Shown: piece after piece, positions 1 to 64,000 of the stretch | Layout of the letters: each line of letters opens with the position of its first letter | Position numbering within the stretch: the stretch's first letter is position 1 | Origin: Candidatus Nomurabacteria bacterium | Lineage (GTDB): Bacteria; Patescibacteriota; Minisyncoccia; Phycocordibacterales; UBA9973 | Assembly: GCA_963832025.1 (NCBI GenBank) | Contig: CAWHSF010000003.1 | Coordinates: 366,121-430,120 of the forward strand | Reading direction: 5' to 3' | DNA length: 64,000 bases | The notes under the pieces: generated by a model | What the model was told of the DNA's origin: nothing | The model's database searches: none | What the model saw: only the letters and a program-made list of their open reading frames with translations | Made by a program: the position numbers and the translations under genes

Positions 1-500
1 ATAGAAATTTAGCGGAAGATTATTCTTCTGAAAGGTCTTTGCAGTTCCGGGATAAAAAATTTCCACATTTATTGATGTATGGGAAGTTGGACCTTACGGA
101 AAGATTACAGAATGGTGATGTTGTCATTACTGATTTTAAAACCGGTAGCAGTAAAACAAAAAATACGATAGAAAAGCTGGATGAAGAGGGTAGACTTTCC
201 TCGCATTTGCGTCAACTCGCAATGTATTCTTATCTTGTTTTTGGAGCAGAAAAGGGAAAAGAAGTTTTATCTTCCCGACTTTTGTATTTAGAAGCTTCAA
301 AAGATGATAAAAACTATCTTTACTCTACCCATATTTCTGAAGAGCAAATTGACTTACTCATCAAAGACATCGCAGATTACAATCAATTATTAAAATCTGG
401 AAATTGGGTAAATAGACCTTGCAATTACAATTCCTATGGTAAAAATACGATTTGTGAATATTGTAAAATGGCCGAAATTTATAAAGAAAAAGAGTCATAG
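1..500 (+). CDS. C-terminal fragment of a PD-(D/E)XK RecB/AddB/Cas4-type nuclease domain protein. The ORF is open to the left window edge.
   Basis: The frame is open from nt 3. Motifs present: GKLDL...VVITDFKTG (D...DxK), QLAMYSYL (QxxxY) and a terminal Cys cluster CNYNSYGKNTICEYC, as in Fe-S RecB-family nucleases. Confidence 0.6.
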   Translation, partial: RNLAEDYSSERSLQFRDKKFPHLLMYGKLDLTERLQNGDVVITDFKTGSSKTKNTIEKLDEEGRLSSHLRQLAMYSYLVFGAEKGKEVLSSRLLYLEASKDDKNYLYSTHISEEQIDLLIKDIADYNQLLKSGNWVNRPCNYNSYGKNTICEYCKMAEIYKEKES

Positions 501-557
501 TAAAATTCCATATTTTTGCTATAATTCATTAATTATTATTAACCTAACTTAATTTAT

Positions 558-818
558 ATGCCTATAGTAAATATAGCGGGTAAAGAAGTAACAATCCCAG
601 AAGGCAGTGACTCGGCGGAGCATGCGGTGAAGTTTTTAACCGAGCATCCTGACGATGCCAAAGCTTTTCTTGAAGCGGCGCATCACAACCATATTACGGG
701 CGTTACTCATTTTGAAACAAATCGTCCGCCCGGATATCTGGGCAGTACGAACTTCACTCTAATTCACACTGGCGATGGGAAATATGAATTAAGAAAAAAA
801 GAACATCACCTTCTCTAA
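558..818 (+). CDS. Hypothetical 86-aa His-rich protein
   Basis: Clean ORF between two genes on the same strand. Its stop overlaps the pheS start (ATGA). No recognisable motif. Confidence 0.4.
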   Translation: MPIVNIAGKEVTIPEGSDSAEHAVKFLTEHPDDAKAFLEAAHHNHITGVTHFETNRPPGYLGSTNFTLIHTGDGKYELRKKEHHLL

Positions 819-1630
819 TGACTGAAGAAAATAAAAAAAATATATCAGCAGTGGCGGGAACAATACATCCGCTTTCTTTATTAGCAGAAGAAGCTTTGCA
901 AGTGTTTTCTGATATGGGTTTTGAAATTGCGACTGGTCCGGAATTGGAAAGTGAATGGTACAACTTTGATGTCTTAAATGTGCCAAAAGACCATCCAGCG
1001 CGTGATATGCAAGACACCTTTTGGATTAAAGATTCTCCGCAGGAGCAAGAGAATTCTGAAGGCGGAAGGTTCCGCCCGAAGGGTGGAGTAATGCCGAAGA
1101 ATTTTCTTACTCCTGCAGGAGAAAATAGATTCGTCCTTCGTACTCACACCACAAGTGTCACTGCGCGGGCGATTGAGCAGGCGGGCAAAGAAGGCAGAAT
1201 GCCTTGTGCTTTTATTTCCATTGGAAAAGTCTTCCGAAATGAAGCCACGGATGCCACGCACGAAATGCAATTTTATCAGATAGATGGCGCGATGGTGGGA
1301 GTTGATATTTCTGTGGCGGACATGAAAGGTGTACTGACTCAATTTTATAAAAAAATGTTAGGCGAAGATGTGGTCATTGAATTTAGACCTAGTTTTTTTC
1401 CATTTACTGAGCCGTCGCTCGAAGTCTTTGCAAAATTTAAAGGTAAATGGCTTGAGATGGGTGGCTCAGGAATGTTGCATCCGAATGTTTTACGCAATAT
1501 TGGATTGGATCCTAAAAAAGTACAGGGATTCGCTTTTGGTCACGGGCTAGACCGCATTGCGATGATTAAATGGGGCATATCCGACGTGCGCTTCTTTTAT
1601 CAGGGAGATTTGAGACTTAATCAGTTTTAA
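818..1630 (+). CDS. pheS: Phenylalanine--tRNA ligase alpha subunit, short form lacking the N-terminal coiled coil, with an in-frame repeat insertion
   Basis: Class II motifs HPARDMQDTFWI, LRTHTTSV, GKVFRNEATDATHEMQFYQIDG and FPFTEPSLEV...GSGMLHPNVL. Extra segment QEQENSEGGRFRPKGGVMPKNF between DTFWI and LRTHT. Confidence 0.95.
   Translation: MTEENKKNISAVAGTIHPLSLLAEEALQVFSDMGFEIATGPELESEWYNFDVLNVPKDHPARDMQDTFWIKDSPQEQENSEGGRFRPKGGVMPKNFLTPAGENRFVLRTHTTSVTARAIEQAGKEGRMPCAFISIGKVFRNEATDATHEMQFYQIDGAMVGVDISVADMKGVLTQFYKKMLGEDVVIEFRPSFFPFTEPSLEVFAKFKGKWLEMGGSGMLHPNVLRNIGLDPKKVQGFAFGHGLDRIAMIKWGISDVRFFYQGDLRLNQF
1034..1122. repeat. ~89-bp hairpin element inside pheS (family A)
   Basis: Imperfect terminal inverted repeats tctccgcaggagcaagagaattc / gaagaattttcttactcctgcaggaga. 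The core is ~90 percent identical to the reverse complement of 3118-3171. Confidence 0.85.
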
Positions 1631-1633
1631 TTT

Positions 1634-3470
1634 ATGAATATTTCCTACAATTGGCTTAAATGGTACATTCCGGAAGCACCCGAGGCGGAAAAGCTGGTGG
1701 ATATTTTTAATTATCATCTCTGCGAAGTCGAGAGCTTAGAAAAGAAACCTGATGGAGATATTATTTTTGACTTGAAAATTTTACCAAACCGCGCGCATGA
1801 CTTGCTTTCTCATCAGGGCGTCGCTCGCGAGCTTGCTTCACTTTTAGATATAAAATTTGTTGACCCTACGCCAAAATATAAAATACCCGAATCAAAACCG
1901 ACCAGTTTAAAAATAGAAATAGAAAGTGATAAATGCCGTCGGTATATGGGACGGATTATTCGCAATGTAAAAGTCGGTCCGTCTCCGGAGTGGGTGGTGC
2001 AACATTTGGCTTCAATCGGGCAGAGAAGCATCAACAACATGGTGGATGCAGCAAATATTGTCATGTTTGATTGTGGTCAACCAACACATGTTTTTGACTT
2101 AGATAAAGTGAGTGAGAAATTAGTGGCTCGTATGGCGAAAGAAGGTGAAAAAATTACGACCTTAGACAATAAAGATTGTAGTCTGGAAGACTCTAATTTA
2201 GTCATTGCTGACGCTAAAAATGTTTTGGCCATCGCCGGAGTAAAAGGTGGAAAAATTGCCGAAGTAAACAATGACACAAAAAACATTATATTGGAGGTGG
2301 CAAATTTCGACCCAACTTCTGTCAGAAAAACTGCGCAAGCTTTAAACATTGTCACTGATGCGAAAAAACGTTTCGAAAATGACCTATCTCCAGAGTTGGG
2401 TTCTTACGCCATGCTTGAATTGTCCGCGCTAATTTTAGAAATGTGTGGAGAGGCTACTTTTGAAGATGTTGTGGATGCCCACCCGACCGAGTCATTCGGG
2501 CAGGTTTATCCACAAAAACAAGAAATAAAAAAGCTTTCTTTTTCAGCCGATAAAATATCAAAAATTTTAGGCGTTGATATTCCTATAGATAAAATAAAAG
2601 ATATTTTAGAGAGATATAATTTAGAATACGTAGAAGATAAAGGAGTTTTTGAAATTACGGTTCCACCGATGCGGCTAGATTTGGTCATTGAAGAAGACAT
2701 GGCGGAAGAAATCGGGAGGATTTTAGGATACGACAAAGTAGAAGGGAAGGTTCCGAAAATAAATTTTAAACCAAAAGTAAATGAGGCGTATGCAAAAATT
2801 GTTTTTGCCAGACATAAACTATTGAGCGATGGATATTCGGAAGTGATGAATACGAGTTTTAGCAATAAAGGGGAAGTGTCTGTTTTGGCATCTGCTTCCG
2901 ATAAAAATTTTCTAAGAGCAAATTTAACTGATGGGTTAAAAGAAAGTATCAAACTAAATCAAGCGAATGCTCCGCTGTTGGGGACGGAGCAAGTTAAAAT
3001 TTTTGAAATTGGAACGGTGTTTAAAAAAAGTGGGGAAGAGATGCATGTGGCTTATGGAGACAAGAAAGAGGTAAAAGAAATAACACTAGATGAATTTTGC
3101 TCTGGAATGCTGGAGCAGAATTCATTGGCATTACTCCACCCTGCGGGCGGAACCTTCCGCCAGCAGAATTCTGCTCCAGCATTCCAGATGTGGTCACTGT
3201 TTCCATTTATTGCGCGCGATATTGCGGTATGGGTTCCGGAAAATATAAAAAGTCGGAGATGTTGCTTTAGTCATCAAAAATAACATGGGAGATAAAGTTA
3301 TTCGAGGACCGGAACTTTTTGATGAGTTTAAAAAAGACGGAAAAATTTCTTATGCGTTTAGATTGGTATTTCAATCTTATGACAGAACTTTGACCGACCA
3401 AGAAGTGAACAATATTATGACAAAAATCACTGACCAGATAAAAGCAAAAAATGGCTGGCAGGTGAGATAG
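1634..3470 (+). CDS. pheT: Phenylalanine--tRNA ligase beta subunit, with no N-terminal tRNA-binding domain. Annotated as two ORFs because of a frame break.
   Basis: N-terminus NISYNWLKWYIP, PNRAHDLLSHQGVAREL, B3/4 and B5-like sequence, C-terminus ISYAFRLVFQSYDRTLTDQEV. ORFs 1634..3283 and 3285..3470 join across the A5 run at 3247-3251, giving ENIK-VGDVALVIKNNMGDKV. Confidence 0.9.
3102..3187. repeat. 86-bp hairpin element inside pheT (family A, opposite orientation)
   Basis: Perfect 22-bp terminal inverted repeats CTGGAATGCTGGAGCAGAATTC (3102-3123) and GAATTCTGCTCCAGCATTCCAG (3166-3187). Confidence 0.9.
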
Positions 3471-3562
3471 ATTTTTTGTCAGTTATCCCCAATATTTTGC
3501 TGAGTTTTCCTTTTCGGGAAAGGCTTATTTTGGTATAATATATAAAACAAACATAGAAAAAT

Positions 3563-4882
3563 ATGAAGCAAAAAAATAATTTTAAGATTTTCGTAAAAAA
3601 ATCACTAGTTTCTATTTTTTTTGTTCTCTTTTTTATTTTTACTTCCCATGTTTTTGCGACAACCGACCTCACAGCATTATCGCAACCCAATATTGCTAAT
3701 ACTCTAAAAACACAAAGCGAAGAAACATTACTAAATGCATTAAATAATGCGGATGTAATTTCTAAACTCACTGTTCCCACAACAACAACTATTCCTAAAA
3801 ATAATATTGTTCACCCCCTTTTTCAATTTAAGAACACCAATTTTTCTTTACTAGGGGGCAGTATTATTTCTATTTATAATAATTTTGTCCTACAGCCAAC
3901 TTCGGATGTGGAAACAGCAACACTTTTAATGATAGGGGATGGTCTAATCAGTATGGGCAATGTTACCGATTCTATTTACAGTAATTATGTTTCGTTCCCC
4001 AAATTGGCTTTTTCAACTCCAAAAATTAGTTTACTAAAAATAAATCCACCAAACGAAAACATGTTAGCAGCTGTGGTTGGCGCTGATGTAAATTATTATG
4101 TCACTGATTACAACGATTTTATCCTAAGACCTGTTTCTGGCTTGGAGACATCTATCTTACTTAAAATAGGGGAAGGATTAATCAATACCGGACACGCAAC
4201 GAGTTTTGTTTATAATAATGTTAAAAGCATAGATTCTAATTTTTACAACAACTATACTTCCGAACTCGCTGATATTTTATTTGCTCCCAAGATGGTGACA
4301 AAGACAACAGCTACTCCTACACCCGCAGTTGCTTCTGCTCAGAATACAAACACTTTAAATACCGCACCTACTGAGGCAGTTCAAACAGCTGGTATCATTA
4401 AAAATTGTGGAACAAGTATTGCTCCAAAATTTGGCAGTCCGGCTACTTATGAAAATAATTCCACACTGACTTGCTTGGCGCAAGCGGCGCTCACTTGTCA
4501 AAACGCGGAAGGTACTTTGACGAATAATTTTTTCCCGACTATCTTTGAAATCAGTAATACACAAAATTCCTGCGACTTTAAATTGTCTTATTCTACGGAC
4601 AGCACCCTTTCCGATATTACCGGCAAAAAACTAGCCGGAGAGTCTGTGTCATGTCCAGTTAGCATCGTGAAGGAGATAGACAACACTAACCCCACTTCTG
4701 TAAAATTTATTGAAGCCGATACTACAGACTTAAGTAAATATGGCAGTGATATATATTTTTATGGAACACTCGGTTTATTTGTAGAAAACGCCCTGGATCA
4801 AAATAAAATCCAATCTCTTGGTTGTAGCGGAGATTATATAAATACGATTATTTCCAGCTACAAAGTTGCTAAAATTCAATGA
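3563..4882 (+). CDS. Secreted protein with an internal duplication and a Cys-containing C-terminal domain
   Basis: Signal-peptide-like N-terminus (KKSLVSIFFVLFFIFTSHVFA). Duplicated ~90-aa module (ILQPTSDVETATLLMIGDGLISMGNVTDS versus ILRPVSGLETSILLKIGEGLINTGHATS). Eight Cys in the last 170 aa. Sits directly upstream of the giant surface gene. Confidence 0.6.
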   Translation: MKQKNNFKIFVKKSLVSIFFVLFFIFTSHVFATTDLTALSQPNIANTLKTQSEETLLNALNNADVISKLTVPTTTTIPKNNIVHPLFQFKNTNFSLLGGSIISIYNNFVLQPTSDVETATLLMIGDGLISMGNVTDSIYSNYVSFPKLAFSTPKISLLKINPPNENMLAAVVGADVNYYVTDYNDFILRPVSGLETSILLKIGEGLINTGHATSFVYNNVKSIDSNFYNNYTSELADILFAPKMVTKTTATPTPAVASAQNTNTLNTAPTEAVQTAGIIKNCGTSIAPKFGSPATYENNSTLTCLAQAALTCQNAEGTLTNNFFPTIFEISNTQNSCDFKLSYSTDSTLSDITGKKLAGESVSCPVSIVKEIDNTNPTSVKFIEADTTDLSKYGSDIYFYGTLGLFVENALDQNKIQSLGCSGDYINTIISSYKVAKIQ

Positions 4883-4929
4883 AAATTGGTTGAGTCTAAG
4901 TAGGTAATTTTTTACCCTTATTTTATATA

Positions 4930-4957
4930 GCCGAGATTAGCCGAGATTAGCCGAGAT
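4930..4957. repeat. Tandem decamer gccgagatta x2.8
   Basis: gccgagatta gccgagatta gccgagat, in the intergenic region upstream of the giant gene. Confidence 0.8.
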
Positions 4958-5017
4958 GCTTTTAGTTTTCCACATATTTTATACTTTTCGCATTATTAAA
5001 AAGGTATAATTAAACTA

Positions 5018-8000
5018 ATGAATTCTCGCTTATATCTTGGCGATGATAACAAGAAATACATCTCAACTAAAGAGGCTAGTTCTTTGACGGGTTACTCCAG
5101 AGATTATATAGGCCAACTTGTCCGAAGTAATAAGATAGATTCCCAAAAAATTGGCCGTACATGGTATGTCTCGGAGGAAGCAATTTTGAACTATAAAATA
5201 TTCTCAAATCAATTAGGGTTGGTTCCAGATGTGGCGCCAGAAAAGATCCAAAGTGAAAATTTTATTCAAAATCCGGTCGTGATTCCAGTTCCGAGTGTAA
5301 AACTTCCTGCTCCTTCCGTGTCGGGCGAAAAATTAAAAAAGAACCTAAAAAGAAAAAAAATACTTTTATCAACTTTTAGTTTTCTCCTGATAGCCGGGAT
5401 AGTCTCTGCGAGTGGTATCAATTTTAAAGAAGTCTTTAAAAATACTTTCTCCACGCCCAAAAGTTTTTTATCTGCTAGTTCAATCCAATCATTCCCCAAC
5501 AACAAAACACCGACCATAAACATTTCTGACTTGGCGACTTCATATGAAAATTATCTTACTCCACAAGTAGCAACCTCAAGTAAACCTTCTGCTCCTTCGG
5601 TTGAAAAAATTATTGAAATTGAAAAAAGTCCGGTTACGCAAACTGCTGTTCTTTCCATTTTGCAGAACTTGCTCAGCGAACCGGCAATCCAAAATGAACT
5701 TCGTGGTCCGACTGGACCAACCGGCCCAGCCGGAACTTCGGGAAGCTATGCCACCTACACCAGTTATGTGGCTCCGAATCCGGCAATCAATTATGTCGGC
5801 GCCACTTTTTCTTCCGCTTCCAATTTATCTTCCAACCTCTTGAACACCGGCACAGCCAACATAAATAATTTAGCTGTCTCCGCCGGCGCGATAATCGGAA
5901 GTTTGAATGTGACAGGAGATTCTTCTTTTGGCGGACAAGTTGTCGCCTCAACTGTTGTTGATTCCGGTTTAGTAAACCAAACTTGCATCGGCACCGATGC
6001 ATCAGGCGCATTTGAAGCCGGCACTTGTGGCAGTGGTAGTGGCAGTCAGTGGACAACTAGCGGGTCAGATATTTATTACAACACCGGCAACGTCGGCATC
6101 GGCACAACTTCACCGGCAGCAACGCTCGATGTCACCGGCACAGGTAATTTTTCCGGCGCACTGACCGCGGGAACAATTAACGGCATCACTTTCTCCGGTT
6201 CTTCCACGCCGACGCTCAGTGTCTCCGGAACGGCTTCCGTCTCTGGCGCCAACACCGGAGACAATGCAACCAACACACAATATGCAAATGACTATCGAGC
6301 AGCAAATTTTGTCGCCGGCACAGATTACCAAGCCCCCGTCACTCTCACTACCACCGGCAGTAGCGGAGCTTCCACTTTTTCTAGTAACACTTTAAATATT
6401 CCAAACTACACTCTCGCAGGTCTCGGAGGAATTTCTAATATCTCCGGTCAAGATTTAAGCACAGCCAACAATGCAACATCAAAATTTATAACTTTAGGTT
6501 CGCTTTCTGCCGGAACCGGAATTTCTTACGATAATACGACTGGGATAATTACAAATTCTGCTCCAGACCAAACCGTTGCTTTTTCCGGTGGAACAAATGT
6601 AACGATTGGTGGAACTTATCCAAACTTTACAATTACCGACAACTCCATAACTACGGGAGGAGCCAGAAGCGCAATTTCACTGACAACCACCGGAAGTTCC
6701 GGAGCCTCTACTTATAATTCGGGAACGGGTGTTTTAAATATTCCTCAATATCAAGCAGGATTGAGTTTAATTAAGGGAACTTATGTTGATGGGGATGTTT
6801 GTACTTATGCTTCTACCGGCACTCTTTTAAATTGTAATACCGCGGCATATCAAATAGCTTCTTCCGCTCTTTCTTCCATCGCCGGTCTTGCTTGGTCTTC
6901 CGGAACACCTTTCGTTAAAATGACAGCCTCCGGAACCTTTGCGCTAGATACAAATACATATGCGACCGGAAGTGGAACAGCCAGTGGCACCAACACCGGC
7001 GACCAAACACTTACCATCGGGGGCACAACTTCTCCAACTATCGCCTTATCGGGAAGCAATACAGCAACATTCTCCGCAGGAACAGGAATTACTTTAGGGC
7101 AATCGGCTGGAACGATAACAATTACAAATTCTGCACCTTTCACTGGGGGACTTCTTGCTACCGGTGCAACTACCGGTGCAACAAGCCAAGCTCAAGCGTT
7201 TACCAATGGCATAATCTCTCCGACCATTCTGGGCGGTTCAGGAACAACGCAAACACTTAACTTCCAAACTACTTCAGGGGTGGGTGCAACGGGAGCCGAT
7301 ATGCATTTCAATGTCGGCAACAACGGAGCGACGAATGCCATGACGATTTTGAATAGCGGCAACGTCGGCATCGGGACGACGAGTCCGGCACAGAAGTTAA
7401 CTGTCACTGGTGGAAATATACAAATGACTGATGCTGGGGCGAAATTGTATTTAACAGATGGCTCACATTATGTTTCTTACGACGGCACAAATACGCAAAT
7501 ATTTTCTAGTGTTGGTGGCGTCAATTTAGCAGTTAATACGGCATCTCCTATTTCATTTATAACTAATTCAGCGTACCAAATGAGGTTAAGTGCTACTGGA
7601 GGATTGTCACTTGGTTCAACCTATTATTCTACGGACGCTGGGGCAGGGAATATGATAATACAAGGCAAGGTCGGCATCGGGACGACGACGCCTGCTTATG
7701 GTTTAGATGTAGCAAAAGGGACTGGGGCAACGGCACAATTTTTTGACCAAACCGCGACCACGGGTAGCACGCTTGTTACTATTCAAGCAGGTGCGGCACA
7801 AAACGCTGGAGCTTATACAAATGTTTTGAATTTTGCTGGCAATAATGGAACGACCAGAGGGTATATAGCTGTAGACGGATTGAACGGAGTATCAAAACTA
7901 AATATTACTGATGTTGTCGCTTCAAATGGTAATTGGGAGTTAAAAGATTCGGGCTCGTTAAATATGTATGCTGGCAATTCAATCTACTTGCAAAATGCTC

Positions 8001-11000
8001 ACTCCAACTCTAATATACAATTGTATAACACTGGGGCAACGGGGGTATCGAGTCTAGCAATAATGAACGGCAACGTCGGCATCGGGACCACGGGGCCGAG
8101 TGATTTGTTGCAACTTGGCACTGGAAATTTAAGTTGGTCATCTGATGGTGGCGGTGATATTGGGGCGAGTGGAGGAAATAGACCAGGGAATATTTATGCT
8201 AAGATTCAAGTCAGGGCTGGTGCTGGTTATCTAAATGGTAATACGGTTGGAGGGAGTAGCAATTTTGCTTTGTCTGGTGGTGGTAGTGCTACTTTGACAA
8301 TTGGCGGAACAAGCAACACCATTGTTTTCAAAACTACCGCCTCTAATTCAGAGGTAATGAGGATAGAACCAATAAACGGCAACGTCGGCATCGGGACGAC
8401 GACACCGACGGCTTACTTAAACATCAAAGCAGGAACAGCCACAGCTAACACCGAACCTCTACAACTTACCGCTGGAGTATTAAACACCTCCGCCGTCTCC
8501 GGAGCATTAGAAACAGATGCAAGTAACAATTTATATTACACACCGGGTACAGGAACGAGAGGAATTATTCCTTTGGGCACAGCGGCAAATACTTTGCTCT
8601 TTACTACTACTGGTGCGACGAATGTGACTTTACCAACAAGTGGAACGCTGGCAACACTTGGTTCTCCAACTTTCACTGGCACTGTCACCACACCGGCTTT
8701 AACCATTTCCGGTATCACCGGCAGTACCCAATGCTTACAAGTCAACAGCAGTGGTGTGGTCAGTGGCACATCTGCAGCTTGTGGCGGAGGTGGTGGTTCA
8801 ACTGCTTGGAGCAGTATCACCAACCCAAGCGGAAATCTTTCTTTGGCAATGGCTGGTGACACCAGTACTTTCACTTACGGAGCGACAACCGGTTCAGCAA
8901 ACTTGTTCAACTTAACCGACACCTCTTCCAATACCGGCACTGGAGTTTTGTTGAATGTCTCAACTGCCAGTGGTTCTACTTTAAATCCTTTCTCCGTGAC
9001 TACCGCCGGTGCAACAAATCCGAGCTTGTATGTCGGTTCTAATGGTAACGTTTCAATTGGAACCTCAATTACAAATACTGCAGTTCTGCAAGTACAAGCA
9101 CCGGTTCCGGAGAGTAGTCTTTTTGCTTTTGCGAACCATGATTTTTCTCTGGGTAGCGTAGGAACTGCCATGACGATTGATACCGGAGCTACCTCCGGAG
9201 ATACCTATGTGGATATGCAAGCTTACAACGCTGGTGGAGTTAATGGCGGTCCTTTAGTTTTTAATGCTGCTGGTGGTAATGTCGGGATTGATACAAACGA
9301 CCCAACTACCGCTCTCACCGTTAATGGGAGTATGTCCAATCTCCTTAATCCCAGTTCAGCTTTTTTAAATGTTGTAGGTTCGACATCAATTACTTCTGCT
9401 TCCGTGGTCTACGTCTCCGGTAACTATGCCTATGTGGCAGATTATACCGGTAATGAACTTGATATTGTTGACATTACCAATCCGAATGCTCCCTATGTGG
9501 CTGGCACATTAAGCGGAATTAATCATATCTCTTCCATCTACGTTTCCGGTCGTTATGCCTATGTGACGGACAAAAGTATTGGTGACATGACTATCATTGA
9601 TGTTTCCAATCCGATTTCACCGACTGTGGTCGGTACATTAACCGGACTTAATACTCCTACCTCCATCTACGTTTCTGGTCGTTATGCCTATGTAGCGGAT
9701 AGCGGTAGTGGTGATATGTATGTGATTGATGTTTCCACTCCGAGATTACCGATTGTGGTTGCCACCTTAACCGGGCTGAGTAGTCCTTCCTCCATCTATG
9801 TTTCCGGTCATTATGCCTATGTAGCAGATAGTGGTAGTGGTCACATGTCTATCATCGATATTTCCGATCCGGTTTCACCGAATGTGATAGGTACAGCAAC
9901 CGGACTTGGTAGTCCCTCCTCTGTCTATGTCTCCGGTCGTTATGCCTATGTGACGGATACGGGTAGTGGTAACTTGTATTCCATTGACCTTTCCAACCAA
10001 GCTTCTCCGAGTGTGGTTGGTACGCTACCAGGATTTATTACTCCAACTGATGTCTATGTTTCTGGTAATTTTGCATATGTAACAGACAGTGACGGTGAAC
10101 TCGACGTCGTTGATATTTCCGACCCGACTACTCCGATTTATGATACATATGCAGGACTTACTGCTCCCGACTCGGTCTATGTCTCCGGTCAGTATGCCTA
10201 TGTCGCGGATAGTGGTGGCGGCGATATGGCTGTCATTGACCTAACCGGAACACAAACAACTTCCTTGACCGCCGGGAGTGCGAACATCGGCAACTTGCAG
10301 ATTGCTAATGATTCTTTGGTTGGTGGTCAACTGCAAGTAAATGGTGCCCTGACAGCCAACGGTGGAAACTTTAACAGTGGAGTTGCAGTAAATGGAAATA
10401 TTTCCAATACCATTTCATCTTCTTCTCCTCCGACTGTCGTTGCTACTGCCACCGGGCTGACTAATATCTTAACTGACTATGTCTCCGGTAACTATGCGTA
10501 TGTAGGAACTGGTACCGGTGGTACTGGTCATATGTATATCGTTGATATTTCCAATCCGACTGCTCCGAGTGTTGTCGGTACATTATCAGGGGTTGGTAAG
10601 ATTAATTCTATCTATGTTTCCGGTCAGTATGCCTATGTGTTAGATGATAGTAATGGCTACATGGATGTCGTTGATATTTCCAATCCGCATGCCCCAAGTG
10701 TTGTCGGTACAGTGGTAGGGTTTACTGGTCCTGTATCTATCTATGTTTCCGGTCATTATGCCTATGTGACAGATGCCAATTCTCTGACTTTGTCTGTCAT
10801 CGATGTTTCCAACCCGACTGCTCCGAATCTCATCGGAAGTCCATTGTCGCTGACTGCTCCTCTCTTCATCTATGTTTCCGGTCATTATGCCTATGTGACG
10901 GAAAGTGGTGGGAGCATGGATATCATTGATGTTTCCAATCCGTATTCTCTGAGTATTGTCGGTACAGCCACAGGACTTGGTTCTCTTGATGGCAATGTCT

Positions 11001-12514
11001 ATGTCTCCGGTCGTTATGCGTATGTAACAAATACTGCTAGTAGTGGTGATATGTATGTCGTTGATGTTTCCAATCCAGTTTCTCCAAGTACTGTCGGTAC
11101 ATTAGGACTTTCTTGGCCTCTTGGTATCAATGTCTCCGGTCATTATGCCTATGTGACGAGTTATGCTGGTGGTGGCATGTATGTCCTTGATGTTTCCAAT
11201 CCGACTGCTCCAAGTGCTGTTGCTCTTACACTCGGACTGACTACTCCTTCTTTTATCAGGGTTTCCGGTCGTTATGCCTATGTGGTGGAATCTACTGCTA
11301 GTTCCATGGCTGTCATTGACCTCACTGGTACCCAAACAACTTCTCTCACCTCCGGTAGTGCTAACATCGGTAACTTGCAAATTGCTAATGATGCTTTGAT
11401 TGGTGGTCAACTGCAGGTGAATGGTGGTTTGACGGCAAGTGGTGGAAACTTTTCGGGGGATGTGGCGACTGAGGGATCCTTAAACATTGCTGGATATGTA
11501 GGTATCGGGACGACGATGCCGGACAATCCTCTTACTGTTAACGGCGCAGCGGACAATACTACCGGTGTATGGTCTGTATTTTCTGATGAACGCTTGAAAA
11601 ATATTGACGGCAACTTTAATGATGGCTTGTCCACCCTGATGCAGTTTAATCCGGTTACGTTTACCTATAATGGACAAAATGGAATTTCGGACACTACTAC
11701 ACAGCAAATTGGTATCGTTGCTCAAGACGTGCAACAATTTGCTCCATATATGATAAATACAGTGGAAGGGACATTGAACGGACAGCCTACGAGTCTACTT
11801 CAATTCAACCCGCAAGCATTGCCATATATCACCATCAATGCAGTTAAGGAATTGAATCTAGATTTAGATGCGATTTCGGGATTGACGGTGCCGACTCCGA
11901 CTCCGGAATCTACCAGTTTTGCAACTGCGTTCTTTAAAAATATTGAAACTAAACTTATTGCTTGGTTTGCTGATGCTGGGAATGGAATAGGAGATTTGTT
12001 CGCTGGAACAATTCACGCTACAAATGAACTATGTATCAACACCACTTGCGTGACTCAAGCACAACTGCAAGCACTTTTGGCAAATTTAAATTCAAACGGA
12101 AACGCAGGAAACAATACGTCTGCCAATGCAGGCGAAAATAATTCAAATGTTCAAAATCCGCCTTCCAGTATTCCCGTAATCACTTTGATTGGTGATGCCA
12201 CCATTAATTTAAATGTCGGAGATACTTACACTGAACAAGGAGCAACTGCCACCGAAAATGATAATGCAGTCGCGGTTGTTATCAGCGGGACGGTAGACAC
12301 AACCACTGCCGGCACTTACACTGTTGATTATGATGCGACGGATTCTGCCGGGAACAAAGCGGTTGAAGTTACGAGAACAGTGATTGTTGCAAATGCGCCA
12401 GTTTCAACTTTTTCGTCGGACTCAGGATCTACGGCTACGCCTGCGACAACACCAGATTCAACAACAGCTAATTCCACAACCACTCCAGATTCTAGCACTT
12501 CAACTTCAAACTAA
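5018..12514 (+). CDS. Giant (2498 aa) membrane-anchored surface protein. Domain order: N-terminal excisionase-type HTH, one TM helix, short collagen-like GPT run, tail-fibre-like GNVGIGTTSP repeats, two 7-repeat LVIVD blocks, S74-type intramolecular chaperone domain, Ig-like domain, Thr/Ser-rich tail.
   Basis: Single uninterrupted ORF. HTH: YISTKEASSLTGYSRDYIGQLVRSNKIDSQKIGRTWYV. TM: LLSTFSFLLIAGIVSASGI. Collagen-like: GPTGPTGPAGTSG. Seven G(N/K)VGIG(T/D)T motifs. Fourteen YVSGxYAYVxD...(V/I)(V/I)D(V/I)SNP repeats. S74 domain: SDERLKNI...GIVAQDVQQFAPYMI. Ig-like: ITLIGDATINLNVGDTYTEQGATA...AGTYTVDYDATDSAGN. Confidence 0.85.
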   Translation: MNSRLYLGDDNKKYISTKEASSLTGYSRDYIGQLVRSNKIDSQKIGRTWYVSEEAILNYKIFSNQLGLVPDVAPEKIQSENFIQNPVVIPVPSVKLPAPSVSGEKLKKNLKRKKILLSTFSFLLIAGIVSASGINFKEVFKNTFSTPKSFLSASSIQSFPNNKTPTINISDLATSYENYLTPQVATSSKPSAPSVEKIIEIEKSPVTQTAVLSILQNLLSEPAIQNELRGPTGPTGPAGTSGSYATYTSYVAPNPAINYVGATFSSASNLSSNLLNTGTANINNLAVSAGAIIGSLNVTGDSSFGGQVVASTVVDSGLVNQTCIGTDASGAFEAGTCGSGSGSQWTTSGSDIYYNTGNVGIGTTSPAATLDVTGTGNFSGALTAGTINGITFSGSSTPTLSVSGTASVSGANTGDNATNTQYANDYRAANFVAGTDYQAPVTLTTTGSSGASTFSSNTLNIPNYTLAGLGGISNISGQDLSTANNATSKFITLGSLSAGTGISYDNTTGIITNSAPDQTVAFSGGTNVTIGGTYPNFTITDNSITTGGARSAISLTTTGSSGASTYNSGTGVLNIPQYQAGLSLIKGTYVDGDVCTYASTGTLLNCNTAAYQIASSALSSIAGLAWSSGTPFVKMTASGTFALDTNTYATGSGTASGTNTGDQTLTIGGTTSPTIALSGSNTATFSAGTGITLGQSAGTITITNSAPFTGGLLATGATTGATSQAQAFTNGIISPTILGGSGTTQTLNFQTTSGVGATGADMHFNVGNNGATNAMTILNSGNVGIGTTSPAQKLTVTGGNIQMTDAGAKLYLTDGSHYVSYDGTNTQIFSSVGGVNLAVNTASPISFITNSAYQMRLSATGGLSLGSTYYSTDAGAGNMIIQGKVGIGTTTPAYGLDVAKGTGATAQFFDQTATTGSTLVTIQAGAAQNAGAYTNVLNFAGNNGTTRGYIAVDGLNGVSKLNITDVVASNGNWELKDSGSLNMYAGNSIYLQNAHSNSNIQLYNTGATGVSSLAIMNGNVGIGTTGPSDLLQLGTGNLSWSSDGGGDIGASGGNRPGNIYAKIQVRAGAGYLNGNTVGGSSNFALSGGGSATLTIGGTSNTIVFKTTASNSEVMRIEPINGNVGIGTTTPTAYLNIKAGTATANTEPLQLTAGVLNTSAVSGALETDASNNLYYTPGTGTRGIIPLGTAANTLLFTTTGATNVTLPTSGTLATLGSPTFTGTVTTPALTISGITGSTQCLQVNSSGVVSGTSAACGGGGGSTAWSSITNPSGNLSLAMAGDTSTFTYGATTGSANLFNLTDTSSNTGTGVLLNVSTASGSTLNPFSVTTAGATNPSLYVGSNGNVSIGTSITNTAVLQVQAPVPESSLFAFANHDFSLGSVGTAMTIDTGATSGDTYVDMQAYNAGGVNGGPLVFNAAGGNVGIDTNDPTTALTVNGSMSNLLNPSSAFLNVVGSTSITSASVVYVSGNYAYVADYTGNELDIVDITNPNAPYVAGTLSGINHISSIYVSGRYAYVTDKSIGDMTIIDVSNPISPTVVGTLTGLNTPTSIYVSGRYAYVADSGSGDMYVIDVSTPRLPIVVATLTGLSSPSSIYVSGHYAYVADSGSGHMSIIDISDPVSPNVIGTATGLGSPSSVYVSGRYAYVTDTGSGNLYSIDLSNQASPSVVGTLPGFITPTDVYVSGNFAYVTDSDGELDVVDISDPTTPIYDTYAGLTAPDSVYVSGQYAYVADSGGGDMAVIDLTGTQTTSLTAGSANIGNLQIANDSLVGGQLQVNGALTANGGNFNSGVAVNGNISNTISSSSPPTVVATATGLTNILTDYVSGNYAYVGTGTGGTGHMYIVDISNPTAPSVVGTLSGVGKINSIYVSGQYAYVLDDSNGYMDVVDISNPHAPSVVGTVVGFTGPVSIYVSGHYAYVTDANSLTLSVIDVSNPTAPNLIGSPLSLTAPLFIYVSGHYAYVTESGGSMDIIDVSNPYSLSIVGTATGLGSLDGNVYVSGRYAYVTNTASSGDMYVVDVSNPVSPSTVGTLGLSWPLGINVSGHYAYVTSYAGGGMYVLDVSNPTAPSAVALTLGLTTPSFIRVSGRYAYVVESTASSMAVIDLTGTQTTSLTSGSANIGNLQIANDALIGGQLQVNGGLTASGGNFSGDVATEGSLNIAGYVGIGTTMPDNPLTVNGAADNTTGVWSVFSDERLKNIDGNFNDGLSTLMQFNPVTFTYNGQNGISDTTTQQIGIVAQDVQQFAPYMINTVEGTLNGQPTSLLQFNPQALPYITINAVKELNLDLDAISGLTVPTPTPESTSFATAFFKNIETKLIAWFADAGNGIGDLFAGTIHATNELCINTTCVTQAQLQALLANLNSNGNAGNNTSANAGENNSNVQNPPSSIPVITLIGDATINLNVGDTYTEQGATATENDNAVAVVISGTVDTTTAGTYTVDYDATDSAGNKAVEVTRTVIVANAPVSTFSSDSGSTATPATTPDSTTANSTTTPDSSTSTSN

Positions 12515-12515
12515 A

Positions 12516-12563
12516 CCTCACCCCTCTCCAAAAATAATTTTTTGGAGAGGGGAAAGGGGTGAG
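12516..12563 (+). terminator. GC-rich hairpin after the giant gene (family B-like sequence)
   Basis: cccctctccaaaaa-taat-tttttggagagggg, with an alternative outer pairing ctcacccc/ggggtgag. Confidence 0.5.
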
Positions 12564-12593
12564 ATAATTTCGCTTTGAAAATTAGAAAAAAAA

Positions 12594-12640
12594 TGCTATA
12601 ATAACCTTACTTGTCCCGTACTAAAATTTTGATTACGGGG
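12594..12640 (+). promoter_or_regulatory. Extended -10 promoter (TGCTATAAT) and leader hairpin upstream of gyrB
   Basis: tgctataat at 12594-12602. Hairpin gtcccgta...tacggggc at 12613-12640. Confidence 0.5.
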
Positions 12641-12681
12641 CTTGATTGATAGAGTTTATTAATTAAATTTTTAGTACTGGG

Positions 12682-14778
12682 ATGGCAAAAGAGAAAGAAG
12701 ACAAAAAAGGTGGCGACAAAAGCCACCATTATGATGCCTCCGACATCTCGGTTTTGGAGGGTCTGGAGCCGGTTCGACGCCGTCCGGGCATGTATATCGG
12801 TACGACGGGGCCGGAAGGCTTACATCATTTGATTTGGGAAATTTTTGACAACTCTCGTGATGAAGCGATGGGTGGTTTTTGTGACGATATTGAAATTGTG
12901 CTTTTGCCAAACAACCGCATACGCGTCGCCGACAACGGCCGAGGCATGCCGGTAGACATTCATAAAAAAACCAAAGTCTCCGCGTTGGAGACAGTCATGA
13001 CGACACTGCACGCCGGAGGAAAATTCGGCGGTGACCATAGTGGCTACAAAGTTTCCGGAGGTTTGCACGGTGTCGGCGCTTCGGTAGTGAATGCGCTTTC
13101 TATTTTTTGCGAAGCGAGAGTTTGTCGAGACGGTGGTGAATACCGACAAGAATATTCGGAGGGCAAAAGAAAATCCGCGGTTAAAAAAATAGCGTCTTCA
13201 AAATTGCATGGCACGATTATCACTTTTGAACCGGATAAAAAAATTTTTGGTGATATTAAATTTGATTGGAATACCATTGTCGCTCATATTCGCCAACAAG
13301 CTTATTTGGTGAAAAAACTGAAAATTTTAATTATTGATGCGCGTGAATGGGACAATAATAAAGGTATGAATGAATCCGACGTTTTTTATTTTCGGGACTT
13401 GAGGCTGGAACTTCCGTCGGTCTCTTTTTATTTTGAAGGCGGATTGGTTTCTCTCGTAAAATATTTGAACAAATTTCAAAAGCCCGTCCAAAGCAATATT
13501 TTTTATGTTGAAAAAGAATTGGATGGTGTCGGTGTGGAGATAGCTCTGCAATATGTAGATGATATTTCCGAACGCATCATTCCTTTTGCAAACAATATCA
13601 ATACTCCCGAAGGTGGCACCCATGTGACTGGTTTTAAAACAGCACTCACTAGAACTTTGAATACTTACTGCAAGAAAAATGAAATGATGAAAGAGTCCGA
13701 AGGCGGATTTACCGGCGAAGACGTCTTGGAAGGTTTGACGGCGGTCATTTCTGTAAAATTGCGCGAGATACAATTTGAAGGTCAGACTAAAGCAAAACTC
13801 GGTAGTATGGAGGCGCAAGGCGCGGTGGCGACAGTTTTCGGCGAAGCCTTCGCAAATTTCTTGGAAGAAAATCCGGACGAAGCAAAAATAATCATCAACA
13901 AATCCATTCTTGCCTTAAAAGCCCGCAAAGCCGCCAAAGCCGCCAAAGATTCCATCCTCCGCAAGGGTGCTTTGGAAGGGATGACTCTTCCGGGGAAACT
14001 CGCAGACTGCCAGAGCAAGAATGCATCCGAATCCGAACTATTCATCGTGGAGGGAGATTCCGCAGGTGGTAGTGCCAAACAAGGACGCGACCGTCGCACT
14101 CAAGCTATTTTGCCACTTGCGTGGAAAAATTTTGAATGTTGAACGCGCGCGCATTGACAAAATGCTCGCTTCCAAAGAAGTGAAATCGCTTGTCATTGCC
14201 ATGGGTACATCCATAGGAGATACCTTTGATATAGACAAAATGCGTTACCATAAAATAATCATCGCGACCGATGCCGACGTGGACGGTTCCCACATCAGCA
14301 CATTGCTTTTGACTCTTTTCTATCGATATTTTCGCCAAGTGATTGACGCGGGATATATTTACATCGCGCAGCCTCCACTATATAAAATAAAAAAAGGCAA
14401 AGAAATTTTTTATGCTTACACTGATGAAGAAAAAGTAAAAATTATCGGCAAAAATGCGGATGTGAGTGACATTGAGGAGGTGGAAGATGAAGAACCCCTA
14501 CCCGACCTCCCCCTTGTTAAGGGGGAGGAGAAGAGGAGGAGGGTCTAGAGAAAAAATCCACTAAAATTCACATTCAGCGATATAAAGGTCTCGGAGAAAT
14601 GAATCCAGAAGAACTTTGGGAGACGACCATGGATCCTGCACATCGCGTGCTCAAGCAAGTGATGATTAATGACGCCGAAGAAGCCAACAAAATTTTTGAT
14701 ATTCTCATGGGCTCCGAAGTTCCTCCGCGTAAATCTTTCATTCAATCCAATGCGAAACTAGCGGAGATTGATATCTAA
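12682..14778 (+). CDS. gyrB: DNA gyrase subunit B. The reading requires two frame changes.
   Basis: Motifs [70 protein letters not shown] and [19 protein letters not shown]. The frame changes near 14117 (extra base between CTT and CGT) and returns in the G5 run at 14521-14525, inside a palindromic insert. Confidence 0.9.
14506..14528. repeat. Family B palindrome inside gyrB
   Basis: cctccccctt-gtt-aagggggagg. The 10-bp stems are identical to the smc copy. Confidence 0.85.
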
Positions 14779-15459
14779 ATTATGCTTTATTCGCGATTTC
14801 TTTTAGAGACACATTTATTGCCGATGAGTTTTTTTATAGCATTTATGAAAATGATTTTTGAACAAGCACCGAAGAGGTATATTTCATTATTTTTTGCCAT
14901 TTGCTAAGTCAGTTTCTCACGGTTAATAATCTTATATTTAAAAACCGGATTGCATTAATCTAGTTGTTTTCGCTTGGAGATAATTTAACCCCATATTATT
15001 TTTTAATAATATTCCAATTGTTCTTGTTTTAAGAAATGTTTTTCCATGATCAGGCCTTGTATCTTAAATATTTGAATATTAAGATTTCGAAATCATCGAT
15101 AGAAAATATTCAGAATGTGCTGAGGTTTTTTCTTTTATATATTCTGAAAAATGTCATTTGACTTACGTTTACTGGCGAATTACTTCCTAGCCAGGTTTCC
15201 AATACTGCATTCTCCTACTGATATTGGCCAAGACTTTATCCATAGCTCTATCACATTGTTTCGTTTGACCAAGTGCTTCTGCCATATTCAATTAGTTAGA
15301 ATTGTCCAATTAGAATTATATAGTTTACTTAGTTATTTTCTCACACATAGACAAAAATATAGTCTTCTTTGCGCTGAGATTTGAGTTCTAATATTTTCCA
15401 CATCTATTTGTTCTCTGTGGTTGGGTATTTGCGGAGTTGGGTTAAATCGTTCTGGCATA

Positions 15460-17247
15460 TTATTTTTTGTTTTTAATTTCTTCCAAAAGTTTTTCTACAA
15501 GTTCCTCTTTTGAAATTTGTCCGAGTTGGCCAGCATCGCGAGATTCAAGGGTGACTTTGTCTGCTTCGATTTCCTTGTCGCCGACGACAATCCAATAGGG
15601 GAGCTTGTTGTTTTTTGCATCGCGAACTTTGGTGCCCAAATTTAAATCGGCATCATCAAATTCTGCGCGAATATTGTTTTCTTTTAATAACTCAAAAACC
15701 TTCTTTGCATATTCGTTATGATTTTCTCGCACAGGAATTACTTTCACTTGCACCGGAGAAAGCCAGAGAGGGAATGCTCCAGCATAGTTTTCAAGTAATA
15801 TCATGAGCATTCTTTCTGAAGAGCCAAGTATCGCTCTGTGAATCATGACCGGATGTTTTCTCTCTCCATTTTTATCGGTGTACTCTAAATCAAATCTTTC
15901 TGGTTGGACATAATCTATTTGTACGGTAGAAAGTTGCCACTCACGACCTATCGCGTCGGTTGCAATCAAGTCCATTTTTGGAGCATAAAAAGAAGCTTCG
16001 CCGGGTCCATCGAAATATTCTATCTTGTTTCTTTTCATTATTTTTTCTGCCCACTTTTCTGCCTTATCCCATGTTTCTGGGTTTCCCAAATATTTTTCTG
16101 GATGCGCAAGGTCTCTAGTTGAAAGACGATATTTATATTTGAAACCAAAAGTTTGCATGACCTCTTTTGTCATTTGTAGTGCCATGTCGACTTCTTCATC
16201 AATTTGTTCTTCGGTGCAGAATATATGACAATCATCTTGAGAAAAAGAGCGAACTCTTGCTAATCCATTTAATTGTCCCGGTTGCTCATCTCTATAGAGC
16301 ATCGCAAAATCTGTCATGCGTATCGGTAAGTCGCGATAACTTCTTTTTTGGCTTGCATAAATTTGAGTGTGTTGTGGACAATTCATTGGTTTTAAGTAAA
16401 ATTCTTCATCGGAATAATTTGAAACGACTCTGAACATATCATCTTTATATTTATCATAATGCCCAGATGTTTTAAATAGGGAAGCCTTTGCTATTTGGGG
16501 TGTCCATACTTGCATATATCCAGCTTTGGACTGAAGTGATTCAATGTAATCATTTAATAATCTTCTAATAAGAGCTCCACGAGGAGTGTATAAAGGTAAT
16601 CCACTACCGACGTATTCGGAAAATGTGAATAAATCTAATTCCTTACCAAGTTTTCGATGATCTCGTTTTTTAGCTTCTTCTTGTTGTAAAACATATGCGT
16701 CAAGTTCTGCTTTTGTTTCAAATGCGAGTCCATAAATACGAGTCAGCATTTTATTTTTCTCGTCTCCGCGCCAATAAGCTCCGGCTACGCGGTCGAGTTT
16801 GAAAGACCCTGGGTCTATTTCTGTGGCTGGATGTTCCAAGTGGCCGCCCCGGCACAAATCGGTAAATCCACCACAAGTGTAAGTAGTGATTTTTTCCCTG
16901 TCCGCCAAAGCCTTGGCGTCGGCGGATCCGCGTTTCTCTATTTCATTTATAATCTCCATCTTATACTCGTTTTTTCCGAAGAACTTTTCTGCCTCTTCTC
17001 TTGATATTTCTTTATGTTCCCACTCTGTCCACTTTGGCAGAATTTTACGCATTCTCTCTTCAATTTTCTTCAAATCTGTATCGCTAACTTTTTCTTCACC
17101 GAAATCAATGTCATAGTAAAATCCATTATCTATCGCCGGTCCCAAAGTAAGCTTTATTTTATCGAATTTGTAAATTTCCCCGACGGCGGCAGCCAAAAGG
17201 TGGGCCAGTGTATGTCTTTGCCTATTCAATTTATCAGTTTCGTTCAT
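15460..17247 (-). CDS. thrS: Threonine--tRNA ligase without the N-terminal TGS domain
   Basis: Motifs RHTLAHLLAAAV, DLCRGGHL, KPMNCPQHTQIY, FSQDDCHIFC and HRAILGSSERM, plus the anticodon-binding C-terminus. Confidence 0.95.
   Translation of the reverse strand: MNETDKLNRQRHTLAHLLAAAVGEIYKFDKIKLTLGPAIDNGFYYDIDFGEEKVSDTDLKKIEERMRKILPKWTEWEHKEISREEAEKFFGKNEYKMEIINEIEKRGSADAKALADREKITTYTCGGFTDLCRGGHLEHPATEIDPGSFKLDRVAGAYWRGDEKNKMLTRIYGLAFETKAELDAYVLQQEEAKKRDHRKLGKELDLFTFSEYVGSGLPLYTPRGALIRRLLNDYIESLQSKAGYMQVWTPQIAKASLFKTSGHYDKYKDDMFRVVSNYSDEEFYLKPMNCPQHTQIYASQKRSYRDLPIRMTDFAMLYRDEQPGQLNGLARVRSFSQDDCHIFCTEEQIDEEVDMALQMTKEVMQTFGFKYKYRLSTRDLAHPEKYLGNPETWDKAEKWAEKIMKRNKIEYFDGPGEASFYAPKMDLIATDAIGREWQLSTVQIDYVQPERFDLEYTDKNGERKHPVMIHRAILGSSERMLMILLENYAGAFPLWLSPVQVKVIPVRENHNEYAKKVFELLKENNIRAEFDDADLNLGTKVRDAKNNKLPYWIVVGDKEIEADKVTLESRDAGQLGQISKEELVEKLLEEIKNKK
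16901..16926. repeat. Family D palindrome inside thrS
   Basis: tccgccaaagccttggcgtcggcgga, translated (minus strand) as SADAKALAD. Compare the dnaG copy at 37946-37971. Confidence 0.65.
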
Positions 17248-17310
17248 ATTTCTTTATAGTATCACATTTTATTTTGCATTTCATCTTTAATATGCTAGGA
17301 TGTATCCATT

Positions 17311-17535
17311 ATGGTAGTACGAATGAGACATACAAAATCGCATACGAAAAACAGGCGCTCACACCACGCCTTGGAGAGCACTAGTTTTACTAAGTGCGAA
17401 AATTGCCAAGCTTTAAAAAGACGACATACCGTTTGTTCTGTTTGTGGTTTTTACCGCGGAAAAAAGGTTGTGGACATGATAAAGAAAGTAGAAAAGAAAC
17501 AAAAGAAAGCTAAAGCAAAAGTAGCACAGAGTTAG
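17311..17535 (+). CDS. rpmF: 50S ribosomal protein L32
   Basis: RHTKSHTKNRRSHHAL followed by a CxxC...CxxC zinc ribbon (CENCQALKRRHTVCSVCGFY). Confidence 0.85.
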   Translation: MVVRMRHTKSHTKNRRSHHALESTSFTKCENCQALKRRHTVCSVCGFYRGKKVVDMIKKVEKKQKKAKAKVAQS

Positions 17536-17609
17536 TTATGGCATTCCGAACTAGAGCAAAGCTCAGTACGGGATTGCTCATAAATTATATTCGCTACGCT
17601 CATTAATTT

Positions 17610-18521
17610 ATGGCAAATAGGCACCTTTCTAGATCAATAGTTCTTCAGACACTTTTTGAGTTGGATTTTTCCGGTGACAAAAAGCCCGACACTGACGAGG
17701 CATTAAAAAGAAATTTAAAAGAATTTGCTCCTGGGCACGAAGATGATGCTTTTGTTTTTTCTCTTTTAGGTCAAGTTATAAAAAAACAAGTGGTGATTGA
17801 TGAAATCATAGAAAAAGCGGCGCCAGATTGGCCGATTAATAAAATATCTGTGATTGATAGAAATATTTTACGCATTGGGTTGACTGAGCTTCTCTTTGGT
17901 GACCGCAAAGAAGTGCCCCCCAAAGTAGCGATAAACGAAGCGATAGAATTGGCGAAAACTTTCGGTGGCGAAAATTCCGGCAAGTTCGTAAATGGTGTGC
18001 TTGGCGCGGTTTATAAAGAAATCGGCGAACCGGGGAAAGAACAAATAAGTAAAAAAAAGAAAATGGAAGAGCCTGTCGATATAAAGCAACTGCCGGTGGA
18101 AACTCTGGGTGGCGCTTTGGTATATGGGAGAAAAGATGATAAACCGGATGGTGAAATTTTATTTGCCTTGGTCCATGATGTTTTTGGTTATTGGACTTTG
18201 TCCAAGGGCAAAGTGGAAGCAGGAGAAGACGTGAAGGCCGGTACGGTAAAAATTATCAAAAAAGAAATCGGCTTGGATGTCACGATTGAAGAAAGACTCG
18301 GAAACAATGAATACGTCGCCACTCATCCGCAAACCGGAAAAAGTCTTAAAAAAGTGGTTTACTTTTTAGCCCAGAGTGATTACAAAGAACTTGAATTGGA
18401 AAAATCCGGTGGGTTGGATGGCGCTCGCTGGTTTTCACTTTCCGCCATTCACGAATTGCGTATTTACAATGATATTATTCCGCTGATTAGCAAAGCAGTA
18501 GATATTATCACTAAAAAATAA
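17610..18521 (+). CDS. nusB: NusB antitermination factor fused to a C-terminal Nudix-fold domain with a degenerate Nudix box
   Basis: NusB part: RSIVLQTLFELDF...IDRNILRIGLTELLF...PPKVAINEAIELAKTFGGENSGKFVNGVLG. Nudix-like part: GKVEAGEDVKAGTVKIIKKEIGL. The Gx5Ex7 spacing is kept, but REUxEE reads KIIKKE. Confidence 0.8.
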   Translation: MANRHLSRSIVLQTLFELDFSGDKKPDTDEALKRNLKEFAPGHEDDAFVFSLLGQVIKKQVVIDEIIEKAAPDWPINKISVIDRNILRIGLTELLFGDRKEVPPKVAINEAIELAKTFGGENSGKFVNGVLGAVYKEIGEPGKEQISKKKKMEEPVDIKQLPVETLGGALVYGRKDDKPDGEILFALVHDVFGYWTLSKGKVEAGEDVKAGTVKIIKKEIGLDVTIEERLGNNEYVATHPQTGKSLKKVVYFLAQSDYKELELEKSGGLDGARWFSLSAIHELRIYNDIIPLISKAVDIITKK

Positions 18522-18527
18522 ATATTT

Positions 18528-19223
18528 ATGATACAATTTTCCGATTTTGAAAAAAAAATAAAAGTAGTTTTTAAAAATAAAAATTTATTAAAACAAGCCT
18601 TTACGCACCGTTCTTTTATTAATGAAAATCCGGCTACATCTTTGTCACACAATGAACGCCTGGAATTTTTAGGCGATGCAGTTTTGGAACTTATCGTCAC
18701 TGATTTTCTTTACAAAAAATATCCACAATATGCGGAAGGAGAATTGACCGCTCTTCGTTCGGCGCTCGTGAACGCGATTATTATTTCTGAAATTGCTTCG
18801 CAAATCGGAATGAATGATTATCTGCTTTTGTCTAAAGGTGAGGCTAAGGATTTTGGGAAGGCCAGAATGTATATTTTGGCGAATACTTACGAAGCATTGG
18901 TTGGAGCTATGTATATAGACGCTGGCTATGAAGTCACGAATAAATTTATCACCAAAACTCTTTTGCCGAAGACTGAAGAAATTGTGAACAAAAAACTTTG
19001 GCGCGATGCGAAATCTCTAGTGCAAGAAAAAGCGCAGGAATTTGTTTCCGTTACTCCGGCTTATAAAGTGTTACTGCAATCAGGGCCCGACCACGATAAG
19101 CATTTTACGGTCGGTATTTTCTTTGGGGGAGATTTGGTTGCTGAAGGCAAAGGCAAATCAAAACAAGAAGCTGAACAATCAGCCGCTCTATGCGCATTAA
19201 AAAACAAAAACTGGTTAGATTAA
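18528..19223 (+). CDS. rnc: Ribonuclease III
   Basis: Signature NERLEFLGDAVLELIV, plus ANTYEALVGAMYID and a C-terminal dsRBD (GPDHDKHFTV...GKGKSKQEAEQSAA). Confidence 0.9.
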   Translation: MIQFSDFEKKIKVVFKNKNLLKQAFTHRSFINENPATSLSHNERLEFLGDAVLELIVTDFLYKKYPQYAEGELTALRSALVNAIIISEIASQIGMNDYLLLSKGEAKDFGKARMYILANTYEALVGAMYIDAGYEVTNKFITKTLLPKTEEIVNKKLWRDAKSLVQEKAQEFVSVTPAYKVLLQSGPDHDKHFTVGIFFGGDLVAEGKGKSKQEAEQSAALCALKNKNWLD

Positions 19224-19245
19224 AATATGGTACTATAGATGAGTT

Positions 19246-21417
19246 ATGCGTCTCAAGACCCTTCAATTAAATGGTTTTAAATCATTTGCCCAAAAGACAG
19301 TTTTAGAATTCGAAAGCCCTATTGTTTCCATCGTCGGGCCCAATGGATCCGGAAAATCCAATATTGTGGAAGCTTTTCGTTTTGTCTTAGGTGAACAATC
19401 CATGAAATCCATGCGCGGAAAGGGTGGTTCAGACCTTGTGTTTAAGGGTTCAAAAAAACTGTCAGCCGGTTCTAAAGCTTCTGTCTCTATTTATTTTAAT
19501 AACACCGATAAGGTGTTTAAATTATCCAACGACGGAGGAGATGAAATAAATCTAAATTACGACACCATTTCTATTTCTCGCGAAGTTTACTCCGACGGAC
19601 TTAACAAATATATTTTAAATGGTTCGGAGGTTAGACTGAAAGATATTCACAATTTGCTTGCCTCGGTGAACATCGGTTCTTCCGGACACCATATCATCTC
19701 TCAAGGCGAGGCAGACAGAATTTTAAATGCAAACACGAAAGACAGGCGTGAGATGGTTGAGGATGCGCTTGGATTGAAAATCTATCAATATAAAATTAAA
19801 GAATCAGAAAGAAAACTGGAAAAGACAAATGAGAACATGAAAGAAGTTGTTCTTCAGCGTCGAGAAAATGTTCCGCATTTGAATTTTTTGAAAAAACAGG
19901 TAGAGAAATTTGAAAAGACGAAAGAAATGCAATCGGAGCTAGCAGTTCTCTATAAAGAATATTTAAAAAAGGAAAGTGTTTACTTAGAACAAGAAAAAGA
20001 AGCGCTCGGAGCAGAGAGAAAAAAAATTTCAACTGAGTTAAAGAGCGTGGATGAGAAAATTTCTATTATTGAGGACAATGACCCCCTCCGTCATTCTGAC
20101 ACCTCCCCCTTATTAAGGGGGAGGATTGGTGGGAGTTCTTCTTTAGAAGAACTCAGACTGCTCGAGCAGAAAATAAATTCTTTACGAGCAAGTAGAGGAG
20201 AACTTGAACGTAAACTCGGACGCATTGAAGGAATCTTGGAATCTAGAGCAAATAAAGTTCAAATTTCTGGTAGGTGTCCGCTTTGTGGTAGTGAAATTAA
20301 AGAAAATGCCGAGCAGATAGAAAAAAAACATAATGAAGAAAAAGAACTTGAAGAATTAAAAGTCTCACAAGCAAATGCGTTATCGGAAATAAAAAAGATT
20401 GAAGCGGAAGAAAAAGAGGGAATCAGTTCGGCGGAAAAATTGAAACAGGACATAAACAAGGAGATGGAAGCTTTGCGTGATTTGGAACGCGAGAAATTTG
20501 CTTTCAAAGTGCGTCACCAGGAGCTAACGTCTGCCTTAGAACTCGTAGTTATTAAGGAAGGGAATTTACATAGTCGCACAGAGGCTTTTGAACAAGAAAT
20601 AAAAGAAGGCGCAGTCTTGATCGGACAAGAAATTTATTCTTATAAAACTTATGAAGTCACAGAAGATGTTTTGGGTCATATTCAAGAAGAGCAGAGAAAA
20701 AAAATTGAACGTATCAAGATAAAATTGGAAGATACCGGTTTGGGGAATGGAGCCGAGCTTATGAAAGAATTTCAAGAAGTCTCCGAACGAGATCAGTTTT
20801 TGGCAAAAGAGATGGAAGATTTGGAGAAAAGCATCGAATCATTGAAAAAATTGATTGCAGACTTGAAAGAAAAAATTGACATAGAATTTAAAGAAGGCGT
20901 GAAAAAAATAAATGTGGAGTTCCAGGAATTTTTCTCGCTGATGTTTGGCGGAGGGCACGGTTCTCTTTCTATTATTGAAATTAAAAAGAGAAAAGTGAAT
21001 GAAGTGGATGAGGATGGGGAGGAGATAACTGAGATGGAAGATGAAGAAGACGAAATGCCGGAAAAAGGAATAGAAATAAATGTTTCTTTGCCGCATAAAA
21101 AAGTGAAAGAACTGAATGCTTTTTCGGGCGGAGAACGCTCGCTCACATCTATCGCGCTTCTGTTCGCCATGTCGCAAGTGAATCCGCCACCGTTTCTGGT
21201 GCTGGATGAGACAGATGCCGCGCTCGATGAATCAAATTCCCGTAAATACGGCGATATGCTTGAAAAACTTTCCGAACATTCTCAGCTTGTCGTTGTTACC
21301 CACAATCGCGAGACGATGTCTCGCGCCGGGATACTTTACGGCATCACTATCGGTTCCGACGAAGCTTCCAAACTTCTTTCTGTAAAATTCGAAGAAGCCA
21401 CGCAGATTGCAAAATAG
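19246..21417 (+). CDS. smc: SMC-family ATPase, short (723 aa) and hingeless, with a central CPLC motif
   Basis: N-terminal head: GFKSFAQKTVLEFESPIVSIVGPNGSGKSNIVEAFRFVLGEQS. C-terminal head: FSGGERSLTSIALLFAM...FLVLDETDAALD...VVTHNRETM. About 375 aa of Lys/Glu-rich coiled-coil-like sequence with GRCPLCGSE at aa 342-350 and no hinge-like Gly-rich domain. Confidence 0.8.
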   Translation: MRLKTLQLNGFKSFAQKTVLEFESPIVSIVGPNGSGKSNIVEAFRFVLGEQSMKSMRGKGGSDLVFKGSKKLSAGSKASVSIYFNNTDKVFKLSNDGGDEINLNYDTISISREVYSDGLNKYILNGSEVRLKDIHNLLASVNIGSSGHHIISQGEADRILNANTKDRREMVEDALGLKIYQYKIKESERKLEKTNENMKEVVLQRRENVPHLNFLKKQVEKFEKTKEMQSELAVLYKEYLKKESVYLEQEKEALGAERKKISTELKSVDEKISIIEDNDPLRHSDTSPLLRGRIGGSSSLEELRLLEQKINSLRASRGELERKLGRIEGILESRANKVQISGRCPLCGSEIKENAEQIEKKHNEEKELEELKVSQANALSEIKKIEAEEKEGISSAEKLKQDINKEMEALRDLEREKFAFKVRHQELTSALELVVIKEGNLHSRTEAFEQEIKEGAVLIGQEIYSYKTYEVTEDVLGHIQEEQRKKIERIKIKLEDTGLGNGAELMKEFQEVSERDQFLAKEMEDLEKSIESLKKLIADLKEKIDIEFKEGVKKINVEFQEFFSLMFGGGHGSLSIIEIKKRKVNEVDEDGEEITEMEDEEDEMPEKGIEINVSLPHKKVKELNAFSGGERSLTSIALLFAMSQVNPPPFLVLDETDAALDESNSRKYGDMLEKLSEHSQLVVVTHNRETMSRAGILYGITIGSDEASKLLSVKFEEATQIAK
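20102..20124. repeat. Family B palindrome inside smc
   Basis: cctccccctt-att-aagggggagg, with GC-rich flanks. Translated as [11 protein letters not shown]. Confidence 0.85.
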
Positions 21418-21423
21418 TTTTTC

Positions 21424-22059
21424 ATGAATAAAGAAATAAAAAATTTAATAGATTTTCATAAAAAAGCAGAGAAACTTAAAATTACAACTCGCCATTCTTG
21501 GCTCAGTAATCCGAAAAGACAAGAAAGCGTGGCAGAACATTCTTGGATGCTATGTCTCTTGGCGATTATCCTTTCGGATAAATTGACTAAAAAAATAGAT
21601 TTACTCAAAGTCTTGAAGATGCTTACGATTCACGACCTAGCGGAATCGGTTACTGGTGATATACCGTCTTGGGAGATATCTACTCGTCAAAAAAATAAAT
21701 ATAAATACGAAAAAAAAGCTTTTAAAAAAATCGTAGCTGACTTGCCAAAAAATAAAGCAAAAGAGATAATTTCTCTCTGGGAGGAGTTTGAAGAAAATAA
21801 AACAAAGGAGGCAAAATTTGCTAATTCTCTAGACAAAATTGAAGTTGTTATGCAACATAACATTGCAGATATTTCTACTTGGGACCACGGCGATTACGAT
21901 GCAAGCCCTTATTATAAGGATGAATATTTTGATTTTGATCCGTTCATGCGAGCTTTGAGAGATGTGGTGAGTATTCAGGGAATGCAAAAAGTAATTAAAG
22001 CCAAAACGGAAAATAGATTGGATAAAAAACACTTAGAAAGATATAAAAGGAAAACTTAA
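21424..22059 (+). CDS. HD-domain phosphohydrolase (YfbR-like 5-prime-nucleotidase family)
   Basis: Motifs ESVAEHSWMLCLLA and IHDLAESVTGDIP (H...HD...D metal ligands). Confidence 0.7.
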   Translation: MNKEIKNLIDFHKKAEKLKITTRHSWLSNPKRQESVAEHSWMLCLLAIILSDKLTKKIDLLKVLKMLTIHDLAESVTGDIPSWEISTRQKNKYKYEKKAFKKIVADLPKNKAKEIISLWEEFEENKTKEAKFANSLDKIEVVMQHNIADISTWDHGDYDASPYYKDEYFDFDPFMRALRDVVSIQGMQKVIKAKTENRLDKKHLERYKRKT

Positions 22060-24002
22060 TTTTTCGTCATTTGAAAAACCACTTTTTGTTCTTTGCCAGG
22101 AATTAATTTTTCCAATTGAAAGGCGGAGTTTAGTTGAGTCGTATCTTTTTGCACAGTCATTGATCCGTCTTTATATAATTTCATTTGCAGAATCATACCT
22201 TGCATGGTGTTTGCGCTGAAGGATTGGTCAAAAACCAGGTTGCCGAGCGAGTAAGCGATGTATCCATTTTTGTAGACTTCTGTGTCTTGCACTACGTGCG
22301 GATGAGAACCGATGACTATTTTTGCTCCGTCATCAATGGCTTCATGCGCAAGCTCTTCTTGTCTCGCATTATGCTCCGTTTGATATTCATCACCAAAATG
22401 AAATGAAACGACAAGGTCATCCACTTGTTTTGAAGCATTTTTTATTATCTCGTCAAAATTAGGATCGCTAGCAAGCAAAATTCCCGGTGTGCCTTGTCCT
22501 GAGCCAGCCGAAGGATTATCTCCCACAGCCATATCATTTGGTCCGACATCCGAGAAAGCCAGAAAGCCGATCTTCATTCCATATTTATTTATAATTGTGG
22601 GCGTTTCAGCTGCTGCTTGATTCAACCCTCCTCCGATATAAGCAATTTCATTTTCGGTTAAACGCGACAAGGTGTCTGTGAAAGCGGGAATTCCCCAGTC
22701 TCCGATATGATTATTGGCGACGGATAAAATATTAAAACCAGCGCCTGCCAGGGCTGGCGCCACCGCTGGATCCATTCTAAAAGAATATAAATTATGTTTA
22801 TCAACTCCTTGGTCTGAGATGGTTCCTTCTAAGTTTGCAAAAGAAATATCTGAATTTTTAAACACATTCAAATTTTCAAAAATTGCCGAGTAGTCGTCAT
22901 TGAAATTTTTTAAGACAGAGTTTTTCACTCCGCGGTCAAGCATGATGTCGCCCCCAAAAGCCATGGTCACAAAATCCGGTTCGGTAATATCCGGAGAGCC
23001 GACTTTTTCTTGCACCCAATTTGTGTTTGCGTCCGCCAGTCCGCCGTAATATATATTTTTGTTTAAATATTTTAAAATAGTTTCCACGTCTTTTTTTCGG
23101 TCGGTGCTTTGCAGTAAGGTGATAGCGATGGGTCGATAACCAGTTTGTCCTAAAGGTAAATCAAAAATAGCCACGACGGTTTGTAGGGCTGCGTCGGTGT
23201 AGCCTTCTTTTCCTCCAGCATAGCCTTCTTGGCCCACAAACTGGCTGATGTTTGACCAGCTTTGTTTTTTGTCCGAGTAACTTCGAAGAGTTGTGATGTG
23301 AAATAAATTCGGATAATTTTGGATGATATATCCGGTAAGTTTAAATAAATCGGAAGTGGTCGACTGGTTGTTTTCCGAAAGGCCACTCGGGTCTTCAAAA
23401 GAAGTAGAATCCATTTTTAGATTCTCGGCTTCTTCGTTCATTTTTGCGATAAAATTTTGTTTCCCAAAATATTCTGCCAAGACTTCGGCGGCGCTGTTGC
23501 TGGACTCCAAAAGCAGGGGATAAATCAGATTTGAAATTGTCAGTTTTTGTCCAGACTTGAGTTCGCCATTTTTCCCTTCGTTTTTGCCTTCAATGGTCAG
23601 AGCTGTTTTGGTTACTTGCGCAGTGTCGGTCGGACTCATTATTTCGGTAGTGACCAGCGCAGTCATCAGTTTTGAAACGGAAGCCATCGGATATTTTGTG
23701 TCTTGGTTTTTTGACAAGATGACTTCTCCGGTATTTAAATCTCCGACCAAAAAAGCTTTAGCCGAAACCTTTGGTTGCCCGCTCGTGTCCTTATTTACAT
23801 AAAAATATTGAGTGCTTGCGACATCCGGAGTTGTTACCGGAGTGGGCTCGACTGTTGTCGCAACATTCGCCTGTGCAGACAAGTTTTCTTTTTGTCCTGT
23901 AATTCCTATGTGTGGAATATTTGTAAAAAATAACGATGCTACGAAAACACCAAGAATAACAGGAGGAATTGTCCAAAATATTGCTTTTATTTTCTTTGAC
24001 AT
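22056..24002 (-). CDS. Fusion of an S11 D-alanyl-D-alanine carboxypeptidase domain and a CapA/PGA-type metallophosphoesterase domain, with an N-terminal TM anchor
   Basis: N-terminal TM helix. SxxK (ASVSKLMTA) and SxN (ESSNSAAE) motifs. Then CapA-like MAFGGDIMLDRGV, FANLEGTIS, SVANNHIGDWG, VSFHFGDEY and GSHPHVVQ. Confidence 0.75.
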   Translation of the reverse strand: MSKKIKAIFWTIPPVILGVFVASLFFTNIPHIGITGQKENLSAQANVATTVEPTPVTTPDVASTQYFYVNKDTSGQPKVSAKAFLVGDLNTGEVILSKNQDTKYPMASVSKLMTALVTTEIMSPTDTAQVTKTALTIEGKNEGKNGELKSGQKLTISNLIYPLLLESSNSAAEVLAEYFGKQNFIAKMNEEAENLKMDSTSFEDPSGLSENNQSTTSDLFKLTGYIIQNYPNLFHITTLRSYSDKKQSWSNISQFVGQEGYAGGKEGYTDAALQTVVAIFDLPLGQTGYRPIAITLLQSTDRKKDVETILKYLNKNIYYGGLADANTNWVQEKVGSPDITEPDFVTMAFGGDIMLDRGVKNSVLKNFNDDYSAIFENLNVFKNSDISFANLEGTISDQGVDKHNLYSFRMDPAVAPALAGAGFNILSVANNHIGDWGIPAFTDTLSRLTENEIAYIGGGLNQAAAETPTIINKYGMKIGFLAFSDVGPNDMAVGDNPSAGSGQGTPGILLASDPNFDEIIKNASKQVDDLVVSFHFGDEYQTEHNARQEELAHEAIDDGAKIVIGSHPHVVQDTEVYKNGYIAYSLGNLVFDQSFSANTMQGMILQMKLYKDGSMTVQKDTTQLNSAFQLEKLIPGKEQKVVFQMTKN

Positions 24003-24003
24003 C

Positions 24004-25998
24004 TTATACTAAAATATAATCTATTGTTTTTCTTTCTAAATCAACTGCCTTCACTTTTATTTTTATTTTATCTCCCAAGCGATAGTGTTTTTTCTTTTTC
24101 TGCCCGATTAGTTCCAATTTTTTTTCATTGAAAACATAAAAATCGTCTTGCAGATCTCGCATTCGCACCAACCCTTCGCATTTTGTGTCTATTTCTTCCA
24201 CATACATGCCCCACTCTGTCATTCCGCTAATTACTCCTTCAAAAATTTTTCCTAAACGCTTACTCATGTATTCCACTTGTTTATATTTTATGGAAGCGCG
24301 TTCCGCATCCGAAGCGCGTTTTTCTTGCTCGGAAGCTATTCTACTCATCTTTTCAAATTCAATTAACTTTCCGACACTATTTTTTTTCTTAGCTAAATGA
24401 TCGGCCAACAACCTATGAATCATAATGTCCGGATATCGGCGAATCGGAGAAGTGAAATGCGTGTAGTGTTTAAATGCGAGTCCGTAATGTCCGATATTTT
24501 TCGTGGAATAAATGGCTTTGGCCATAGACCTTATCACTGCACGTTGCACAGTGTCTCTGACTGTCTCATTTGCACTTTTTCCTTCCAAACTTTCCAAGAG
24601 TTTATTTATTTCATGCGTTGGGATAATTCCATTTTGCAAAGAAATTTTATATCCCAAACTTTTCAGGAAAAATGCCAAGTCAGCCATTTTTTCTTTAGAG
24701 GGCAAGTCATGTACTCTATATATTGAGACGTTGTCATTTTCCGCCTCTCCGGCGGATCGCCGATGAGGCGATTTGGGAGACAAAACTTCGGCTACTTTTT
24801 TATTCGCCAAAAGCATGAATTCTTCAATTAGTTTATTTGAATCGCCGCGTTCTTTTTTAATTACTTTTATCGGCACACCTTTTTCATCTAAGACAAATTT
24901 TACTTCTTCTTGGTCGAGCGATATCGCGCCGGAGGCAAACCTTTGCTTGGTTAATTTTTTTGCCAAATTATTTAAAATGGAAAGTTCTTTATGGAGAGGA
25001 GAGCCTACTTTATGAATGGAAATTTCTGCTTCTTCGTAAGTAAATCTTTTTTGTGAATGAATTATCGTGCGTCCAAACCATTCGCTTTGCACTTGCGCAT
25101 TCTTATCAATTACAAAAACCGCGCTCATCGTCAGCCGGTCTTTATGGGGAACCAAACTACATAAATCATTGGAAAGAATTTCCGGCAACATCGGTATCGT
25201 TCTGTCCACCAAATAAACCGAAGTTCCTCTTTCACGTGCTTCTATATCTAGCGCACTGCCCACTTTGACATAATGTGACACATCGGCAATATGAACTCCG
25301 ATTTCATAGACCTCACCCCCTAGCCCCCTCTCCTTGTCAAGGAGAGGGGGAAGAATTTTGAAAGAAATTGCATCATCAAAATCTTTCGCGTCCGAGGGGT
25401 CAATCGTGAAAGTCAAAATTTTTCTAAAATCACGGCGTCCCGCATAATCACTTTCTTTGATTCCGGCTTGTTTTATTTTTCTCGCTTCTTCTTCCACTTT
25501 ATGCGGTAGCTCCGAATCAAAACCTTTTTCCATGGCGATGGAATGCATTTCCGTGTTATTATCGCCGGGACGTCCTAAAATTTTTACCACTTTTCCGAGC
25601 GGAGCCTTTTTGGCGTCCAACCACGAAATTATTTCCACAAATACTTTTTGCCCAAGCTTGGCACCATTTAATGATTCTTTTGGAATTAAAATATCGGTAT
25701 AAATTTTCGTATCATCGGGTCGCAAAAAAGTCATTCCATTTTCTGTCTCTAAAACTCCGGAAAAACCGATTTTTGCGCGAGAAATTATTTTTGTGACTTC
25801 ACCATTTGTGCGATTTTTATTTTTTGGATGAAGAATTATCTCCACCGTGTCTCCATGCAGGGCAGTATTTAAATGCCTCCCATCAATTTCTATATCTTCT
25901 CCATTTTTAGCGATTTTGTCGTCCAAAAGCTTTACGTAGCCTGTGCCCTTTGAGGAGATGGAAATGGTGCCGTGTAACTTATTTGTAAATCCTTTCAT
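24004..25998 (-). CDS. rnr: Ribonuclease R. The ATG at 25998 is preferred over the upstream TTG at 26034.
   Basis: Cold-shock-like N-terminus, RNB motifs (TIDPSDAKDFDDAIS, VHIADVSHYV, RGTSVYLVDRTIPMLP, HFTSPIRRYPD) and a C-terminal S1 domain (FEGVISGMTEWGMYVE). Confidence 0.9.
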   Translation of the reverse strand: MKGFTNKLHGTISISSKGTGYVKLLDDKIAKNGEDIEIDGRHLNTALHGDTVEIILHPKNKNRTNGEVTKIISRAKIGFSGVLETENGMTFLRPDDTKIYTDILIPKESLNGAKLGQKVFVEIISWLDAKKAPLGKVVKILGRPGDNNTEMHSIAMEKGFDSELPHKVEEEARKIKQAGIKESDYAGRRDFRKILTFTIDPSDAKDFDDAISFKILPPLLDKERGLGGEVYEIGVHIADVSHYVKVGSALDIEARERGTSVYLVDRTIPMLPEILSNDLCSLVPHKDRLTMSAVFVIDKNAQVQSEWFGRTIIHSQKRFTYEEAEISIHKVGSPLHKELSILNNLAKKLTKQRFASGAISLDQEEVKFVLDEKGVPIKVIKKERGDSNKLIEEFMLLANKKVAEVLSPKSPHRRSAGEAENDNVSIYRVHDLPSKEKMADLAFFLKSLGYKISLQNGIIPTHEINKLLESLEGKSANETVRDTVQRAVIRSMAKAIYSTKNIGHYGLAFKHYTHFTSPIRRYPDIMIHRLLADHLAKKKNSVGKLIEFEKMSRIASEQEKRASDAERASIKYKQVEYMSKRLGKIFEGVISGMTEWGMYVEEIDTKCEGLVRMRDLQDDFYVFNEKKLELIGQKKKKHYRLGDKIKIKVKAVDLERKTIDYILV
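25324..25350. repeat. Family B-like palindrome inside rnr
   Basis: ccccctctcctt-gtc-aaggagaggggg (12-bp stems). Translated on the minus strand as PPLLDKERGLGG, between the DDAIS and VHIADVSHY motifs. Confidence 0.8.
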
Positions 25999-26041
25999 AT
26001 TTATAAGCATACTATATAAGGCTAAATTACCCAAACTGAGC

Positions 26042-26070
26042 TTGACATTTTAGGCTGGATATGCTATACT
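26042..26070 (+). promoter_or_regulatory. Consensus sigma70-type promoter for the GC-rich gene
   Basis: TTGACA (26042-26047), a 17-nt spacer, then TATACT (26065-26070). RBS gaggaggt at ~26102-26109. Confidence 0.7.
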
Positions 26071-26115
26071 TATCGAGAATAAATTTCTGCGCCCAGAGGG
26101 CGAGGAGGTAGCACC

Positions 26116-27075
26116 TTGAAACGGTATTTCACACTGGTAGTACTCGCCCTGGCAATGGCTTTGGCGACTGGCGTGCCAGCAATGGCACAAGCAGTGGTGG
26201 ATCACTTCAAAACCCCCGGGGAATGCTTGACGGCGAGGGTGCCTTACACGCCGTCTATTACGAGGCCAAAGCCACTGGTTGATGGGGAATCATTGATCCC
26301 CAACAGAAACGGCGGTTGCGCTGACATGACTCTTCCTGATCGTCTCGGCGGTCGTGGTTGGGTCTTCGTAACAGGCGACATTATCGACGGCAAAAAGGGT
26401 ATGCGCTACCAACCATGCGGGAATACAGTGTTTGCGTTCATTCCTGTGGAGCCGACACCGACACCGACGCCCAGTACTCAACAGGCCGACAACGACGAGG
26501 ACAATGCTCCGCCTCAACGGCAACCACAGATTATTTTGGTGCAGTCACCTCCTGTTAATGTGACTGCGATAAGCGGTGGTAGCGGCGGGAATTATACTCC
26601 TGCTGCGTACGACGGCCAAGAAGGGAATTACTCCTGCAATCCGGCAGGGCTCCTTGCAAGTTGCGACAGCTATGGTAGTTGTCGCACTATGTATCCCGTT
26701 CAGCAATGTGGTTCGGGACAAGGTGGCTACGGCTACAACGATGGCAACGGCTACGGCGGGGGCGGTGTGATGATCAACGGGGTGTTGGTCATCGGCGGCA
26801 ACGGCTATGGTGGCGGTTATGGCGGTGGCTACGGCGGTCGTGGCGGCTATGGCGGTCGTGGCGGTGGCTACGGCGGAGGTCGTGGTTATCGTGGCGGCGG
26901 CGGTTATCGTGGCGGCGGCGGTTATCGTGGCGGCAATGGCGGCGGCAACCCACGTCCGAAGGGGGGGCCAGTACGGCCAGTTGGTGGCGGCGGCGGTGGA
27001 AGGTCAGGCGGCGGATCGCTTCCGCCCTCTAACGGAAGCCGCTCCTTCAGTCGCGGAGGAGGTGGACGCCGGTAA
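26116..27075 (+). CDS. Secreted Cys-containing protein with a Gly/Tyr/Arg-rich (GGYGGRGG / GYRGGG) C-terminal tail. Encoded on a GC-rich compositional island. TTG start.
   Basis: RBS gaggaggt lies 6 nt before the TTG. Signal peptide: MKRYFTLVVLALAMALATGVPAMAQA. The reading frame is kept over 960 nt of sequence far more GC-rich than its neighbours. Consensus promoter directly upstream. Confidence 0.7.
   Translation: MKRYFTLVVLALAMALATGVPAMAQAVVDHFKTPGECLTARVPYTPSITRPKPLVDGESLIPNRNGGCADMTLPDRLGGRGWVFVTGDIIDGKKGMRYQPCGNTVFAFIPVEPTPTPTPSTQQADNDEDNAPPQRQPQIILVQSPPVNVTAISGGSGGNYTPAAYDGQEGNYSCNPAGLLASCDSYGSCRTMYPVQQCGSGQGGYGYNDGNGYGGGGVMINGVLVIGGNGYGGGYGGGYGGRGGYGGRGGGYGGGRGYRGGGGYRGGGGYRGGNGGGNPRPKGGPVRPVGGGGGGRSGGGSLPPSNGSRSFSRGGGGRR
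26884..26937 (+). repeat. Perfect 18-bp tandem repeat (GGTTATCGTGGCGGCGGC) x3, encoding GYRGGG
   Basis: Read directly at 26884-26901 and 26902-26919. The third unit ends in aat. Confidence 0.85.
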
Positions 27076-27152
27076 AAACTAAAAAGAGAATCAGAACTTC
27101 TTTGAAAAATCTGATGGAGAGTCGGCAAGCCAATAAATTGCCGAAAAAATTG

Positions 27153-27201
27153 ACAGCGTGTTCTGAGATCTACGGATCTAGAACGCGCTGTTTTGCTTTT
27201 T
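27153..27201 (+). terminator. Hairpin plus T-rich tract after the GC-rich gene
   Basis: acagcgtgttctgagatc-tacg-gatctagaacgcgctgt, followed by tttgcttttt. Confidence 0.6.
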
Positions 27202-27249
27202 GTATAATTTCTCCTTGTCCGACAACGGGGAATTTTGTTGTCGGACAAG
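27201..27249 (+). promoter_or_regulatory. Extended -10 promoter (TGTATAAT) and 5-prime-terminal 13-bp stem-loop of the rpsP leader
   Basis: tgtataat at 27201-27208. Perfect hairpin cttgtccgacaac-ggggaatttt-gttgtcggacaag at 27214-27249. Confidence 0.55.
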
Positions 27250-27306
27250 AAACGCTAAAATTTTTCAAGGTATTGTATTTTTAAAAAATTATGTTAGACT
27301 TGGTGA

Positions 27307-27615
27307 ATGTTAAAAATAAGACTTCAGAGAATAGGTAGAAAAAATGACCCGTCGTTTCGGGCAGTTTTGACCGATTCAAAAAACAGCACCAAGAGCGGAA
27401 AGTTTTTGGAAATTTTAGGAACTTACAATCCCAAAGCCGGAGAGAAAAATTTAAATAATGACCGAATAAAATATTGGATGTCTCAAGGCGCAAAATGTTC
27501 GGATACGATGCATAACTTTTTAGTACACGATAAAGTGATTGTCGGCAAAAAAGTAAATGTTTTACCAAAGAAAAAACCTACACAAAAAAGAAAAGAGTTG
27601 AAAGCGAAAAAATAA
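27307..27615 (+). CDS. rpsP: 30S ribosomal protein S16
   Basis: MLKIRLQRIGRKNDPSFRAV...LGTYNP...RIKYWMSQGA. Confidence 0.95.
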   Translation: MLKIRLQRIGRKNDPSFRAVLTDSKNSTKSGKFLEILGTYNPKAGEKNLNNDRIKYWMSQGAKCSDTMHNFLVHDKVIVGKKVNVLPKKKPTQKRKELKAKK

Positions 27616-27719
27616 ACTTGCCCTGCCATGGTAGGGTGAAGTATAATTACCGACAAGCAGCCTGTCTGGTCGTAACACTGCAAGAAAGTTTTAAATTAAA
27701 AATATAAATTCTGAAAAAT

Positions 27720-28064
27720 ATGGAAGAACATGACAAGATATTTCTGGAGTATGTGGTCAAAGCTCTCGTTGACAATCCGAACGATGTAAAAATCGAACGC
27801 ACTGTCGACGAAATGGGCGTGCTTATAACTTTGACGGTCAATCCTGCCGACATGGGCAAGATTATCGGTCGAATGGGCAACACCGCCAAAGCTATCCGCA
27901 CATTGCTTCGCATCATCGGCATGAAAAACAATGCCCGCGTTAATCTGAAAATTAACGAACCGGCAGGAAGCATGAAACCTGAAGGACACAGTTCGGCAGG
28001 ACACATGAATGCCCCGACCTTGAAGACGGTTGATCAAGCAATGGAAGACTTGAAAGGAATATAA
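27720..28064 (+). CDS. KH-domain RNA-binding protein (YlqC-like), in the position usually found beside rpsP
   Basis: Motifs LEYVVKALVDNPNDVKI and the KH GxxG loop GKIIGRMGNTAKAIRTLL. Confidence 0.8.
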   Translation: MEEHDKIFLEYVVKALVDNPNDVKIERTVDEMGVLITLTVNPADMGKIIGRMGNTAKAIRTLLRIIGMKNNARVNLKINEPAGSMKPEGHSSAGHMNAPTLKTVDQAMEDLKGI

Positions 28065-28072
28065 ATGAAATT

Positions 28073-28108
28073 AAAAAAGACCGGGGCTTTTTAGCCCCGG
28101 TCTTTTTT
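28073..28108 (+). terminator. Intrinsic terminator after the KH-domain gene
   Basis: aaaaaagaccggggc-tttttag-ccccggtctttttt. Confidence 0.85.
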
Positions 28109-28157
28109 GTTGATGTAAAGAATGAAATGTGATAATAATATAGATGGAGACTAAAAA

Positions 28158-28322
28158 ATGAAACCTTCCACTCTGTGCATGAAAATTGCGCTTGGACTAG
28201 TTCTCACCCTGGGAGGTATTGAGACACTGCTTGTAGTTTCGGGTGTCGCTGTGTTTCTTGGGGTGGTGGTGCTCGCTTGGCGCTCGGGGAGCGAAGATAT
28301 CAAAAACGGAGGAGCTGTATAG
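28158..28322 (+). CDS. Possible 54-aa small membrane protein (below the ORF-track size cutoff)
   Basis: The ATG follows ggagactaaaaa. The product is MKPSTLCMKIALGLVLTLGGIETLLVVSGVAVFLGVVVLAWRSGSEDIKNGGAV, with two hydrophobic helices. A hairpin at 28340-28373 follows. Confidence 0.35.
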   Translation: MKPSTLCMKIALGLVLTLGGIETLLVVSGVAVFLGVVVLAWRSGSEDIKNGGAV

Positions 28323-28412
28323 TTTTCCTCACAAAACACGGCCAACGCTTCCTTGCAAAGAAGCGTTGGCCACCTCTATTTTATGGGGATTTTTTGTGCT
28401 ATAAATACCAAC

Positions 28413-29167
28413 ATGCGCTTTCACGTCATTACAATTTTTCCAGAAATTTTCGACTCATATTTAAATGAGTCTATAATTGGGCGGGCGATTAGAGATAAAA
28501 AAATTTCTGTAAAATTTTACAATCCACGAGATTTTATTAAAGCACCTAAAAATAATTACCGGCCGGTAGATGACAAGCCGTACGGTGGCGGTCCGGGTAT
28601 GGTGATGCGGGCCGAGCCGATACTGAAAGCAGTAGAATCTGTATTAAAAAAAATAAAAAATAAAAAAGTTTTAATTATCAATTTTATTCCCAGTGCGGAA
28701 AAATTTACGACCGCTGCCGCGAAAAAATTTCCAAAAAATATACGGAAATTATTTTAATCTGCGGAAGATACGAAGGGATTGATGCCAGAATCGATAAAAT
28801 TTTAAAAACAAAAAAATTTTCAATCGGCGACTATGTTCTGACGGGCGGGGAATTGCCGGCCTTGGTTTTAATTGATTCTGTCTCTCGCCAAGTTCCCGGA
28901 GTTTTGGGCAAATATGAATCTTTGGAAGAAGAAAGAATTTCTAGTAGCGAGGTTTACACTCGTCCAGAAATCTTGAGATATAAACCTTCTAAGGCTATAA
29001 AAAATTTATATAAAAGTTACAAAGCATGTCCCGTAGGAAGTACTCTTTCCTTCGGGGTTCCAAAAATTCTACTTTCAGGGAATCACAAACAGATAGAAGA
29101 ATGGAAGAAATCCCAGGCCTTAGAAAAGTTTATATATATATCATGCTATGCAAAGAGAAATTTTTAA
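28413..29167 (+). CDS. trmD: tRNA (guanine37-N1)-methyltransferase, with a frame break in an A6 run
   Basis: Motifs MRFHVITIFPEIF, VDDKPYGGGPGMVM, ICGRYEGIDARI, SIGDYVLTGGELPALVLIDSV and LLSGNHKQIEEW. The two pieces join at the A6 run 28733-28738. Confidence 0.85.
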
Positions 29168-30273
29168 CGCCGAAGAATCAAAATCCCCCAAAAAATCGCG
29201 CAGGAAAGTTAAGTATGATTGCTGTGCTCTTGGCATGGGTGCAGCTGGTGTCACTTTTCCATCTACGCGTGATGCCTTCGAGGAAACATTTGAATCCAAA
29301 GAAAACTTAAAAGAAGAAATAAAGAAAAAAATTAAACTCTATAGAATATTAAAGATAATATTCCGGTAATTGGAACTTTTTTAAATTCACAAACTTTAAA
29401 AAATTTAACCAAAGCAGTTAATGAATCCATGGATGCTCGGTACGACGAAGCATCCATGGCAAAGATCAAGAACTTTAGATTATTTAATCCAAGAAATTTT
29501 AAAATATCCAGATTTCTTTATTAAGGGAAATTTACACATACCACTATAAATATTGTAGATAGCTTAGTTTAGGAAGATAATGATACAGCTGAAGGTGTTA
29601 CACTAATAAAAACTCCGGTTTAAAAATTTTATAGATGTTAGAAATATCCAAGGGGTTATTAGATAAGGGTAAAAAATTTGGTTGGTCTGAAAAGGAGCCA
29701 TTTAAAGAGACTCTCCACCACGAACTTTTCCATGGGATTTTTAATGTTGTTGACGAATCATCAGGGCATCAATTTTCTGATGCATGGGTTTCTCTTAGCG
29801 GTGAAGCTGATTTCCATACTAATCCAAAAGAAGATAAACCTGGCTTTATTAGTGAATATGAACAATTAGATTCAAATGAAGATTTCTCGGAAACAGCATC
29901 TGCGATGATGAATAATGCAGAAAACATTTTTGATAAAATTGAAAAAGATGCGGAGCTTAAGAAAAAGGTAGAATTTTTAAAAAATTTAATGTTTCAAAGA
30001 TCTTTTGGCTTATGCAATGAAGAGTATTGGAATTCATTAAGGAAAGGCAATCCACCATCAGATTTTTTTACTAAAAGAAAAGCCTATTTATTATCTTTAA
30101 ATCTAGAACAATTCAAAAAAGAACTTGAATTAAACAACTGGGAAGAATCTGATTATTTTACTTTTGGGCAAGAAGGATTACTTGAAAAAGAATTTCCAGG
30201 AACTAATTTTGAAGATATGAAGGAAGGAATGTTTCAGTTGTTTAGGAAAAACTTGACAGAAGCTGAAATCTGA
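29148..30273 (+). pseudogene. Decayed gene for an HExxH (zinc-metallopeptidase-like) protein. Only the last 212 codons form an intact ORF.
   Basis: ORF 29635..30273 contains HHELFHG. Upstream, from 29148 to 29634, protein-like reading hops between all three frames and crosses several stops. Confidence 0.4.
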
Positions 30274-30455
30274 GTATACTATCTTTGATTCATTGATTGA
30301 GTATCGGATGCAATCTTATGTGCTTATTATAAGGTTTAACTTAATCATTTCTAAATAAATCAAAAAAGATTCAAGAGAAGCTAGAGAAAAGCATTTTTCG
30401 TCTGTTTTTCCCTGTAGTCTCTTTTTGTTTTTTGTTTATTTGGGCTAAATAAAAT

Positions 30456-33400
30456 ATGGCAAAAGAAACAATTGAGACAAAGCGTCCGAAGAAGTATTTT
30501 AGTAGATATAAAAAGCCTCTTGCTCCGTTTCCAAACTTGATTGAGGCACAAGTAAAAAGTTTTAAGTGGTTGGTAGAAACCGGTATCGGGGAAGTCTTTA
30601 AAGAATTTTCTCCAATCATTGATTACTCGGGAAAAAAATTCCAATTGGAGTTTACTTCTTTTTCTTTGAGTGAATCTAAAACCGATGAAAATAATTCCAA
30701 AGTAAACAAGCTCTCTTATCAGGGCTTGTTGAAGGCGCGTGTAAAATTGACGAACAAAATTTTAGGGACGGTGAAAGAACAGGAAATTTTTATGTCGGAC
30801 TTGCCGCTCATGACTTCGCACGGCACATTTATCATCAACGGAGTGGAGAGGGTGATTGTTCCTCAACTCGCCCGCAGTTTCGGTGTTTTCTTTACCGAAT
30901 CGGAAAGTAAGGGCAATAAATATTTCGGCGCAAAAATAATTCCGGCCCGCGGAGTATGGATTGAAATAGAATCCGAATCGGATGGCGGAATTTATATCCG
31001 AATAGACAAAAAGAGAAAATTTCCGGCAACGGCACTTTTGCGCGCTCTCGGTTACGAGACCAACGAACAAATCCTAAAAGCTTTTTCCAAAGATGCAAAA
31101 GCAGAAGAAACCATCAAGGCGACATTTCCAAAAGAAGGAATCAAAAGCTTGAATGATGCATATATTGAAATTTATAAACGCTTGCGTGACGGTGACATGG
31201 CGACTGCCGATAATGCGAAGGAATTCATTCATTCGTTGTTTACGGCGGAGCGCTACGATCTCTCTCCGGTCGGCAGATTCAGATTTAATCAGCGTTTCGG
31301 AAAAGATATGGGTGAAGCGGAAATGGCTCGCCGAACTATTTCTAAAGAGGATTTAGTTACGGTAATTTCTCATATTATAACTTTAAACAATACGGCAGGA
31401 GCAAAAGCGGACGATATTGACCACTTGGGTCAAAGACGCGTTCGTTTTGTCGGAGAAATACTTCAACAAAAAGTTCGCACCGGTATGATGCAAATCAAAA
31501 GAAATATTCAAGACCGAATGTCCATTATTGATGTCGATACCGCCATGCCAATCGCCATCATCAACCAACGACCACTCCAAGCTCGCATCAAAGAATTTTT
31601 CACCACCAACCAACTTTCGCAATTTATGAATCAGGAAAATGTTTTGGCGGAGACCGAACACATTCGTCTGCTTTCGGCTCTCGGGCCGGGAGGACTCACT
31701 CGTGAACGAGCTGGGCTGGAAGTTCGCGACGTGCATCCTTCGCACTATGGTAGAGTATGTCCGATTCACACCCCAGAAGGTCCGAACATCGGACTCATCT
31801 TGCACCTTTCTACTTATGCAAAAATAAACGATTTTGGAATTATTGAAACTCCTTATGTCAAAGTAAAAAATGGAAAAATTACCAGCGAGATAGTTTACTT
31901 AAATGCGCTAGAAGAAGAAAAATACAATATTGCGCATGCCGGAATTCCTTACGATGAAAATGGAAACATTACCGAAGACAAAGTAGAAGCCAGAATTAAA
32001 ACCGAACCGGGTAGAGTTCCTAAAGGAGAGGTTGATTATATCGATGTTGCTCCAAACCAAGCTTTTTCTATTGCCACTTCAATGGTTCCTTTTTTGGAGC
32101 ACAACAACGCAAACCGAGCACTCATGGGCAGTAACATGCAGAAACAAGCAGTGCCTTGTATTCTTCCGGAAATGCCGCTCGTTGCAACCGGAATTGAAGA
32201 ATCAGCTTCGAGGGACGGAGGTAGATTGGTGATTGCGGAAGAAGATGGCGTGGTTTCTTATTTAGATGCTAAAAAAATAATTGTTAAGGGAAAAAACGAT
32301 AAAACTTATGAGCTCGTTAATTTTCTTCGAAATAACAACTTTGCGGTTTTTCATCAACGTCCGCTCGTCAATGTCGGCGATAAGATAAAGAAAGGAGATG
32401 TGTTGGCTGATACATCCAGTACTGTAAATGGACAAATTTCTCTAGGGCAAAATATTTTTGTCGCCTTCTTGTCTTGGTCCGGAAACACTTACGAAGATGC
32501 GATTATTATTTCTGAACGTCTTGTGAAAAAGAGCAAATTTACTTCTGTTTATGTTGAAGAATTTACTTGTGTGGTGCGTGATACCAAGCTTGGACCGGAA
32601 ATCACCACTCGCGATATTCCAAATGTCGGGGAACTTAAATTAAAAGATTTGGATGAAGACGGCGTGGTGCGTATCGGAGCCGAAGTCAGGGAAAATGATA
32701 TTTTAGTCGGTAAGATTACACCTAAAGGTGAAACAGAACTTACGCCGGAAGAAAGACTGCTTCGTTCCATCTTTGCCGAAAAAGCGCGCGATGTGAAAGA
32801 TACGAGTTTGCGCATGGAACACGGCAAACGCGGACGCATTATCGGAGTAAAAATTTTCTCTCGCGACTTGGGACATACACTGGAAGCTGGAATTATCAAG
32901 AAAATTGTGATTGAAGTCGCGCAAATCAGAAACATTTCCGTTGGTGACAAACTTTCCGGCCGACATGGGAACAAAGGAGTCATCTCCATGATTCTTCCGG
33001 AAGAAGACATGCCTTATACTGCAGACGGAACGCCAATTGATATTATTCTTTCTCCGCTCGGAGTACCTTCCAGAATGAACTTGGGACAAATCCTAGAATT
33101 GCATTTGGGTATGGCGGCAAACAGTTTGGGTTATCAGGCGATTGTTCCTCCATTTTTGGGAGCGAAACACGAAGAAATCAGAGAAGAGTTGAAAAAAGCC
33201 GGACTGCCGGAAAATGGTAAATTAAAACTTTTTGACGGACGAACCGGAGAGCCTTTCCAGCAAGATGTGGCGGTGGGTTATATGTATATGCTCAAACTGC
33301 ATCACATGGTGGAAGACAAAATTCACATGCGTTCAATCGGTCCTTACTCGCTTATCACTCAGCAACCTCTCGGCGGAAAAGCTCAAGGTGGCGGACAGAG

Positions 33401-33635
33401 ATTCGGAGAAATGGAAGTCTGGGCACTGGAAGGATACGGCGCAGCTTATACTTTGCGAGAAATGTTAACAATTAAATCCGACGACATACTCGGTCGATCT
33501 GCCACCTTTGATTCCATTATCAAGAATGAAATCATTCGAGCACCAAACGCCCCCGCATCTTTTAACGTCTTGTTAAATTATTTGCGAGGACTTGCGCTTG
33601 ATGTCGATTTGAAAAAATCTGGAGACAAAGAATAA
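30456..33635 (+). CDS. rpoB: DNA-directed RNA polymerase subunit beta
   Basis: Motifs GTFIINGVERVIV, RALMGSNMQKQAVP, GRHGNKGVIS and GGQRFGEMEVWALEGYGAAY. Confidence 0.97.
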   Translation: MAKETIETKRPKKYFSRYKKPLAPFPNLIEAQVKSFKWLVETGIGEVFKEFSPIIDYSGKKFQLEFTSFSLSESKTDENNSKVNKLSYQGLLKARVKLTNKILGTVKEQEIFMSDLPLMTSHGTFIINGVERVIVPQLARSFGVFFTESESKGNKYFGAKIIPARGVWIEIESESDGGIYIRIDKKRKFPATALLRALGYETNEQILKAFSKDAKAEETIKATFPKEGIKSLNDAYIEIYKRLRDGDMATADNAKEFIHSLFTAERYDLSPVGRFRFNQRFGKDMGEAEMARRTISKEDLVTVISHIITLNNTAGAKADDIDHLGQRRVRFVGEILQQKVRTGMMQIKRNIQDRMSIIDVDTAMPIAIINQRPLQARIKEFFTTNQLSQFMNQENVLAETEHIRLLSALGPGGLTRERAGLEVRDVHPSHYGRVCPIHTPEGPNIGLILHLSTYAKINDFGIIETPYVKVKNGKITSEIVYLNALEEEKYNIAHAGIPYDENGNITEDKVEARIKTEPGRVPKGEVDYIDVAPNQAFSIATSMVPFLEHNNANRALMGSNMQKQAVPCILPEMPLVATGIEESASRDGGRLVIAEEDGVVSYLDAKKIIVKGKNDKTYELVNFLRNNNFAVFHQRPLVNVGDKIKKGDVLADTSSTVNGQISLGQNIFVAFLSWSGNTYEDAIIISERLVKKSKFTSVYVEEFTCVVRDTKLGPEITTRDIPNVGELKLKDLDEDGVVRIGAEVRENDILVGKITPKGETELTPEERLLRSIFAEKARDVKDTSLRMEHGKRGRIIGVKIFSRDLGHTLEAGIIKKIVIEVAQIRNISVGDKLSGRHGNKGVISMILPEEDMPYTADGTPIDIILSPLGVPSRMNLGQILELHLGMAANSLGYQAIVPPFLGAKHEEIREELKKAGLPENGKLKLFDGRTGEPFQQDVAVGYMYMLKLHHMVEDKIHMRSIGPYSLITQQPLGGKAQGGGQRFGEMEVWALEGYGAAYTLREMLTIKSDDILGRSATFDSIIKNEIIRAPNAPASFNVLLNYLRGLALDVDLKKSGDKE

Positions 33636-33653
33636 TATAAAATAAAAAAATAT

Positions 33654-36600
33654 ATGAAAACTTTAAACACAACTGAATTTGATCGCATCGCTCTCAGGCT
33701 CGCGTCTCCGGAGCAAATAAAAGAATGGTCCTATGGTGAAGTCACCAAGCCAGAAACCATAAATTATCGCACCGGCAGATCTGAGCGTGGAGGTCTTTTT
33801 GATGAAAAGATTTTTGGTCCGGAAAAAGATTATGAATGTTATTGCGGAAAATATCGCCGAATTCGTTACAAAGATATTATCTGTGAAAAATGTGGAGTGG
33901 AAGTGACTCGTTCCATCGTTCGTCGTGAACGCATGGGACATATTGAGCTTTCTACACCCGTCTCCCATATTTGGTTTTTGCGCGGAGTGCCTTCTCGTAT
34001 GAGTATTTTGCTTAATATTTCCGTTTCCGATTTGGAAAAAGTTATTTATTTCGCCGGATATATCATCACCAAAGTCTTTGAAGAAGAAAAAGAAACTATC
34101 CTCTCTGGACTGGACAAGGAATACAAGAGTAAATTAAAAAATTCAGCTGATGATGACACTCGTGAAAAATTGAAAAATTTGCTTTCCATTACTAAAAAAG
34201 AAATCGGCGAAATATATGAAGGAAAAGTTTTGAATGAAATTTCTTTTCATCATTATTCTTTAAAATATGGAACTTGTTTTGAGGCCAATATCGGAGCAGA
34301 AGCGATTTATTCTATTTTCAAAAACCTTGATTTGAATAAATTAAAACACCTTACCGAAAAAATGTTGGAAAAGGCAAGCATGGCCGAAAAAGAAAAGTTG
34401 CAAAAAAGACTTTCTCTTATTCGCGCGATGACTTATGCCGGAATTCGTCCTGAATGGATGTTCTTGACCGTTATCCCAGTGATTCCGCCGGTGCTTCGTC
34501 CGATGGTAGCGCTCGATGGTGGACGTCATGCGACTTCAGATTTGAACGACCTTTATCGTCGGGTGATAAACCGAAACAATCGTCTCAAAAAGTTGAAAGA
34601 AATAAATGCTCCGGATGTTATTTTAAGAAATGAAAAAAGAATCATTCAGGAAGCAGTGGATGCGCTGATTGATAACTCTATTGCCAAACAAAATGATTCT
34701 GCCGCGATGAGTCAGTCTCAAAAACGTCCGCTTAAATCACTTTCTGATAACTTAAAATCAAAACAAGGTTTGTTTAGACAAAATTTACTCGGTAAACGTG
34801 TGGATTATTCCGGACGTTCTGTTATCGTTGTCGGTCCGGAATTGAAGCTCAATCAATGTGGTTTGCCAAAACACATGGCACTTGAACTTTTCCGACCTTT
34901 CGTCATTTCTAAAATTTTACAAGCCGAACTGGCATTCAATATTCGTGGAGCCAACAAACTCATTGAAGAACGCACGAGTGAGGTTTGGGCAATGTTGGAA
35001 GAAGTGATTGAAGGAAAATATGTTCTCTTAAACCGTGCGCCGACTTTGCACCGTTTGGGCATTCAAGCTTTCAACCCTATCTTGATAGAAGGAAATGCTA
35101 TCCAAGTGCATCCACTCGTATGTCAGGCTTTCAACGCAGACTTTGACGGAGACCAGATGGCCGTTTACGTTCCTCTTCTTGAAGAAGCTCAGTCCGAAGC
35201 AAAAGAATTGATGGCGGCAAATAAAAATCTGCTCAAGCCACAAAATGGTGAGCCAATCGTAAACCCTAGAATGGATATGGTGCTCGGCGCTTATTGGATG
35301 ACTAAGGGAGTGGATGGAGAGCCTGGGGAAGGGAAATATTTTTCTAGTCCAAACACGGCTATCACTGCTTCCGATTACGGAGTCGTTTCTTTGCGGGCAA
35401 AAATAAAAGTTTTGGCTACCGATTCACATAAATACAGAAAATTCGAAGGAGGAATTTTTGAAACTTCTGTTGGTAAACTTTTATTCAACAGTATCTTGCC
35501 GGATGATTTTGCTTATATCGGAGATGAGATGACCTCAGACCGATTAATTGCTTTATTGGATGAAATTATCGTGCATAGTGGAGTGGATTATACTCCGGTT
35601 GTATTGGATAAAATTAAATCATTTGGTTTCAAATATTCAACTACTTCCGGTACAACTTGGGGTATTGATAACGTTTCTTTGTCGGGAGAAAAACCAAAAA
35701 TTATTGCAGACAGTAGAAAAGTAGAAGAACAAATTATTTCACAATGGAGTGAAGGTCTCTTGTCCGAAGAGGAAAAGTATCAAAAAATTATTGAACTTTG
35801 GACAACCACCAAGAAAGATTTAGAAAAAGTCTTACCAAACACTCTCGACAAAAATGGTTCAGCTTTTGATTTGTTCACTTCCAAAGCTCGAGGAAATATG
35901 AGCACTTTGTCACAAATGATTGGAATGATTGGCCTTATTCAAAACAACCAAGGTAAAATTTTGGAATTTCCAATTATCCCTTCTTATTACGAAGGACTTT
36001 CTCCGATTGAATATTTCGTCATTACACACGGTGCGCGTAAAGGTGCATCAGATACCGCTCTAAACACTGCAAAAGCAGGCTATTTGACACGTAGATTGGT
36101 AGATGTGGCGCAAGATGTGGTCATAACCGAAGAAGACTGTGGCACAAAAGAAGGAAAAATAGTCGCACGCGAAAATATTTCCGGAATTGAAATTCCGCTT
36201 TCTAAAAATATACGCGGACGTGTTTTGGCCGGTGATTTGAAAGACAAGGATGGTAAAGTTCTTTACAAGAAAGGATTTTTAGTTACCAAGGAAGAAGCTT
36301 ACAATATTGAAGGAGCCGGCTTTACGGAAGTGTTTGTTCGCTCTCCACTTACTTGTAAAACAGTTCATGGTCTTTGTGTGCAGTGTTATGGATTAGACTT
36401 GGGTAGAAATCGTTTAGTTGAACAAGGTGAAGCTGTGGGCATCATTGCCGCTCAAGCTATCGGTGAGCCAGGTACTCAGTTGACACTTCGTACATTTCAC
36501 GCTGGTGGTGTGGCAGGCACAGATATCACTACAGGTTTGCCTCGCGTTGAAGAAATTTTTGAAAGACGCATTCCAAAAAATCCGGCAATTATTTCCGAGA

Positions 36601-37265
36601 CCGACGGAGAGGTCATTTCTATTACCGCCAAAGACAGTAAAGAAAAAATAATTAAAGTTTTATCAGATAGCCTTGAAGACGGAAAGAAAAATGAAATGGA
36701 ATATCTCGTGGCTTTCCGCCGAACACCGATCGTCAAAGCAGGGGACCAAGTTAAGAAAGGTCAGCTTTTGACAGACGGTTCCGCAGATATCGCCGAAATG
36801 TTCCGTTTGGGCTCCAAAGAATTGGTTGAAGAATATATCATCAATGAAATCAACAAAGTTTACGAATTGCAAAGCGCTTCAATTTCCAGAAAACACACCG
36901 AAATAATTATTCGTCAGATGTTTTCTCGTCGCAAAATCAAAGAAGCGGGAGAAACTAATTTCTCTACTGGAGATATTGTGGAAAATACCGCTTTCATTGA
37001 AGAAAATATGCGAGTTGCTAAAATAGATGGCAAAGAAGCTAAAGCAGAAATCGTGGTTCTCGGTATCACCGAAGTATCTCTTCGCACCAAATCTTGGCTC
37101 TCTGCTGCATCATTCCAAAACACAAATCGTGTATTGATTGAAAATGCTATCAAAGGTGGAGTAGATAGTCTACGAGGTCTCAAAGAAAATGTTATCATCG
37201 GCCGGCTGATTCCAGTTGGAACTGGATTCAAAAATAAGTTTACCCCGGTTGCTGAAGAGGAATAA
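33654..37265 (+). CDS. rpoC: DNA-directed RNA polymerase subunit beta-prime
   Basis: Zinc motif CYCGKY...CEKCGVEV, catalytic NADFDGDQMAV, plus NRAPTLHRLGIQAF and GLPRVEEIFE. Confidence 0.97.
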   Translation: MKTLNTTEFDRIALRLASPEQIKEWSYGEVTKPETINYRTGRSERGGLFDEKIFGPEKDYECYCGKYRRIRYKDIICEKCGVEVTRSIVRRERMGHIELSTPVSHIWFLRGVPSRMSILLNISVSDLEKVIYFAGYIITKVFEEEKETILSGLDKEYKSKLKNSADDDTREKLKNLLSITKKEIGEIYEGKVLNEISFHHYSLKYGTCFEANIGAEAIYSIFKNLDLNKLKHLTEKMLEKASMAEKEKLQKRLSLIRAMTYAGIRPEWMFLTVIPVIPPVLRPMVALDGGRHATSDLNDLYRRVINRNNRLKKLKEINAPDVILRNEKRIIQEAVDALIDNSIAKQNDSAAMSQSQKRPLKSLSDNLKSKQGLFRQNLLGKRVDYSGRSVIVVGPELKLNQCGLPKHMALELFRPFVISKILQAELAFNIRGANKLIEERTSEVWAMLEEVIEGKYVLLNRAPTLHRLGIQAFNPILIEGNAIQVHPLVCQAFNADFDGDQMAVYVPLLEEAQSEAKELMAANKNLLKPQNGEPIVNPRMDMVLGAYWMTKGVDGEPGEGKYFSSPNTAITASDYGVVSLRAKIKVLATDSHKYRKFEGGIFETSVGKLLFNSILPDDFAYIGDEMTSDRLIALLDEIIVHSGVDYTPVVLDKIKSFGFKYSTTSGTTWGIDNVSLSGEKPKIIADSRKVEEQIISQWSEGLLSEEEKYQKIIELWTTTKKDLEKVLPNTLDKNGSAFDLFTSKARGNMSTLSQMIGMIGLIQNNQGKILEFPIIPSYYEGLSPIEYFVITHGARKGASDTALNTAKAGYLTRRLVDVAQDVVITEEDCGTKEGKIVARENISGIEIPLSKNIRGRVLAGDLKDKDGKVLYKKGFLVTKEEAYNIEGAGFTEVFVRSPLTCKTVHGLCVQCYGLDLGRNRLVEQGEAVGIIAAQAIGEPGTQLTLRTFHAGGVAGTDITTGLPRVEEIFERRIPKNPAIISETDGEVISITAKDSKEKIIKVLSDSLEDGKKNEMEYLVAFRRTPIVKAGDQVKKGQLLTDGSADIAEMFRLGSKELVEEYIINEINKVYELQSASISRKHTEIIIRQMFSRRKIKEAGETNFSTGDIVENTAFIEENMRVAKIDGKEAKAEIVVLGITEVSLRTKSWLSAASFQNTNRVLIENAIKGGVDSLRGLKENVIIGRLIPVGTGFKNKFTPVAEEE

Positions 37266-37273
37266 AATAATTT

Positions 37274-39016
37274 ATGAACTCTCCCGTTCAAAAAATTAAG
37301 GAGAGACTGACAATTGAAGAATTAGTCTCTTCTTATATAAAGCTCGACAGAGCGGGCGCAAATCTAAAAGCTCGATGTCCTTTTCATAATGAAAAAACAC
37401 CTTCCTTTTTTATTTCGCCTGACCGGGGAACTTATTATTGTTTTGGTTGCGGAGCGTCCGGAGACATATTTACTTTTGTCGAAGAGTTTGAAGGGCTTGA
37501 TTTTAAAGGAGCCTTAAAAATGTTGGCGGATAGAGCCGGAGTACAACTAGAACATTTTAACCCAAAAGACAAGGAGAATAAGAGTGAAAAAGAAAAGCTT
37601 TATGAGGTAATGGAAGAAGCGACTTTATTTTTTGAAAAAAATTTAAATGTAAACAAAGAAGCTTTGGAATATATTAAATCTCGTGGGGTAAATGAGAAAA
37701 GCATTGCTGATTTTAGAGTCGGATACATCGCACCAGACTGGCGATTGCTTTATACTCATTTGAAAAACAAAGGTTTTTCTGATGGAGAAATAGAAAAAGC
37801 TGGACTCGCTAAAAGAGTGGATAAAGGCCTGCCTGCCGGCAGGCAGGGAATGTATGACAGATTTCGCGGAAGAATCATGTTTCCAATTGCAGACTCTAGT
37901 GGGCGCATAATTGCTTTTTCAGGCCGGCTTCTTGAAGCCGGCCTGTCCGCCGAAGCTTTAGCGAAGGCGGGCGCTAAGTATCTTAATAGTCCGGAAACAC
38001 CAATTTTCAGTAAAAATGCCGTACTTTATGGCATAGACAAAGCCAAAGATTCCATTCGCAAAAACAATTTTTCTATTTTAGTGGAAGGACAAATGGATTT
38101 GATTATGTCCCACCAAGCAGGCTATAAAAACACCGTTGCGACATCCGGCACCGCTTTGTCGGATTCAACCGTATCTAAAGAACGGGTTGTTTCTAATTTG
38201 GGATTGATTCGCAGACTGTCTCCAAATATTGTTCTGGCTTTTGACGCCGATAAAGCAGGAGCCAATGCGACAATCAGGGCAGGCAACATAGCTTTGTCTT
38301 TAGGTATGGATGTAAAGGTTGCAAAGATGGGGGATGGAGTTGACCCAGCGGATTTAATATCGAAAGAAGGAGTAGACGCATGGAAGCAAGTCGTTCGTGA
38401 AGCTAAACATATTATAGAATTTCTCCTAAATAAAGTTTTAAATACTTCTCGGAATGATACTCGCAAAACAGGCAGGGAAATAAAAGAAAAAATATTGCCG
38501 TTTGTAAACGCCCTGGAGAGTTCAATCGAGAAAACATATTTCATAAAAAAAATCAGTGATTTGTCAGGAATTCCGGAACCTGCGCTCCAAGACGATTTGC
38601 GAAAAATTGAACAGGAATTAAAATACGAAAAAGAAGAAATAAAAGAAGCAGATAATGCTCAAAATAAATTATACAGAAAAGATTATATAGAACGTAAACT
38701 TTTAGGCATTGCTTTTTGGAAAAAAGATTCTGAGATTTTGGAAAAATTGGCTCCCATTGTAAAAAAATATGAAAATATAAAAGAAGATTTAATTTTTGAA
38801 GCGGAAGTTTTTTACGCAAATGATGAAAATTTGGAAAAAAGCGTTAATGAAATGTTTATAAACTTGGAAGAAGAAGATATTAATGCAGAATTGAATAAAA
38901 AAATGACAGAGTTGAAGCAAAATACAGAGGAGGAAAAAGGGAAGTCGATTCTGAAAGAGATAAATGAATTAAATAAAAAGAAAGAAGAAATTAAAAACGG
39001 TCGCTTTAAAAAATAA
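37274..39016 (+). CDS. dnaG: DNA primase, with three short palindromic in-frame insertions and a Lys/Glu-rich tail
   Basis: Zinc finger [30 protein letters not shown], plus [25 protein letters not shown] and TOPRIM motifs EGQMDLI and [10 protein letters not shown]. Confidence 0.9.
37828..37847. repeat. Family C 20-bp perfect palindrome inside dnaG
   Basis: CCTGCCTGCCGGCAGGCAGG, translated as LPAGRQG. Identical to 60124-60143. Confidence 0.9.
37922..37971. repeat. Two adjacent GC-rich hairpins inside dnaG
   Basis: ggccggctt-cttg-aagccggcc, then tccgccgaagctttagcgaaggcggg (family D). Translated as [17 protein letters not shown], just before the conserved KYLNSPET. Confidence 0.7.
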
Positions 39017-39020
39017 AAAT

Positions 39021-40244
39021 ATGAAGACAAAAAATAAAAAAAATAAAAAAGTCAGTAAGAAAAAAGTAATTAAAAAAATTAAAGCAAAAAAGATTGCTAA
39101 GAAAAAAACCGTCAAAAAACACAAAAAAATTACTAAAAAAATCGTTAAAAAAGCTAAAAAAATGACTTCTGCTCAAAAAAAGGCAGATAATTTAGACCAT
39201 TTAGCTAATATGATTATAGAAAAAGGCAGAAAGCGTGGTTTTATAACTTATGATGAGATTTTAAAAACTTTTCCAGACATAGAAAACAATATTTTATTCT
39301 TAGATGAGCTTTATGAAAAATTTTCAGTAGCAGGTATTGATGTGCTGGAGGGTGGAAACCTGCTCAATTTAGATTTGGATATCAACGATAAAGACTTAAA
39401 CAAAGGGTCTATGCATGACTCTATCCAGATGTATTTGAAAGAAATCGGACAATATCCGCTCATTCGTGCTGGTGACGAAAAAGATTTAGCGAAACGCATT
39501 GAGCATGGAGACGAGGAAGCAAAAAATTTATTGGCGCGTGCAAACCTGCGTCTGGTGGTTTCTATCGCCAAAAAATACGTCGGCAGATCTGCCAACCTTA
39601 CACTTCTTGATTTGATTCAAGAGGGAAATCTAGGCTTATTTAAAGCGGTAGAAAAATTTGATTGGACAAAGGGATATAAGTTTTCTACTTATGCCACTTG
39701 GTGGATTCGCCAATCTATCACCCGTGCTTTAGCCGACCAATCCAGAACCATCCGTATTCCGGTGCACATGGTTGAAACAATTTCCAAATATAAACAAACC
39801 CATCGTCGACTTTCTCAAGATTTAGGCCGAGAACCGCTGGCGGAAGAGATAGCTACCGAGATGGGAATTCCAGTTGACAAGGTTCATGTAATTGAAAATA
39901 TTTCTCAAGAGACGGTGTCGCTCGAACAACCAGTCGGAGATGATGATGATAAATCAACTTTGGAAAATTTTATTCCAGATGATAAAATCTTGCGTCCAGA
40001 CCAAGAATCTTCTCGTCGCATTCTTTCCGATCAGATTCGCGAAGTTTTAGATGAGCTCAATCCGAAAGAAAGAAAAATTTTAGAAATGCGTTATGGATTA
40101 CTAGATGGTATTCAGCACACTTTGGAAAGAGTAGGGGAAGAATTCGGAGTGACTCGTGAACGTATCCGTCAGATTGAAGCCAAAGTACACGAAAAACTCC
40201 GCCAGCACGAAAAGATTTCTAGATTGAAAAATTATTTTGATTAA
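39021..40244 (+). CDS. rpoD: Primary sigma-70 factor with a ~50-aa poly-Lys N-terminal extension
   Basis: Motifs [61 protein letters not shown] and [20 protein letters not shown]. Confidence 0.92.
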
Positions 40245-40245
40245 A

Positions 40246-41043
40246 CTAGTCCTTCAACGCAGCGTCAATTTTTGCGGTTACAGAGGCAAGTGGCAAGTAG
40301 CCATCAATTGTATCTACAACTTTTCCATTTACCAAAATAAACCCTTTTGGCGTGCCGGTGACTCCGGCATTTGTGCCTTCATCTTTGGAATCGGCAACTG
40401 CCTGTGCGTATTTGTTGCTGGTTAAACACTGGTTAAATGTGGTGGTATTTAGTCCGAGCGTACTAGCAAAAGATTCTAGATTAGTTACAGAAAATGCTCC
40501 CTCGTTTTCTCCGCTTTGGTGAGCAAAGAGATAATCGTGATATTGCCAGAATTGTCCTTGGTCTCCGGCGCATCTGGCTGCCATGGCTGCATTTAGAGAT
40601 TCATCTTTGGCTACGACGTAAGGTTGAACAAAACTGCCCAGGAAAGGAAAGTCCCTGAACACAAGTTCTACTTGCCCATTTTTTACATAAGTGTTTCGGA
40701 TGCTTGTCTCAGATTCTGCGACAAATTTTCCACACCAAGGACATTGAAAATCTTCATACATCACAAGAGTCACTTTTGCATTTGGATTTCCAAGTGTTCT
40801 GTCGCTTGGTCCCACTGGAGCCAATGTGGTAGTGGTGACAGGGATTCCGGTATTGGTACCTGTGCCACCGGTGCTAGTAGGCTTACTACCTCTTAGTAAA
40901 ACTGCGCCGGCTATAATGACAGCTGCAATAATAATAGCACTGACGATTGGTCCTTGATTGCTTTTTGAGCCTTTGTTTTCAATGTTAATTTCCTTTATTT
41001 GAACAGTCTCATTGACTGCTGGTTCTACTTTTTTTTCTTCCAT
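40246..41043 (-). CDS. Membrane-anchored DsbA-family thiol:disulfide oxidoreductase
   Basis: N-terminal TM helix (IVSAIIIAAVIIAGAVLL). Thioredoxin-fold active site FQCPWCGKF. DsbA-like C-terminus GVTGTPKGFILVNGK. Confidence 0.8.
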   Translation of the reverse strand: MEEKKVEPAVNETVQIKEINIENKGSKSNQGPIVSAIIIAAVIIAGAVLLRGSKPTSTGGTGTNTGIPVTTTTLAPVGPSDRTLGNPNAKVTLVMYEDFQCPWCGKFVAESETSIRNTYVKNGQVELVFRDFPFLGSFVQPYVVAKDESLNAAMAARCAGDQGQFWQYHDYLFAHQSGENEGAFSVTNLESFASTLGLNTTTFNQCLTSNKYAQAVADSKDEGTNAGVTGTPKGFILVNGKVVDTIDGYLPLASVTAKIDAALKD

Positions 41044-41175
41044 TTGATTTTTATGATTACTTGTTAATAAGCCATTGTAGCATATTTTGTAATTATGGTA
41101 TAATAGGGATGTTTACAAATTAGGTTATTTTATTAATTAACTTATCTCAAACATTTGTTTGGGACAAAAAATAAT

Positions 41176-41466
41176 ATGTGTAACGGAAAATGCGGAGGTT
41201 GCGCTGTAAAAAAGACTGCAAAAGTCTTGTTGATTATTGGAGGTTTGAATTGGGGTTTGGTAGGTTTGCAAATGTTGTTCGCTCAAGGTAGTGATTGGAA
41301 CGTTGTGCACCTCCTTCTCGGTTCTTGGCCAGTAGTTGAAGGTATCGTTTATCTCTTAGTTGGTATTGCAGCTCTCGTGAAGATTTTTGGTTGCCGATGT
41401 AAGAAATGTAAAGCTGCTTGTGCAGCCTGTGCCGCAGATGAAAAGATGGAACAAAAACCCATGTAA
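41176..41466 (+). CDS. DUF378-like small membrane protein with Cys-rich termini
   Basis: GGLNWGLVGL core and two TM helices. Flanked by MCNGKCGGC and GCRCKKCKAACAACA. A hairpin terminator follows. Confidence 0.65.
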   Translation: MCNGKCGGCAVKKTAKVLLIIGGLNWGLVGLQMLFAQGSDWNVVHLLLGSWPVVEGIVYLLVGIAALVKIFGCRCKKCKAACAACAADEKMEQKPM

Positions 41467-41484
41467 ATTTGTTGTTTTTTCTGT

Positions 41485-41525
41485 AAAAAATTCCTCACCA
41501 ATTGTTAAATTGGTGAGGAATTTTT
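41485..41525 (+). terminator. Intrinsic terminator after the DUF378 gene
   Basis: aaaaaattcctcaccaatt-gtta-aattggtgaggaattttt. Confidence 0.85.
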
Positions 41526-41569
41526 AATTTACTTTTCATCTTTTAAATGTTATATTTAGTACAAGAAAA

Positions 41570-42814
41570 ATGAATTTAATTGCCACCACAATATTGTATA
41601 TATTCCTCTTTTTATCTGTCTATGTGCAGGTGTTTTTTTTCATTACTTTCCTGGAAAACAGAAAAAAAATAATTATCAGAAAAGGAGATACTAAACTTTC
41701 TCATTATCCAAAAGTGACGGTTACTGTGCCTTGCTGGAATGAAGAAAAAACTGTTTACAAGACGGTTCGTTCTCTGCTTGATCTGAATTATCCCAAAGAT
41801 AAATTGCAAATTTTTCTCATAGATGATGGGTCCACTGATAAGACCTTCGATGTCATCAGTAGGTTTGAAAAATATTCCAACGTTAAGGTTTTTAAAAAAG
41901 AAAATGGAGGTAAATACACAGCTTTAAATTTTGGCTTAGCGAATTCTGATACTGAATTTTTTGGTTGCTTAGACGCCGATTCTTTTGCCGATAGAGAATC
42001 TCTGGTTCGCATTATGAGTTACTTTGAAAAAGATTCCACCGTCATGGCAGTGGCACCTTCAGTGGTTGTTTATAACAATAATAATTTTCTACAAAGCGCC
42101 CAGCGAGCCGAGTATTATATGGGTGTTTATTTTAAGAAGATGCTAGATTTTCTGGGTGCGATTGATGTAACTCCGGGACCACTGACAATTTTCCGCCGAA
42201 AAGTTTTTAATGATTTAGGAGTTTATACCCATGGTCACAGTACGGAAGATATGGAAATTGCTTATCGTATGCAAAAAAATCATTACAAAATAGAACATTG
42301 CAATGACGCATTCGTTTACACCAATACTCCCGAAACAATCAAAAAGCTTTACCGTCAAAGGGTGCGTTGGATTTTTGGTTTTATGAACAATACTTTGGAC
42401 TACAAGGGCGTTTTTTTCAAAGAAGAGTATGGAAATTTCTCTCTCTTTACTCTACCGACACGTGTGTTTGCGGTGGTGGCTGTCGGCTACCTATCCTCGC
42501 GCGTTCTTTATAATATTGGTAATTTTATTTATTCAAAATTTTTAGTAATAAAAACTCTTGGTTTAAACTTGCGCGCAGGTGGTATAGTTTTTGATCCGTT
42601 TTTTATTAATATTCAAGCCTTTTTAGTTTTCACAATTATTACTTATCTTTTAATATTTTTCTCAATGCTTTTCGGCCGAAGGATGGCGGAAGGGAAGTGG
42701 GCCTTATCTCCAGGTATGATTTATTATTTTGCCGTTTTCGGTATTATTTCTCCATTTTGGCTATTGAAAGCGGCATATAACACTATATTAAAAAGAAAGC
42801 CTTCTTGGAGATGA
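41570..42814 (+). CDS. Processive family-2 beta-glycosyltransferase (PgaC/IcaA/NodC/cellulose-synthase-like polysaccharide synthase)
   Basis: N-terminal TM helix. Motifs DDGSTD, LDADSF, TEDMEIAYR (TED) and RQRVRWIFG (QxxRW). Several C-terminal TM helices. Confidence 0.85.
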   Translation: MNLIATTILYIFLFLSVYVQVFFFITFLENRKKIIIRKGDTKLSHYPKVTVTVPCWNEEKTVYKTVRSLLDLNYPKDKLQIFLIDDGSTDKTFDVISRFEKYSNVKVFKKENGGKYTALNFGLANSDTEFFGCLDADSFADRESLVRIMSYFEKDSTVMAVAPSVVVYNNNNFLQSAQRAEYYMGVYFKKMLDFLGAIDVTPGPLTIFRRKVFNDLGVYTHGHSTEDMEIAYRMQKNHYKIEHCNDAFVYTNTPETIKKLYRQRVRWIFGFMNNTLDYKGVFFKEEYGNFSLFTLPTRVFAVVAVGYLSSRVLYNIGNFIYSKFLVIKTLGLNLRAGGIVFDPFFINIQAFLVFTIITYLLIFFSMLFGRRMAEGKWALSPGMIYYFAVFGIISPFWLLKAAYNTILKRKPSWR

Positions 42815-42889
42815 GAGTTACTTGTCCCGTTAAAAAATCAGCGAGACATGCATAAAGATATAAAATTATTAGCTTAAATTTTTAATGGG

Positions 42890-43597
42890 ATGAACTCAAA
42901 CCAGATTGATTGGAAAAAATATGTAATTGTCTTGCTGATTACCGCTGGTCTTTTTGTGACCGCTATATATTTAAGTAATTATTTTGGTAATCAAAAAATC
43001 AAACAGCTTCAAACAATTCAGGATCAAATTTCCATTGATGTTCTTTCTTCGGAAACTCAATTTTCATTACTTTCCGAACTTTCCTGTAAAAATATTTCCG
43101 ACTCTGTTTTCTCCGATGAGTTGTCGGAGCTTGGTAGCAAGCTAGAGTGGAGTCAAGACAACCTTGGCAATACGGCTGAAGTGTCTTATCTGCAAAAATA
43201 TTACTCACTCCTCGAAATTAAAGATTATCTTTTAAATAAACAAATTGCCACACGCTGTGGAGTAAAATCTGCATTTATTCTTTATTTTTATACCACGGCG
43301 GCAAATTGCAGTGTGTGTGAGCAAGAAAGTTTGGTGCTTTCACAATTGCGTGCGGAATATCCAGAACTTCGAGTATATTCTTTTGATTACAGTATTGATC
43401 TTTCTGCGGTCACTTCCATGTTGCAAATTTATAAAATAAAAGACACAGAGCTTCCGGCTTTGGTCATAGATGACAATGTCTTAACCGGTTTTCATGGTGT
43501 AGATGAATTAAATACCATCATCAAGAATTCTTTTAAACTGGAAAGTCCTACTACGGCTACCCCAGTCACTACTTCGACAACTTCTCTAGTAAAATAA
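42890..43597 (+). CDS. Membrane-anchored protein with a CxxC motif, possibly thioredoxin-like
   Basis: N-terminal TM helix (VIVLLITAGLFVTAIYL). CSVCEQES sits after a beta-strand-like YFYTTAAN, as in Trx-fold active sites. Thr-rich tail. Confidence 0.45.
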   Translation: MNSNQIDWKKYVIVLLITAGLFVTAIYLSNYFGNQKIKQLQTIQDQISIDVLSSETQFSLLSELSCKNISDSVFSDELSELGSKLEWSQDNLGNTAEVSYLQKYYSLLEIKDYLLNKQIATRCGVKSAFILYFYTTAANCSVCEQESLVLSQLRAEYPELRVYSFDYSIDLSAVTSMLQIYKIKDTELPALVIDDNVLTGFHGVDELNTIIKNSFKLESPTTATPVTTSTTSLVK

Positions 43598-43697
43598 TAG
43601 GCAAGTCCGTTTTGGGGAAGATAGAAAAGATAAGGAAATAGAAACTTGCTTTTTTCTTAATAAAGTGGTATAATGTAAGCGTTAGGGTAAAGATCAT

Positions 43698-44600
43698 ATG
43701 ATCCCAGAATTTCCACAATTTAAACCTTTAGAGCTTTCGGACAAGAAAGATATAGAGAAAATAACCCAAAAATATCCGCCTTACTCGGATTTTAATTTTG
43801 TTTCGATGTGGATCTGGAATGTTTTTGGGGACATGAAAATTTCCCTTTTGAACCAAAACTTAGTTGTTGTTTTTAACGACTATCTATCTAGTAAGCCTTT
43901 TATTTCATTTATTGGAAAAAATAAAATTTCTGAAACAACTAGTGAATTAATTAGGTTCTCTCAAAAATTTTATAAAAGTTCTTCTTTAAAATTAATTTTT
44001 GAAGAAGCGGCAAAGGAATTAACAAAATCAGGATTTACAGTAACTTCCGACAGAGATTCTCACGATTATGTTTATTCTATTTCTCATCTAGCAAGCATGG
44101 ATTCCTGGACACAAAGTACAATAAGTAAAGGAATTAGAAGATTTATAAAAAAATATCCTGACTATGTCATTAAACAAGATTCGATTCAAGAAAAGTCGAA
44201 AGATGAATATTTGAAGATGTTTGGAAGGTGGTCGGATAATAAAAATATAACGAATCACTTCGAGTTGAATGAATATAAAGCATTTGAAAGATTATTTCAA
44301 ATTAAAGATAAAAATATACAACTAATTTCACTATATGTGAAGGATGTTTTGGTTGGATTTACTGTTTACGAAATACTGCCCGATAATTATGCTATATCTC
44401 ATTTTGCAAAAGCTGACTCAGAATATCATTCTTCAGTTTATGATATATTGAATTGGGAAGAGGCAAAAATATTAAAAAAAATTGGTATAAAATATTATAA
44501 TTGGGAGCAGGATTTGGGGATACTAGGATTGCGAAATTCGAAATTAAAATATAAGCCTAGTTTTTTATTGAAACAATTTATTATTAGTAATCCTATTTAA
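43698..44600 (+). CDS. DUF2156-like protein (the family of the MprF C-terminal lysyl/alanyl-phosphatidylglycerol synthase domain)
   Basis: Size (~300 aa) and N-terminal pattern (YPPYSDFNFVSMWIWN) recalled from DUF2156 proteins. Not verified by search. Confidence 0.45.
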   Translation: MIPEFPQFKPLELSDKKDIEKITQKYPPYSDFNFVSMWIWNVFGDMKISLLNQNLVVVFNDYLSSKPFISFIGKNKISETTSELIRFSQKFYKSSSLKLIFEEAAKELTKSGFTVTSDRDSHDYVYSISHLASMDSWTQSTISKGIRRFIKKYPDYVIKQDSIQEKSKDEYLKMFGRWSDNKNITNHFELNEYKAFERLFQIKDKNIQLISLYVKDVLVGFTVYEILPDNYAISHFAKADSEYHSSVYDILNWEEAKILKKIGIKYYNWEQDLGILGLRNSKLKYKPSFLLKQFIISNPI

Positions 44601-44641
44601 TAAATTTCTCTTTATAATAAATTGAGTATATACTTAACAAT

Positions 44642-45559
44642 ATGGCATGGTTTTTTATTGCGCTGATTGGTCCGTTTTTGTACGCAACGACGAACTATAT
44701 AGATAAGATTCTCTTGAGTAAATATTTCAAAGAGGGTGGCGTTGGCACCATTCTTATTTTTTCATCGTTTCTTTCAGCAATCGCATTACCTTTTTTATTT
44801 TTGGCAGACAGAACAGTTCTTGATGTCGGTTTCCTCCAAATAATTGCCTTATGTATCGTAGGTATTCTAAACACAATGGTATTACTGTGCTATCTTCTAG
44901 CCATAAAAGAGGAAGAAGCATCTGTCGCCGTGGTGTTTTATCAGCTTATACCCGTTTTTGGATGTATATTGGGCTACTTTGTCCTTGGTGAGATTTTAAC
45001 GGAACTCCAGTTTATTGCGATAACAATTATTATACTAGGTACGACCATTATCTCTTTTGAAATTGATTCCGAAAATAAATTTAAACTTCGTCGTAACACA
45101 ATAATTTACATGGTTTCAGCTGCATTTTTTTGGGCGTTAGGGTCAGTCATTTTTAAATCAGTTGCCCTAGAAGAGAATCTCTGGCGATCACTTTTTTGGG
45201 AACACCTAATGCTTATGTTGATAGGTATTGGGATTTTTACATTCATGCGTCCTCTTCGCAATAATTTTTTACATGCACTGCGAAGCAATTCAAAAAAAGT
45301 TTTATCCCTAAATGTCTTAAACGAATTTCTCTTTATTTCTGGAAATATCGCTGTCGCTTTTGCTTATATGCTTGCTCCACTCGGGCTCGTTCTTCTCACA
45401 GAATCATTCCAACCAATCTTTGTATTAGCTATCGGCATATTCCTAACCATTTTTTTTCCGAGAATATCAACCGAAAAAATACAAGCAAAACATCTTTGGC
45501 CAAAAATTATTGCTATTTGCATCACTGGCATCGGTACATATATGCTTTTCATTAAATAA
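44642..45559 (+). CDS. EamA/DMT-family transporter (10 TM helices)
   Basis: Two-fold repeat of 5-TM units, about 300 aa, with typical EamA hydrophobic periodicity. Confidence 0.7.
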   Translation: MAWFFIALIGPFLYATTNYIDKILLSKYFKEGGVGTILIFSSFLSAIALPFLFLADRTVLDVGFLQIIALCIVGILNTMVLLCYLLAIKEEEASVAVVFYQLIPVFGCILGYFVLGEILTELQFIAITIIILGTTIISFEIDSENKFKLRRNTIIYMVSAAFFWALGSVIFKSVALEENLWRSLFWEHLMLMLIGIGIFTFMRPLRNNFLHALRSNSKKVLSLNVLNEFLFISGNIAVAFAYMLAPLGLVLLTESFQPIFVLAIGIFLTIFFPRISTEKIQAKHLWPKIIAICITGIGTYMLFIK

Positions 45560-45624
45560 GTGCATCAAAGAAAAAAATGCATCTTCTATTTTACATAGAC
45601 AATTAAAAAACATATAATATAAAA

Positions 45625-45984
45625 ATGGGAAAAATACTAAAAATATTGCTTTGGTTATTGCTCATCGCAGGAATCCTGTATTCCATTATTGCTACATATA
45701 CACGCATTATTGAAAAAGGAGACTATGTTATTAGATACAACATTCCTTGTGATCCTTCCACAGAAACATGTTTTAGTGAACAAAATTGTGATGACTCAGG
45801 TAATAATTGTGCAACTACCTATTACGCTTCAATGCAACGGATGGAGTCAAATTTAGCACGCGTCTGTGGTTCTGATATATCAAATTGTGCACTTTCAGAA
45901 AAATGTATGGTAGGCGAAACCGATTGTTTTATAAAATTTTGTAATCCGAATAAAGAGACCTGTGCAAATACCCCCAGCCAATAA
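45625..45984 (+). CDS. Membrane-anchored Cys-rich extracytoplasmic protein
   Basis: N-terminal TM helix (ILLWLLLIAGILYSIIA) followed by 10 Cys in 90 aa. Confidence 0.45.
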   Translation: MGKILKILLWLLLIAGILYSIIATYTRIIEKGDYVIRYNIPCDPSTETCFSEQNCDDSGNNCATTYYASMQRMESNLARVCGSDISNCALSEKCMVGETDCFIKFCNPNKETCANTPSQ

Positions 45985-46014
45985 TGAATAATATTCTTAT
46001 AATTAATAATTGAT

Positions 46015-47046
46015 ATGAATAAAGAAGGGGATATTAGGGCGGTTTACATAGGGCTTCATCCAGATACGCTTATTTACATTGATAAAGCGCCACTCACTGT
46101 CAAAGCGGTGTCTTTTCTTGATTTTCTAGCTACACCAACACTTAATCCAGTGGATGTATTGTTTACTCTTACGTATATCCTTACTGCTCAAAGATACCCC
46201 AAAATAATAGTATGCGCTATTTTTTTTCTATGGACATGTATCAAAATCTTGTCTTCAGATTTACAAATTCGTTACAGTGCATACCTCGCACATATTATCA
46301 AAAATAACATATCAATTATAAATGCGACAAACATAGATATACTCGAAAAAACGATTCACACAGAGGAAATAGATATTATAGTTGTAAATAGTTGGAGTCT
46401 CTTGCCTCAAAAAATTATTGAAATGCCACGATTCGGAGCTATTAATATACATCCGTCCAAATTGCCACAATATATTGGTGCATTGCCGACACTCTGGGCA
46501 CTCAAAAATAAAGATTCTTCTTCTGCTGTTTCGCTTATGAAACTTTTGCCCGGTGTTGACGATGGCCCATTGCTTTCCCAGAGAGAATTTCCTATAACAA
46601 AAAATGACAATGCCATAGACATAGAACATAAAATAGACGAGATTCTTAAAAAATATTTATGGAATGATTTAATTGAATATATACAAAAAATAAAAATTCC
46701 AGTACAACAATCAGGTGTTTCCAGCACAACCGACAAATATATGGCTTACAGACAAATAAAATTGGAACATGAAACAGCCGAAGATATAGTAAATAAGATT
46801 TTACTTTATCCTTATATTGAACCTAAATTATATGCATACACTTACATACTAGGCCGCCCTATTAATTTTAAAAATGCCAAATTAGAAAAAATTACAGCAG
46901 CACACCCTTTAGGAAAATTTACTCTTAAGGGTTGCTTTCTTTTCATCAAGACTGTATCAGAATCGATAAGAGTGCGCCTCTTTAAAGATATATCTATTTC
47001 AGATAGTTTTTTTATACTCAGAAATATTAGAAGAATTAATAATTAA
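46015..47046 (+). CDS. Formyltransferase-family protein (Fmt/ArnA N-domain-like) with an atypical hydrophobic N-terminal ~100 aa
   Basis: IIVVNSWSLLPQKIIEMPRFGAINIHPSKLPQYIGALPTLWALKN...LLPGVDDGPLL matches the HPSLLPxYRG...D core of formyltransferases. R is replaced by I. Confidence 0.55.
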   Translation: MNKEGDIRAVYIGLHPDTLIYIDKAPLTVKAVSFLDFLATPTLNPVDVLFTLTYILTAQRYPKIIVCAIFFLWTCIKILSSDLQIRYSAYLAHIIKNNISIINATNIDILEKTIHTEEIDIIVVNSWSLLPQKIIEMPRFGAINIHPSKLPQYIGALPTLWALKNKDSSSAVSLMKLLPGVDDGPLLSQREFPITKNDNAIDIEHKIDEILKKYLWNDLIEYIQKIKIPVQQSGVSSTTDKYMAYRQIKLEHETAEDIVNKILLYPYIEPKLYAYTYILGRPINFKNAKLEKITAAHPLGKFTLKGCFLFIKTVSESIRVRLFKDISISDSFFILRNIRRINN

Positions 47047-47065
47047 TATGTGTTAATATGACATT

Positions 47066-48741
47066 ATGATCTGTCCATCGTTTCCACAACCTATATATCT
47101 TATTTTCTCAACGCTTGTACCACCGTTGTTATACTACTCTTATTTGCCAGCACTTTTAATTTCATTTCCCTTTGGTATTTTTATTTTTTTTAAAAATCCA
47201 GCTCTGCTTTTAAATAAATTAATATTTGCAATAACAACGTTTTTCGCAATGTGGGCATTTTTTGTTCTTATCCTTTGGACAAATATTAATAGCGACACTA
47301 TCGTATTCTTTTGGTCATTTTTGGGAATTATATCCTCACTTATAGCAGTAAGTACCGTATATTTTGTTTCAGTTTTTTTGAGAAAAGGTAATGATGTAAA
47401 ACTTATAGAAAAAATAATATATTTACTTGTACTCATTCCGGCTATTGTTCTGACACCAACGGCAATAAATCTATCTGGATTTGATTTAAATATTTGCGGT
47501 AGCGCTGGGTATGTAGGTTTTGCATTCGTTTCTTATTATCGTCTTCTCGGATTATTCTCAGTTCTGTGGATTATTGGCCTATTGATTTATTACTATAAAA
47601 AATCAGACCCAATTTTTAGAAAGGAAATAATTTTAATGGGTGTTGGAGTAGTTGCTTTCCTTTCTTTGTTCTCCGGTATTGGATATTACGTCGACTATAT
47701 AACTGCAGCTGGCATAACAGATTCCTATTCCATCGAGTTATATGGTATGTTCGGTATGGTTATATTTATAATTTTTATCGGGATTTTAATCGTCAAGTTT
47801 AAAGCTTTCAATATAAAACTGATTGCTACTCAAGCACTGGTTTGGGCATTAGTGGCTCTGATTGGTTCGGAACTTTTCTTTGCACAGAACAATTTAAATA
47901 GAATACTCATCGCAATTACTTTGGTAGTATCCGCATGGCTTGGACTTGCTATTGTTAGAAGCGTCAAGAAAGAAATTGCGCAGAGGGAGGAATTGGCAAA
48001 ATTAAATATAGATTTGCAAGGTCTGTTGAAACAAAGGGAAAGTTTGATGCATCTTATCAATCACAAAGTTAAAGGATCTTTCACTCGCACCAAGCTTTTG
48101 TTTGATGGTATGTTGACCGGAACATTCGGTGAAATTTCTCCGGAAATAAAGAAAAGAGCTCAGCAAGGCTTGGATTTTGATAATGGGGGATTAGAAACGG
48201 TAGACATAATGCTCAATGTTGCCAGTATGCAAAATGGTCTTATAAAATACGAAATGAAACCGGTTGATTTAAAGGAGATAGTTGAGAAAGTAATTACTGA
48301 AAAGAAAATATCTGTCACAAACAAAGGATTGACAATGGAATCAGACATCAAGCAGGGTAAGTACAATGTCATGGGTGATGCCATTTGGCTCAAAGAAGCA
48401 ATCAATAATTTGGTTGAAAATTCAATCAGATATACGAAAGAAGGAAAATTACAGTTGGGTTGGAAAACAAGCCTGCAGGGGCGCAAGGTGGGGATAATAA
48501 AATTTTATTCTCAGTAAAAGATACAGGGGTAGGTATCACCGACGAAGACAAGAAGAATTTGTTTACTGAAGGCGGACGCGGACAGGACTCCATTAAAGTC
48601 AATGTGGACAGCACTGGGTATGGTCTTTATACCGTGAAAATGGTCGTAGAAGCTCACAAAGGCCGTGTCTGGGGTGAATCCGAAGGTACCGGCAAAGGCT
48701 CTCAATTCTACATCGAATTGCCGGTGGCTCTAGATAAATAA
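47066..48741 (+). CDS. Sensor histidine kinase with a ~9-TM N-terminal domain. One frame break. No adjacent response regulator.
   Basis: H-box SLMHLINHKVKGSF, N-box AINNLVENSIRYT, G-boxes VKDTGVGI and GYGLYTV. ORFs 47066..48517 and 48460..48741 join at the A4 run 48445-48448. Confidence 0.8.
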
Positions 48742-48745
48742 TTTC

Positions 48746-48821
48746 TGGAGCCGCCTCTCGGATTCGAACCGAGGACCTTCACTTTACAAAAGTGTTGCTC
48801 TACCAGCTGAGCTAAGGCGGC
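48746..48821 (-). tRNA. tRNA-Thr (anticodon UGU), CCA encoded
   Basis: The reverse complement gccgccttagctcagctggtagagcaacacttttgtaaagtgaaggtcctcggttcgaatccgagaggcggctcca folds as a cloverleaf. Anticodon loop is ttTGTaa. Confidence 0.9.
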
Positions 48822-48826
48822 ATTCA

Positions 48827-49222
48827 CTATAAATTTTCTTCCTCTTTTATCTGGTGTTTTATTTTCTTAACTTTATGTTTATACTCCGAAATCATTTTTA
48901 AAAATTTGTTTGTTTCTGCTTTTCCTTCACTTTTTTTTGACCTCTTGTTGATGCTATCTTTTACTTTTATTTTTATCAATCCATATTGTTTTTTTACAAA
49001 ATTTACAAAATGGATATAAAATCTAATAGTCGCTACAAGGCCTAGGTAACTGTATTTTTTGATATTTTTTACAGTTGAATGTCGCCATTCTTCATATGAA
49101 TCTTTCATAATATTTTCATTATGGTGAACTAAGACTCCTTCTTGGAGTGCCATCAGCTTTCTACCTATCATGAAAATGATTCCAACAAGTGACCCAAAAA
49201 ATAAAATTAAAAGAAAATACAT
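48827..49222 (-). CDS. Hypothetical membrane protein (131 aa)
   Basis: N-terminal TM helix and Lys-rich C-terminus. Tightly packed between tsf and tRNA-Thr. Confidence 0.45.
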   Translation of the reverse strand: MYFLLILFFGSLVGIIFMIGRKLMALQEGVLVHHNENIMKDSYEEWRHSTVKNIKKYSYLGLVATIRFYIHFVNFVKKQYGLIKIKVKDSINKRSKKSEGKAETNKFLKMISEYKHKVKKIKHQIKEEENL

Positions 49223-49226
49223 ATTT

Positions 49227-50003
49227 TTATATTGAATAACGCTTCATTTCTTTGATTTTTGCCTTCGCTTTTTGGAGAAGTGTTCCTACTGTTTCACTCC
49301 CTTCGCTTTTTATGAATACCTGGTCCAATAAAGTTTTCTCTTTGAAATATGTGGTCATTTTTCCGTCCAACATTTTTTTCTTTATATCCTCAGGCTTGTT
49401 CACATTGGAGATTTCCTTTTCAAAAACTTCCTTCATGGTTTTTTTCACGTCTTCCGTAATTTCATCTTCAGAAATATATTCTGGTTTCATTGCAGCCACG
49501 TGCATGGCGACGTCTTTTGCAAGTTCGGCGTTGCCACCTTCCAAGCTTACGATAATACCAATTTTATTATTATGTAAATAACTACCCAAAACATCTCCCG
49601 TTACTTCATATGCATCTCCGAGTTGAATATTTTCTCCAGTTTTTTGGATGACTCCATCAATCATGTCTTTCGCATCTTTTTTCATTTTTTCTACTCCTTC
49701 TTTCAGAGCTTTGTCCGTCAGTTTGTCCAACAGAGTAGTGAAGTCTTCGTTTTTCGCCACGAAATCGGTCTCGCAGTGAAGAGAAACCAAAACAGCTTTC
49801 CCCTCGGCTGTTTTTATGGATACTCGTCCGTCTTTAACTTCACGACTCATTTTTTTGAGCGCAATATCTGAGCTAGTTTTTTTCAAAATTGCGAGAGCTT
49901 TTTTCATGTCGCCTTCGGCTTCTTCCAAAGCGCGCTTACACTGCATTACCGAGATGCCCGTGGCATCACGAAGTTCTTTCACTTGTTCTGTGGTTATTTG
50001 CAT
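49227..50003 (-). CDS. tsf: Elongation factor Ts
   Basis: UBA-like N-terminus ITTEQVKELRDATGISVMQCKRALEEAEGDMKKAL. Sits downstream of rpsB. Confidence 0.93.
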   Translation of the reverse strand: MQITTEQVKELRDATGISVMQCKRALEEAEGDMKKALAILKKTSSDIALKKMSREVKDGRVSIKTAEGKAVLVSLHCETDFVAKNEDFTTLLDKLTDKALKEGVEKMKKDAKDMIDGVIQKTGENIQLGDAYEVTGDVLGSYLHNNKIGIIVSLEGGNAELAKDVAMHVAAMKPEYISEDEITEDVKKTMKEVFEKEISNVNKPEDIKKKMLDGKMTTYFKEKTLLDQVFIKSEGSETVGTLLQKAKAKIKEMKRYSI

Positions 50004-50020
50004 AGGTTTATTATATTAAT

Positions 50021-50776
50021 TTATTCTTGCCCCGTACCGAGCTTGCTCTGGTGCGGGGTTTTTTCAGGAACGGACATAATTCCTGCTTTATAAGCACCGC
50101 CGATAGCTAACGCAAAAAACTTTATTGAAGGTATTCCTGAATCATTGGCGACAATTGGGTAATCGATTCCTTTAATGTTTGAATCGGAATTTACCAAGGC
50201 AATTACCGGAATGCCGGATTTTCTCCCTTCTGTGACTGCGATACTTTCACTCCTAGCATCTACCACAAACAGTGCATCTGGAGATTTTTTCAAACCGATC
50301 AATCCGGAGTAGTATCTAGAAAGTTTCTCCATTTTTTTAGACATAACTACTCTTTCTTTTTTGGTGTATTTATCAAGACCACCTCCTGCACTATCTTTAT
50401 GATAGTTTTCTAACTCAATGATTCTTTTTTTAATTTCTGAAAAGTTAGAAAGGGTTCCACCAATCCATCTTTCTACTACATAAGGCATATTCAATGATTC
50501 TGCAACTTCTTTTACGGCAACTTTTGCTTCAGGTTTGGTGCCGACAAAAAGTACAGTTTTTCCCTTGGCTCCTAAATTTTTTAGAAACTCGGTAGCCAAA
50601 TCTAGCATTAAGCTTGTTTTTTCAAGGTCAATTATGTCTTCTTTGTTTTTGGTGGCGTAGATATACTTAGAAACAGAAGGGTGTCTTCTGGTTTTACTAT
50701 AGCCGTAATGCGCACCGGCCTTGAACATTTTCTCAATAATTGTATCTGTCTCTTTCTCAAATTCTCTTTTTTGCAT
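50021..50776 (-). CDS. rpsB: 30S ribosomal protein S2 (the internal ATG at 50776 is preferred)
   Basis: Motifs MFKAGAHYGYSKTRRHPS, FVGTKPEAK, ERWIGGTLSNF and FVVDARSESIAVTEGRKSGIPVIALVNSD. Confidence 0.93.
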   Translation of the reverse strand: MQKREFEKETDTIIEKMFKAGAHYGYSKTRRHPSVSKYIYATKNKEDIIDLEKTSLMLDLATEFLKNLGAKGKTVLFVGTKPEAKVAVKEVAESLNMPYVVERWIGGTLSNFSEIKKRIIELENYHKDSAGGGLDKYTKKERVVMSKKMEKLSRYYSGLIGLKKSPDALFVVDARSESIAVTEGRKSGIPVIALVNSDSNIKGIDYPIVANDSGIPSIKFFALAIGGAYKAGIMSVPEKTPHQSKLGTGQE

Positions 50777-50860
50777 AAAAACAATATAGCAGAAAAGTGT
50801 ATGTTTTGCAAACTTTTTACCCTTTGACCAAAAGCTTTTTTTCGAGTAAGATGTCCCTAT

Positions 50861-52108
50861 ATGAGACAATCTAAACTTTTTACAAAAACCAGAAAAGAAA
50901 GCCCGGCGGACGAAGTTTCCAAGAATGCGGAATTTTTAATCCGTGGAGGCTTTGTGCACAAAGAGATGGCGGGGGTGTATAGTTATTTGCCGTTGGGTTT
51001 GCGAGTATTGCGAAAAATCGAGAATATCATCAGGGAAGAAATGAACAAGGTTGGTGGACAAGAAGTCTTGATGTCCACGATGCAACCGAAAGATAATTGG
51101 GAGAAAACCGGTAGATGGACCGCGATGGATGATTTGTATAAAGTCGGAGATTCTTCCGGCAGAGAAGTTGCACTCGGTCCCACTCACGAGGAAATTGTAG
51201 TTCCTATTTTGAAAAACTATGTCACATCCTATAAAGATTTTCCGGTGGCTGTTTACCAGATTCAAAATAAATTTCGTATGGAACTTCGCGCAAAATCCGG
51301 AATGTTGCGAGGCCGCGAATTTATCATGAAAGATATGTATTCCTTTCATACCTCCCAGGAAGATTTTGAACAATTTTACGAAAAAATGAAAGATGTTTAT
51401 AAAACAGTTTTTAATCGAGTCGGTATTGGGCATCTGACCTATCTTACTTTTGCTTCCGGTGGAACTTTCTCAAAATATTCTCACGAATTTCAGACAATTA
51501 CAGGAGCTGGTGAAGATACTATCTATATAGATGAAGGAAGTGGGCAAGCAATTAATCAAGAAATTTCCGGCGATGATGAAGTTTTAACCGCTCTGAATTT
51601 AAGCGCAGAAAAACTAGTTGAACATAAGTCCATCGAAGTCGGAAACATTTTTGATTTAAAGACTAAATATTCAAAACCATTCGATTTATCTTTCACCGAC
51701 GAAAAAGGCGAAAAACATATTGTTTTGATGGGTTGTTATGGAATTGGACTCGGTAGGCTTATGGGTACGGTGGTAGAAGCTCTTTCCGATGACAAAGGGA
51801 TTATTTGGCCGGAAGCTGTGGCACCTTTCATGGTACATTTTCTGGCTCTCGGAGGGGACGAAGCAGTTTCCAAAGAAGCGGAGAAAGTTTATGAAAGCTT
51901 GGAAAAGGCCGGTGTGGAAGTTTTATTTGATGACCGTAAAGATATTTCTGCGGGGGAAAAATTTTCCGATGCGGATTTACTCGGTATTCCTTATCGTGCC
52001 GTTGTCTCCGCTCGCAGTTTAAAAGAGAATGGAATTGAATTAAAAAAACGTTCAGAAGAAAAAGGGAAAATCGTAACTCTAGAAGAATTATTGAAAGTTT
52101 TAAAAATA
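50861..52108 (+). CDS. proS: Proline--tRNA ligase, short form without the INS editing domain. There is no stop codon before mreB in this assembly.
   Basis: Motifs MRQSKLFTKTRKESP...AEFLIRGGF, YQIQNKFRMELRAKSGMLRGREFIMKDMYSF and GCYGIGLGRLMG, plus the anticodon-binding C-terminus. Confidence 0.9.
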
Positions 52109-53156
52109 ATGTTTGAAAAAATTTACAAATTAATCAGTAACGACATCGGCATAGACCTCGGGACTTCAAATACCTTGGTGTATTTGAAAGGGCAGGGTAT
52201 CGTCATAAACGAACCTTCGGTGGTGGCGGTGAATATAAAGACCAATCAAATTTTGGCTGTTGGTACGCAAGCGAAAGAAATGCTTGGACGCACTCCAGGA
52301 CACATCAAGGCGATTCGTCCGCTCGTGGATGGTGTCATTTCTGATTTTGAAGTGACCGAAGAAATGCTTTCTTATCTCATAAACAAAGCGGATAAAATGT
52401 CCAAAAAATTAGCTCGACCGAGAGTGCTCGTCGGTGTGCCTTCCGGCACTACCAACGTAGAGACTCGCGCGGTGTATGATGCGGCACGCAGCGCCGGTGC
52501 GCGAGAAGTTTTTTTAGTTGAAGAACCAATGGCGGCAGCTATCGGCATACGACTTCCCATCAAAGACCCAGTCGGTTCGATGATTATAGATATTGGTGGC
52601 GGTACGACGGACATTGCAGTCATTTCTTTGGGTGGAATTGTAAAATCTAAAAATTTAAAAATAGCTGGCGATAGATTGAACAATGACATCATCAGTTATA
52701 TGCGTGATGAATTTAAAATATTAATTGGCGAGAGAACGGCTGAAATGGTAAAAATCGCTATCGGTTCTGTCATCTCAAGGCGAATATATGGAAACAGAAA
52801 TTCATGGGCGGGACCTCTTGACTGGCTTACCGAGAGAAGTGGTGGTGACTGATTCTGATATTCGTGAAGCACTTGCTGTCTCAATCAAAGGTCTAGTTGA
52901 AGGCGTAAAAGACATGTTGGAAACAACCCCACCGGAAATTTTATCGGACATAATGCACCGAGGTATTACTCTCTCTGGTGGTGGAGCTTTGCTTCCGGGG
53001 CTTGATCAAATGTTGCAAAAAGTTCTTAAAATTCCGGTTTATGTAGTGGAAGACCCACTTTCGGCTGTGGCTCGTGGCACCGGAGTTATTTTAGACGATA
53101 TTGCTCTTTATAAAGAAGTTTTGATTGGTAATCAAGATGAGTTACCTCCTAGATAA
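52109..53156 (+). CDS. mreB: Rod-shape protein MreB, with one frame break near 52770
   Basis: Motifs IGIDLGTSNTLVY, NEPSVVA, RPLVDGVISDF, IDIGGGTTDIAVISLGG, then (other frame) GRDLLTGLPRE and TLSGGGALLPGLD. Confidence 0.88.
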
Positions 53157-53975
53157 AAAAATACAAAGAAAAAAATTTTTTAAAATTGCACTCGGTGTGG
53201 TTGTTTTAATTATTTTATTTTTTTTTCGAACGGGTGTTTGGAACGGATTTTCGGATGTCAGTGAAATAATTTTTCATCCAGTTTTAGTTTTAGGAAAAGG
53301 AATTGAAGAAAAGTTCAAAGATATCGGTTCATATTTTGTTTCCAAAAGTTATCTTTATAATCAAAATCAAAAATTACAAGCAGAGGTTTCTTTTGATGAT
53401 GCACGAATGGCAAACTATAATTCTTTGGTTGCGGATGATGCCAGCTTGAAAGAAATTTTAAGCAGAAAGACCCGAAAGTAAATATGACTTTGGCCGCTAT
53501 TTTATCTAAGCCAAACCAAAGTCCTTATGATACCTTATTGATTGATGCGGGAACTAGCCAAGGTGTCGTAACAGGAAATACGGTTTTTGCTTTAGGCGAT
53601 GTGCCAATTGGTCGTATTTCAGATGTTTATCTAAATTCTGCCAAAGTAGTTTTATTTTCTAATCCGGGAGAAACAACACAAGCAATGATTTCATATCAAA
53701 ATCTCACGCCATCAGCAACTAATTCAACTGCCTCTTCTCCCAACAGTAATGTCTTTGTAAATTTAGTCGGAAGAGGTGGTGGAAATTTTGAAATTGTCAT
53801 ACCAAAAGGTGTGGTTTTGGAAGAGGGAGAGCAAGCGGTATTGCCGGGTATCAATGATTATGTTTTGGGTATTGTGCAAAAAGTAATTTCCGACCCGCGC
53901 AATGCTTTTACCAAAGTATTATTAACTAGTCCGATAAATATTGAGGAGCAAAAATTTGTGGAAATAGAGCAATAG
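53137..53975 (+). CDS. mreC: Rod-shape protein MreC, with one frame break near 53466-53475
   Basis: N-terminal TM helix, a coiled segment (NQNQKLQAEV), then SPYDTLLIDAGTSQGVVTGNTVFALGDVPIGRISDV, typical of the MreC beta-barrel core. Position is directly after mreB. Confidence 0.75.
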
Positions 53976-54010
53976 ACATCGGACATCTTCTAAAGCAGGT
54001 GTCCGATGTC
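53975..54010 (+). repeat. 36-nt hairpin upstream of tgt (copy 1)
   Basis: gacatcggaca-tcttctaaagcagg-tgtccgatgtc: 11-bp stem and 14-nt loop. Confidence 0.8.
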
Positions 54011-54032
54011 TCATAACGCAGAGAAATCCATT

Positions 54033-55344
54033 ATGGAATTTAAAATTGAGAAAAAATTAAAAGGAAGTCTTGGGCGTGCGGGGGTTTTAAAAACAGCACA
54101 TGGAGAAATACACACTCCGGCTTTTGTGGCTGTGGGCACGAAAGCAACAATCAAATCTTTGAATCCGGAACAAGTTCGTGAGGCTGGCGTGGAAGTGGTA
54201 CTTGGCAATACTTATCATTTATATTTACAACCGGGGGATGAAATCGTGCGTGATGCGGGGGGAATAGGGAAGTTTATGAATTGGAAGGGTCCGACCATGA
54301 CCGATTCCGGCGGTTTCCAAGTTTTTTCTTTGGGCGTGGCTTATGGAAAAGATATTTCGAAAATTACCAAAGCCGTGACTGACCCATCGCTTTTAATTCC
54401 GGAACGTTTTGACGATAGTGATGCTCCGCGTTTGGCAAAAATTGGGCAAGACGGAGTTTCTTTTAAATCACATCTAGATGGCTCGGTTCATTACATTACT
54501 CCCGAAAAATCAATTCAAATACAGCACAATCTTGGTGCAGATATAATTTTTGCATTTGATGAATGCACAAGCCCGACAGAAGATTTGAAATATCAAGAAG
54601 AAGCGCTGGAACGCACCCATCGCTGGGCGGAGAGAAGTTTAAGAGAGCATTCTAGGCTTGTCGCCTCGGCTGATACTTTTGCTCAGTCGCTCGGTCCCTC
54701 GCCAAGCTCAGCCACTCCTTTGCAAAAGCATGCATCCTCGGCTCCAGAAAAACTTGAAAGAAGTTTCGCACCAGCTCTTTTTGGCATCGTGCAAGGAGGC
54801 AGAGATGAGCGACTCCGAAAAGAAAGCGCGAAAGCAATCAGCGCTATGGACTTTTGATGGTTTCGGTATTGGTGGAAGTTTTGCCAAAGAAGATATGTCT
54901 ACCGCCGTGCGTTGGGTGAATGAAATTTTGCCGGAAGAAAAACCTAGGCATTTGCTCGGTATCGGCGAACCGGAAGATTTATTTATGGGAGTAGAAAATG
55001 GTGTAGATTTATTTGATTGTGTTTTGCCGACACGGCTCGGTAGAAATGGGACGATTTACACCCAGAATGGAAAAATAATAATAATGAACACAAAATTCAG
55101 AAATGATTTTTCTCCAATTGAAAAAGATTGCGAATGTTACACTTGTAAAAATTATACCAAGGCTTATGTTGCGCATCTCTTTCATGGCAAGGAAATGTTG
55201 GCAGGAACACTAGCATCTATTCACAATTTGCATTTTATAGTCAATTTAGTGAAAAATATTCGGCAATCAATTTTAAATGATAATTTTTTTGAATTTAAAG
55301 AAGATTTTCTTAAAGGGTACTCTGAGACGTTGGACATCTGCTAA
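54033..55344 (+). CDS. tgt: Queuine tRNA-ribosyltransferase, with a GC-rich internal insertion and a frame break in a T4 run
   Basis: Motifs HTPAFVAVGTKATIK, LGNTYHLYLQPG, TDSGGFQVFSL, FDECTSP, LFGIVQGG, GFGIGG, PRHLLGIGEPEDL and zinc site CECYTCKNYTKAY...H. Pieces join at the T4 run 54852-54855. Confidence 0.88.
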
Positions 55345-55361
55345 AGCAGGTGTCCAACGTC
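55326..55361 (+). repeat. 36-nt hairpin at the tgt stop codon (copy 2)
   Basis: gacgttggaca-tctgctaaagcagg-tgtccaacgtc. The loop matches copy 1 apart from one base, and the stem differences are compensatory. Confidence 0.8.
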
Positions 55362-55390
55362 TGGAACCTTTACACTTTTAGGACACTTGC

Positions 55391-55437
55391 TATACCCCCA
55401 CACTTATTTTTTGACTTTAAATAAGTGTGGGGGTATA
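55391..55437 (+). terminator. 19-bp perfect stem hairpin after tgt
   Basis: tatacccccacacttattt-tttgacttt-aaataagtgtgggggtata. Confidence 0.6.
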
Positions 55438-55468
55438 CTAATTTTAATTTAATGCGAGTGAAAAAAAA

Positions 55469-56866
55469 GTGAAAAAAACAAAAAAATCAAGAAGACCGCA
55501 GAAAAATTGGAAAAAGTTTTGGAAACTCGGGACAGAAGAATTCAATACTCAATTTTTAGATGTAAGTAAGGATGGGGAATTGTTGGCGAACGAGGGACAT
55601 CATGTTTACAATCTGCATGATATAGCTCATAAGTATGGCACGCCGCTACAGGTGATTTTCCCTTTCGTATTGGAAGACCGACTCAAAGATTTGATCGGTT
55701 ATTTTCAGGCCTATATGAAAATTTATAACTACAAGGGCAAATTCTTTTATCATTATCCGATGAAAGTAAATCAAAACAAAGAATTTGTTCTGCCGATTTT
55801 ATCCGAAGGAGCTAATCTGGAAGTGACTTCTGCTAACGAACTCTGGATTGTAAAAAAACTTTGGGAAGGGGAAAGATTCAACAGTAAAATTCGCGTGTTG
55901 TGTAATGGTCCAAAGACCGATCAATATCTGGATTTGATAGAAGAATTGCGTGGAAAACAAATGAACATCGTGCCGATTATTGAAGGTCCGGAAGAAGTGG
56001 AAAGACTTTCCAAATATAAAGGCGACATTGGTATTCGTGTGGATTTGTCTATCAAGGCGGATACGCACTGGGACAAGAAATTTGACCGCTTCGGCTTGTC
56101 GGAAAAAGATGCGCTCGATTTATCCAGAATCAAAAATCTTAAAATAATGCATTATCACATGGGTTCGCAAATCAAAACACAGAAAAGTATTTTGGAAGCA
56201 GTCAAACATGGATTTTCTGTTTATACGCAATTGCAAAAAATACATCCTTCTCTAGACACATTGGATATCGGAGGAGGTTTTGGCATTTCTCATGAGAAGA
56301 AAAAATTTTATACGGCCAAATCTGTTTCCAGTAAAATCGTAAAATTACTAAAAAATCTCTCAGATAAGGCAGGAGTTAGACATCCAAACTTAATCGTGGA
56401 GTGGGGATGGTACATCGTAGACCCGGCTCAAATTACAATCTATAAAGTGATTTCCAAGAAACTTATTCCAAAAGCCAATGCTAAAGCTTGGTATGTCATT
56501 GATGGAAGTTTTGTGAACGATTTGAAAGACACTTGGACCATTCACCAGAGGTGGCATACTATTCCGGTAAATAACATGCAAGAACCACTCCGGACTACCT
56601 GGCTTGCGGGTAGCACCTGTGATTCGGACGACAAATACACCGCCGGAGGCAATTACATTCTTTTGCCAAAACTTCACGAAGGCCAAGACCAATTTGTGGC
56701 ATTACTTGATACGGGAGCATATCAAGACGGCTTGGCTTCCCACCATTGTTTGCTTTCTGCTCCCATGAAAATTGTGGTGCAAGATGGCGATGTGAAGGTT
56801 GTTCGCAAAAGAGAAAACGCAGAATCTATCGGAAAACTTTTTGGTTGGAACGGTGACCATAAATAA
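55469..56866 (+). CDS. PLP-dependent group IV decarboxylase, SpeA (arginine decarboxylase)-like, short form. GTG start.
   Basis: PLP-lysine motif YPMKVNQN (SpeA-type), plus DIGGGFGI and a C-terminal beta-barrel with CDSDD. Confidence 0.65.
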   Translation: MKKTKKSRRPQKNWKKFWKLGTEEFNTQFLDVSKDGELLANEGHHVYNLHDIAHKYGTPLQVIFPFVLEDRLKDLIGYFQAYMKIYNYKGKFFYHYPMKVNQNKEFVLPILSEGANLEVTSANELWIVKKLWEGERFNSKIRVLCNGPKTDQYLDLIEELRGKQMNIVPIIEGPEEVERLSKYKGDIGIRVDLSIKADTHWDKKFDRFGLSEKDALDLSRIKNLKIMHYHMGSQIKTQKSILEAVKHGFSVYTQLQKIHPSLDTLDIGGGFGISHEKKKFYTAKSVSSKIVKLLKNLSDKAGVRHPNLIVEWGWYIVDPAQITIYKVISKKLIPKANAKAWYVIDGSFVNDLKDTWTIHQRWHTIPVNNMQEPLRTTWLAGSTCDSDDKYTAGGNYILLPKLHEGQDQFVALLDTGAYQDGLASHHCLLSAPMKIVVQDGDVKVVRKRENAESIGKLFGWNGDHK

Positions 56867-56868
56867 AG

Positions 56869-57366
56869 ATGAATAAAAAAAATATCTTTGCTTTTGTTGT
56901 AGTTATTATTTTTTTTCTAGTGGGGTTTCTTTGGGTGCAACGTTTAAATAAGCAACCTGTCGTAACTCAAATTCCCATAGCCCAAATTCCCGAGAATATT
57001 ACATCTGTAGAAATCGGTGGACAAAAAGTAAAAGTTGACTTGGCCCTAACCGAAGCGGAGCAAGAACAAGGACTTTCCGGAAGGCCAAGTCTTTTACCGA
57101 ATACGGGGATGCTTTTTGTTTTTCCGTCACCCCTCAAACCCCTGTTTTGGATGAAAGACATGAACTTTCCTATTGATATGATTTGGATTACGGAAGATAT
57201 GAAAGTGGATTATATAGAAAATGATGCGACTCCAGAATCATATCCTGCAACTTTTGGTCCTGGAGTAAACGATGGGAATGCGGAATATGTGTTGGAAGTT
57301 CCGAATGGGTTTGCCGCGCAAAATAATCTAAAAGTAGGGGACAGCATACAATTTATTTATCAATAA
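56869..57366 (+). CDS. DUF192-family secreted protein
   Basis: N-terminal TM/signal sequence. Motifs GLSGRPSLLPNTGMLFVF...FWMKDMNFPIDMIWI and YVLEVPNG. Confidence 0.7.
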   Translation: MNKKNIFAFVVVIIFFLVGFLWVQRLNKQPVVTQIPIAQIPENITSVEIGGQKVKVDLALTEAEQEQGLSGRPSLLPNTGMLFVFPSPLKPLFWMKDMNFPIDMIWITEDMKVDYIENDATPESYPATFGPGVNDGNAEYVLEVPNGFAAQNNLKVGDSIQFIYQ

Positions 57367-57370
57367 AGAG

Positions 57371-57398
57371 AAAACTCCGCCTTTTGAGGCGGAGTTTT
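57371..57398. terminator. Bidirectional terminator between the DUF192 gene and rnpB
   Basis: aaaactccgcc-ttttga-ggcggagtttt, with A and T runs on both sides. Confidence 0.8.
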
Positions 57399-57406
57399 CA
57401 TTTTTG

Positions 57407-57768
57407 TTGCAGGTATCTATAAGCCGAATTTCGTAGTCTGACCGAAGTCGGACGATAGTAATTTATCTAGGCCTCAAATTACTCTGAGGCTCAAGCGATT
57501 CTCCCCCACACCTTTCGGAGCGATGCGCAGTTGCGCGTTGTATTTCACAACCTCGTTCTGAAAGGTGTGGGGGCACGATCTTGCACACACGTAAGTATTT
57601 TGCCGTTTCACTCCCGCCGATGGCGGGATTCGTCACTGTTCGCAACTCTATCCTTACGGATGATGGGTATTACCCACTACGCTTGCCTAGACGCAAGGTC
57701 AGGGCTGTGTGTTCGGACTTTCCTCCCGCCTTATAAAAGACGAGTAACTATCCAATACCTGCACCCTT
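57407..57768 (-). ncRNA. rnpB: RNase P RNA (bacterial type)
   Basis: The reverse complement contains CR-I ggcGGGAGGAAAGTCCGAACacacag (57710-57735) and CR-V-like cagactACGAAATTCGGCTTATag (57417-57440). The ends pair as P1 (gcaggtat / atacctgc). ORF-track ORFs here are spurious. Confidence 0.85.
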
Positions 57769-58065
57769 ACTCTATACCACTTGCATTTTTATTTCAAGTA
57801 TGATATACTAGGGACGTGAGTGTAAGGAGGTGATTCTTACATTTATCGTAAACAATATATGTGCCGCAAAACCCCGCCGCAAGGCGGGGTTTTGTTTTCC
57901 CGGTAGTAGATTTTGGTGAAGTCTTTCAGACGCGCTTTGCGCATCACCAAAATTCACTACCCGGGTTTTGGTTCTTCACTAGCTTTTCATATTAATATAT
58001 TATATATTAATACTAAATTAGTATATTTTTATATTAATTTATTATTAATTTAATTTAAAAAGTAT

Positions 58066-59502
58066 ATGGATAAAAATAAGCCACTAAAGAACTTTTTAGA
58101 AATACCTTACGACGAGCTGGAAGTAATGAATTTGCGTGCAAAAGAACAAGCAGAAAAGTTGAGTGCAGTGGAAGTAGAGAAGCAACATTGTTTATATTTA
58201 CAAAAAGAAAAGAGAATAAAGGCTATCACTGTTTGTTTTACCGACATTGAGGGTCGTTTTCATATGCTGGATTATGATAAGAAATTTTTGCTTGATTCGG
58301 TTAACAATTTAACTTTTGATGGTTCTTCAATTCGTGGTTTTAGCCAGCAACATGAATCGGACTTGCGTTTAAATGTCGATTGGAAAAGTATTCGTTTTCT
58401 TCCATCCGATGTCTTTGGTCCCGGAAAAGTGATTGTTTTTGCGGATGTTTTAGACCGCGATCGTATGCCTTACATCTCGGATTTTCGTGGCCAATTAAAA
58501 CTTTACACAGAGCAATTAAAGAAACAGAATGGCATTATTGCAAATGCTTCGGCCGAAGTGGAAGGGTTTTTGGTTGATGGAATAAATGCAGAACACCAAT
58601 ATAAAGACAAAGGTTCCTTTAATTTTATTTCCACTGGTGGTTATTATCATTCATTACCTTTAGACCGCTTGCGTCAGTTTATTGATAGGACAGCAGAGGC
58701 GCAGCGCGCTTTGGGATTCAAAAATGAAAAAGACCATCCGGAAGTCGCGCCATCACAATTTGAAATGAACTTTTCCTATTCCGATGTATTGCGTGCAGCT
58801 GATAATATCCAACTCTACAAACTTGTTTGTCGCCAAGTTGCAAATAATCTCGGTATGACTGCGACTTTCTTACCGAAACCATTTGTGGGGATAAACGGCT
58901 CTGGAATGCACACCAATGTTTCTTTGGCCAAAGCGGGTAAAAACATTTTTTATGAAAAAAAAGGAAAAGACGGTTTATCAAAAATAGCCTGGGATTTTAT
59001 TTCCCGTATCTTGAATCATGCTTCAGAAATTTGTTTAGTTTTTAATTCCAGTGTAAATTCTTATCGTCGACTTGACCCGCATTTCGAAGCACCAAACCAA
59101 ATTAAAGTTTCTGCGATTGATCGAGGTTCCATGATTCGTATTCCCGTGGGCAATGAACGCTCCACTCGTATTGAAGTTCGTTCAGTCGCGCCGGATGCCA
59201 ATCCATATCTGGTTTTGTTGACTATATTAAAAACCGGACTGGAAGGAACCCTGCTTATCAAAGATAAAGACAAGAGAGATCGGGTGCGTGTTTTGCCGGA
59301 TAATATTTATGACGCAATTAAATTATTTAAGGCCAGTGATTTTGTCGGGAAGATTCTTCACCCGGTAAATCAAGAAAAATACACGGAATACAAACAAAGT
59401 GCAGCCGACCGCAGCCCCAAAGCTTTGGGTACGATTATAAAATCTTCCGAAATTATTTATCACCACGAAGTGACCAACCAGGTCCTTTGGCATAGATTTT
59501 AA
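58066..59502 (+). CDS. glnA: Glutamine synthetase
   Basis: Motifs FTDIEGRFHMLDY, HPEVAPSQFEMNF, KPFVGINGSGMHTNVSL, NSYRRL and RIEVRSVAPDANPYL. Confidence 0.92.
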   Translation: MDKNKPLKNFLEIPYDELEVMNLRAKEQAEKLSAVEVEKQHCLYLQKEKRIKAITVCFTDIEGRFHMLDYDKKFLLDSVNNLTFDGSSIRGFSQQHESDLRLNVDWKSIRFLPSDVFGPGKVIVFADVLDRDRMPYISDFRGQLKLYTEQLKKQNGIIANASAEVEGFLVDGINAEHQYKDKGSFNFISTGGYYHSLPLDRLRQFIDRTAEAQRALGFKNEKDHPEVAPSQFEMNFSYSDVLRAADNIQLYKLVCRQVANNLGMTATFLPKPFVGINGSGMHTNVSLAKAGKNIFYEKKGKDGLSKIAWDFISRILNHASEICLVFNSSVNSYRRLDPHFEAPNQIKVSAIDRGSMIRIPVGNERSTRIEVRSVAPDANPYLVLLTILKTGLEGTLLIKDKDKRDRVRVLPDNIYDAIKLFKASDFVGKILHPVNQEKYTEYKQSAADRSPKALGTIIKSSEIIYHHEVTNQVLWHRF

Positions 59503-59529
59503 ATTTTTTCGATATAAATGATTTCAGTG

Positions 59530-59600
59530 TGGACCTAGCGAGAATCGAACTCGCGCTTCGTCAATGCGAATGACGCGTAATACCACTTTACTATAGGCCC
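59530..59600 (-). tRNA. tRNA-Ala (anticodon CGC)
   Basis: The reverse complement gggcctatagtaaagtggtattacgcgtcattCGCattgacg... has the G3:U70 pair, A73, a perfect 5-bp anticodon stem and a TTCGATT T-loop. Confidence 0.75.
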
Positions 59601-59615
59601 GTGTATGCGGGTATG

Positions 59616-59687
59616 TGCGTCTTGTTGGAATCGGACCAACGGCCTTTCCGATGTGAACGGAACGCTCTACCCCTGAGCTAAAGACGC
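59616..59687 (-). tRNA. tRNA-Val (anticodon CAC)
   Basis: The reverse complement gcgtctttagctcaggggtagagcgttccgttCACatcggaa... folds as a cloverleaf with acceptor gcgtctt/aagacgc. Confidence 0.85.
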
Positions 59688-59702
59688 AAGCAGAATTCCC
59701 AG

Positions 59703-59773
59703 TGGACCTACGGAGAGTCGGACTCCGACCTCGTCCATGCCATGGACGCGTTCTACCGCTGAACTATAGGCCC
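59703..59773 (-). tRNA. tRNA-Ala (anticodon GGC)
   Basis: The reverse complement gggcctatagttcagcggtagaacgcgtccatGGCatggacg... has the G3:U70 pair and A73. Confidence 0.85.
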
Positions 59774-59858
59774 GTCTGTAGAATAATAGCCGAAATATAT
59801 AAAAATACAACGGCAATTTACATTTTAATCAAAATAATATAAAATGCCTTTGTTGTCT

Positions 59859-59931
59859 GGGCCTTTAGCTCATCTGGTAGAGCGCCTCATTTGCAATGAG
59901 GAGGTAAGGAGTTCGAGTCTCCTAAGGTCCA
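59859..59931 (+). tRNA. tRNA-Ala (anticodon UGC)
   Basis: gggcctttagctcatctggtagagcgcctcattTGCaatgagg...aggagttcgagtctcctaaggtcca, with the G3:U70 pair and A73. Confidence 0.9.
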
Positions 59932-60103
59932 CAATGATCCGCGAGAACAGCTGGGAGCTGCTTGAGCGAATCATCATTGTGTGACATGAGAGACGAGAAA
60001 GGCGGAGGCCGACGGGCCGAGCCGGGGTAGCGAAATTTTTCAGTAGAAAAATATTTGTGACCGAGTCTCCTAATGTCCACAGTTGTTCTTTGGAAAATTA
60101 AAT

Positions 60104-60157
60104 TCGGGAGTAGCTCAGCGGTACCTGCCTGCCGGCAGGCAGGGGGCGGTCGCCTGT
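60104..60157 (+). pseudogene. Orphan 5-prime half of tRNA-Asn (acceptor to anticodon positions 34-35) carrying a 20-bp palindrome in the D arm
   Basis: tcgggagtagctcagcggta[cctgcctgccggcaggcagg]gggcggtcgcctgt matches the intact tRNA-Asn 5-prime half at 60415-60448, apart from the insert and one substitution. Confidence 0.75.
60124..60143. repeat. Family C 20-bp perfect palindrome inside the tRNA-Asn 5-prime fragment
   Basis: CCTGCCTGCCGGCAGGCAGG, inserted relative to the intact tRNA-Asn D arm. Confidence 0.9.
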
Positions 60158-60171
60158 GATATGATTTAGAA

Positions 60172-60435
60172 ATGGAGGAAAATTTCGTTTACGCCATAAA
60201 AAGCATAAAGGATGGCAGAATTTATGTTGGAATGAGTCGTAACCCGTAAAAGAGATTGTTGGAACACAACAGCGGAAAAGTTTTTTCTACGAAAGGTTTT
60301 CGTCCTTGGATTCTGATATTTTTTGAAAATACTGGCGCAAGTAGAATTTATGCCAGAATTAGGGAAAAATATTGGAAATCAGGGTGTGGTAAGGAAAAAT
60401 TGAAAAAAGAATATTCGGGAGTAGCTCAGCGGTAG
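60172..60435 (+). pseudogene. Small GIY-YIG (COG2827/YhbQ-like) nuclease gene with an in-frame TAA at 60247-60249. Its 3-prime end runs into tRNA-Asn.
   Basis: Translation: MEENFVYAIKSIKDGRIYVGMSRNP*KRLLEHNSGK...GFRPWILIFFE...ARIREKYWKSG. This is the GIY...YVG...R...EHN pattern of the GIY-YIG fold. Confidence 0.7.
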
Positions 60436-60486
60436 AGCGGTCGCCTGTTAAGCGATTGGTCGTAGGTTCGATCCCTACCTCCCGAG
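60415..60486 (+). tRNA. tRNA-Asn (anticodon GUU)
   Basis: tcgggagtagctcagcggtagagcggtcgcctGTTaagcgattggtcgtaggttcgatccctacctcccgag folds as a canonical cloverleaf. Confidence 0.9.
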
Positions 60487-60676
60487 CATTACGTGGACTT
60501 TCAGCGTAGAGTTCTTCTATTTGTCCTCGTATTTTTACCTATTTTGAGAGGTTCTAACCGTTTATTTTCAATCACTACATCTTTTAAGGGAATTAGCGTT
60601 TTTTCCATATCAATCACTACGATTTTGTCTTTTAACGACGAGGTGCGAACCTAATTGGATGAATACCTCTTTTTTC

Positions 60677-62037
60677 TCAAAGGTTCGCCTTTTTCAAACT
60701 TGGCTCTTGCATCTCTGGCAAAGTCAGCAAACCTCGTCTGCTTTTTTCATAAAGCAGGTCAACATCCTTGCCCGTCTTGTTAAAGATATTTTCCCAGCGT
60801 TGTTTTTCTGCTGTTAGTGGTTCTTTACGCATTTTAAATTCCTCCTCGGTTAATTCTTGATTGGCTCGCATATCAATCAAGCCCGACAATTTTTTCAAGC
60901 ATTCTTTATATGCCTTATTTTGCGTATCAAGGATGGATTCGGTTGTTTGAGCTTGTTTGGCGTTTTCTTTTCTAAACCACTTCAAAGCAAAATCGTGCAA
61001 ATCTGGCGGGAATGGTTAGTGAATCAATTTCTGTTTTAATTTGTTTTTCCAATTCTTTTTGCTCAATACATTTCTGGGTGCAGTTTGGATTTATGCGTTT
61101 CGTGCAATGGTAATAAATATATCTGTGTATGTTGCCGTTCTTGTTGCCTTTTGATTTTTTCTTCTGCTGTAATGCTTGCTCCGCACTCTCCGCACTCCAT
61201 AAGCCCCGTAAAGGCGAAAATATGCGTCTTGGGGCGAGGTTTGCCTTTCTGCCGAGATATTACTTGTATCTTGTCGTATTCTTCTGCAGTCATTAAAGGT
61301 TTATATGTCCCTTTATACCAAATACCACTTCCTTTCGGATATTCGAAAATCCCGTAATAAGCGGTATTAGTGAAAATATAGTAAATCGTATTTCTGCTCA
61401 TCTTTTTGCCATTGGGCATTTTAAAGCCCCATTCTTCGTTGGCTATATTTCTCTGATTTTTAACGGAGTATAAAGACCCGTAAGCATCATATCAACCATT
61501 TTACGAACCAAATCAAATCTTTCTGGGTCTGGGTAAATTTGCTTTTTACCTCGTTCGTCATATTTATTATTTTTATATCCAGTCGGGGCGGGTGCAGGAT
61601 ACATTCCTTTTTCAGCTTTTGTTTTTAATCCTCGTTTTACATCTTCGCCCTTGTTATCATTTTCCAGTTTCGCTTGATTACAAAACAGAGCAAGCATAAA
61701 TTTATCGTTGGGGATATTGCGCTATAAATTTGGCTTGGAGTTCTGACTTCAACCAGTTTCCCTAAATCCATTAAATACACAATCTTGCCTGTATCTATTG
61801 GATTTCGTGAAATTCTGCTTGGCGCTCCAAACCAAAAGCCCATTGGCATAGCCATTGTCAATTTTTTCAACCAGTTCGGCAAATTTAGGTCTGTTGAGTT
61901 TTTTTGCCGAGTGTGATTCTTCAATAATTTCAATACTATTCATGCTTTTCTCGTTTCGCAACAACTTAAAGTTCTTTTCTTGCGATTCAATAGATCAAAA
62001 CTTGCCTATCTTCTTGTTCGGAAGTATTTACGACAGT
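60677..62037 (-). pseudogene. Large serine recombinase split over at least five frame-shifted pieces
   Basis: Pieces read, in order: TVVNTSEQEDRQ...SIESQEKEL; SAKKLNRPKFAELVEKIDNGYANGLLVW; RISRNPIDTGKIVYLMD; recombinase domain GYKNNKY...RFDLVRKMVDMML...YYIFTNTAYYGIFEY; Zn ribbon GLMECGECGASITAEE; coiled-coil tail. Confidence 0.75.
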
Positions 62038-62059
62038 AAATAATATATTTGGTTGGCTG

Positions 62060-62251
62060 TTAATTTTGTTTTCCATTGGTTTTTGCTTTATTCAAAAAAC
62101 TATCAAACTCTTTTTTATCAATTCTAAATTCCTTACCTATCTTATAGGATTTTAATTTTCCACACCAATATAGCGATAAATAGTCATTATATTTACCCTT
62201 AATTTTTCTGCTAATTCTTTGGCTGTGTAAAAATCTTGTTTCTTTTTTCAT
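62060..62251 (-). CDS. Excisionase-type HTH (HTH_17-like) DNA-binding protein
   Basis: C-terminus LKSYKIGKEFRIDKKEFDSFL. The best HTH reading of the middle part (FYTAKELAEKLRVNIMTIYRYIGVEN) lies in a neighbouring frame, which implies two compensating indels near A runs. Confidence 0.6.
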   Translation of the reverse strand: MKKETRFLHSQRISRKIKGKYNDYLSLYWCGKLKSYKIGKEFRIDKKEFDSFLNKAKTNGKQN

Positions 62252-62258
62252 AATTTTT

Positions 62259-62420
62259 TTATTCTTTATTTAAGCTCTTTCTTATTTCTTGTAAAATCAA
62301 CATTGTCTCTGTATCTTCTGGAATATCTATCTCGCCACATTTTGGACATCTAGTTTCACAGCAGGGACAATAATTAAAATTACACTTCTTACAATCTACT
62401 GGTTTTATTTCTATGGGCAT
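62259..62420 (-). CDS. 53-aa zinc-ribbon protein (below the ORF-track cutoff)
   Basis: Translation: MPIEIKPVDCKKCNFNYCPCCETRCPKCGEIDIPEDTETMLILQEIRKSLNKE. Tightly packed between the rep and HTH genes. Confidence 0.4.
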   Translation of the reverse strand: MPIEIKPVDCKKCNFNYCPCCETRCPKCGEIDIPEDTETMLILQEIRKSLNKE

Positions 62421-62437
62421 AAGTCTATTATACTTTA

Positions 62438-63673
62438 CTATTCTTTACATAGCAAAGAATCAAAGTGTATAACTTTTTCCAAAGAAGTTAAGCTAATAAA
62501 CTCAAATCTATCAAGCTGTTGGGTTATGTAAGAAATACCTTGAGGCACTGGAATATCCTTTACTAATTCGGTGGCAATATCCAACTTCTCAAGCAATCTG
62601 TTGTCTTTATTTGCCCATATCTTATTTAGTTCATTTTTTACAGTTTTTGCTCCGTGCTCTTTTATAACTTGGACTAGACCATAAATCCATAGAGCTTTAT
62701 TTTGGCTATGGGCACTAGGATTTTCCAGTTTAGCGTTTCTTAAAATGTGTAGCAGTAAATCCAAAGAGCTTGTATAGCTTAAAAGGGCTAACTGATTTTC
62801 TGGGCGTTGCAATATATTTTTCCATCCTCTCGCTAATACAGTTTTCCAAAGTCCATCTGTGAAAAGGTCTGCAACTGTGATTTTATCTTGATATGTTTTT
62901 CCCAACAATGCGTGAAGTTCGCTTTTTATTGTTTGATGCTTATTCAAGCGGTATTCATATCTAAAAACTTCAAGATTTTCAAAAGCTGGAGAAGATAGTA
63001 ATTCTTTTTCGTAAGTAGTTCTTGTTTTATCCGCTCTTTTACTCTTCGGTTGTCTAGCATCGTCTGCCTTATCGTAAAAACACCATTCACGAGAACCACA
63101 AAATAAATGCACTACCTTGCCAGCATTTTTATTTCTTTGTCTGCGAACATCTTCGGTTGTGTCGTATGCCTTTCCCATATCCGTGCGAGAAAGGTCAGAA
63201 AGTATGCTTCGTATGGCAATTTCTCTGGGTAAGATTATATTTTTACAGAAATGAACCACTGAAACAGGGGCTTGCTTTATTGCTTCTACTGAAATTAGGA
63301 TGCCAGCTTCCGCCAACCTTTGTGTTGTTAAAACTAATATTCTATCTTTATCCAAAACCTTAATTTCTTCAAAATTATTTCCCAAAAGGAGTTTTGGTAT
63401 TGAATGGATTGTGATAACTATTTCATATATGACTCTGCCTATTGTGGCATCCGCTTTTTCATACACTTCAACACTGGGATAGTATGTGTCCTCGTCATCT
63501 TTTACTGGATGGAGGATAAATTTACGCAAATATTCATTACCTCTCAATCCTTTACTTCTAATTCTTTCTTTTTGAGAAAGGTCTGAAAAATTTCTAACAG
63601 AAAATTCTGTATTGAAATTTGCTCTCTCTGTTATTCTGAAATTTTCTTTAATGCGAAATGATATTGTGTCCAT
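62438..63673 (-). CDS. Replication initiation protein (Rep_trans / phage CRI-like, rolling-circle type)
   Basis: VVHLFCGSREWCFYDKADD and EVFRYEYRLNKHQT resemble the G-S-R...YDK and R-x-E-x-R/L blocks recalled for Rep_trans/G2P initiators. N-terminus DTISFRI. Confidence 0.55.
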   Translation of the reverse strand: MDTISFRIKENFRITERANFNTEFSVRNFSDLSQKERIRSKGLRGNEYLRKFILHPVKDDEDTYYPSVEVYEKADATIGRVIYEIVITIHSIPKLLLGNNFEEIKVLDKDRILVLTTQRLAEAGILISVEAIKQAPVSVVHFCKNIILPREIAIRSILSDLSRTDMGKAYDTTEDVRRQRNKNAGKVVHLFCGSREWCFYDKADDARQPKSKRADKTRTTYEKELLSSPAFENLEVFRYEYRLNKHQTIKSELHALLGKTYQDKITVADLFTDGLWKTVLARGWKNILQRPENQLALLSYTSSLDLLLHILRNAKLENPSAHSQNKALWIYGLVQVIKEHGAKTVKNELNKIWANKDNRLLEKLDIATELVKDIPVPQGISYITQQLDRFEFISLTSLEKVIHFDSLLCKE

Positions 63674-63724
63674 AATGATTTAAAAATGTTGGCTATAAAT
63701 TTCTTGGAATCCTATTTATATTCT

Positions 63725-63886
63725 TTAATGATAATTTTCATCAAAACCTGAAGTATTGAAATAAACAGCACTATAAAGAGCCACGAGATTATTTGCTCGG
63801 CGAGTTGCTTCTTCGTCCGAAAGTTCAACACCATAATTTTTGGCGTAAAGTTTCTTGTATTCTTCTATGGCTTCTTTTGGCAACAT
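63725..63886 (-). CDS. 53-aa hypothetical protein of the element
   Basis: Translation: MLPKEAIEEYKKLYAKNYGVELSDEEATRRANNLVALYSAVYFNTSGFDENYH. Same strand as the element genes. Confidence 0.3.
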   Translation of the reverse strand: MLPKEAIEEYKKLYAKNYGVELSDEEATRRANNLVALYSAVYFNTSGFDENYH

Positions 63887-64000
63887 AGCTAACCCCGAAG
63901 GGTTAACTATAAAATAACAAAAGAGTCGCTACGCTTAACATACGCCTTTGCTATTTTCTCCAATAAAAATAAGCCCATAATCTAGGCAATTATAAAAACT

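Follow-up and report, generated by a model that had tools for sequence, protein, structure and literature searches.

Does an S74-type intramolecular chaperone domain that lies inside a protein still cut its chain, and what becomes of the residues that follow it? The question is raised by a giant surface-fibre gene in a 64,000-nucleotide stretch of DNA (the window) whose host is a Nomurabacteria-like cell (Patescibacteria, candidate phyla radiation). An earlier note on this DNA had reported the domain and offered two explanations for its internal position, a two-product gene or a repurposed, non-cleaving domain.

A giant surface-fibre gene on a cellular chromosome

The gene is a single uninterrupted ORF, and an exact-sequence look-up of its 2498-aa product found no record. 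Its features upstream of the S74 region are as follows (window coordinates).

5018..12514, + strand: giant surface-fibre gene, 2498 aa; stop codon at 12512-12514
5057..5194, + strand: excisionase-type HTH-like domain, aa 14-59 (HTH_17 and TIGR01764, both just under cut-off)
5354..5413, + strand: single hydrophobic segment, ~aa 113-132, ILLSTFSFLLIAGIVSASGI, after KKNLKRKK (the protein's hydropathy maximum)
9407..11317, + strand: LVIVD beta-propeller repeats in two blocks, ~aa 1464-2100 (Pfam PF08309)
11498..11533, + strand: seventh and last capping-loop motif, aa 2161-2172, 17 residues upstream of the catalytic Ser (motif scan)

The HTH-like domain scores 24.7 bits against Pfam HTH_17 (cut-off, 27) and 27.3 against TIGR01764 (cut-off, 28.8). 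It is kept in L003:2236-9816 (Nomurabacteria, 2526 aa; L003 below) and in P0159 (2144 aa), two relatives in which the architecture of both the N terminus and the C terminus recurs, and it is presumed to be cytoplasmic. The hydrophobic segment that follows is probably a membrane anchor, which the positive-inside rule would orient N-in/C-out. The LVIVD repeats match PF08309 with 304 bits over 13 stretches, and a motif search gives 12. Seven copies of the capping-loop motif V-G-I-G-T-T-x-P-x-x-x-L were found by motif scan, starting at aa 359, 783, 885, 1020, 1123, 1422, and 2161; they match the consensus reported for such loops in Bdellovibrio MAT (mosaic adhesive trimeric) fibres and MyRF, V-G-G/N-pi-x-x-P-x-x-x-L (PMC10769870).

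The neighbouring genes, pheS, pheT, gyrB, thrS, nusB, smc, rpoB, and rpoC, place the fibre gene on a chromosome and not in a phage. A search with Rfam found no rRNA in the window. Two short minus-strand ORFs, 11407-11634 and 11480-11737, overlap the S74 region and are shadows of the fibre gene, without support. An apparent 1-base frameshift is present in gyrB, around nt 14100-14115.

That frameshift makes sequence errors in the window possible, and an assembly or sequencing error might have fused two genes, the S74 domain truly ending one protein. The reading frame, however, runs from the S74 core into the tail with neither a stop nor a shift, and independent assemblies show the same continuous architecture: it is found in L003, L004, P0159, and over 130 representatives of the family. 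The gene-fusion artefact was rejected on this conservation of architecture; we consider it extremely unlikely.

The S74 core retains its catalytic dyad

11582..11878, + strand: S74 core, aa 2189-2287, a beta "donut" plus the first long helix (AF2, Foldseek, profile matches)
11579..11584, + strand: predicted scissile bond Phe2188-Ser2189, with Ser2189 as nucleophile (PF13884 model position 1)
11597..11599, + strand: Lys2194, general base of the Ser-Lys dyad (equivalent to MyRF K592 and endoNF K916)

The S74 region opens with the peptide WSVFSDERLKN, which begins at aa 2185 (nt 11570), and its FAPYMI peptide finishes at nt 11755. Residues 2189-2243 match positions 1-54 of the 58-position Pfam model PF13884 (Peptidase_S74) with 37.9 bits (gathering cut-off, 22; E value, 2.2e-9), far above chance, and the S74 assignment of the earlier note is thus borne out. 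No other S74 core occurs in the six-frame translation of the window. AF2 models the core with a pLDDT of mostly 94 to 98 in the beta core and ~80 in the last helix, and Foldseek matched this model to the ICA of MyRF (7dc3; E value, 5.8e-5; target-normalised TM score, 0.64 to 0.69), which is the closest solved structure, and to GA-1 3gud and endoNF 3gw6. A profile search of the PDB with the S74 domain likewise matched 8jov, 7dc3, 6f45, and 3gud. When the C-terminal 354 aa were searched as a single sequence against the PDB with phmmer, only spurious WD40-type matches and the Ig domain were returned.

Ser2189 aligns with the first residue of the released GA-1 fragment, whose crystallised form (3GUD) starts exactly at SDERHK, and with S587 of MyRF, which is cleaved at P586-S587. 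By analogy, cleavage here would fall between Phe2188 and Ser2189. The alignment check on which the earlier note had staked its reading came out in its favour: Ser2189 and Lys2194 (S-D-E-R-L-K) are both present, correspond to S587/K592 of MyRF and to the 3GUD motif, and are invariant in alignments A1 (37 sequences), A3, and A5. Across the 37 diverse S74 sequences, G2232, A2235, Q2236, and P2243 are invariant as well, and R2192 and F2213/Y2215 are the counterparts of MyRF residues whose mutation impairs cleavage. Cleavage of endoNF requires a stalk Arg (R897); an equivalent stalk Arg was not identified in the Nomurabacteria protein, which speaks against cleavage.

These residues bear directly on the proposal of a repurposed S74 unit, one that no longer cleaves and serves as a permanent trimerisation module with an Ig-domain tip. 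Its internal position and the structured domain after it would suit such a role, and the second core of one relative, P0125, has lost the Lys, so loss of catalysis can occur. In the Nomurabacteria protein, however, Ser2189 and Lys2194 are in place, as are the conserved residues around them, and MyRF cleaves despite its downstream domains. Moreover, S-x4-K is kept in 147 of the 151 cores of the family, tandem cores included, as one would expect of catalysis under selection. A non-cleaving domain is therefore disfavoured, and we rate it as very unlikely.

The chaperone unit is larger than the Pfam model

The region beyond the core divides as follows.

11879..11914, + strand: Pro/Thr linker, aa 2288-2299 (sequence reading; low pLDDT)
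11915..12100, + strand: family-specific post-core module, aa 2300-2361, made up of a helix, a W-[LF]-A-D-A-G-N-G-I loop, a Cys2339/Cys2344 beta-hairpin, and a helix (A4, AF2)
12101..12163, + strand: Asn/Gly/Ser-rich linker, aa 2362-2382 (sequence reading; pLDDT, <50)
12164..12397, + strand: Ig-like domain, aa 2383-2460, with the Pfam match at 2388-2457 (PF16403, AF2, Foldseek)
12398..12511, + strand: Ser/Thr/Pro-rich C-terminal tail, aa 2461-2498 (sequence reading; pLDDT, <50)

The chaperone unit spans ~aa 2189-2361 and consists of the S74 core and a conserved helix/Cys-hairpin module; the 58-position Pfam model accounts for no more than its first third. AF2 models place helices at aa 2265-2286, 2298-2318, and 2347-2361. 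With a deeper alignment the module is modelled with a pLDDT of 80 to 93; F2301, F2305, W2316, N2322, C2339, and C2344 are invariant in A4, and the Cys pair is also invariant in A3 and A5. The module was recognised at aa 2300-2356 by a local HMM (99.7 bits) and has no match in Pfam (E values up to 1), in NCBIfam, or among PDB sequences. With the module profile (A4), a word-indexed protein search gave no more than nine short fragments, the matches appearing limited in length. We defined the family signature as an S74 core followed, ~15 to 40 residues on, by F-x-x-x-F-F ... W-[LF]-A-D-A-x-N-G-I ... C-x(2-10)-C-x-x-x-x-Q-L, and the Nomurabacteria protein carries it.

The S74 domain is indeed internal, with 310 residues from Ser2189 to the stop. 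The earlier note had counted about 310 additional residues; this is the correct length from the Ser to the end, but because the chaperone unit reaches ~aa 2361, the truly extra part is ~140 residues, comprising the Asn/Gly linker, the PF16403 Ig-like domain, and the Ser/Thr tail. The four elements named in that note (a coiled segment, an Asn/Gly-rich linker, an Ig-like domain, and a TP/ST-rich tail) are all present. The coiled segment is no add-on, however, since the Pfam model covers so little of the unit and the classical S74 proteins sampled themselves have 102 to 154 residues from the Ser to the C terminus. The predicted fragment has the proposed length of 310 aa, and its calculated mass is 32.2 kDa, not ~34 kDa.

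The Ig-like domain scores 67 bits against PF16403 (DUF5011-type; cut-off, 27), is modelled with a pLDDT of ~90, and was matched by Foldseek to BT2262 and to Big_3 domains. In the C-terminal tail (aa 2461-2498), neither an LPXTG motif nor a hydrophobic anchor was found on reading the sequence.

A tail after the S74 unit is the norm in a large family

The earlier note had regarded the downstream tail as an anomaly, a view that it would give up if homologues commonly carried downstream domains. They do. The post-core module is present in 136 of the 139 top representatives, with a median of 97 residues beyond it, and at least 30 further residues follow in 131 of the 136. These tails comprise low-complexity, Cys-repeat, Big_3, and PF16403 Ig types; the majority are pure low-complexity P/T/S/E stretches with no folded domain. 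Scores of this level are reached by about 1000 clusters at 50% identity; S74-positive clusters as a whole number ~97,600 (E value, ≤1e-10). The layout with a tail after the S74 domain is therefore not a one-off but the norm for a large, undescribed family, and our literature search found nothing on a Patescibacteria family that combines S74 with the post-core module.

The closest relatives are Patescibacteria proteins annotated as "tail fiber domain-containing" or "DUF5011 domain-containing" (P0037 from Candidatus Nomurabacteria, L003, L004, and P0159), which have the full C-terminal cassette in common with this protein: S74 core, W-L-A-D-A-G-N-G-I/C-x(n)-C module, linker, and PF16403 Ig domain. 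Two of these, L003 and L004, are ORFs of Nomurabacteria genomes that share the whole S74-to-Ig C terminus. The Ig domain is kept along with the cassette in P0159, L003, and L004 at 40 to 53% identity, and homology with P0159 restarts exactly at aa 2185, which indicates that S74, module, and Ig domain form one exchangeable unit. L003 and P0159 also share the HTH-like N terminus, and the membrane segment is seen in L003 only. The middle of the protein is unrelated to theirs, with LVIVD propellers here and YadA-head-like or other repeats there; unrelated middles between shared ends point to mosaic evolution. In some relatives a single chain holds two to four intact S74 cores (for example, the 5473-aa P0121); to judge by their sequences, these relatives look like self-cleaving polyproteins.

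A single-protein scan of genome contigs returned mostly matches to the Ig domain only, from Flavobacteriaceae, and the S74 cassette was covered only by L003 to L005 (Nomurabacteria). Viral contigs were scanned both for the cassette and for the module motif (2.9 million IMG/VR contigs for the motif) and yielded no relative; a recent phage origin of the S74-module-Ig cassette is not supported. Two small S74-plus-Ig genes, L001 and L002, adjoin mobile-element-like genes.

Relation to characterised S74 proteins

With the phage chaperones (MEROPS S74; K1F endoNF, the GA-1 neck appendage, T5 pb1, and the S16 long tail fibre), the Nomurabacteria domain shares the Ser-Lys dyad in S-D-x-R-x-K, the G-x-x-A-Q...P motif, the fold, and a position directly after a fibre or beta-helix stalk. 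Phage S74 domains end the protein, coiled coil last, and this extreme C-terminal position is typical of them and not of MYRF, which shows that the family does not strictly depend on it. The Nomurabacteria domain departs from it: in place of the coiled-coil end there is a Pro/Thr break and the helix/Cys-hairpin module, and then ~140 residues including the Ig-like domain. Its gene, unlike those of the phage, is chromosomal and cellular.

Among cellular fibres, S74 autoproteolysis has been proven for Bdellovibrio Bd3182, where it is lost in the S782A mutant (PMC10769870). The S74 subgroup of MAT proteins to which Bd3182 belongs resembles the present protein in being long, mosaic, and cellular, with repeated capping loops and the S74 domain after the last of them; here, too, the seventh and last copy is found close upstream of the S74 Ser. 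Members of this MAT subgroup stop at the S74 domain, whereas the Nomurabacteria protein runs on past the S74 unit, and the HTH-like domain and membrane anchor at the start and the LVIVD propellers also set it apart from them.

MYRF/MrfA has an internal S74/ICA with downstream domains and, like the Nomurabacteria protein, unites S74 with a membrane span and a domain of DNA-binding type. MyRF still self-cleaves at X-S despite large downstream domains. MyRF trimerises through a coiled coil that is longer than the helix after the Nomurabacteria core, a point against the processing proposed below. In MYRF the DNA-binding domain and the ICA lie on one side of the membrane and cleavage frees a transcription factor. 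The arrangement here differs, because the only strongly hydrophobic segment (~aa 113-132) separates the HTH (aa 14-59) from the S74 domain (aa 2189), and cleavage cannot release the HTH. We therefore rejected a MYRF-like freeing of the N-terminal HTH; the part released would instead be an extracellular C-terminal fragment.

Proposed processing of the fibre

We favour, by a modest degree, the reading that this is a functional S74 chaperone/autoprotease unit near the distal end of a membrane-anchored, probably trimeric fibre, which trimerises, cuts, and sheds a C-terminal fragment. The protein would be exported with its N terminus held in the membrane, and three copies of the unit (core, aa 2189-2287, plus module, aa 2300-2361) would associate and template folding of the upstream beta-helical stalk. 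By analogy with MyRF and Bd3182, the Ser2189/Lys2194 dyad would be active solely in the trimer and would cut Phe2188-Ser2189. The 310-aa fragment (32 kDa per chain), with its Ig-like domain and Ser/Thr-rich tail, would then part from the mature fibre, leaving residue 2188 as the new distal end. The Ig/low-complexity tail is, on this account, a variable accessory of the chaperone fragment. A point against shedding is that it is hard to see why a fragment that is simply thrown away should keep a folded Ig-like domain.

The other readings that include cleavage differ in what happens to the fragment. The cut C-terminal trimer may instead stay non-covalently on the tip, its three Ig-like domains and Ser/Thr-rich tails serving as a distal adhesin or as a temporary cap, lost once a partner cell is touched. 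The Ig-like domain is well folded and belongs to a kind that surface adhesins of bacteria often carry, tails vary across the family (Ig, Big_3, Cys-repeat, low-complexity) in the manner of receptor-binding tips, and transient chaperone caps are reported for phage fibres (PMC10579305). Characterised S74 chaperones become separate species, however, and their removal is said to expose the binding surface (PMC10769870); P/T/S/E tails, which in most of the family lack any folded domain, also fit a conserved tip-adhesin role poorly. We regard a retained tip as unlikely. Quite unlikely, in our estimate, is a fragment that differs from the discarded one only in its role, with the released trimer of chaperone unit and Ig domain acting as a second functional product, such as a secreted lectin-like or adhesive factor. 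The two-product gene of the earlier note is possible in this sense: S74/ICA cleavage of MyRF yields two functional halves, relatives with two to four intact S74 cores resemble polyproteins cut into several products, and conservation of the Ig domain with its cassette would agree with a function. Against this, the kind of tail is not conserved across the family and is often low-complexity alone, and no stand-alone gene for the fragment was found, the short matches being contig-edge fragments.

A further reading can be put forward, although we hold it doubtful: the S74 unit of Patescibacteria may be a general internal processing site, beyond its use as a throwaway folding cap at the C terminus. 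Here it would free a trimeric chaperone-plus-Ig product from the fibre tip, and in multi-core precursors such as P0121 it would cut the chain into several fibres, which would make these proteins self-cleaving surface polyproteins, the helix/Cys-hairpin module being the adapting element.

Implications

For annotation, the chaperone unit is larger than the short Pfam model suggests, so a non-C-terminal position is not by itself anomalous. Patescibacteria probably live in attachment to other cells, and very little has been learned of their surface machinery. The ~1000 clusters described here are giant mosaic fibres in which a self-cleaving chaperone of phage type, modified and internally placed, is joined by a conserved module absent from databases. 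If cleavage occurs as proposed, residue 2188 would be the true distal end of the fibre, which would tell whether the propellers or the Ig domain face the partner cell. It would also extend the MYRF-style use of an internal S74 domain as a processing switch to bacteria, possibly including self-cleaving polyproteins.

An internal S74 chaperone domain in a giant chromosomal fiber protein

The S74 self-cleaving intramolecular chaperone domain lies within a giant surface-fiber protein with the following features.

5018-12514, plus strand: giant fiber ORF, a single uninterrupted frame of 2498 aa
from 5057, plus strand (aa 14-59): excisionase-type helix-turn-helix (HTH), Pfam score just below threshold
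9407-11317, plus strand (aa ~1464-2100): thirteen LVIVD repeats by Pfam
11570, plus strand (aa 2185): start of the peptide quoted in the earlier note
11582, plus strand: Ser2189 of S-D-E-R-L-K; 310 residues (32.2 kDa) from Ser through the last residue
aa 2189-2243: Peptidase_S74, Pfam 37.9 bits (cut-off, 22), model positions 1-54 of 58
aa 2265-2286: first long helix, then a Pro/Thr break
aa 2300-2361: conserved post-core module (helix, W-[LF]-A-D-A-G-N-G-I loop, beta-hairpin, final helix)
aa 2388-2457: PF16403 Ig-like domain, Pfam 67 bits

Since the neighbors of the fiber gene are pheS, pheT, gyrB, thrS, nusB, smc, rpoB, and rpoC, the window comes from the chromosome of a cell rather than from a phage. 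A class A bacterial RNase P RNA (114.5 bits, 57404-57763, minus strand) and a five-tRNA cluster (three Ala, Val, and Asn; 59529-60487) are what a chromosome ordinarily carries and fit a cellular origin. Two overlapping ORFs, 12682-14142 and 14021-14548, together make up gyrB (12682-14548, plus strand); the reading frame switches near 14100-14115, within the conserved ILPL|RGKILNVE motif, which fits one extra base (CTT G CGT GGA). The split may reflect an error in sequencing, a pseudogene, or a genuine frameshift.

The HTH also scored near, but under, the TIGR01764 cut-off, and C-terminal to it is one strongly hydrophobic segment (~aa 113-132), with KKNLKRKK just before. HTH and predicted membrane span (5057-5413, plus strand, aa 14-132) make up the N terminus of the giant extracellular fiber; the HTH, a presumed cytoplasmic DNA-binding-type domain on a surface fiber, is kept in a related genome locus (L003) and a related protein (P0159). 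The LVIVD beta-propeller repeats form two blocks of 7 and 5 motif copies, compared with 13 by Pfam, each ending with a common segment, LTGTQTTSLT...GNLQIAND...GGQLQVNG (aa 1742 and aa 2102); the blocks are an internally duplicated propeller "head" within a presumed trimeric fiber.

Catalytic dyad and fold of the S74 core

An alignment of 37 diverse S74 regions, which provided the check on the catalytic residues proposed in the earlier note, showed Ser2189, Asp2190, Lys2194, Gly2232, Ala2235, Gln2236, and Pro2243 to be invariant. The resulting profile matches solved S74 units from a phage tail fiber (8jov), the S74-type domain of the membrane-tethered transcription factor MyRF (MyRF ICA; 7dc3), the S16 long tail fiber (6f45), and the GA-1 neck-appendage chaperone (3gud). 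In AlphaFold2 models the beta core has pLDDT values of mostly 94 to 98, and Foldseek neighbors of the model are MyRF ICA (target-normalized TM, 0.64 to 0.69) and the GA-1 and endoNF chaperones. By sequence, dyad, and fold, the domain belongs to S74. MyRF is cut between P586 and S587, with S587 and K592 indispensable, and S911 and K916 are their counterparts in endoNF (PMC8326128). S-D-E-R-H-K is the exact start of the crystallized, released GA-1 fragment; together with the MyRF cut, this places the predicted scissile bond between Phe2188 and Ser2189.

A conserved module extends the chaperone unit

The Pfam S74 model leaves the last two-thirds of the chaperone unit uncovered. Among the classical relatives sampled, 102 to 154 residues separate the Ser from the C terminus, with a coiled coil at the end. 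Here the core (aa 2189-2287) is followed by the post-core module, which has pLDDT values of 80 to 93 (AlphaFold2, 70-sequence alignment) and carries invariant Cys2339 and Cys2344 on its beta-hairpin; searches of Pfam, NCBIfam, and PDB sequences gave no match to it. Thus, the earlier claim that S74 is internal holds, but of the 310 residues from the Ser on, only ~140 are genuinely additional, the rest being chaperone unit. The additional part begins with an N/G-rich linker, continues with the Ig-like domain, and closes with 38 residues rich in S/T/P; in this tail, sequence inspection found neither an LPXTG motif nor a hydrophobic anchor.

Unlike phage S74 members and the mosaic adhesive trimeric (MAT) fibers of Bdellovibrio, the window protein adds the module and a C-terminal tail. 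A literature search found nothing tying S74 to Patescibacteria, nor any description of the module, and a scan of 2.9 million viral contigs for the module's motif turned up no relative.

The core-plus-module layout defines a large family

A core-plus-module profile searched against 1.84 billion cluster representatives matched 220,055 proteins at E ≤ 1e-3, 97,626 at E ≤ 1e-10, and 998 at E ≤ 1e-30. By our estimate the last level requires the module or several cores besides one core, so the layout would account for ~1% of S74 clusters, still a large family. The module is present in 136 of 139 new top representatives, with 3 to 207 residues beyond it (median, 97; fewer than 30 in only 5). These tails are most commonly P/T/S/E-rich low complexity; others are short Cys-bracketed repeats, Big_3 domains, or PF16403 Ig domains. 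Downstream residues are therefore usual among relatives, and by the yardstick that the earlier note itself set, downstream domains being common in homologues, the exceptional architecture suggested there does not hold within the family; the phage and Bdellovibrio examples described so far are built differently all the same. The window protein is a typical member of this family, itself so far undescribed.

The S74-to-Ig C terminus recurs in two Nomurabacteria genome ORFs (L003, 2526 aa; L004, 1010 aa) and in P0159 (2144 aa), whose N terminus is likewise HTH-like. The window protein aligns with P0159 over two stretches alone, its first 470 aa (51% identity) and the region from aa 2185 on (53% identity), and the middles are unrelated; the fibers are therefore mosaic, with the S74-module-Ig cassette acting like a single unit whose junction lies at the predicted cleavage site. 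In a genome-contig scan with the protein, relatives spanning the entire cassette came from Candidatus Nomurabacteria MAGs only.

Two metagenome contigs carry small complete genes (L001, 8001-9041, 346 aa; L002, 7678-9243, 521 aa) with the same cassette of S74, module, and Big_3/Ig, amid mobile-element-like genes (resolvase, PemK toxin, GIY-YIG, primase zinc ribbon, methyltransferase, and pectate-lyase-like); the cassette may be mobile between elements and chromosomal fiber genes. Another route to an internal S74 is represented by a Bacteroidota-like protein (P0103), in which S74 (aa 379-435) precedes a weak, sub-threshold match (21 bits) to the Por_Secre_tail type IX secretion C-terminal sorting domain.

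Predicted cleavage and multi-core relatives

S-x4-K is kept in 147 of 151 detected family cores, the pattern expected under selection for catalysis; of the four exceptions, one is a true Lys loss (second core of the related protein P0125), two align only in part, and one comes from a truncated sequence. This conservation argues against a repurposed, non-cleaving domain, as raised in the earlier note. Large downstream domains are no bar to cleavage in MyRF (PMC8326128), and the cellular fiber Bd3182 of Bdellovibrio undergoes classical S74 processing, blocked by S782A (PMC10769870). MAT fibers and MyRF also share a capping-loop motif, V-G-G/N-pi-x-x-P-x-x-x-L (PMC10769870); a motif scan found seven copies in the window protein, the last (aa 2161-2172) just ahead of Ser2189. 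Because of the dyad conservation, these precedents, and the capping loops, we lean toward a functional chaperone/autoprotease that would shed the whole 310-residue fragment. The main rivals are that the cleaved trimer stays as a cap or tip, that the released fragment has its own independent function, or that the S74 unit serves trimerization without cleaving. The topology differs from that of MYRF: the predicted membrane span lies between HTH and S74 unit, so cleavage could not release the HTH.

Many family members (e.g., P0001, P0049, P0055, P0072, P0074, and P0086) have a Cys 1 to 2 positions ahead of the catalytic Ser, as in C-S-S-D, C-A-S-D, or C-T-S-D, often with a second Cys ~10 residues upstream; the window protein (S-V-F-S-D) has no such Cys before the Ser.

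Several related proteins carry two to four S74 cores per chain, with the dyad kept save in that P0125 core: tandem pairs in P0122-P0125, P0131, P0201, and P0251, three cores in P0215, and four in P0121 (5473 aa), ~1100 residues apart, with SDxRLK at 1490, 2656, 3743, and 4931. Cores 1 to 3 of P0121 are each followed by a common junction, LCLGG[DE]CRSSWPTIAS...PVDLSGYALLANIPDVSSF, and the fourth by a different sequence. Judged by sequence, these proteins look like self-cleaving surface polyproteins, which they would be if all cores cut.

Follow-up and report, generated by a model that had tools for sequence, protein, structure and literature searches.

Rickettsia palindromic elements (RPE) lie in frame in housekeeping genes and add a short peptide without destroying the protein (PMC10969869). 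They are ~100–150 bp long (PMC10969869) and are confined to Rickettsia. REP/BIME sequences are GC-rich imperfect palindromes (REP, 20–40 nt) that occur in many copies and in both orientations and form stable stem-loops (PMC3733652). REPs are extragenic by definition, and a GTAG or CGTC head is found on most of them. Bacterial MITEs (Correia/NEMIS, ERIC, BOX, and others) are non-coding, dispersed, and bounded by terminal inverted repeats, and they sometimes give rise to intragenic in-frame fusions (PMC10969869). Their typical length is 100–400 bp.

Herein, we analyzed a GC-rich nested palindrome of ~55 nt in the gyrB gene of a 64-kb stretch of DNA, referred to as the window. The closest described parallel to this element is RPE. 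Like RPEs, it is a short palindrome with many copies, is found in frame in unrelated housekeeping genes, and is patchy at orthologous sites. However, it is shorter than RPEs, adds ~18 amino acids, and forms a GC-rich nested hairpin in an AT-rich genome. Its 23-nt core is found in many phyla, whereas RPEs occur only in Rickettsia. With REP/BIME sequences, the element shares GC-rich palindromic arms, many copies, both orientations, and stable predicted stem-loops. But its copies in the window and many of its copies in the candidate phyla radiation (CPR) lie inside long ORFs, and the ends of the complete copies are (A)GACCCC at the start and GGGGTC(T) at the close, with no GTAG or CGTC head seen. 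The element is also non-coding and dispersed and has terminal inverted repeats, as MITEs do, although it is shorter than typical MITEs, and neither a parent IS nor a target-site duplication was identified for it.

The reading frame of gyrB changes within this element, and programmed frameshifts are a second group of systems with which the locus can be compared. In prfB, the +1 shift takes place at CUU-UGA with a Shine–Dalgarno (SD)-like sequence 3 nt upstream. In dnaX, the −1 shift uses A-AAA-AAG together with an SD sequence and a downstream hairpin, and at sites of this type the stimulatory structure is located 5–9 nt downstream of the slippery heptamer. The gyrB locus resembles these systems in that a stable hairpin and a purine tract of SD-like character are close to the frame change, and in the CUU codon at its first shift; however, none of the defining parts is where it should be, and the shifts are not conserved in the orthologues. 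Frame changes can also come from consensus errors of long-read sequencing or pyrosequencing. As in the window, such errors split many conserved genes by single-base changes, mostly in A/T runs of 4–6, and leave the pieces otherwise intact.

RESULTS

Gene context and the two frame changes in gyrB

According to Pfam matches, gene order, and protein matches, the window is a Nomurabacteria/Paceibacterota (CPR) chromosome segment with a GC content of 39%. The gene order is pheS-pheT, a 2498-aa surface protein, gyrB, thrS (on the minus strand), nusB/NUDIX, rnc, smc, and onward. In a collection of 5.8 billion proteins, the nearest GyrB proteins are named Nomurabacteria/Paceibacterota and are 91% identical overall and 95% identical outside the linker. 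Two intact gyrB orthologues were used as the reference: one from GCA_026395895.1, a different Nomurabacteria species (L001, with the GyrB protein P0075), and one from a JGI contig (L002). The pheST-gyrB-thrS synteny is conserved, and the gene order of the window is collinear with that of L001 and L002. The 120 closest relatives served as the GyrB comparison set, and the parts of gyrB were named from the Pfam domains of GyrB relatives. The coordinates of all features are listed in Table 1.

The N-terminal part of gyrB is covered by the ORF 12682..14142, which has 86–93% amino acid identity to the intact GyrB of L001/L002. DNA alignment revealed that both L001 and L002 read CTT-CGT where the window reads CTT-G-CGT, and this site lies in unique, highly conserved sequence. 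The TOPRIM segment downstream of the additional G is out of frame; nevertheless, it contains no stops and has 86–89% amino acid identity to its orthologues. The displaced segment is thus still under purifying selection, or was so until very recently.

The second break corresponds to 1 nt missing or 2 nt extra within 14521–14545, which is a 25-nt purine tract. Thus, gyrB has two disruptions, +1 at 14119 and then +2/−1 in this tract, with a net change of +3. Frame 1 is shared by the first 479 codons and the C-terminal tail, and only 14120–14545, the TOPRIM core, is displaced. An earlier reading made from the sequence alone had let the TOPRIM frame end at TAG 14546–14548, which was confirmed, and had placed the switch between this stop and a TAA behind which the frame of the tail opens. 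The switch must indeed lie between the two stops. However, the TAA is at 14518–14520 and not at 14517–14519, and after this correction the interval is 14521–14545.

Comparison with gyrB of sister genomes, which the sequence-only reading had proposed, was carried out. L001 and L002 lack the G at 14119, the element of L001 is in frame, and all 120 of the closest GyrB proteins are encoded by single ORFs (685–714 aa), with a broken gyrB in 0/120. Across these relatives, the linker that joins TOPRIM to the C-terminal tail is acidic, and both its length and its sequence vary. The palindrome had been assigned to this variable acidic linker, ahead of the conserved tail, and the alignment with the 120 relatives agrees.

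Table 1. Positions in the window of the gyrB parts, the palindromic element, and other broken genes
Feature	Position	Strand	Remarks
gyrB, first 479 codons (ATPase, transducer, TOPRIM start, up to ...RRTQAILPL)	12682..14118	+	Frame 1
Extra G (CTT-G-CGT)	14119	+	+1 shift inside the invariant QAILPL/RGKILNVE motif; outside any homopolymer
gyrB, TOPRIM core and linker (RGKILNVE...)	14120..14548	+	Frame 2; stop TAG 14546–14548; ORF 14021..14548
Interval of the change from frame 2 to frame 1	14521..14545	+	Between TAA 14518–14520 (frame 1) and TAG 14546–14548 (frame 2)
gyrB, C-terminal tail (...AEIDI*)	14549..14778	+	Frame 1, as the N-terminal part; 93% amino acid identity to L001/L002
Core perfect palindrome CCTCCCCCTT-GTT-AAGGGGGAGG	14506..14528	+	10-bp stem, 3-nt loop, 23 nt; in gyrB
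Nested palindromic repeat AGAACCCCTACCC-GA-[core]-AGAAGAGGAGGAGGGTCT	14491..14546	+	~55 nt; outer arms ACCCC.../...GGGT; gyrB acidic linker
smc copy of the element	20080..20134	+	Core 20102–20124; different outer arms; inserted in frame in smc
pheT	near 3246		Extra A in A5 run; FDX-ACB domain continues in another frame
trmD	near 28735		A6 run; Pfam positions 3–76, then 83–191
Histidine kinase	near 48445		A4 run
proS	52103–52107		A5 run; stop lost, fused to mreB
mreB			Pfam positions 1–213, then 219–324
mreC, probably broken	near 53480
tgt	54838		Extra T in T4 run

The palindromic element and its copies

The core palindrome of gyrB had a fold energy of −18.1 kcal/mol (z = −3.2). The sequence-only reading had stated that this 23-bp core (14506–14528) and the smc copy (20102–20124) are one loop base apart. 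This proved correct, as only the first loop base differs (ATT in smc vs GTT in gyrB), and 100 dinucleotide shuffles of the window gave 0 matches to the core. The RNA fold energy of the nested gyrB element was −27.1 kcal/mol, and the predicted RNA structures were nested hairpins of −27 to −30 kcal/mol. The palindrome was not flagged in a terminator scan and has no T tail.

Fifteen complete copies were collected from the window and GTDB genomes. They consist of (A)GACCCC(T/C)(A/C)CCC, a spacer of 2–4 nt, CCTCCCCCTT-NNT-AAGGGGGAGG, and then AGAAAGGAGGGGGT(CT), and are found in both orientations. In the general form AGACCCC(T/C)(A/C)CCC - 2–4 nt - CCTCCCCCTT NNT AAGGGGGAGG - AGAAAGGAGGGGGTCT, the right-hand end is written as AGAAAGGAGGGGGTCT. 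Terminal inverted repeats are present, with the consensus AGACCCC...GGGGTCT, and the window gyrB copy has AGAACCCC...GGGTCT. In the GTDB species-representative genomes, the core was found at more than 119 loci, whereas 21 fixed bases would be matched ~0.3 times by chance in 596 Gb. The core matches listed are prominently from CPR lineages, and they also include Cellvibrio, Pseudaeromonas, Aliivibrio, Clostridia, Nitrospirae, and others; the window's own genome is not among the matches listed. There are two cores in the window and at least five in the genome of L001 (at L001, L013 with two, L042, and L048).

Many of the CPR copies lie deep within ORFs of 250–730 aa, where they are read as ...PLP(N/D)LPLxKGEEKGGG... 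or ...SPLxRGRxGGG.... Two frames of the element are free of stops and encode the Pro/Gly/charged peptides LPLxKGEEKGGG and SPLxRGRxGGG. The frame is kept in unrelated host genes, including smc (window and L034), gyrB (L001), tgt (L026), and other ORFs of 250–730 aa, with the window gyrB as the exception.

The element was then compared at orthologous sites. The element recurs in gyrB of L001, at precisely this linker site, and smc of L034, another species, carries it at exactly the position of the window's smc copy; it is absent from smc of L001 and L002. Between the window and L001, 48 of the 54 positions of the gyrB element are identical, vs 78% for the rest of the gene. For the smc element of the window and L034, the identity is 53/55, vs 79% for the rest of the gene. 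Thus, the element is 89–96% identical between species, vs 78–79% in the surrounding genes. Within GyrB, the carriers are the window and P0075, and the element is absent from 118 other relatives, including the nearest relatives of each carrier (95% identical to the window and 94% identical to P0075, respectively). Among the 120 GyrB matches, P0075 has the lowest similarity to the window outside the linker. Neither element boundaries nor a target-site duplication could be defined at the empty sites (L002 gyrB; L001 and L002 smc), which are too diverged in the linker.

Position of the second frame change

Three repairs fit the positions of the stops: G5 to G6 at 14521–14525, GGG to GGGG at 14541–14543, and removal of 2 nt from 14529–14544. 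The sequence-only reading had regarded the G5 run as the obvious place of the switch. An undercall of this run is conceivable, and the G5-to-G6 repair would give a plausible acidic linker reading GGGEEEEG. However, the G5 run pairs perfectly with C5 in both copies of the window, so it is not an evident anomaly.

The length anomaly lies elsewhere, in 14529–14544. Between the core and GGGT, the right flank measures 13–14 nt in all 14 other complete copies and 16 nt in the window gyrB copy. Seven of these 14 copies have exactly AGAAAGGAGGGGGT in this flank, and several of the others differ from it by single substitutions. The flank of the window gyrB copy, AGAAGAGGAGGAGGGT, equals the consensus AGAAAGGAGGGGGT with an added G (14533) and an added A (14540). 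Compared with the 14 other complete copies, the window gyrB element has exactly 2 nt more, and this excess is in the purine tract 3′ of the core, outside the G5 run. When G 14533 and A 14540 were deleted, one frame was obtained from 14120 to the end of the gene, and the resulting linker compares with KGEEKGGGLESKQSTK in L001. Of the three repairs, the comparison within the family favors the removal of 2 nt from 14529–14544.

Other broken genes in the window

The conserved housekeeping genes of the window contain ~10 frame disruptions, the two of gyrB among them, which corresponds to approximately one per 6–7 kb. The breaks are mostly at short A/T runs (A4–A6, T4), and the length changes are in both directions. 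Outside gyrB, break sites lie near 3246, 28735, 48445, 52105, 52775, 53470, and 54838. In all the cases tested with Pfam (pheT, trmD, mreB, and tgt), the pieces are well conserved and the profile coordinates are consecutive across the break. A serine recombinase is also present, in three or more pieces.

DISCUSSION

Origin of the frame changes

We infer that the two breaks in gyrB most likely stem from indel errors in the consensus of the assembly and that gyrB is most likely a single ORF. The dispersed repeat element that overlaps the second break is real. This is suggested by the many essential genes that are broken at such density in one window: gyrB, pheT, and proS are essential, and they cannot all be dead in a viable cell. 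When 64 kb contain ~10 length changes of a single base, most of them at short runs of A or T, this is the signature of a long-read or pyrosequencing consensus that has not been polished. A GC-rich hairpin in an AT-rich genome is also a typical trouble spot. The sequence-only reading was right that the frame shifts inside the palindrome in the sequence as given, but this shift is most probably a consensus error, one of many, and the break at 14119 had been overlooked. A misjoin at the repeat was considered as the cause and rejected, with the break at 14119 lying in unique conserved sequence and the gene order being collinear with L001 and L002. Two metagenome scans, with the gyrB-specific left junction of the element and with the unusual right flank of the window, gave 0 matches and thus no same-species sequence for comparison. 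Likewise, no recorded protein was an exact match to the 486-aa gyrB fragment, thrS, or rpoB of the window.

Some features of gyrB do not fit this picture. Unlike typical consensus errors and most breaks of the window, neither the G at 14119 nor either of the putative extra bases in the element is a simple homopolymer change. In addition, these three inserted bases fall within 425 nt of gyrB, denser than the window average, and sum to exactly +3. Under the error reading, this density and this sum would be a coincidence. Because of this dense non-homopolymer cluster, a small weight is left on real mutation and a very small one on recoding. If the indels were real mutations, gyrB, together with pheT, trmD, mreB, tgt, and others, would be a recent pseudogene, or the assembly would have captured a defective minority haplotype. 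We consider this unlikely. The breaks are present in the sequence as given, replication slippage also yields indels in homopolymers and purine tracts, and the related JGI contig L002 has a split pheT as well (481 + 109 aa), at a different position. However, gyrB, pheT, and proS are essential single-copy genes, found in conserved synteny (pheST-gyrB-thrS), and none of the 120 relatives has a broken gyrB. The pieces also keep high amino acid identity with no secondary stops in the correct frame, so that many essential genes would have had to start decaying at the same time and extremely recently.

It is highly improbable that the indels are real and are bypassed by recoding. In that case, the element would make the essential gyrB dependent on two slips, a +1 slip at CUU-G (14116–14119) and then a −1 or +2 slip in the G/A-rich tract (14521–14545), made by the ribosome or by RNA polymerase. 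The dosage of CPR gyrase would then be set by two coupled frameshifts, one of them made by a mobile repeat. In principle, a single polypeptide could result, as the shifts total +3. At CUU-G, tRNA-Leu could re-pair on UUG, and known +1 sites with such re-pairing are CUU-UGA of prfB and CUU-AGG of Ty1. The tract is also rich in SD-like sequences (AGGGGGAGGAG), with three AGG codons ahead of the stop. But at 14119 the context is CCA CUU GCG UGG, in which the A-site codon GCG is neither a stop nor a known hungry codon, and the upstream sequence GCUAUUUUGCCA has no SD-like stimulator. At the second site, the zero-frame codons of 14519–14548 are AAG GGG GAG GAG AAG AGG AGG AGG GUC UAG, with no X XXY YYZ heptamer, and only a single-tRNA G-GGG slip is conceivable. 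The sole strong structure, the palindrome at 14506–14528, is upstream of or overlaps the interval, and the sequence downstream is AAAAAATCCACTAAAATTC. No Rfam family matches the region (14050–14700, no match at E ≤ 1). The orthologous element of L001 is read straight through, and neither shift is found in any relative. Transcriptional slippage rescue of the endosymbiont type involves an A/T homopolymer at the frameshift that is at least about 9 nt long; the broken sites have runs of at most A4, A5, A5, A6, T4, and G5, and 14119 is outside any run. A single gene would need two different recoding events, which would still leave the breaks in the other genes to be explained. With seven or more other genes of the window broken at unrelated sequences, a general cause is far more economical.

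The sequence-only reading had left a choice between a miscalled homopolymer and a real slippery site that the element creates. The ~10 breaks in housekeeping genes give good support to an error, although the comparison does not favor the specific G5-to-G6 change. The slippery site is unsupported: there is no heptamer, the hairpin is not downstream, 0/120 orthologues need a shift, and 14119 would also need recoding. As a consensus error, the frameshift most likely matters only as a quality flag for the window and probably for the whole assembly. At approximately one indel per 6–7 kb, gene calls split essential genes, and calls of a "pseudogene" or of "recoding" are unsafe until polishing.

Nature of the element

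The ~55-nt non-coding nested GC-rich palindrome is a member of a dispersed family, and many copies of this family are found in genomes of Nomurabacteria and other CPR bacteria. In its behavior, it resembles a small repeat that is non-autonomous and mobile or recombining, comparable to REP, MITE, and RPE sequences. We infer this mobility from the multiple copies, the inverted ends, the patchy presence at orthologous sites, and a conservation above that of the host gene. Neither a RAYT (Y1 transposase) gene nor another cognate transposase was found among the ORFs scanned in the 64-kb window. In literature searches for the core and for in-frame palindromes of Patescibacteria, no description of the element family was found.

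Genes tolerate the element where it falls within a segment that is variable and flexible; in gyrB, it sits in the acidic linker from TOPRIM to the C-terminal tail. The family is of modest interest as an RPE/REP/MITE-like repeat, and the frameshift is of low interest. The element is found repeatedly in frame in flexible segments of essential CPR proteins (GyrB, SMC, Tgt, and others), which is a parallel to RPE in a lineage that is very different but likewise genome-reduced. The gene of RNase R carries a different GC-rich palindrome, in frame. The element could serve for studying how selfish repeats shape protein linkers.

Frame disruptions in gyrB and other conserved genes

A second frame disruption of gyrB was found at 14119, where an extra G (CTT-G-CGT) lies in the invariant QAILPL/RGKILNVE motif. 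This shift and the break in the palindromic element of the acidic linker add up to +3, so that the TOPRIM core alone is out of frame. Seven more frame disruptions were found in conserved genes of the window, with A4-A6 or T4 runs at most sites, and in the genes tested (pheT, trmD, mreB, and tgt) the Pfam profile coordinates run on across the break, indicating that the consensus sequence of the window is indel-prone. The pheT gene is also split in the related JGI contig L002 (8221-9979; 481 + 109 aa), at a position different from that in the window.

Positions of disrupted genes, palindrome-bearing genes, the recombinase fragments, and a neighbouring ORF in the window
Feature	Position	Strand
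pheT, frame disruption	~3246	
RNase R gene	24004-26034	minus
trmD, frame disruption	~28735	
dnaG	37274-39016	
Histidine kinase gene, frame disruption	~48445	
proS, stop disruption	52103-52107	
mreB, frame disruption	~52775	
mreC, probable frame disruption	~53470	
tgt, frame disruption	54838	
Serine-recombinase gene, at least three fragments	60677-61964	minus
411-aa ORF	62438-63673	minus

Palindromic repeats within genes

In locus L026, the tgt gene carries the same palindromic element as gyrB in frame (556-578; VSKIIPLPNLPLNKGEEKGGGPERF), whereas tgt of the window lacks it. At the linker position that the element occupies in gyrB, other GyrB relatives (P0094, P0062, and P0072) have different Pro/Gly-rich inserts, such as ELPTPEGVGTPTSPEENVG and EKSPTRSPTLGAGGN; palindromic repeats of other kinds may thus have inserted repeatedly in the acidic linker of GyrB.

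The RNase R gene contains a GC-rich perfect palindrome, CCCCCTCTCCTT-GTC-AAGGAGAGGGGG (25324-25350), which is read in frame as the peptide PPLLDKERGLGGEV. Alignments to L001 and L002, related loci with intact gyrB, are interrupted at the same point, which suggests that the palindrome is an insertion. Two further GC-rich palindromes lie in frame in dnaG, namely CCTGCCTGCCGGCAGGCAGG (37828-37847) and CAGGCCGGCTT-CTTG-AAGCCGGCCTG (37920-37945). Since an exact second copy of CCTGCCTGCCGGCAGGCAGG occurs between tRNA genes at 60124-60143, this palindrome is a member of a second small repeat family.

Other features of the window

Upstream of gyrB, a giant ORF of 2498 aa (5018-12514) with many VSG(R/H)YAYV(T/A)D...IDVSNP-type repeats probably encodes a surface protein. 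Between it and gyrB lies a possible terminator, a hairpin with 19-bp arms, CCTCACCCCTCTCCAAAAA/TTTTTGGAGAGGGGAAAGG (12516-12557), whose C-rich/G-rich character is like that of the palindromes within genes. At 26116-27075, GC content peaks locally (57% vs. 39%) over an ORF for a Gly/Arg/Tyr-rich low-complexity protein (GGYGGRGGYGG...) without a Pfam match.

In the segment 59529-63673, five clustered tRNA genes come first, then the fragmented serine-recombinase gene and the 411-aa ORF, which has no Pfam match. This region resembles an integrated element, either degraded or riddled with errors, that adjoins tRNA-Asn.

What the first reader, a model, noticed from the sequence alone, without database searches (positions are those of the whole stretch)
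19246..21417. An SMC-head protein has a Rad50-style CPxC zinc hook at the coiled-coil apex instead of a hinge
The N- and C-terminal halves are clearly SMC-type:
- GFKSFA...GPNGSGKSN...FVLGEQS
- FSGGERSLTSIALLFAM...LVLDETDAALD

The protein is only 723 aa. It has no hinge-like globular segment between the two arms. Instead, GRCPLCGSEIK (nt 20269-20301, aa 342-352) sits almost exactly midway along the ~375-aa helical region.

The pattern CP-x-CG flanked by coiled coil is the Rad50/SbcC zinc-hook signature. This is the only SMC-like gene in the window and it occupies the classic rnc-smc position. It therefore suggests a condensin whose arms dimerise through zinc rather than a hinge.
Basis: partly seen in the sequence, partly recalled or inferred. 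Interest (0 to 1): 0.65.

Follow-up and report, generated by a model that had tools for sequence, protein, structure and literature searches.

The report
Hingeless mini-SMC with zinc-hook apex
This candidate-phyla bacterium's chromosome-organising SMC protein has half-length arms and no hinge, and at the arm tip it carries a conserved Rad50-like CPxCG motif that most likely joins two copies through a zinc ion, a natural version of a chimera so far only built in the laboratory.

Summary
ORF 19246-21417 (+) encodes a 723-aa protein whose only two cysteines form CPLC (aa 344-347). The heads are true bacterial Smc type (TIGR02168 482 bits; Rad50 models at most 64 bits; B. subtilis Smc head 2.5e-73). 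No SMC_hinge match was found. AlphaFold gives two long arm helices joined by an 18-residue loop that holds the CPLC.

The apex's best match in the PDB is the P. furiosus Rad50 zinc hook (1L8D, E 8e-4 with a profile). C-P-x-C-G is invariant in 115 close relatives. All 22 related loci place the gene directly after rnc.

One qualification is new. Hinge loss is older and wider than the hook. All 150 best 50%-identity representatives are short (524-797 aa) Parcubacteria SMCs, and most carry a small helical hairpin at the apex instead of CxxC. The hook occurs in this clade and in a second, diverse Vogelbacteria-like group. Close relatives have exchanged hook and hairpin, giving mosaic proteins.

Zinc binding, dimerisation and ScpAB partners were not tested. 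I rate it a new variant of a known kind, interest about 0.65.

The parts
19246..21417 (+). Complete gene for the hingeless mini-SMC (723 aa plus stop)
   Evidence: ORF. SMC_N 7.9e-54. TIGR02168 SMC_prok_B 482 bits. The exact protein is in public collections on a 430,556-bp contig.
19246..19755 (+). N-terminal half of the ABC ATPase head (aa 1-170), with Walker A GPNGSGKS (nt 19336-19359), R57 (nt 19414-19416) and Q-loop Q153 (nt 19702-19704)
   Evidence: Motif positions. G31-K37, R57 and Q153 are invariant in the 131-sequence family alignment. The region matches the B. subtilis Smc head (5xg3_A, 2.5e-73).
19777..20256 (+). Outgoing (N-terminal) arm helices, aa 178-277 and 297-337
   Evidence: DSSP on the AlphaFold2 model; pLDDT is mostly 80-94.
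20077..20133 (+). Non-helical, low-confidence insertion in the outgoing arm (aa 278-296, [19 protein letters not shown]). It varies among relatives and is absent in P0034 and P0091.
20215..20244 (+). Conserved pre-apex motif LGRIEGILES (aa 324-333). The G-R-x-E-G core is kept in both hook-bearing and hookless family members.
   Evidence: G325, R326, E328 and G329 are invariant in the clade. G325, E328 and G329 are at least 90% conserved across the whole family. The motif serves as an anchor.
20257..20310 (+). Apex loop (aa 338-355) between the two arm strands. It contains the putative zinc hook GRCPLCGSEIK (nt 20269-20301), with C344-P-L-C347 at nt 20275-20286.
   Evidence: for coordinates. 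Loop with pLDDT below 50 in the monomer model. Best PDB match is the Rad50 hook 1L8D. C, P, C and G are invariant.
20311..20946 (+). Returning (C-terminal) arm helices, aa 356-468, 477-497 and 502-567, with breaks at 469-476 and 498-501
   Evidence: The head-proximal part superposes on the Smc head plus joint structure 5XEI.
20947..21414 (+). C-terminal half of the ATPase head (aa 568-723): signature FSGGE (nt 21121-21135), Walker B and D-loop FLVLDETDAALD (nt 21193-21228, catalytic E655 intact), H-loop THN (nt 21298-21306)
   Evidence: S627-E630, D654-D657 and H686 are invariant. Matches the Smc C-head 5h66_B, 9.4e-34.
18528..19223 (+). rnc (RNase III) directly upstream; the conserved rnc-smc synteny partner
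   Evidence: Ribonucleas_3_3 1.1e-37 plus dsrm. An rnc signature lies upstream of the SMC gene in all 22 related Paceibacteria loci.

Best explanation
This is the Smc (condensin) orthologue of a Parcubacteria/Paceibacteria (CPR) bacterium, in a form that has lost the hinge domain and about half of each arm.

Each chain folds back on itself into an antiparallel coiled coil of about 160-190 residues per strand (roughly 25 nm). A complete, apparently active SMC-type ABC ATPase head sits at one end. At the other end is an 18-residue loop carrying G-R-C-P-L-C-G.

The most likely mechanism follows Rad50/SbcC. Two chains each contribute their two cysteines to one tetrahedrally bound zinc ion, giving a constitutive apex dimer that does the job of the hinge. 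ATP-driven head engagement, presumably bridged by a kleisin, then closes a small ring or rod that holds and moves along chromosomal DNA.

Shown here:
- the head is Smc type;
- there is no hinge;
- the CxxC sits at the apex, is conserved, and resembles the Rad50 hook in sequence;
- the gene is in the housekeeping rnc-smc position;
- the hook and a helical-hairpin apex module are mutually exclusive across the family.

Inferred, not shown:
- zinc binding;
- dimerisation through the hook;
- kleisin partners;
- DNA entrapment or loop extrusion.
For: Head type:
- TIGR02168 SMC_prok_B scores 3.8e-144 (482 bits), while the best Rad50 model scores 64 bits, RecN 49 and ASRP 54.
- PDB sequence search gives the B. 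subtilis Smc head at 2.5e-73 and Rad50 at about 5e-11.
- Foldseek's top hit is the prokaryotic Smc head with coiled coil and joint (5XEI, 2.4e-31). Rad50 first appears at rank 29.
- All ATPase motifs are intact and invariant in the family.

No hinge:
- There is no SMC_hinge hit.
- The AlphaFold2 model has only loop 338-355 between the arm helices.

Hook:
- The 99-aa apex fragment's best PDB hit is the Pf Rad50 zinc hook 1L8D (E 0.0061). It aligns ISGRCPLCGSEIK with AKGKCPVCGRELT.
- A profile of 14 hook apexes ranks 1L8D (8.3e-4) and 6ZFF (8.9e-3) first and second.
- Pfam Rad50_zn_hook shares the highest member count among apex fragments (7 of 14, tied with DUF7837) and gives the best E-value (1.5e-4).
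- C344, P345, C347 and G348 are invariant in 115 sequences. These are usually the only cysteines, so four ligands need two chains.

Independent replicate: 41 of the 120 best relatives of the Vogelbacteria protein P0152 (43-64% identity) carry C-x-x-C-[GA]-Q at the same apex.

Mutual exclusivity: apex segments of 55-73 aa always have CxxC, and segments of 77-121 aa never do. This fits two alternative modules doing one job.

Housekeeping role: rnc lies directly upstream in 22 of 22 loci, and the wider neighbourhood (pheST, gyrB, thrS, nusB, RNase R, rpoB) is conserved.

Feasibility: an engineered B. subtilis Smc whose hinge was replaced by the Pf Rad50 zinc hook supports normal growth (PMC5344682). 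Hook and hinge have also been reported as interchangeable (PMC6969161, title and abstract).
Against: - There is no direct evidence for zinc or for dimerisation. The hook loop has pLDDT below 50 in the monomer model.
- The similarity to Rad50_zn_hook is below Pfam's gathering score (13.7 bits against 24.3). The PDB E-values are only 1e-2 to 1e-3 and involve coiled-coil sequence.
- Most of the wider family lacks the CxxC (144 of 150 representatives at 50% identity). A zinc hook is therefore not required for this kind of SMC.
- No ScpA or ScpB was found in the window or in 435 kb of related loci. These genes are normally unlinked to smc, and the full genomes could not be searched.
- The protein scores below the curated TIGR02168 cut-off (482 against 567).
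Confidence: 0.65

Rival explanations
1. It is a true hingeless Smc, but the CPxCG loop is not an intermolecular zinc bridge. The two chains would associate through their arms and heads, or through some other apex contact. The CxxC would be only a tight-turn or capping motif, a redox or disulfide pair, or a docking site for another protein.
For: Most family members manage without any cysteine at the apex. The hook loop is modelled with low confidence. The similarity to Rad50_zn_hook is sub-threshold. Smc arms are known to zip into rods (PMC4306524, abstract seen).
Against: C-P-x-C-G is invariant while neighbouring positions vary. The same C-x-x-C-G motif recurs in a second, roughly 50%-diverged group at the same apex. 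Members without it always carry about 30-60 extra residues that form a helical hairpin, which suggests the apex needs a dedicated module. Two cysteines per chain, with no conserved third or fourth ligand nearby, is exactly the Rad50 arrangement. The best PDB match is the Rad50 hook itself.
Confidence: 0.17
2. It is not a condensin. Instead it is a Rad50/SbcC-like repair ATPase or a Lamassu LmuB-type or other defence ATPase. Both kinds are short coiled-coil ABC ATPases that often carry CPxCG hooks.
For: The architecture matches the published description of LmuB: about 650 aa, coiled coils of about 20 nm, and a CPxCG hook (PMC10586767). PADLOC gives mad3 at 195 bits and LmuB at 108 bits.
Against: The SMC_prok_B score (482 bits) far exceeds LmuB (108), mad3 (195) and Rad50 (64). 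The Walker B glutamate E655 is intact, whereas LmuB generally has glutamine. The neighbours are rnc and an HD-domain or Maf gene, not LmuA/LmuC or SbcD/Mre11. The gene sits at the same housekeeping position in 22 of 22 genomes, unlike patchy defence islands. The structural top hits are Smc heads with the joint.
Confidence: 0.06
3. It is a decaying remnant of smc in a reduced symbiont genome. The truncated protein would keep ATPase heads but would no longer form rings or perform the canonical function.
For: CPR genomes are strongly reduced. The window shows several split genes (gyrB, mreB, tgt, trmD). One relative (L003) has a stop codon just after the hook.
Against: The family is very large and under clear purifying selection. 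Heads show about 92-94% column conservation in the clade, and all catalytic residues are invariant at 42-66% identity. Length and architecture are tightly conserved across hundreds of clusters.
Confidence: 0.05

Closest known systems
Bacterial Smc of the Smc-ScpAB condensin (B. subtilis type; TIGR02168 SMC_prok_B)
   Same: ABC head with all motifs (Walker A, R57, Q-loop, signature, Walker B, D-loop, H-loop). Head-proximal coiled coil and joint (5XEI, 5XG3 and 3ZGX are top hits). Gene position directly after rnc.
   Different: No hinge domain. Arms are about 160-190 residues per strand, against 344 aa in B. subtilis (PMC5344682). The apex is an 18-residue CPxCG loop. The score is below the curated family cut-off (482 against 567). 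ScpA/ScpB partners were not located.
Rad50/SbcC zinc hook (PDB 1L8D, 6ZFF; Pfam PF04423)
   Same: The motif G-[KR]-C-P-x-C-G-x-E-[LI] sits at the tip of an antiparallel coiled coil. Each chain supplies two cysteines. It is the best PDB match for the apex fragment and profile.
   Different: The heads are not Rad50 type (at most 64 bits against cut-offs of 700-1087). No Mre11/SbcD neighbour is present. The Pfam hook match is below the gathering score.
Engineered Smc(Zh) chimera: B. subtilis Smc with its hinge replaced by the P. furiosus Rad50 zinc hook (Buermann et al. 2017, PMC5344682)
   Same: Smc head and arms combined with a zinc-hook dimerisation module. The chimera supports normal growth, which shows the design can work.
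   Different: This protein is natural, not engineered. Its arms are much shorter than any functional construct reported there. That paper collected natural SMCs by hinge homology, so it would have missed hingeless forms.
Archaea-specific SMC-related proteins (ASRP: ClsN/coalescin, Sph1/Sph2; NF045487)
   Same: Short SMC-superfamily proteins (about 590 aa) with a coiled coil and a zinc-hook motif in place of a hinge (PMC9389158).
   Different: They form a distinct family (54 bits against a cut-off of 300) and are restricted to archaea. They are paralogous or additional to canonical archaeal SMC, whereas this gene occupies the bacterial smc locus.
Lamassu LmuB
   Same: About 650 aa, short coiled coils (about 20 nm), and many members with CPxCG (PMC10586767).
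   Different: LmuB is encoded in a defence operon with LmuA/LmuC and usually has a Walker B E-to-Q change. Here E655 is intact, the context is housekeeping, and the LmuB model scores 108 bits against 482 for Smc.

Membership tests
Bacterial Smc (Smc-ScpAB condensin) | SMC-type ABC ATPase head split between the N and C termini, with Walker A, Q-loop, signature, Walker B, D-loop and H-loop | tested here: met
   SMC_N 7.9e-54. SMC_prok_B 3.8e-144. B. subtilis Smc head 2.5e-73. Foldseek 5XEI 2.4e-31. Motifs located and invariant.
Bacterial Smc (Smc-ScpAB condensin) | Long intramolecular antiparallel coiled-coil arm | tested here: met
   AlphaFold2 helices 178-337 and 356-567. The arm is about half the 344-aa length of the B. 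subtilis arm (PMC5344682).
Bacterial Smc (Smc-ScpAB condensin) | Globular hinge dimerisation domain (Pfam SMC_hinge PF06470) at the arm apex | tested here: not met
   No SMC_hinge hit at E<=1. SMC_hinge is absent from the precomputed Pfam lists of all 240 homologues. Only an 18-residue loop lies between the arms.
Bacterial Smc (Smc-ScpAB condensin) | Score at or above the curated TIGR02168 equivalog cut-off | tested here: not met
   482 bits against a cut-off of 567.35, in two stretches. The best stretch covers aa 2-275 (N-terminal head and proximal arm).
Bacterial Smc (Smc-ScpAB condensin) | Kleisin ScpA and kite ScpB encoded in the same genome and bound to the heads | not testable with these tools
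   None was found in the 64-kb window or in 435 kb of related loci. Whole genomes could not be searched. The metagenome scan with ScpA returned only Firmicutes-like loci.
Bacterial Smc (Smc-ScpAB condensin) | Conserved chromosomal position downstream of rnc (supportive, not defining) | tested here: met
   rnc at 18528-19223. rnc lies upstream of the gene in 22 of 22 related loci.
Rad50/SbcC | CxxC zinc hook at the coiled-coil apex (Pfam Rad50_zn_hook) | tested here: inconclusive
   The motif and its position are present. The best PDB hits are 1L8D and 6ZFF. The Pfam match is 13.7 bits against a cut-off of 24.3; 7 of 14 apex fragments match, with best E 1.5e-4. Zinc binding was not tested.
Rad50/SbcC | Rad50-type head and an adjacent Mre11/SbcD nuclease gene | tested here: not met
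   Rad50 NCBIfam models score at most 64 bits against cut-offs of 700-1087. SbcC_Walker_B scores 15 bits against 27. The neighbours are rnc and an HD_3 gene, or Maf in L001.
Archaea-specific SMC-related proteins (ASRP/ClsN/Sph) | Match to NF045487 at the curated cut-off; archaeal host | tested here: not met
   54 bits against a cut-off of 300. All relatives come from bacteria of the Parcubacteria/Patescibacteria group.
Lamassu LmuB | Defence operon with LmuA/LmuC; Walker B glutamate usually replaced by glutamine | tested here: not met
   E655 is intact. The neighbours are housekeeping genes in all loci. The LmuB model scores 108 bits, against 482 for Smc. Criteria were taken from PMC10586767.

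The most novel reading that the evidence does not exclude
A large bacterial lineage (Paceibacteria/Parcubacteria) runs its only condensin on a hingeless, half-length Smc. In this lineage the arm-tip dimerisation module has been exchanged repeatedly in nature between a Rad50-like zinc hook and a small helical hairpin.

If so, the hinge is dispensable for SMC function in living cells, as are the hinge-DNA and hinge-head contacts invoked in some loop-extrusion models. These proteins would then be the smallest natural SMC motors.
Probability: 0.45. Interest if true: 0.8.

Novelty: new variant of a known kind. Interest (0 to 1): 0.65.

Why it matters
Reviews define SMC proteins by a hinge and Rad50 by a zinc hook (PMC10586767). 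This gene is an Smc by head sequence, fold and locus, but a Rad50 by apex.

It is the natural counterpart of the engineered Smc(Zh) chimera. That chimera led its authors to conclude that the fold of the dimerisation domain is irrelevant for chromosome segregation (PMC5344682).

A whole family of about 700-790-aa hingeless Smc proteins, with two interchangeable apex modules, offers three things:
- a minimal, tractable SMC motor for structural and single-molecule work;
- a natural test of whether the hinge and full-length arms are needed for loading or loop extrusion;
- a warning for annotation, because these proteins fall below the TIGR02168 cut-off and are labelled 'AAA family ATPase', and hinge-seeded surveys miss them.

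Tried and rejected
- ScpA/ScpB in the window and related loci. I tried Pfam scans of about 40 window ORFs, a six-frame motif search, and tblastn with B. subtilis, G. stearothermophilus and S. pneumoniae ScpA against the window plus 25 loci. Nothing was found. This is uninformative, because scpAB is normally unlinked to smc.
- ScpA in metagenomes. A metagenome scan with a ScpA N-domain alignment returned only close Firmicutes-like loci. It gave no CPR ScpA to use as a seed.
- Extending the window. Exact-protein look-ups gave a 3.6-kb Logan contig for PheS and nothing on record for the terminal ORF or for the SMC itself.
- Literature. Searches for a natural SMC with a zinc hook in CPR/Patescibacteria/Parcubacteria, and for ScpAB in these groups, found no such report. 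This covers the held library only.
- Structural comparison of the hook. I did not attempt it, because the monomer model's hook loop has pLDDT below 50.
- Number of hook gains. The first NJ tree scattered the hook lineages. With denser sampling they collapse into the window's clade plus four clades and one singleton. Deep nodes have no support values, so I claim only at least two independent hook groups.
- Rejected readings. Rad50/SbcC, RecN, ASRP and LmuB membership were rejected on scores, context and Walker B.
Full report
**1. Observation**

The ORF 19246-21417 (+) encodes 723 aa. The quoted motifs are all present:
- Walker A, GPNGSGKS, aa 31-38;
- signature, FSGGE, aa 626-630;
- Walker B, LVLDE, aa 651-655;
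- H-loop, THN, aa 685-687.

GRCPLCGSEIK is aa 342-352, nt 20269-20301, and its two cysteines are the only ones in the protein. Pfam finds SMC_N (7.9e-54, spanning aa 3-706) and no SMC_hinge hit even at E<=1. RNase III lies directly upstream at 18528-19223, and an HD_3 gene lies downstream.

**2. Head type**

NCBIfam ranks chromosome segregation protein SMC (TIGR02168) first, at 3.8e-144 and 482 bits. The other models score far lower: 64 bits for the best Rad50 model, 54 for the archaeal SMC-related family and 49 for RecN.

The score is below the curated cut-off of 567, and the match falls in two stretches, of which the best covers aa 2-275 (the N-terminal head and proximal arm). A sequence search of the PDB gives the B. 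subtilis Smc head at 2.5e-73, and Rad50 only at about 5e-11.

An AlphaFold2 model built on 131 family sequences (mean pLDDT 85.5) finds the prokaryotic Smc head with coiled coil and joint as its best structural match (5XEI, 2.4e-31). Rad50 first appears at rank 29. R57, Q153, the signature motif, Walker B E655, the D-loop and H686 are invariant across the family. This is an Smc-type head, and it looks catalytically competent.

**3. The apex**

The model shows helices 178-277 and 297-337, then a loop at 338-355, then helices 356-468, 477-497 and 502-567. No globular domain separates the outgoing and returning arm strands, and the CPLC sits in the connecting loop. The loop has low confidence, as expected for a motif that would need a partner chain and a metal ion.

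Each arm strand is about 160-190 residues, roughly half of the 344-aa B. subtilis arm (PMC5344682).

Several searches tested whether the apex resembles a Rad50 hook:
- A 99-aa apex fragment searched against all PDB sequences hits the P. furiosus Rad50 zinc-hook structure 1L8D first (E 0.0061). The alignment pairs ISGRCPLCGSEIK with AKGKCPVCGRELT.
- A profile of 14 hook-bearing apexes ranks 1L8D (8.3e-4) and 6ZFF (8.9e-3) first and second.
- Pfam Rad50_zn_hook shares the highest member count among those fragments (7 of 14, tied with DUF7837) and gives the best E-value (1.5e-4). The match stays below the gathering score: 13.7 bits for the window against 24.3.

**4. Conservation**

The 120 best homologues (73-91% identity) are all 706-777 aa and come from Nomurabacteria, Pacebacteria or Paceibacterota MAGs. 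Of these, 114 carry CP[LTVM]C, and it is usually their only cysteine pair. C344, P345, C347 and G348 are invariant in 115 sequences, while flanking positions vary.

All 22 related Paceibacteria loci have rnc directly upstream of the gene. The wider neighbourhood (pheT, gyrB, thrS, nusB-NUDIX, RNase R, rpoB) is also conserved. This is a housekeeping locus, not a defence island or an sbcCD operon.

**5.

I searched 1.84 billion representatives of 50%-identity clusters. Of the 150 best hits (42-72% identity), 148 are full-length short SMCs of 663-797 aa and two are shorter entries (P0122, 524 aa, a fragment that aligns from query residue 191; P0151, 584 aa). Only 6 have an apex CxxC by my positional test, plus the N-terminally truncated fragment P0122, whose CPLC the test misses.

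The rest carry about 30-60 extra residues at the apex. Measured between the conserved LGRxEG motif and the returning strand, the apex segment is 55-73 aa in every CxxC-bearing member and 77-121 aa in every member without it.

AlphaFold2 of the hookless relative P0101 (pLDDT 86.9) shows two short helices, 348-366 and 371-388, forming a hairpin between the arm helices. This is not a hinge fold. Hinge loss therefore characterises the whole family, and the zinc hook is one of two alternative apex modules.

A search seeded with the Vogelbacteria protein P0152 shows a second hook group. Of its 120 best relatives (43-64% identity), 41 carry C-x-x-C-[GA]-Q at the apex and are 689-771 aa long, while the hookless relatives are 732-782 aa.

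With the apex masked, 53 of 54 hook-bearing sequences have a hook-bearing nearest neighbour. The window's clade is at most 57% identical to the other hook group, but 72% identical to the hookless P0121. An NJ tree with Fitch parsimony needs 8 state changes and has a hookless root. Deep nodes carry no support values, so I claim only at least two independent hook groups.

Within the window's clade, the hookless P0101 and P0055 are 80-95% identical to the window protein in the heads. Identity falls to 37-40% across the apex, where they resemble P0121 instead. These are mosaics that indicate natural exchange of apex modules.

**6. Mechanism**

With only two cysteines per chain and no conserved third or fourth ligand nearby, the simplest reading is the Rad50 solution. 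One zinc ion is bound by four cysteines from two chains, giving a constitutive apex dimer. The SMC heads then supply the ATP-gated second interface.

The design is feasible. B. subtilis Smc carrying the Pf Rad50 hook in place of its hinge supports normal growth (PMC5344682), and hook and hinge have been reported as interchangeable (PMC6969161).

Zinc binding, dimerisation, kleisin partners and DNA transactions are inferred, not shown.

**7. Rival explanations**

- The CxxC may not bridge chains. Most relatives do without it, and the Pfam match is sub-threshold. Against this stand the invariance of the motif, its recurrence in a second group, and its strict mutual exclusivity with another apex module.
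- It may be a Lamassu LmuB or a Rad50-like ATPase. LmuB is about 650 aa with short coiled coils and often a CPxCG hook (PMC10586767), and PADLOC gives LmuB at 108 bits and mad3 at 195 bits. However, Smc scores 482 bits, Walker B E655 is intact whereas LmuB usually has glutamine, and the context is housekeeping in every genome.
- It may be a decaying relic. Strong conservation across hundreds of clusters contradicts this.

**8. Comparison with known systems, and novelty**

Zinc hooks are known in three places:
- Rad50/SbcC;
- many LmuB proteins;

I found no report of a bacterial Smc orthologue with a hook or without a hinge in the held literature. The survey of natural SMC arm lengths in PMC5344682 was seeded with hinge alignments, so it would have excluded such proteins. 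I therefore rate this a new variant of a known kind.

**9. Limits**

- I could not search whole genomes for scpA/scpB, a second smc, or sbcCD. ScpA was not found in the window or in 435 kb of related loci, which is uninformative. The metagenome scan returned only Firmicutes-like ScpA loci.
- No dimer or metal modelling was possible.
- The trees are distance-based and carry no support values.

Noticed in passing
Relatives P0101, P0055 and P0121, and most of P0123-P0270 (apex equivalent to window aa 335-372): Most members of this mini-SMC family have no cysteines at the apex. Instead they carry a 30-60-residue insert, which AlphaFold2 models in P0101 as two short helices (348-366, 371-388). This is an undescribed apex module that presumably replaces the hinge. 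P0101 and P0055 are mosaics, window-like in the heads and P0121-like at the apex.
   Followed up: partly
window 12682-14142 and 14021-14548 (+): gyrB is split into two overlapping ORFs by an apparent 1-nt insertion (CTT G CGT GGA AAA ...), exactly at the conserved QAILPL|RGKILNVE motif near nt 14117. The relative L001 instead has one 1125-aa GyrB that contains an intein (L001 852-4229).
   Followed up: partly
window 50861-52852, 52788-53156, 54006-54857/54658-55344, 28353-28757: Several more essential genes look broken. A class II aminoacyl-tRNA synthetase reads through in frame into the first two thirds of MreB, and the rest of MreB lies in another frame. tgt is split into two overlapping ORFs. 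trmD is a 134-aa fragment. Together with gyrB, this suggests either assembly or sequencing indels or real pseudogenisation.
   Followed up: no
window 5018-12514 (+): A giant 2498-aa ORF carries 12 LVIVD repeats in a beta-propeller, a Peptidase_S74 (endosialidase chaperone) domain and a bacterial surface Ig-like domain. It is probably a large surface or adhesion protein.
   Followed up: no
window 26116-27075 (+): A 319-aa ORF with a signal-like N-terminus and a long Gly/Arg/Tyr-rich tail (GGYGGGRGGYGG...) sits in a local GC peak (0.49 against about 0.38). It has no Pfam match.
   Followed up: no
window 17610-18521 (+): NusB is fused to a NUDIX hydrolase domain in one 303-aa ORF. The same fusion is present in L001 (8322-9275).
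   Followed up: no
window 61063-61419 (-) and 62438-63673 (-): A serine-recombinase fragment (Recombinase plus zinc-ribbon) lies next to a 411-aa ORF with no family match, in a low-GC stretch at the end of the window. This may be a remnant of a mobile element.
   Followed up: no
window 20077-20133 (aa 278-296 of the SMC): A non-helical, low-confidence insertion ([19 protein letters not shown]) interrupts the outgoing arm. It is present in some close relatives and absent in others (P0034, P0091). It may mark an elbow-like break opposite the 469-476 break in the returning strand.
   Followed up: no
L003 10001-11068: In one relative (PMIU01000039.1) the SMC reading frame stops at residue 355, just after the hook. 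This is either a frameshift or assembly error, or a truncated allele.
   Followed up: no
L024 (Nanoarchaeia MAG DATDXC010000032.1): The only non-Parcubacteria SMC hit of the genome scan with substantial coverage (a 44%-identity match to Walker-A residues 1-43 in an Anaeromicropila MAG, L025, aside) is a 1160-aa canonical-length SMC from a DPANN archaeon. It is 32% identical over the N-terminal head and arm. Small genome size alone therefore does not force the short form.
   Followed up: no

Follow-up and report, generated by a model that had tools for sequence, protein, structure and literature searches.

The palindrome and its two settings

The 64-kb stretch of DNA analysed here (the window) contains two exact copies of a 20-base palindrome, CCTGCCTGCCGGCAGGCAGG, termed P, at positions 37828–37847 and 60124–60143. 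No further matches to P are found in the window at up to three mismatches, and none of 100 dinucleotide shuffles of the window yields a match. P is G + C-rich (80% vs. 39% for the window), and its letters are (CCTG)2CC followed by GG(CAGG)2. The centre is GCCGGC, and no reading frame contains a stop codon. Computed folding of P as single-stranded DNA gives an 8-bp stem and a 4-nt loop (-8.0 kcal/mol). One copy is within dnaG and the other within an incomplete tRNA-Asn sequence that precedes a small nuclease gene (Table 1). The sequence-only reading had described a 20-bp palindrome containing GCCGGC that is common to dnaG and a broken tRNA-Asn copy, adds LPAGRQG to DnaG and is missing from the intact tRNA-Asn gene; all of this stands.

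Table 1. Features of the window that contain or adjoin P
Feature	Positions	Strand	Evidence
dnaG (DNA primase), host gene of solo P	37274–39016	+	ORF; homologues with primase Pfam domains
21-nt in-frame insert of dnaG, made up of solo P (20 nt) and a single G	37828–37848	.	exact match, site comparison
Segment a, copy of tRNA-Asn positions 1–20	60104–60123	+	20/20 identity to intact gene
P plugging the partial tRNA-Asn copy, 3′ edge of D-loop (after ..GCGGTA)	60124–60143	.	exact match
Segment b, copy of tRNA-Asn positions 21–34	60144–60157	+	GGGCGGTCGCCTGT vs GAGCGGTCGCCTGT
Small GIY-YIG nuclease gene, UPF0213/SLX1-like	60172–60414	+	translation, Pfam, PDB and HMM matches
Intact tRNA-Asn(GTT), directly 3′ of the nuclease gene	60415–60487	+	

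The dnaG insertion encodes LPAGRQG, placed directly N-terminal of an 11-residue stretch. The dnaG of the closest relative does not have P, and the empty site found there (GAA AAA GG|A ATG) differs from the filled site of the window (GAT AAA GG[P]G A ATG) by exactly 21 nt, with a placement ambiguity of at most 1–2 nt. P occupies the identical nucleotide (site A) in one further lineage, which is not a sister, and a different dnaG site in a third; the reading frame is maintained across P in all three lineages, which come from different sources. The two DnaG proteins with site A filled are 73% identical to each other, and each has closer matches (87% and 81–83%) among proteins whose site is empty. 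As judged from these identities, the two lineages gained P separately at the same dnaG nucleotide. The insertion point corresponds to a loop that varies in length among relatives. A target motif common to dnaG and the tRNA D-loop was considered and rejected, as the GGATA resemblance in the dnaG of the window is not conserved in other filled or empty alleles.

The second copy of P splits a 5′ partial copy of tRNA-Asn (60104–60157) between positions 20 and 21. The partial copy stops at position 34, in the anticodon loop. The nuclease gene that follows has a Pfam PF01541 match (E 8e-10) and displays HMM matches at 60184–60243 and 60250–60405, on either side of an in-frame TAA at 60247–60249. The segment 60104–60487 is a tRNA-Asn cassette decayed by this nonsense codon, which inactivates the nuclease gene. 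An Rfam scan of window positions 59000–61000 at E values up to 1 matched tRNA families only, and no covariance-model match was found over P or the cassette. A group I intron in the tRNA was rejected: besides the tRNA-only matches, the interrupted copy ends at position 34 and is followed by a complete tRNA. Neither window copy of P is followed by the T run of an intrinsic terminator, the sequence after P being GAATGTATG in dnaG and GGGCGGTCG in the tRNA copy.

Recurrent cassettes of tRNA, palindrome and GIY-YIG nuclease

Recurrence of this cassette was assessed in 80 metagenomic loci picked by similarity of the nuclease protein alone, without P as a criterion. P is present (≤3 mismatches) within 120 nt upstream of the GIY-YIG gene in 53 of the 80, and an adjacent tRNA in 70. 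Nearly all of the loci beyond those 53 have indel, split or other hairpin variants, and in cassettes that at first appear to lack P these inserts are found at the same positions. The order is a-P-b-[nuclease gene]-a-b-c, where a-b-c stands for the intact tRNA and the remaining tRNA piece duplicates part of it. Mirror cassettes of the order a-b-c-[gene]-b′-P-c also exist, as do tandem units, and one cassette, with the order a-P-b-gene-c, is situated inside a type I hsdS gene. A role for P as a 5′-UTR element of the nuclease gene was rejected because the mirror cassettes place P downstream of the gene.

P, or a variant close to it, interrupts nearly every partial tRNA copy. Insertion is clean, with both flanks mapping to the same tRNA position. 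In most cases the site is the 3′ D-loop edge, as in the window, and this position recurs in many other cassettes. P is 16–58 nt from the nuclease open reading frame and a variable 6–35 nt from the gene boundary. Split forms display conserved CCTGCC...GGCAGG ends around 12–24 nt of other sequence, and no transposase was seen between these ends. Length variants of P with one or three CCTG units exist, and in some variants the sense strand retains G-T wobble pairs. Several unrelated insert families have a common size of about 19–20 nt.

The cassette nucleases are stand-alone, chromosomally encoded proteins of 80–95 amino acids (78–95 in the domain searches), found in many bacterial phyla. They match Pfam GIY-YIG PF01541 with E values of 8e-10 to 3e-15, and the residues Y, Y, G, R, H and E are invariant in the alignment (A1). 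The best PDB matches are the UPF0213 proteins 1ywl (E 2e-12) and 1zg2 (E 1e-11), followed by SLX1 (E 1e-4); by sequence, the cassette nuclease belongs to the UPF0213 (YhbQ-like, COG2827)/SLX1 family. SLX1 acts with SLX4 on branched DNA. The GIY-YIG domain spans almost the entire cassette protein, and no second Pfam or NCBIfam domain was detected. The nuclease is thus a bare catalytic domain without a DNA-binding domain, and site specificity is therefore unaccounted for by a homing model. Related small GIY-YIG genes are present in cultured Rhizobium phages, where none adjoins a tRNA gene. No ties of UPF0213/YhbQ or SLX1 to tRNA genes or palindromes were found in the literature.

Spread, fixity and solo copies

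An exact-match search, which the sequence-only reading had called for, detected P in at least 120 species genomes (596 Gb scanned) and in 35 stretches of viral contigs (42 copies). The chance expectation for one 20-mer palindrome in 596 Gb is about 0.5, vs. the at least 120 genomes with P. The element is dispersed over many bacterial phyla with its letters unchanged, and it also occurs in contigs of 60–70% G + C. Carriers are mostly metagenome-assembled genomes (MAGs), their assemblies come from differing assemblers and centres, and they include isolate genomes of Winogradskyella, Flagellimonas, Longitalea and Flavivirga; among the cultivable carriers are Winogradskyella echinorum KCTC 22026, Flagellimonas yonaguniensis and Longitalea luteola. 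No exact P was found in curated phage and plasmid collections. The sequence-only reading would have fallen if only these two copies existed and one were a chimeric artefact; this does not apply because hundreds of copies of P occur in unrelated assemblies, isolate genomes among them. A published description of P or of its peptides LPAGRQG/PAGRQA was not found in the literature, and a preprint on Patescibacteria tRNA introns mentions neither GIY-YIG proteins nor palindromes.

All 20 positions of P are fixed. The centre GCCGGC was seen 42 times vs. 8 for the commonest alternative, and the outer triplets CCT/AGG 42 times vs. at most 3 for any alternative. No compensatory variants are found among the copies; loop and stem bases are conserved to the same degree, without covariation. 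P is one defined word and not a loose hairpin family, and a continuum of covarying hairpins to which P would belong was rejected on the fixed centre and outer triplets and the absence of compensatory variants. An arm-swapped control hairpin (-8.9 kcal/mol vs. -8.0 for P) has no viral matches. Because of this control, an origin by microsatellite fold-back, or by selection for stability alone, was also rejected.

Counted from the side of P, about 95% of copies are solo. A GIY-YIG open reading frame is present within 150 nt of P in 5 of 125 genome copies (among the matches listed) and in 1 of 42 viral copies. Solo P is found in frame in DnaG, FtsK, GatB, ribosomal protein S6, a sugar dehydratase and a PMT-type glycosyltransferase. 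Within tRNA copies the insertion points are in the D-, anticodon, variable and T-loops. P also occurs nested in the loop of another P, and 10.2% of copies are in the loop of a local hairpin vs. 2.5% of control positions. One of the 125 genome copies among the matches listed (L040) has A and T runs on its two sides, as a bidirectional terminator would.

Insertions in tRNA copies measure exactly 20 nt, and the one in dnaG measures 21 nt. The target-site duplications that had been suggested as a check on the flanks were not borne out: none of fixed length is seen, and the flanks of P in tRNA copies map to the same position. In about 15% of solo copies, P either lies between direct repeats of 7–14 nt, which have no fixed length, or belongs to a tandem array. 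Two proposals made from the sequence fared better. Mobility or targeted insertion gains support from the filled and empty dnaG sites and from the cross-phylum and viral dispersal, and the view of P as a minimal unit or the footprint of a larger element holds, in that P at tRNA genes is part of the GIY-YIG cassette.

Interpretation and relation to known systems

The favoured explanation, held with moderate confidence, is that P is a discrete insertion element with the GIY-YIG cassette beside tRNA genes as its usual home, a miniature hairpin insert that is co-propagated with these selfish, tRNA-homing cassettes and also spreads alone. The mechanism is inferred; the putative cutting of tRNA genes by the cassette nuclease, and the tie of the nuclease to P, are suggested by association. 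The nuclease would break a tRNA gene, and the break would be repaired from a cassette-bearing template, with conserved tRNA sequence serving as homology arms; it is proposed that the cassette could therefore cross species boundaries. P at the break point of the leftover tRNA copy would split both the nuclease site and the direct-repeat homology, and by this proposal the leftover copy would therefore be neither re-cut nor recombined out. Solo copies might arise at breaks in other places, if repair there copies briefly from a template across P or captures the self-complementary 20-mer. Only harmless insertions would persist, i.e., those that are intergenic, in hairpin loops or in frame in tolerant protein loops.

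Several observations fit the homing model poorly. The intact tRNA in the cassette would remain a target, and about 95% of P copies have no nearby nuclease gene (open reading frames within 150 nt counted). The 6–35 nt spread from P to the gene boundary is unfit for a fixed geometry of cleavage and insertion, and the flanking repeats or tandem arrays at about 15% of solo copies are not predicted.

A different reading, considered unlikely, is that P is a tiny transposon. A structure-specific nuclease, together with a ligase, would excise and rejoin the 20-nt hairpin on folded single-stranded DNA; alternatively, the unit moved would be the two 10-nt arms, in the role of terminal inverted repeats that abut. 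The GIY-YIG cassettes would then be the autonomous partners, and the solo copies, which are in the majority, would be non-autonomous. The exact 20-nt insertions without target duplication and the clean empty sites are consistent with this, as are targets that are loops of foldable DNA, including the loop of P itself. Split forms resemble terminal repeats (CCTGCC...GGCAGG) with a cargo of 12–24 nt, unrelated insert families converge on about 19–20 nt, and the nuclease is like SLX1, a member of a structure-specific family. However, neither a ligase nor any other partner was found, no sign of excision was seen, and no GIY-YIG enzyme is known to act as a transposase. In addition, the nuclease gene is not flanked by half-sites and is absent near about 95% of P copies, and the dnaG insert is 21 nt rather than 20. 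It is likewise unlikely that P and a few sister hairpins of about 19–20 nt are the smallest mobile DNA element described, moved by cut-and-ligate on folded single-stranded DNA with an SLX1-like GIY-YIG nuclease as catalyst. If true, this would be transposition without a transposase or target duplication, with tRNA-gene loops, other palindromes and its own loop as targets, and it would explain cross-phylum spread on tRNA-homing cassettes and phages.

Slightly less probable again is an immobile P that serves as the palindromic recognition site of a dimeric nuclease, either as a homing target or as an auto-operator, with the gene inserting near a pre-existing P. I-TevI uses an operator that resembles its homing site. 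A perfect 20-bp palindrome conserved at every position would suit a homodimer, and the nuclease gene is 16–58 nt from P on either side. Yet the filled and empty dnaG sites show that P itself was inserted, and in the cassettes P is always within a partial copy, with local tRNA sequence on both flanks. Furthermore, cassettes are tied to tRNA genes (70/80) and most P sites have no gene nearby, and unrelated hairpins can replace P.

It is improbable that P is a functional RNA hairpin selected in transcripts, such as a terminator, an mRNA 5′ stabilizer or a processing signal. Its placement downstream of the open reading frame in some cassettes and in frame within essential coding sequences is at odds with such a role, even though its fold is stable and it is often 16–58 nt upstream of the nuclease open reading frame. 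The A/T runs at the L040 copy resemble a bidirectional terminator, but neither window copy has a T run after P; wobble pairs are kept in the sense strand of some variants, but the loop is as conserved as the stem and covariation is absent. An equally stable arm-swapped hairpin is not found, and there is no Rfam match. An artefact or chance origin, whether adapter or chimera contamination or independent (CCTG)n fold-back, has next to no credibility and is already contradicted: although the letters are (CCTG)2CC + GG(CAGG)2, one- and three-unit length variants exist and carriers are mostly MAGs, P is present in isolate genomes and in assemblies from different assemblers and centres, the dnaG frame is kept in three lineages of different sources, loci picked by protein alone display a consistent biological context, and the arm-swapped control has no matches.

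Should the association that underlies the tRNA-homing explanation hold, it would provide the first functional context for a widespread orphan family of stand-alone GIY-YIG proteins (UPF0213/YhbQ-like). These would be selfish genes with tRNA genes as their homing targets, and the conserved sequence of the tRNA itself would be their portable homology. The homing design, a partial target duplicate disabled by a conserved hairpin plug, would be one not described before. P itself is a 20-nt sequence that is letter-perfect across distant phyla and viral contigs. In bacteria whose genomes are very small it can enter essential genes in frame (primase, FtsK, GatB, ribosomal protein S6), which makes P both a means by which proteins gain insertions and a marker of cross-phylum horizontal transfer. 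Partial tRNA copies that bear P will confuse tRNA annotation, and peptides of the LPAGRQG type in predicted proteins can be recognized as element-derived.

Among known repeats, REP/BIME sequences with their RAYT transposases and bacterial MITEs are also small, dispersed and palindromic, and the split forms of P resemble terminal inverted repeats with cargo. In contrast to REP/BIME, P is a perfect palindrome without a GTAG-type head, is also found within genes and is identical across phyla, where REP has one sequence per species. It further differs from REP/BIME and MITEs in its low copy number per locus and lack of target duplication, and no HUH or DDE transposase partner was seen; a MITE or DNA transposon requires a target-site duplication of fixed length, which P insertions do not have. 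Rickettsia palindromic elements (RPE), of about 100–150 bp and confined to Rickettsia, are likewise found in frame in essential protein genes and in RNA genes, where they are tolerated as an extra surface peptide, but P has a length of 20 nt, does not vary from phylum to phylum and is associated with a nuclease cassette. The G + C clusters of yeast mitochondria and the PstI palindromes that flank tRNA genes in Neurospora are organellar and lineage-specific, some with short target duplications. As with P, these are short G + C-rich palindromes in A + T-rich genomes, near tRNA genes and endonuclease-type open reading frames and occasionally in coding sequence; they are longer, however, and P also occurs in contigs of 60–70% G + C.

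In homing of the I-TevI type, the cleavage site is separate from the insertion site and flanks are co-converted. The cassettes similarly have two separate target landmarks: P and the gene boundary are a few to a few tens of bases apart, and the bases between them belong to the target. The spacing is variable (6–35 nt), however, there is no intron and the target is partly duplicated.

SegB of phages T4/T6 is a free-standing GIY-YIG endonuclease encoded in a tRNA cluster; the motif it recognizes is conserved in tRNA genes, its spread relies on break repair, and it causes the tRNA-segB unit to be amplified in tandem (PMC2330249, PMC13096335). The cassettes resemble segB and other free-standing T-even GIY-YIG genes in having nuclease genes among or beside tRNA genes, and in their tandem units. 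SegB has a DNA-binding part, however, whereas the cassette proteins are bare catalytic domains nearest to UPF0213/SLX1, and segB loci are not known to contain a partial tRNA copy into which a conserved palindrome is inserted. Unlike the T-even phage genes, the cassettes described here are chromosomal and are found in many bacterial phyla.

A conserved and widely dispersed palindrome

The 20 bp perfect palindrome CCTGCCTGCCGGCAGGCAGG (termed P) is present in the window in two exact copies, one in the primase gene dnaG and one in a broken tRNA-Asn copy, as the sequence-only reading had noted. There is no third copy in the window at up to 3 mismatches, and no match to P was found in 100 dinucleotide-preserving shuffles of it. 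P has a G + C content of 80% vs 39% for the window, and no stop codon in any frame. Single-stranded P folds into an 8 bp stem with a 4 nt loop (−8 kcal/mol as DNA).

The possibility that only these two copies exist, which that reading had also considered, is contradicted by the exact-match search it proposed. P is found in at least 120 stretches when one genome per species is scanned (596 Gb), with a chance expectation of ~0.5 for a palindromic 20-mer, and in 35 stretches of IMG/VR, where some contigs display up to six copies. Among the matches listed, carriers include Patescibacteria (many classes), Bacteroidota, Omnitrophota, Planctomycetota, Chloroflexi, Bdellovibrionales, Thermodesulfovibrionales, Thermodesulfobacteriota and gamma- and deltaproteobacterial MAGs; Bacteroidota isolates with P include Winogradskyella, Flagellimonas, Longitalea and Flavivirga. 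Exact copies are absent from curated cultured-phage and plasmid collections, Rfam has no family for P, and a literature search found no paper mentioning it.

Variants were compared in stretches matching CCTGCCT-N6-AGGCAGG, together with P-bearing viral loci. The centre is GCCGGC 42 times and the one-mismatch GCCGGT 8 times, the rest being essentially singletons; the outer triplets around the core GCCTGCCGGCAGGC are CCT/AGG 42 times, other combinations occurring at most 3 times each. These variants show no compensatory base pairs. An arm-swapped control palindrome, GGCAGGCAGGCCTGCCTGCC, folds at −8.9 kcal/mol and is at least as stable as P, but has zero matches in the viral collection. These findings mark P as one particular sequence, invariant at each of its 20 positions. 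It is neither a hairpin class defined by structure only nor a microsatellite fold-back or an artefact.

Features of the window associated with P
Position	Feature	Remarks
37274..39016	dnaG (primase) ORF	P host
37828-37847	P in dnaG	exact copy
about 37925-37978	composite insert at dnaG site B	
59933-60082	after tRNA-Ala(TGC): ~125 nt unrelated, partly G + C-rich DNA, 3′ partial tRNA-Ala copy	copy: gaccgagtctcctaatgtccaca
60104-60123	segment a	tRNA-Asn positions 1-20
60124-60143	P plug in 5′ partial tRNA-Asn copy	exact copy
60144-60157	segment b	tRNA-Asn positions 21-34
60172-60414	GIY-YIG ORF	~80 codons, in-frame TAA
60415-60487	intact tRNA-Asn(GTT)	without P
61063-61964	adjacent ORF fragments resembling large serine recombinase	− strand

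Insertions in dnaG and solo copies

In dnaG, P is translated as LPAGRQ(G), directly ahead of a conserved stretch with YDRFR (site A). Relatives of the window DnaG are from Nomurabacteria/Paceibacteria. The closest homologue, P0002 (87% identity), reads KKTEKGM-YDRFR and is empty; its GAA AAA GG/A ATG (slash, insertion point) corresponds to the filled GAT AAA GG[P]G A ATG of the window. The 21 nt insertion consists of P and an additional G, and its junction can be placed to within 1-2 nt. In the homologue P0062, which is only 73% identical to the window DnaG, an identical insert interrupts the gene at the very same nucleotide (GAT GAA GG[P]G A TAT); P0026, P0028 and P0078, which resemble P0062 more closely (81-83% identity), have an empty site. 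This distribution means that site A gained P two or more times at one position, unless a single gain was followed by several exact losses. These comparisons point to a clean, recent and recurrent insertion in dnaG.

In a further homologue, P0014, P is at site B, before KYLNSPET (GAT GA[P]TG). Site B is also a hot spot where relatives carry various other short G + C-rich inserts. The window displays a different composite insert there, made up of a 22 nt hairpin GGCCGGCTTCTTGAAGCCGGCC and, after it, a second hairpin of split form (TCCGCC...GGCGGG), which is shared with P0002, P0026 and P0028 and adds residues where most relatives read IFVDDGKSA. In one relative (L360:938-1324; L-numbers are loci retrieved from genome, viral or metagenomic collections), unlike in the window, rpoC and dnaG are separated by a PemK-type toxin gene.

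Other in-frame copies of P are in FtsK, GatB, ribosomal protein S6, a sugar dehydratase and a PMT-type glycosyltransferase. A GIY-YIG ORF is found within 150 nt of P in 5 of 125 genome copies (among the matches listed) and 1 of 42 viral copies, and a tRNA within 400 nt in 17 of 167 copies (among the matches listed). Most copies are therefore solo, i.e. without an adjacent nuclease gene, and some of these are in frame in essential genes. Among the matches listed, solo copies often have A before and T after (33 of 125) or, alternatively, a G at each end (34 with the two strands combined). P preferentially occupies loops of foldable DNA; it lies in the loop of a local hairpin in 10.2% of copies vs 2.5% of control positions (among the matches listed), often abutting one arm, and in some cases sits inside the loop of a second P. 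Flanking direct repeats of at least 7 nt accompany 15.6% of copies vs 4.3% of controls, again among the matches listed, and are sometimes tandem arrays whose unit differs by locus. At L121:10560-11330, L129:8396, L101:1815 and L082:346, solo P is in short tandem repeats or long imperfect inverted arrays; the tandem units are 7-14 nt, locus-specific and found in low- and high-G + C contigs alike.

The tRNA-associated GIY-YIG cassette

The second window copy belongs to a cassette with the order a-P-b-gene-a-b-c, where a, b and c are successive tRNA segments. The intact tRNA-Asn lacks P, as the sequence-only reading stated. The cassette protein is a bare GIY-YIG catalytic domain (PF01541) with no NCBIfam name; among proteins of solved structure it is closest to two UPF0213 members (E about 1e-12), followed by SLX1 and, weakly, I-TevI. 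Upstream, the tRNA-Ala region has no GIY-YIG signal and resembles a degraded insert that duplicated its target on the 3′ side. The recombinase fragments just downstream of tRNA-Asn are probably remains of an integrated element.

Loci retrieved for P alone show window-type cassettes at tRNA-Lys of a WWE3 genome (L037) and of a viral contig (L152), tRNA-Gly (L106), tRNA-Leu (L118) and tRNA-Met (L077). L060:3861-4142, the sole cassette observed away from tRNA genes, interrupts a type I restriction specificity gene (hsdS) in the order a-P-b-gene-c; its P and ORF are separated by 21 nt derived from hsdS (QDPNDPP). In a reciprocal test, an alignment of seven cassette proteins retrieved 80 metagenomic loci by protein similarity alone. 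P (up to 3 mismatches) is within 120 nt upstream of the ORF in 53 of them, about 33 being exact, and 70 of the 80 have a tRNA (Asn, Arg, Leu, Lys, Thr, Phe, Met or Glu) beside the gene.

Cassette P is almost always within a partial copy of the adjoining tRNA, and both flanks map to one tRNA position; the insertion is therefore exactly 20 nt and without the target-site duplication that had been suggested as a check. P most often follows ..GGTA or ..GGTAGA at tRNA position 20-23, on the 3′ edge of the D-loop; insertion at position 9-10 or 14-15 is less frequent. The tRNA copy itself usually breaks off at position 28-38. In mirror-image cassettes (intact tRNA, gene, short tRNA-derived stretch, P, 3′ partial copy), P is either in the T-loop or where anticodon stem and variable loop meet. 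Tandem units also occur.

Some tRNA genes display further arrangements. A long insert, which may be a group I intron, splits the tRNA-Lys that follows the cassette of L152 (L152:829-960) after the first anticodon-loop bases. On two viral contigs of 64-68% G + C (L145:2284 and L122:8616), P is in the variable loop of a tRNA-Met, full-length in L145, where a second tRNA-Met begins about 27 nt past P, and 3′-truncated in L122. In L085 and L379, P occupies the D-loop of tRNA-Arg copies that are full-length.

Loci seemingly without P carry other inserts at the usual spots. These are P variants with a 1 nt deletion or 3 nt insertion, P split into halves 12-24 nt apart, a 29-mer that recurs and resembles P at its ends (CCTGCCTACCTGGCGGTACGGCAGGCAGG; L380, L390, L391, L397), shortened derivatives of 16 nt and of 8 nt (the latter CCTGCAGG), and unrelated hairpins of ~19-20 nt, each recurring in several loci. 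Hairpin inserts include TTTACCTCCCGAAGGGAGG at tRNA position 12 (L363, L373, L374, L389) and CCTGTCTACCGACAGGTAGA in both orientations (L361, L403, L416, L439). Many tRNA-copy inserts end in CAGG on the tRNA-sense strand. By our reading, 68 loci have a neighbouring tRNA and sufficient flanking sequence, and about 65 of them contain a plug. P is an almost obligatory part of the cassette, which bears out the earlier idea that it may be the minimal unit or the footprint of a larger element.

Proposed spread of the cassette and P

P is a discrete inserted element, and the mobility or targeted insertion first suspected agrees with the clean dnaG insertion, the wide dispersal and the recurrent tRNA cassette. 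SegB of T-even phages, a GIY-YIG enzyme whose gene is in a tRNA cluster, recognises a tRNA motif, breaks tRNA genes and drives tandem amplification of the tRNA-segB unit (PMC2330249, PMC13096335). For the cassette and P we infer the following route. By analogy, the cassette nuclease would break tRNA genes, and repair from a cassette-bearing template, with segment a as homology arm on one side and b-c on the other, would give the window order with no need of a species-specific flank. Such template repair would also account for tandem units. At the junction, P would interrupt both the presumed nuclease site and the 30-40 nt direct repeat of the leftover tRNA copy; solo copies may be patches at breaks elsewhere.

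It is rather unlikely that P moved as a hairpin by a cut-and-ligate reaction, and quite unlikely that it is the binding site of the nuclease. A purely RNA-level role is unlikely because P can precede or follow the gene and also occurs within coding sequence, and its loop and stem are equally conserved.

Under the proposed break and templated repair, a tRNA-homing GIY-YIG cassette is combined with a self-spreading, conserved 20 nt hairpin plug, a combination that is, as far as could be established, undescribed. Its likeness to SegB lies in a GIY-YIG gene placed among tRNAs and in the tandem units of both.
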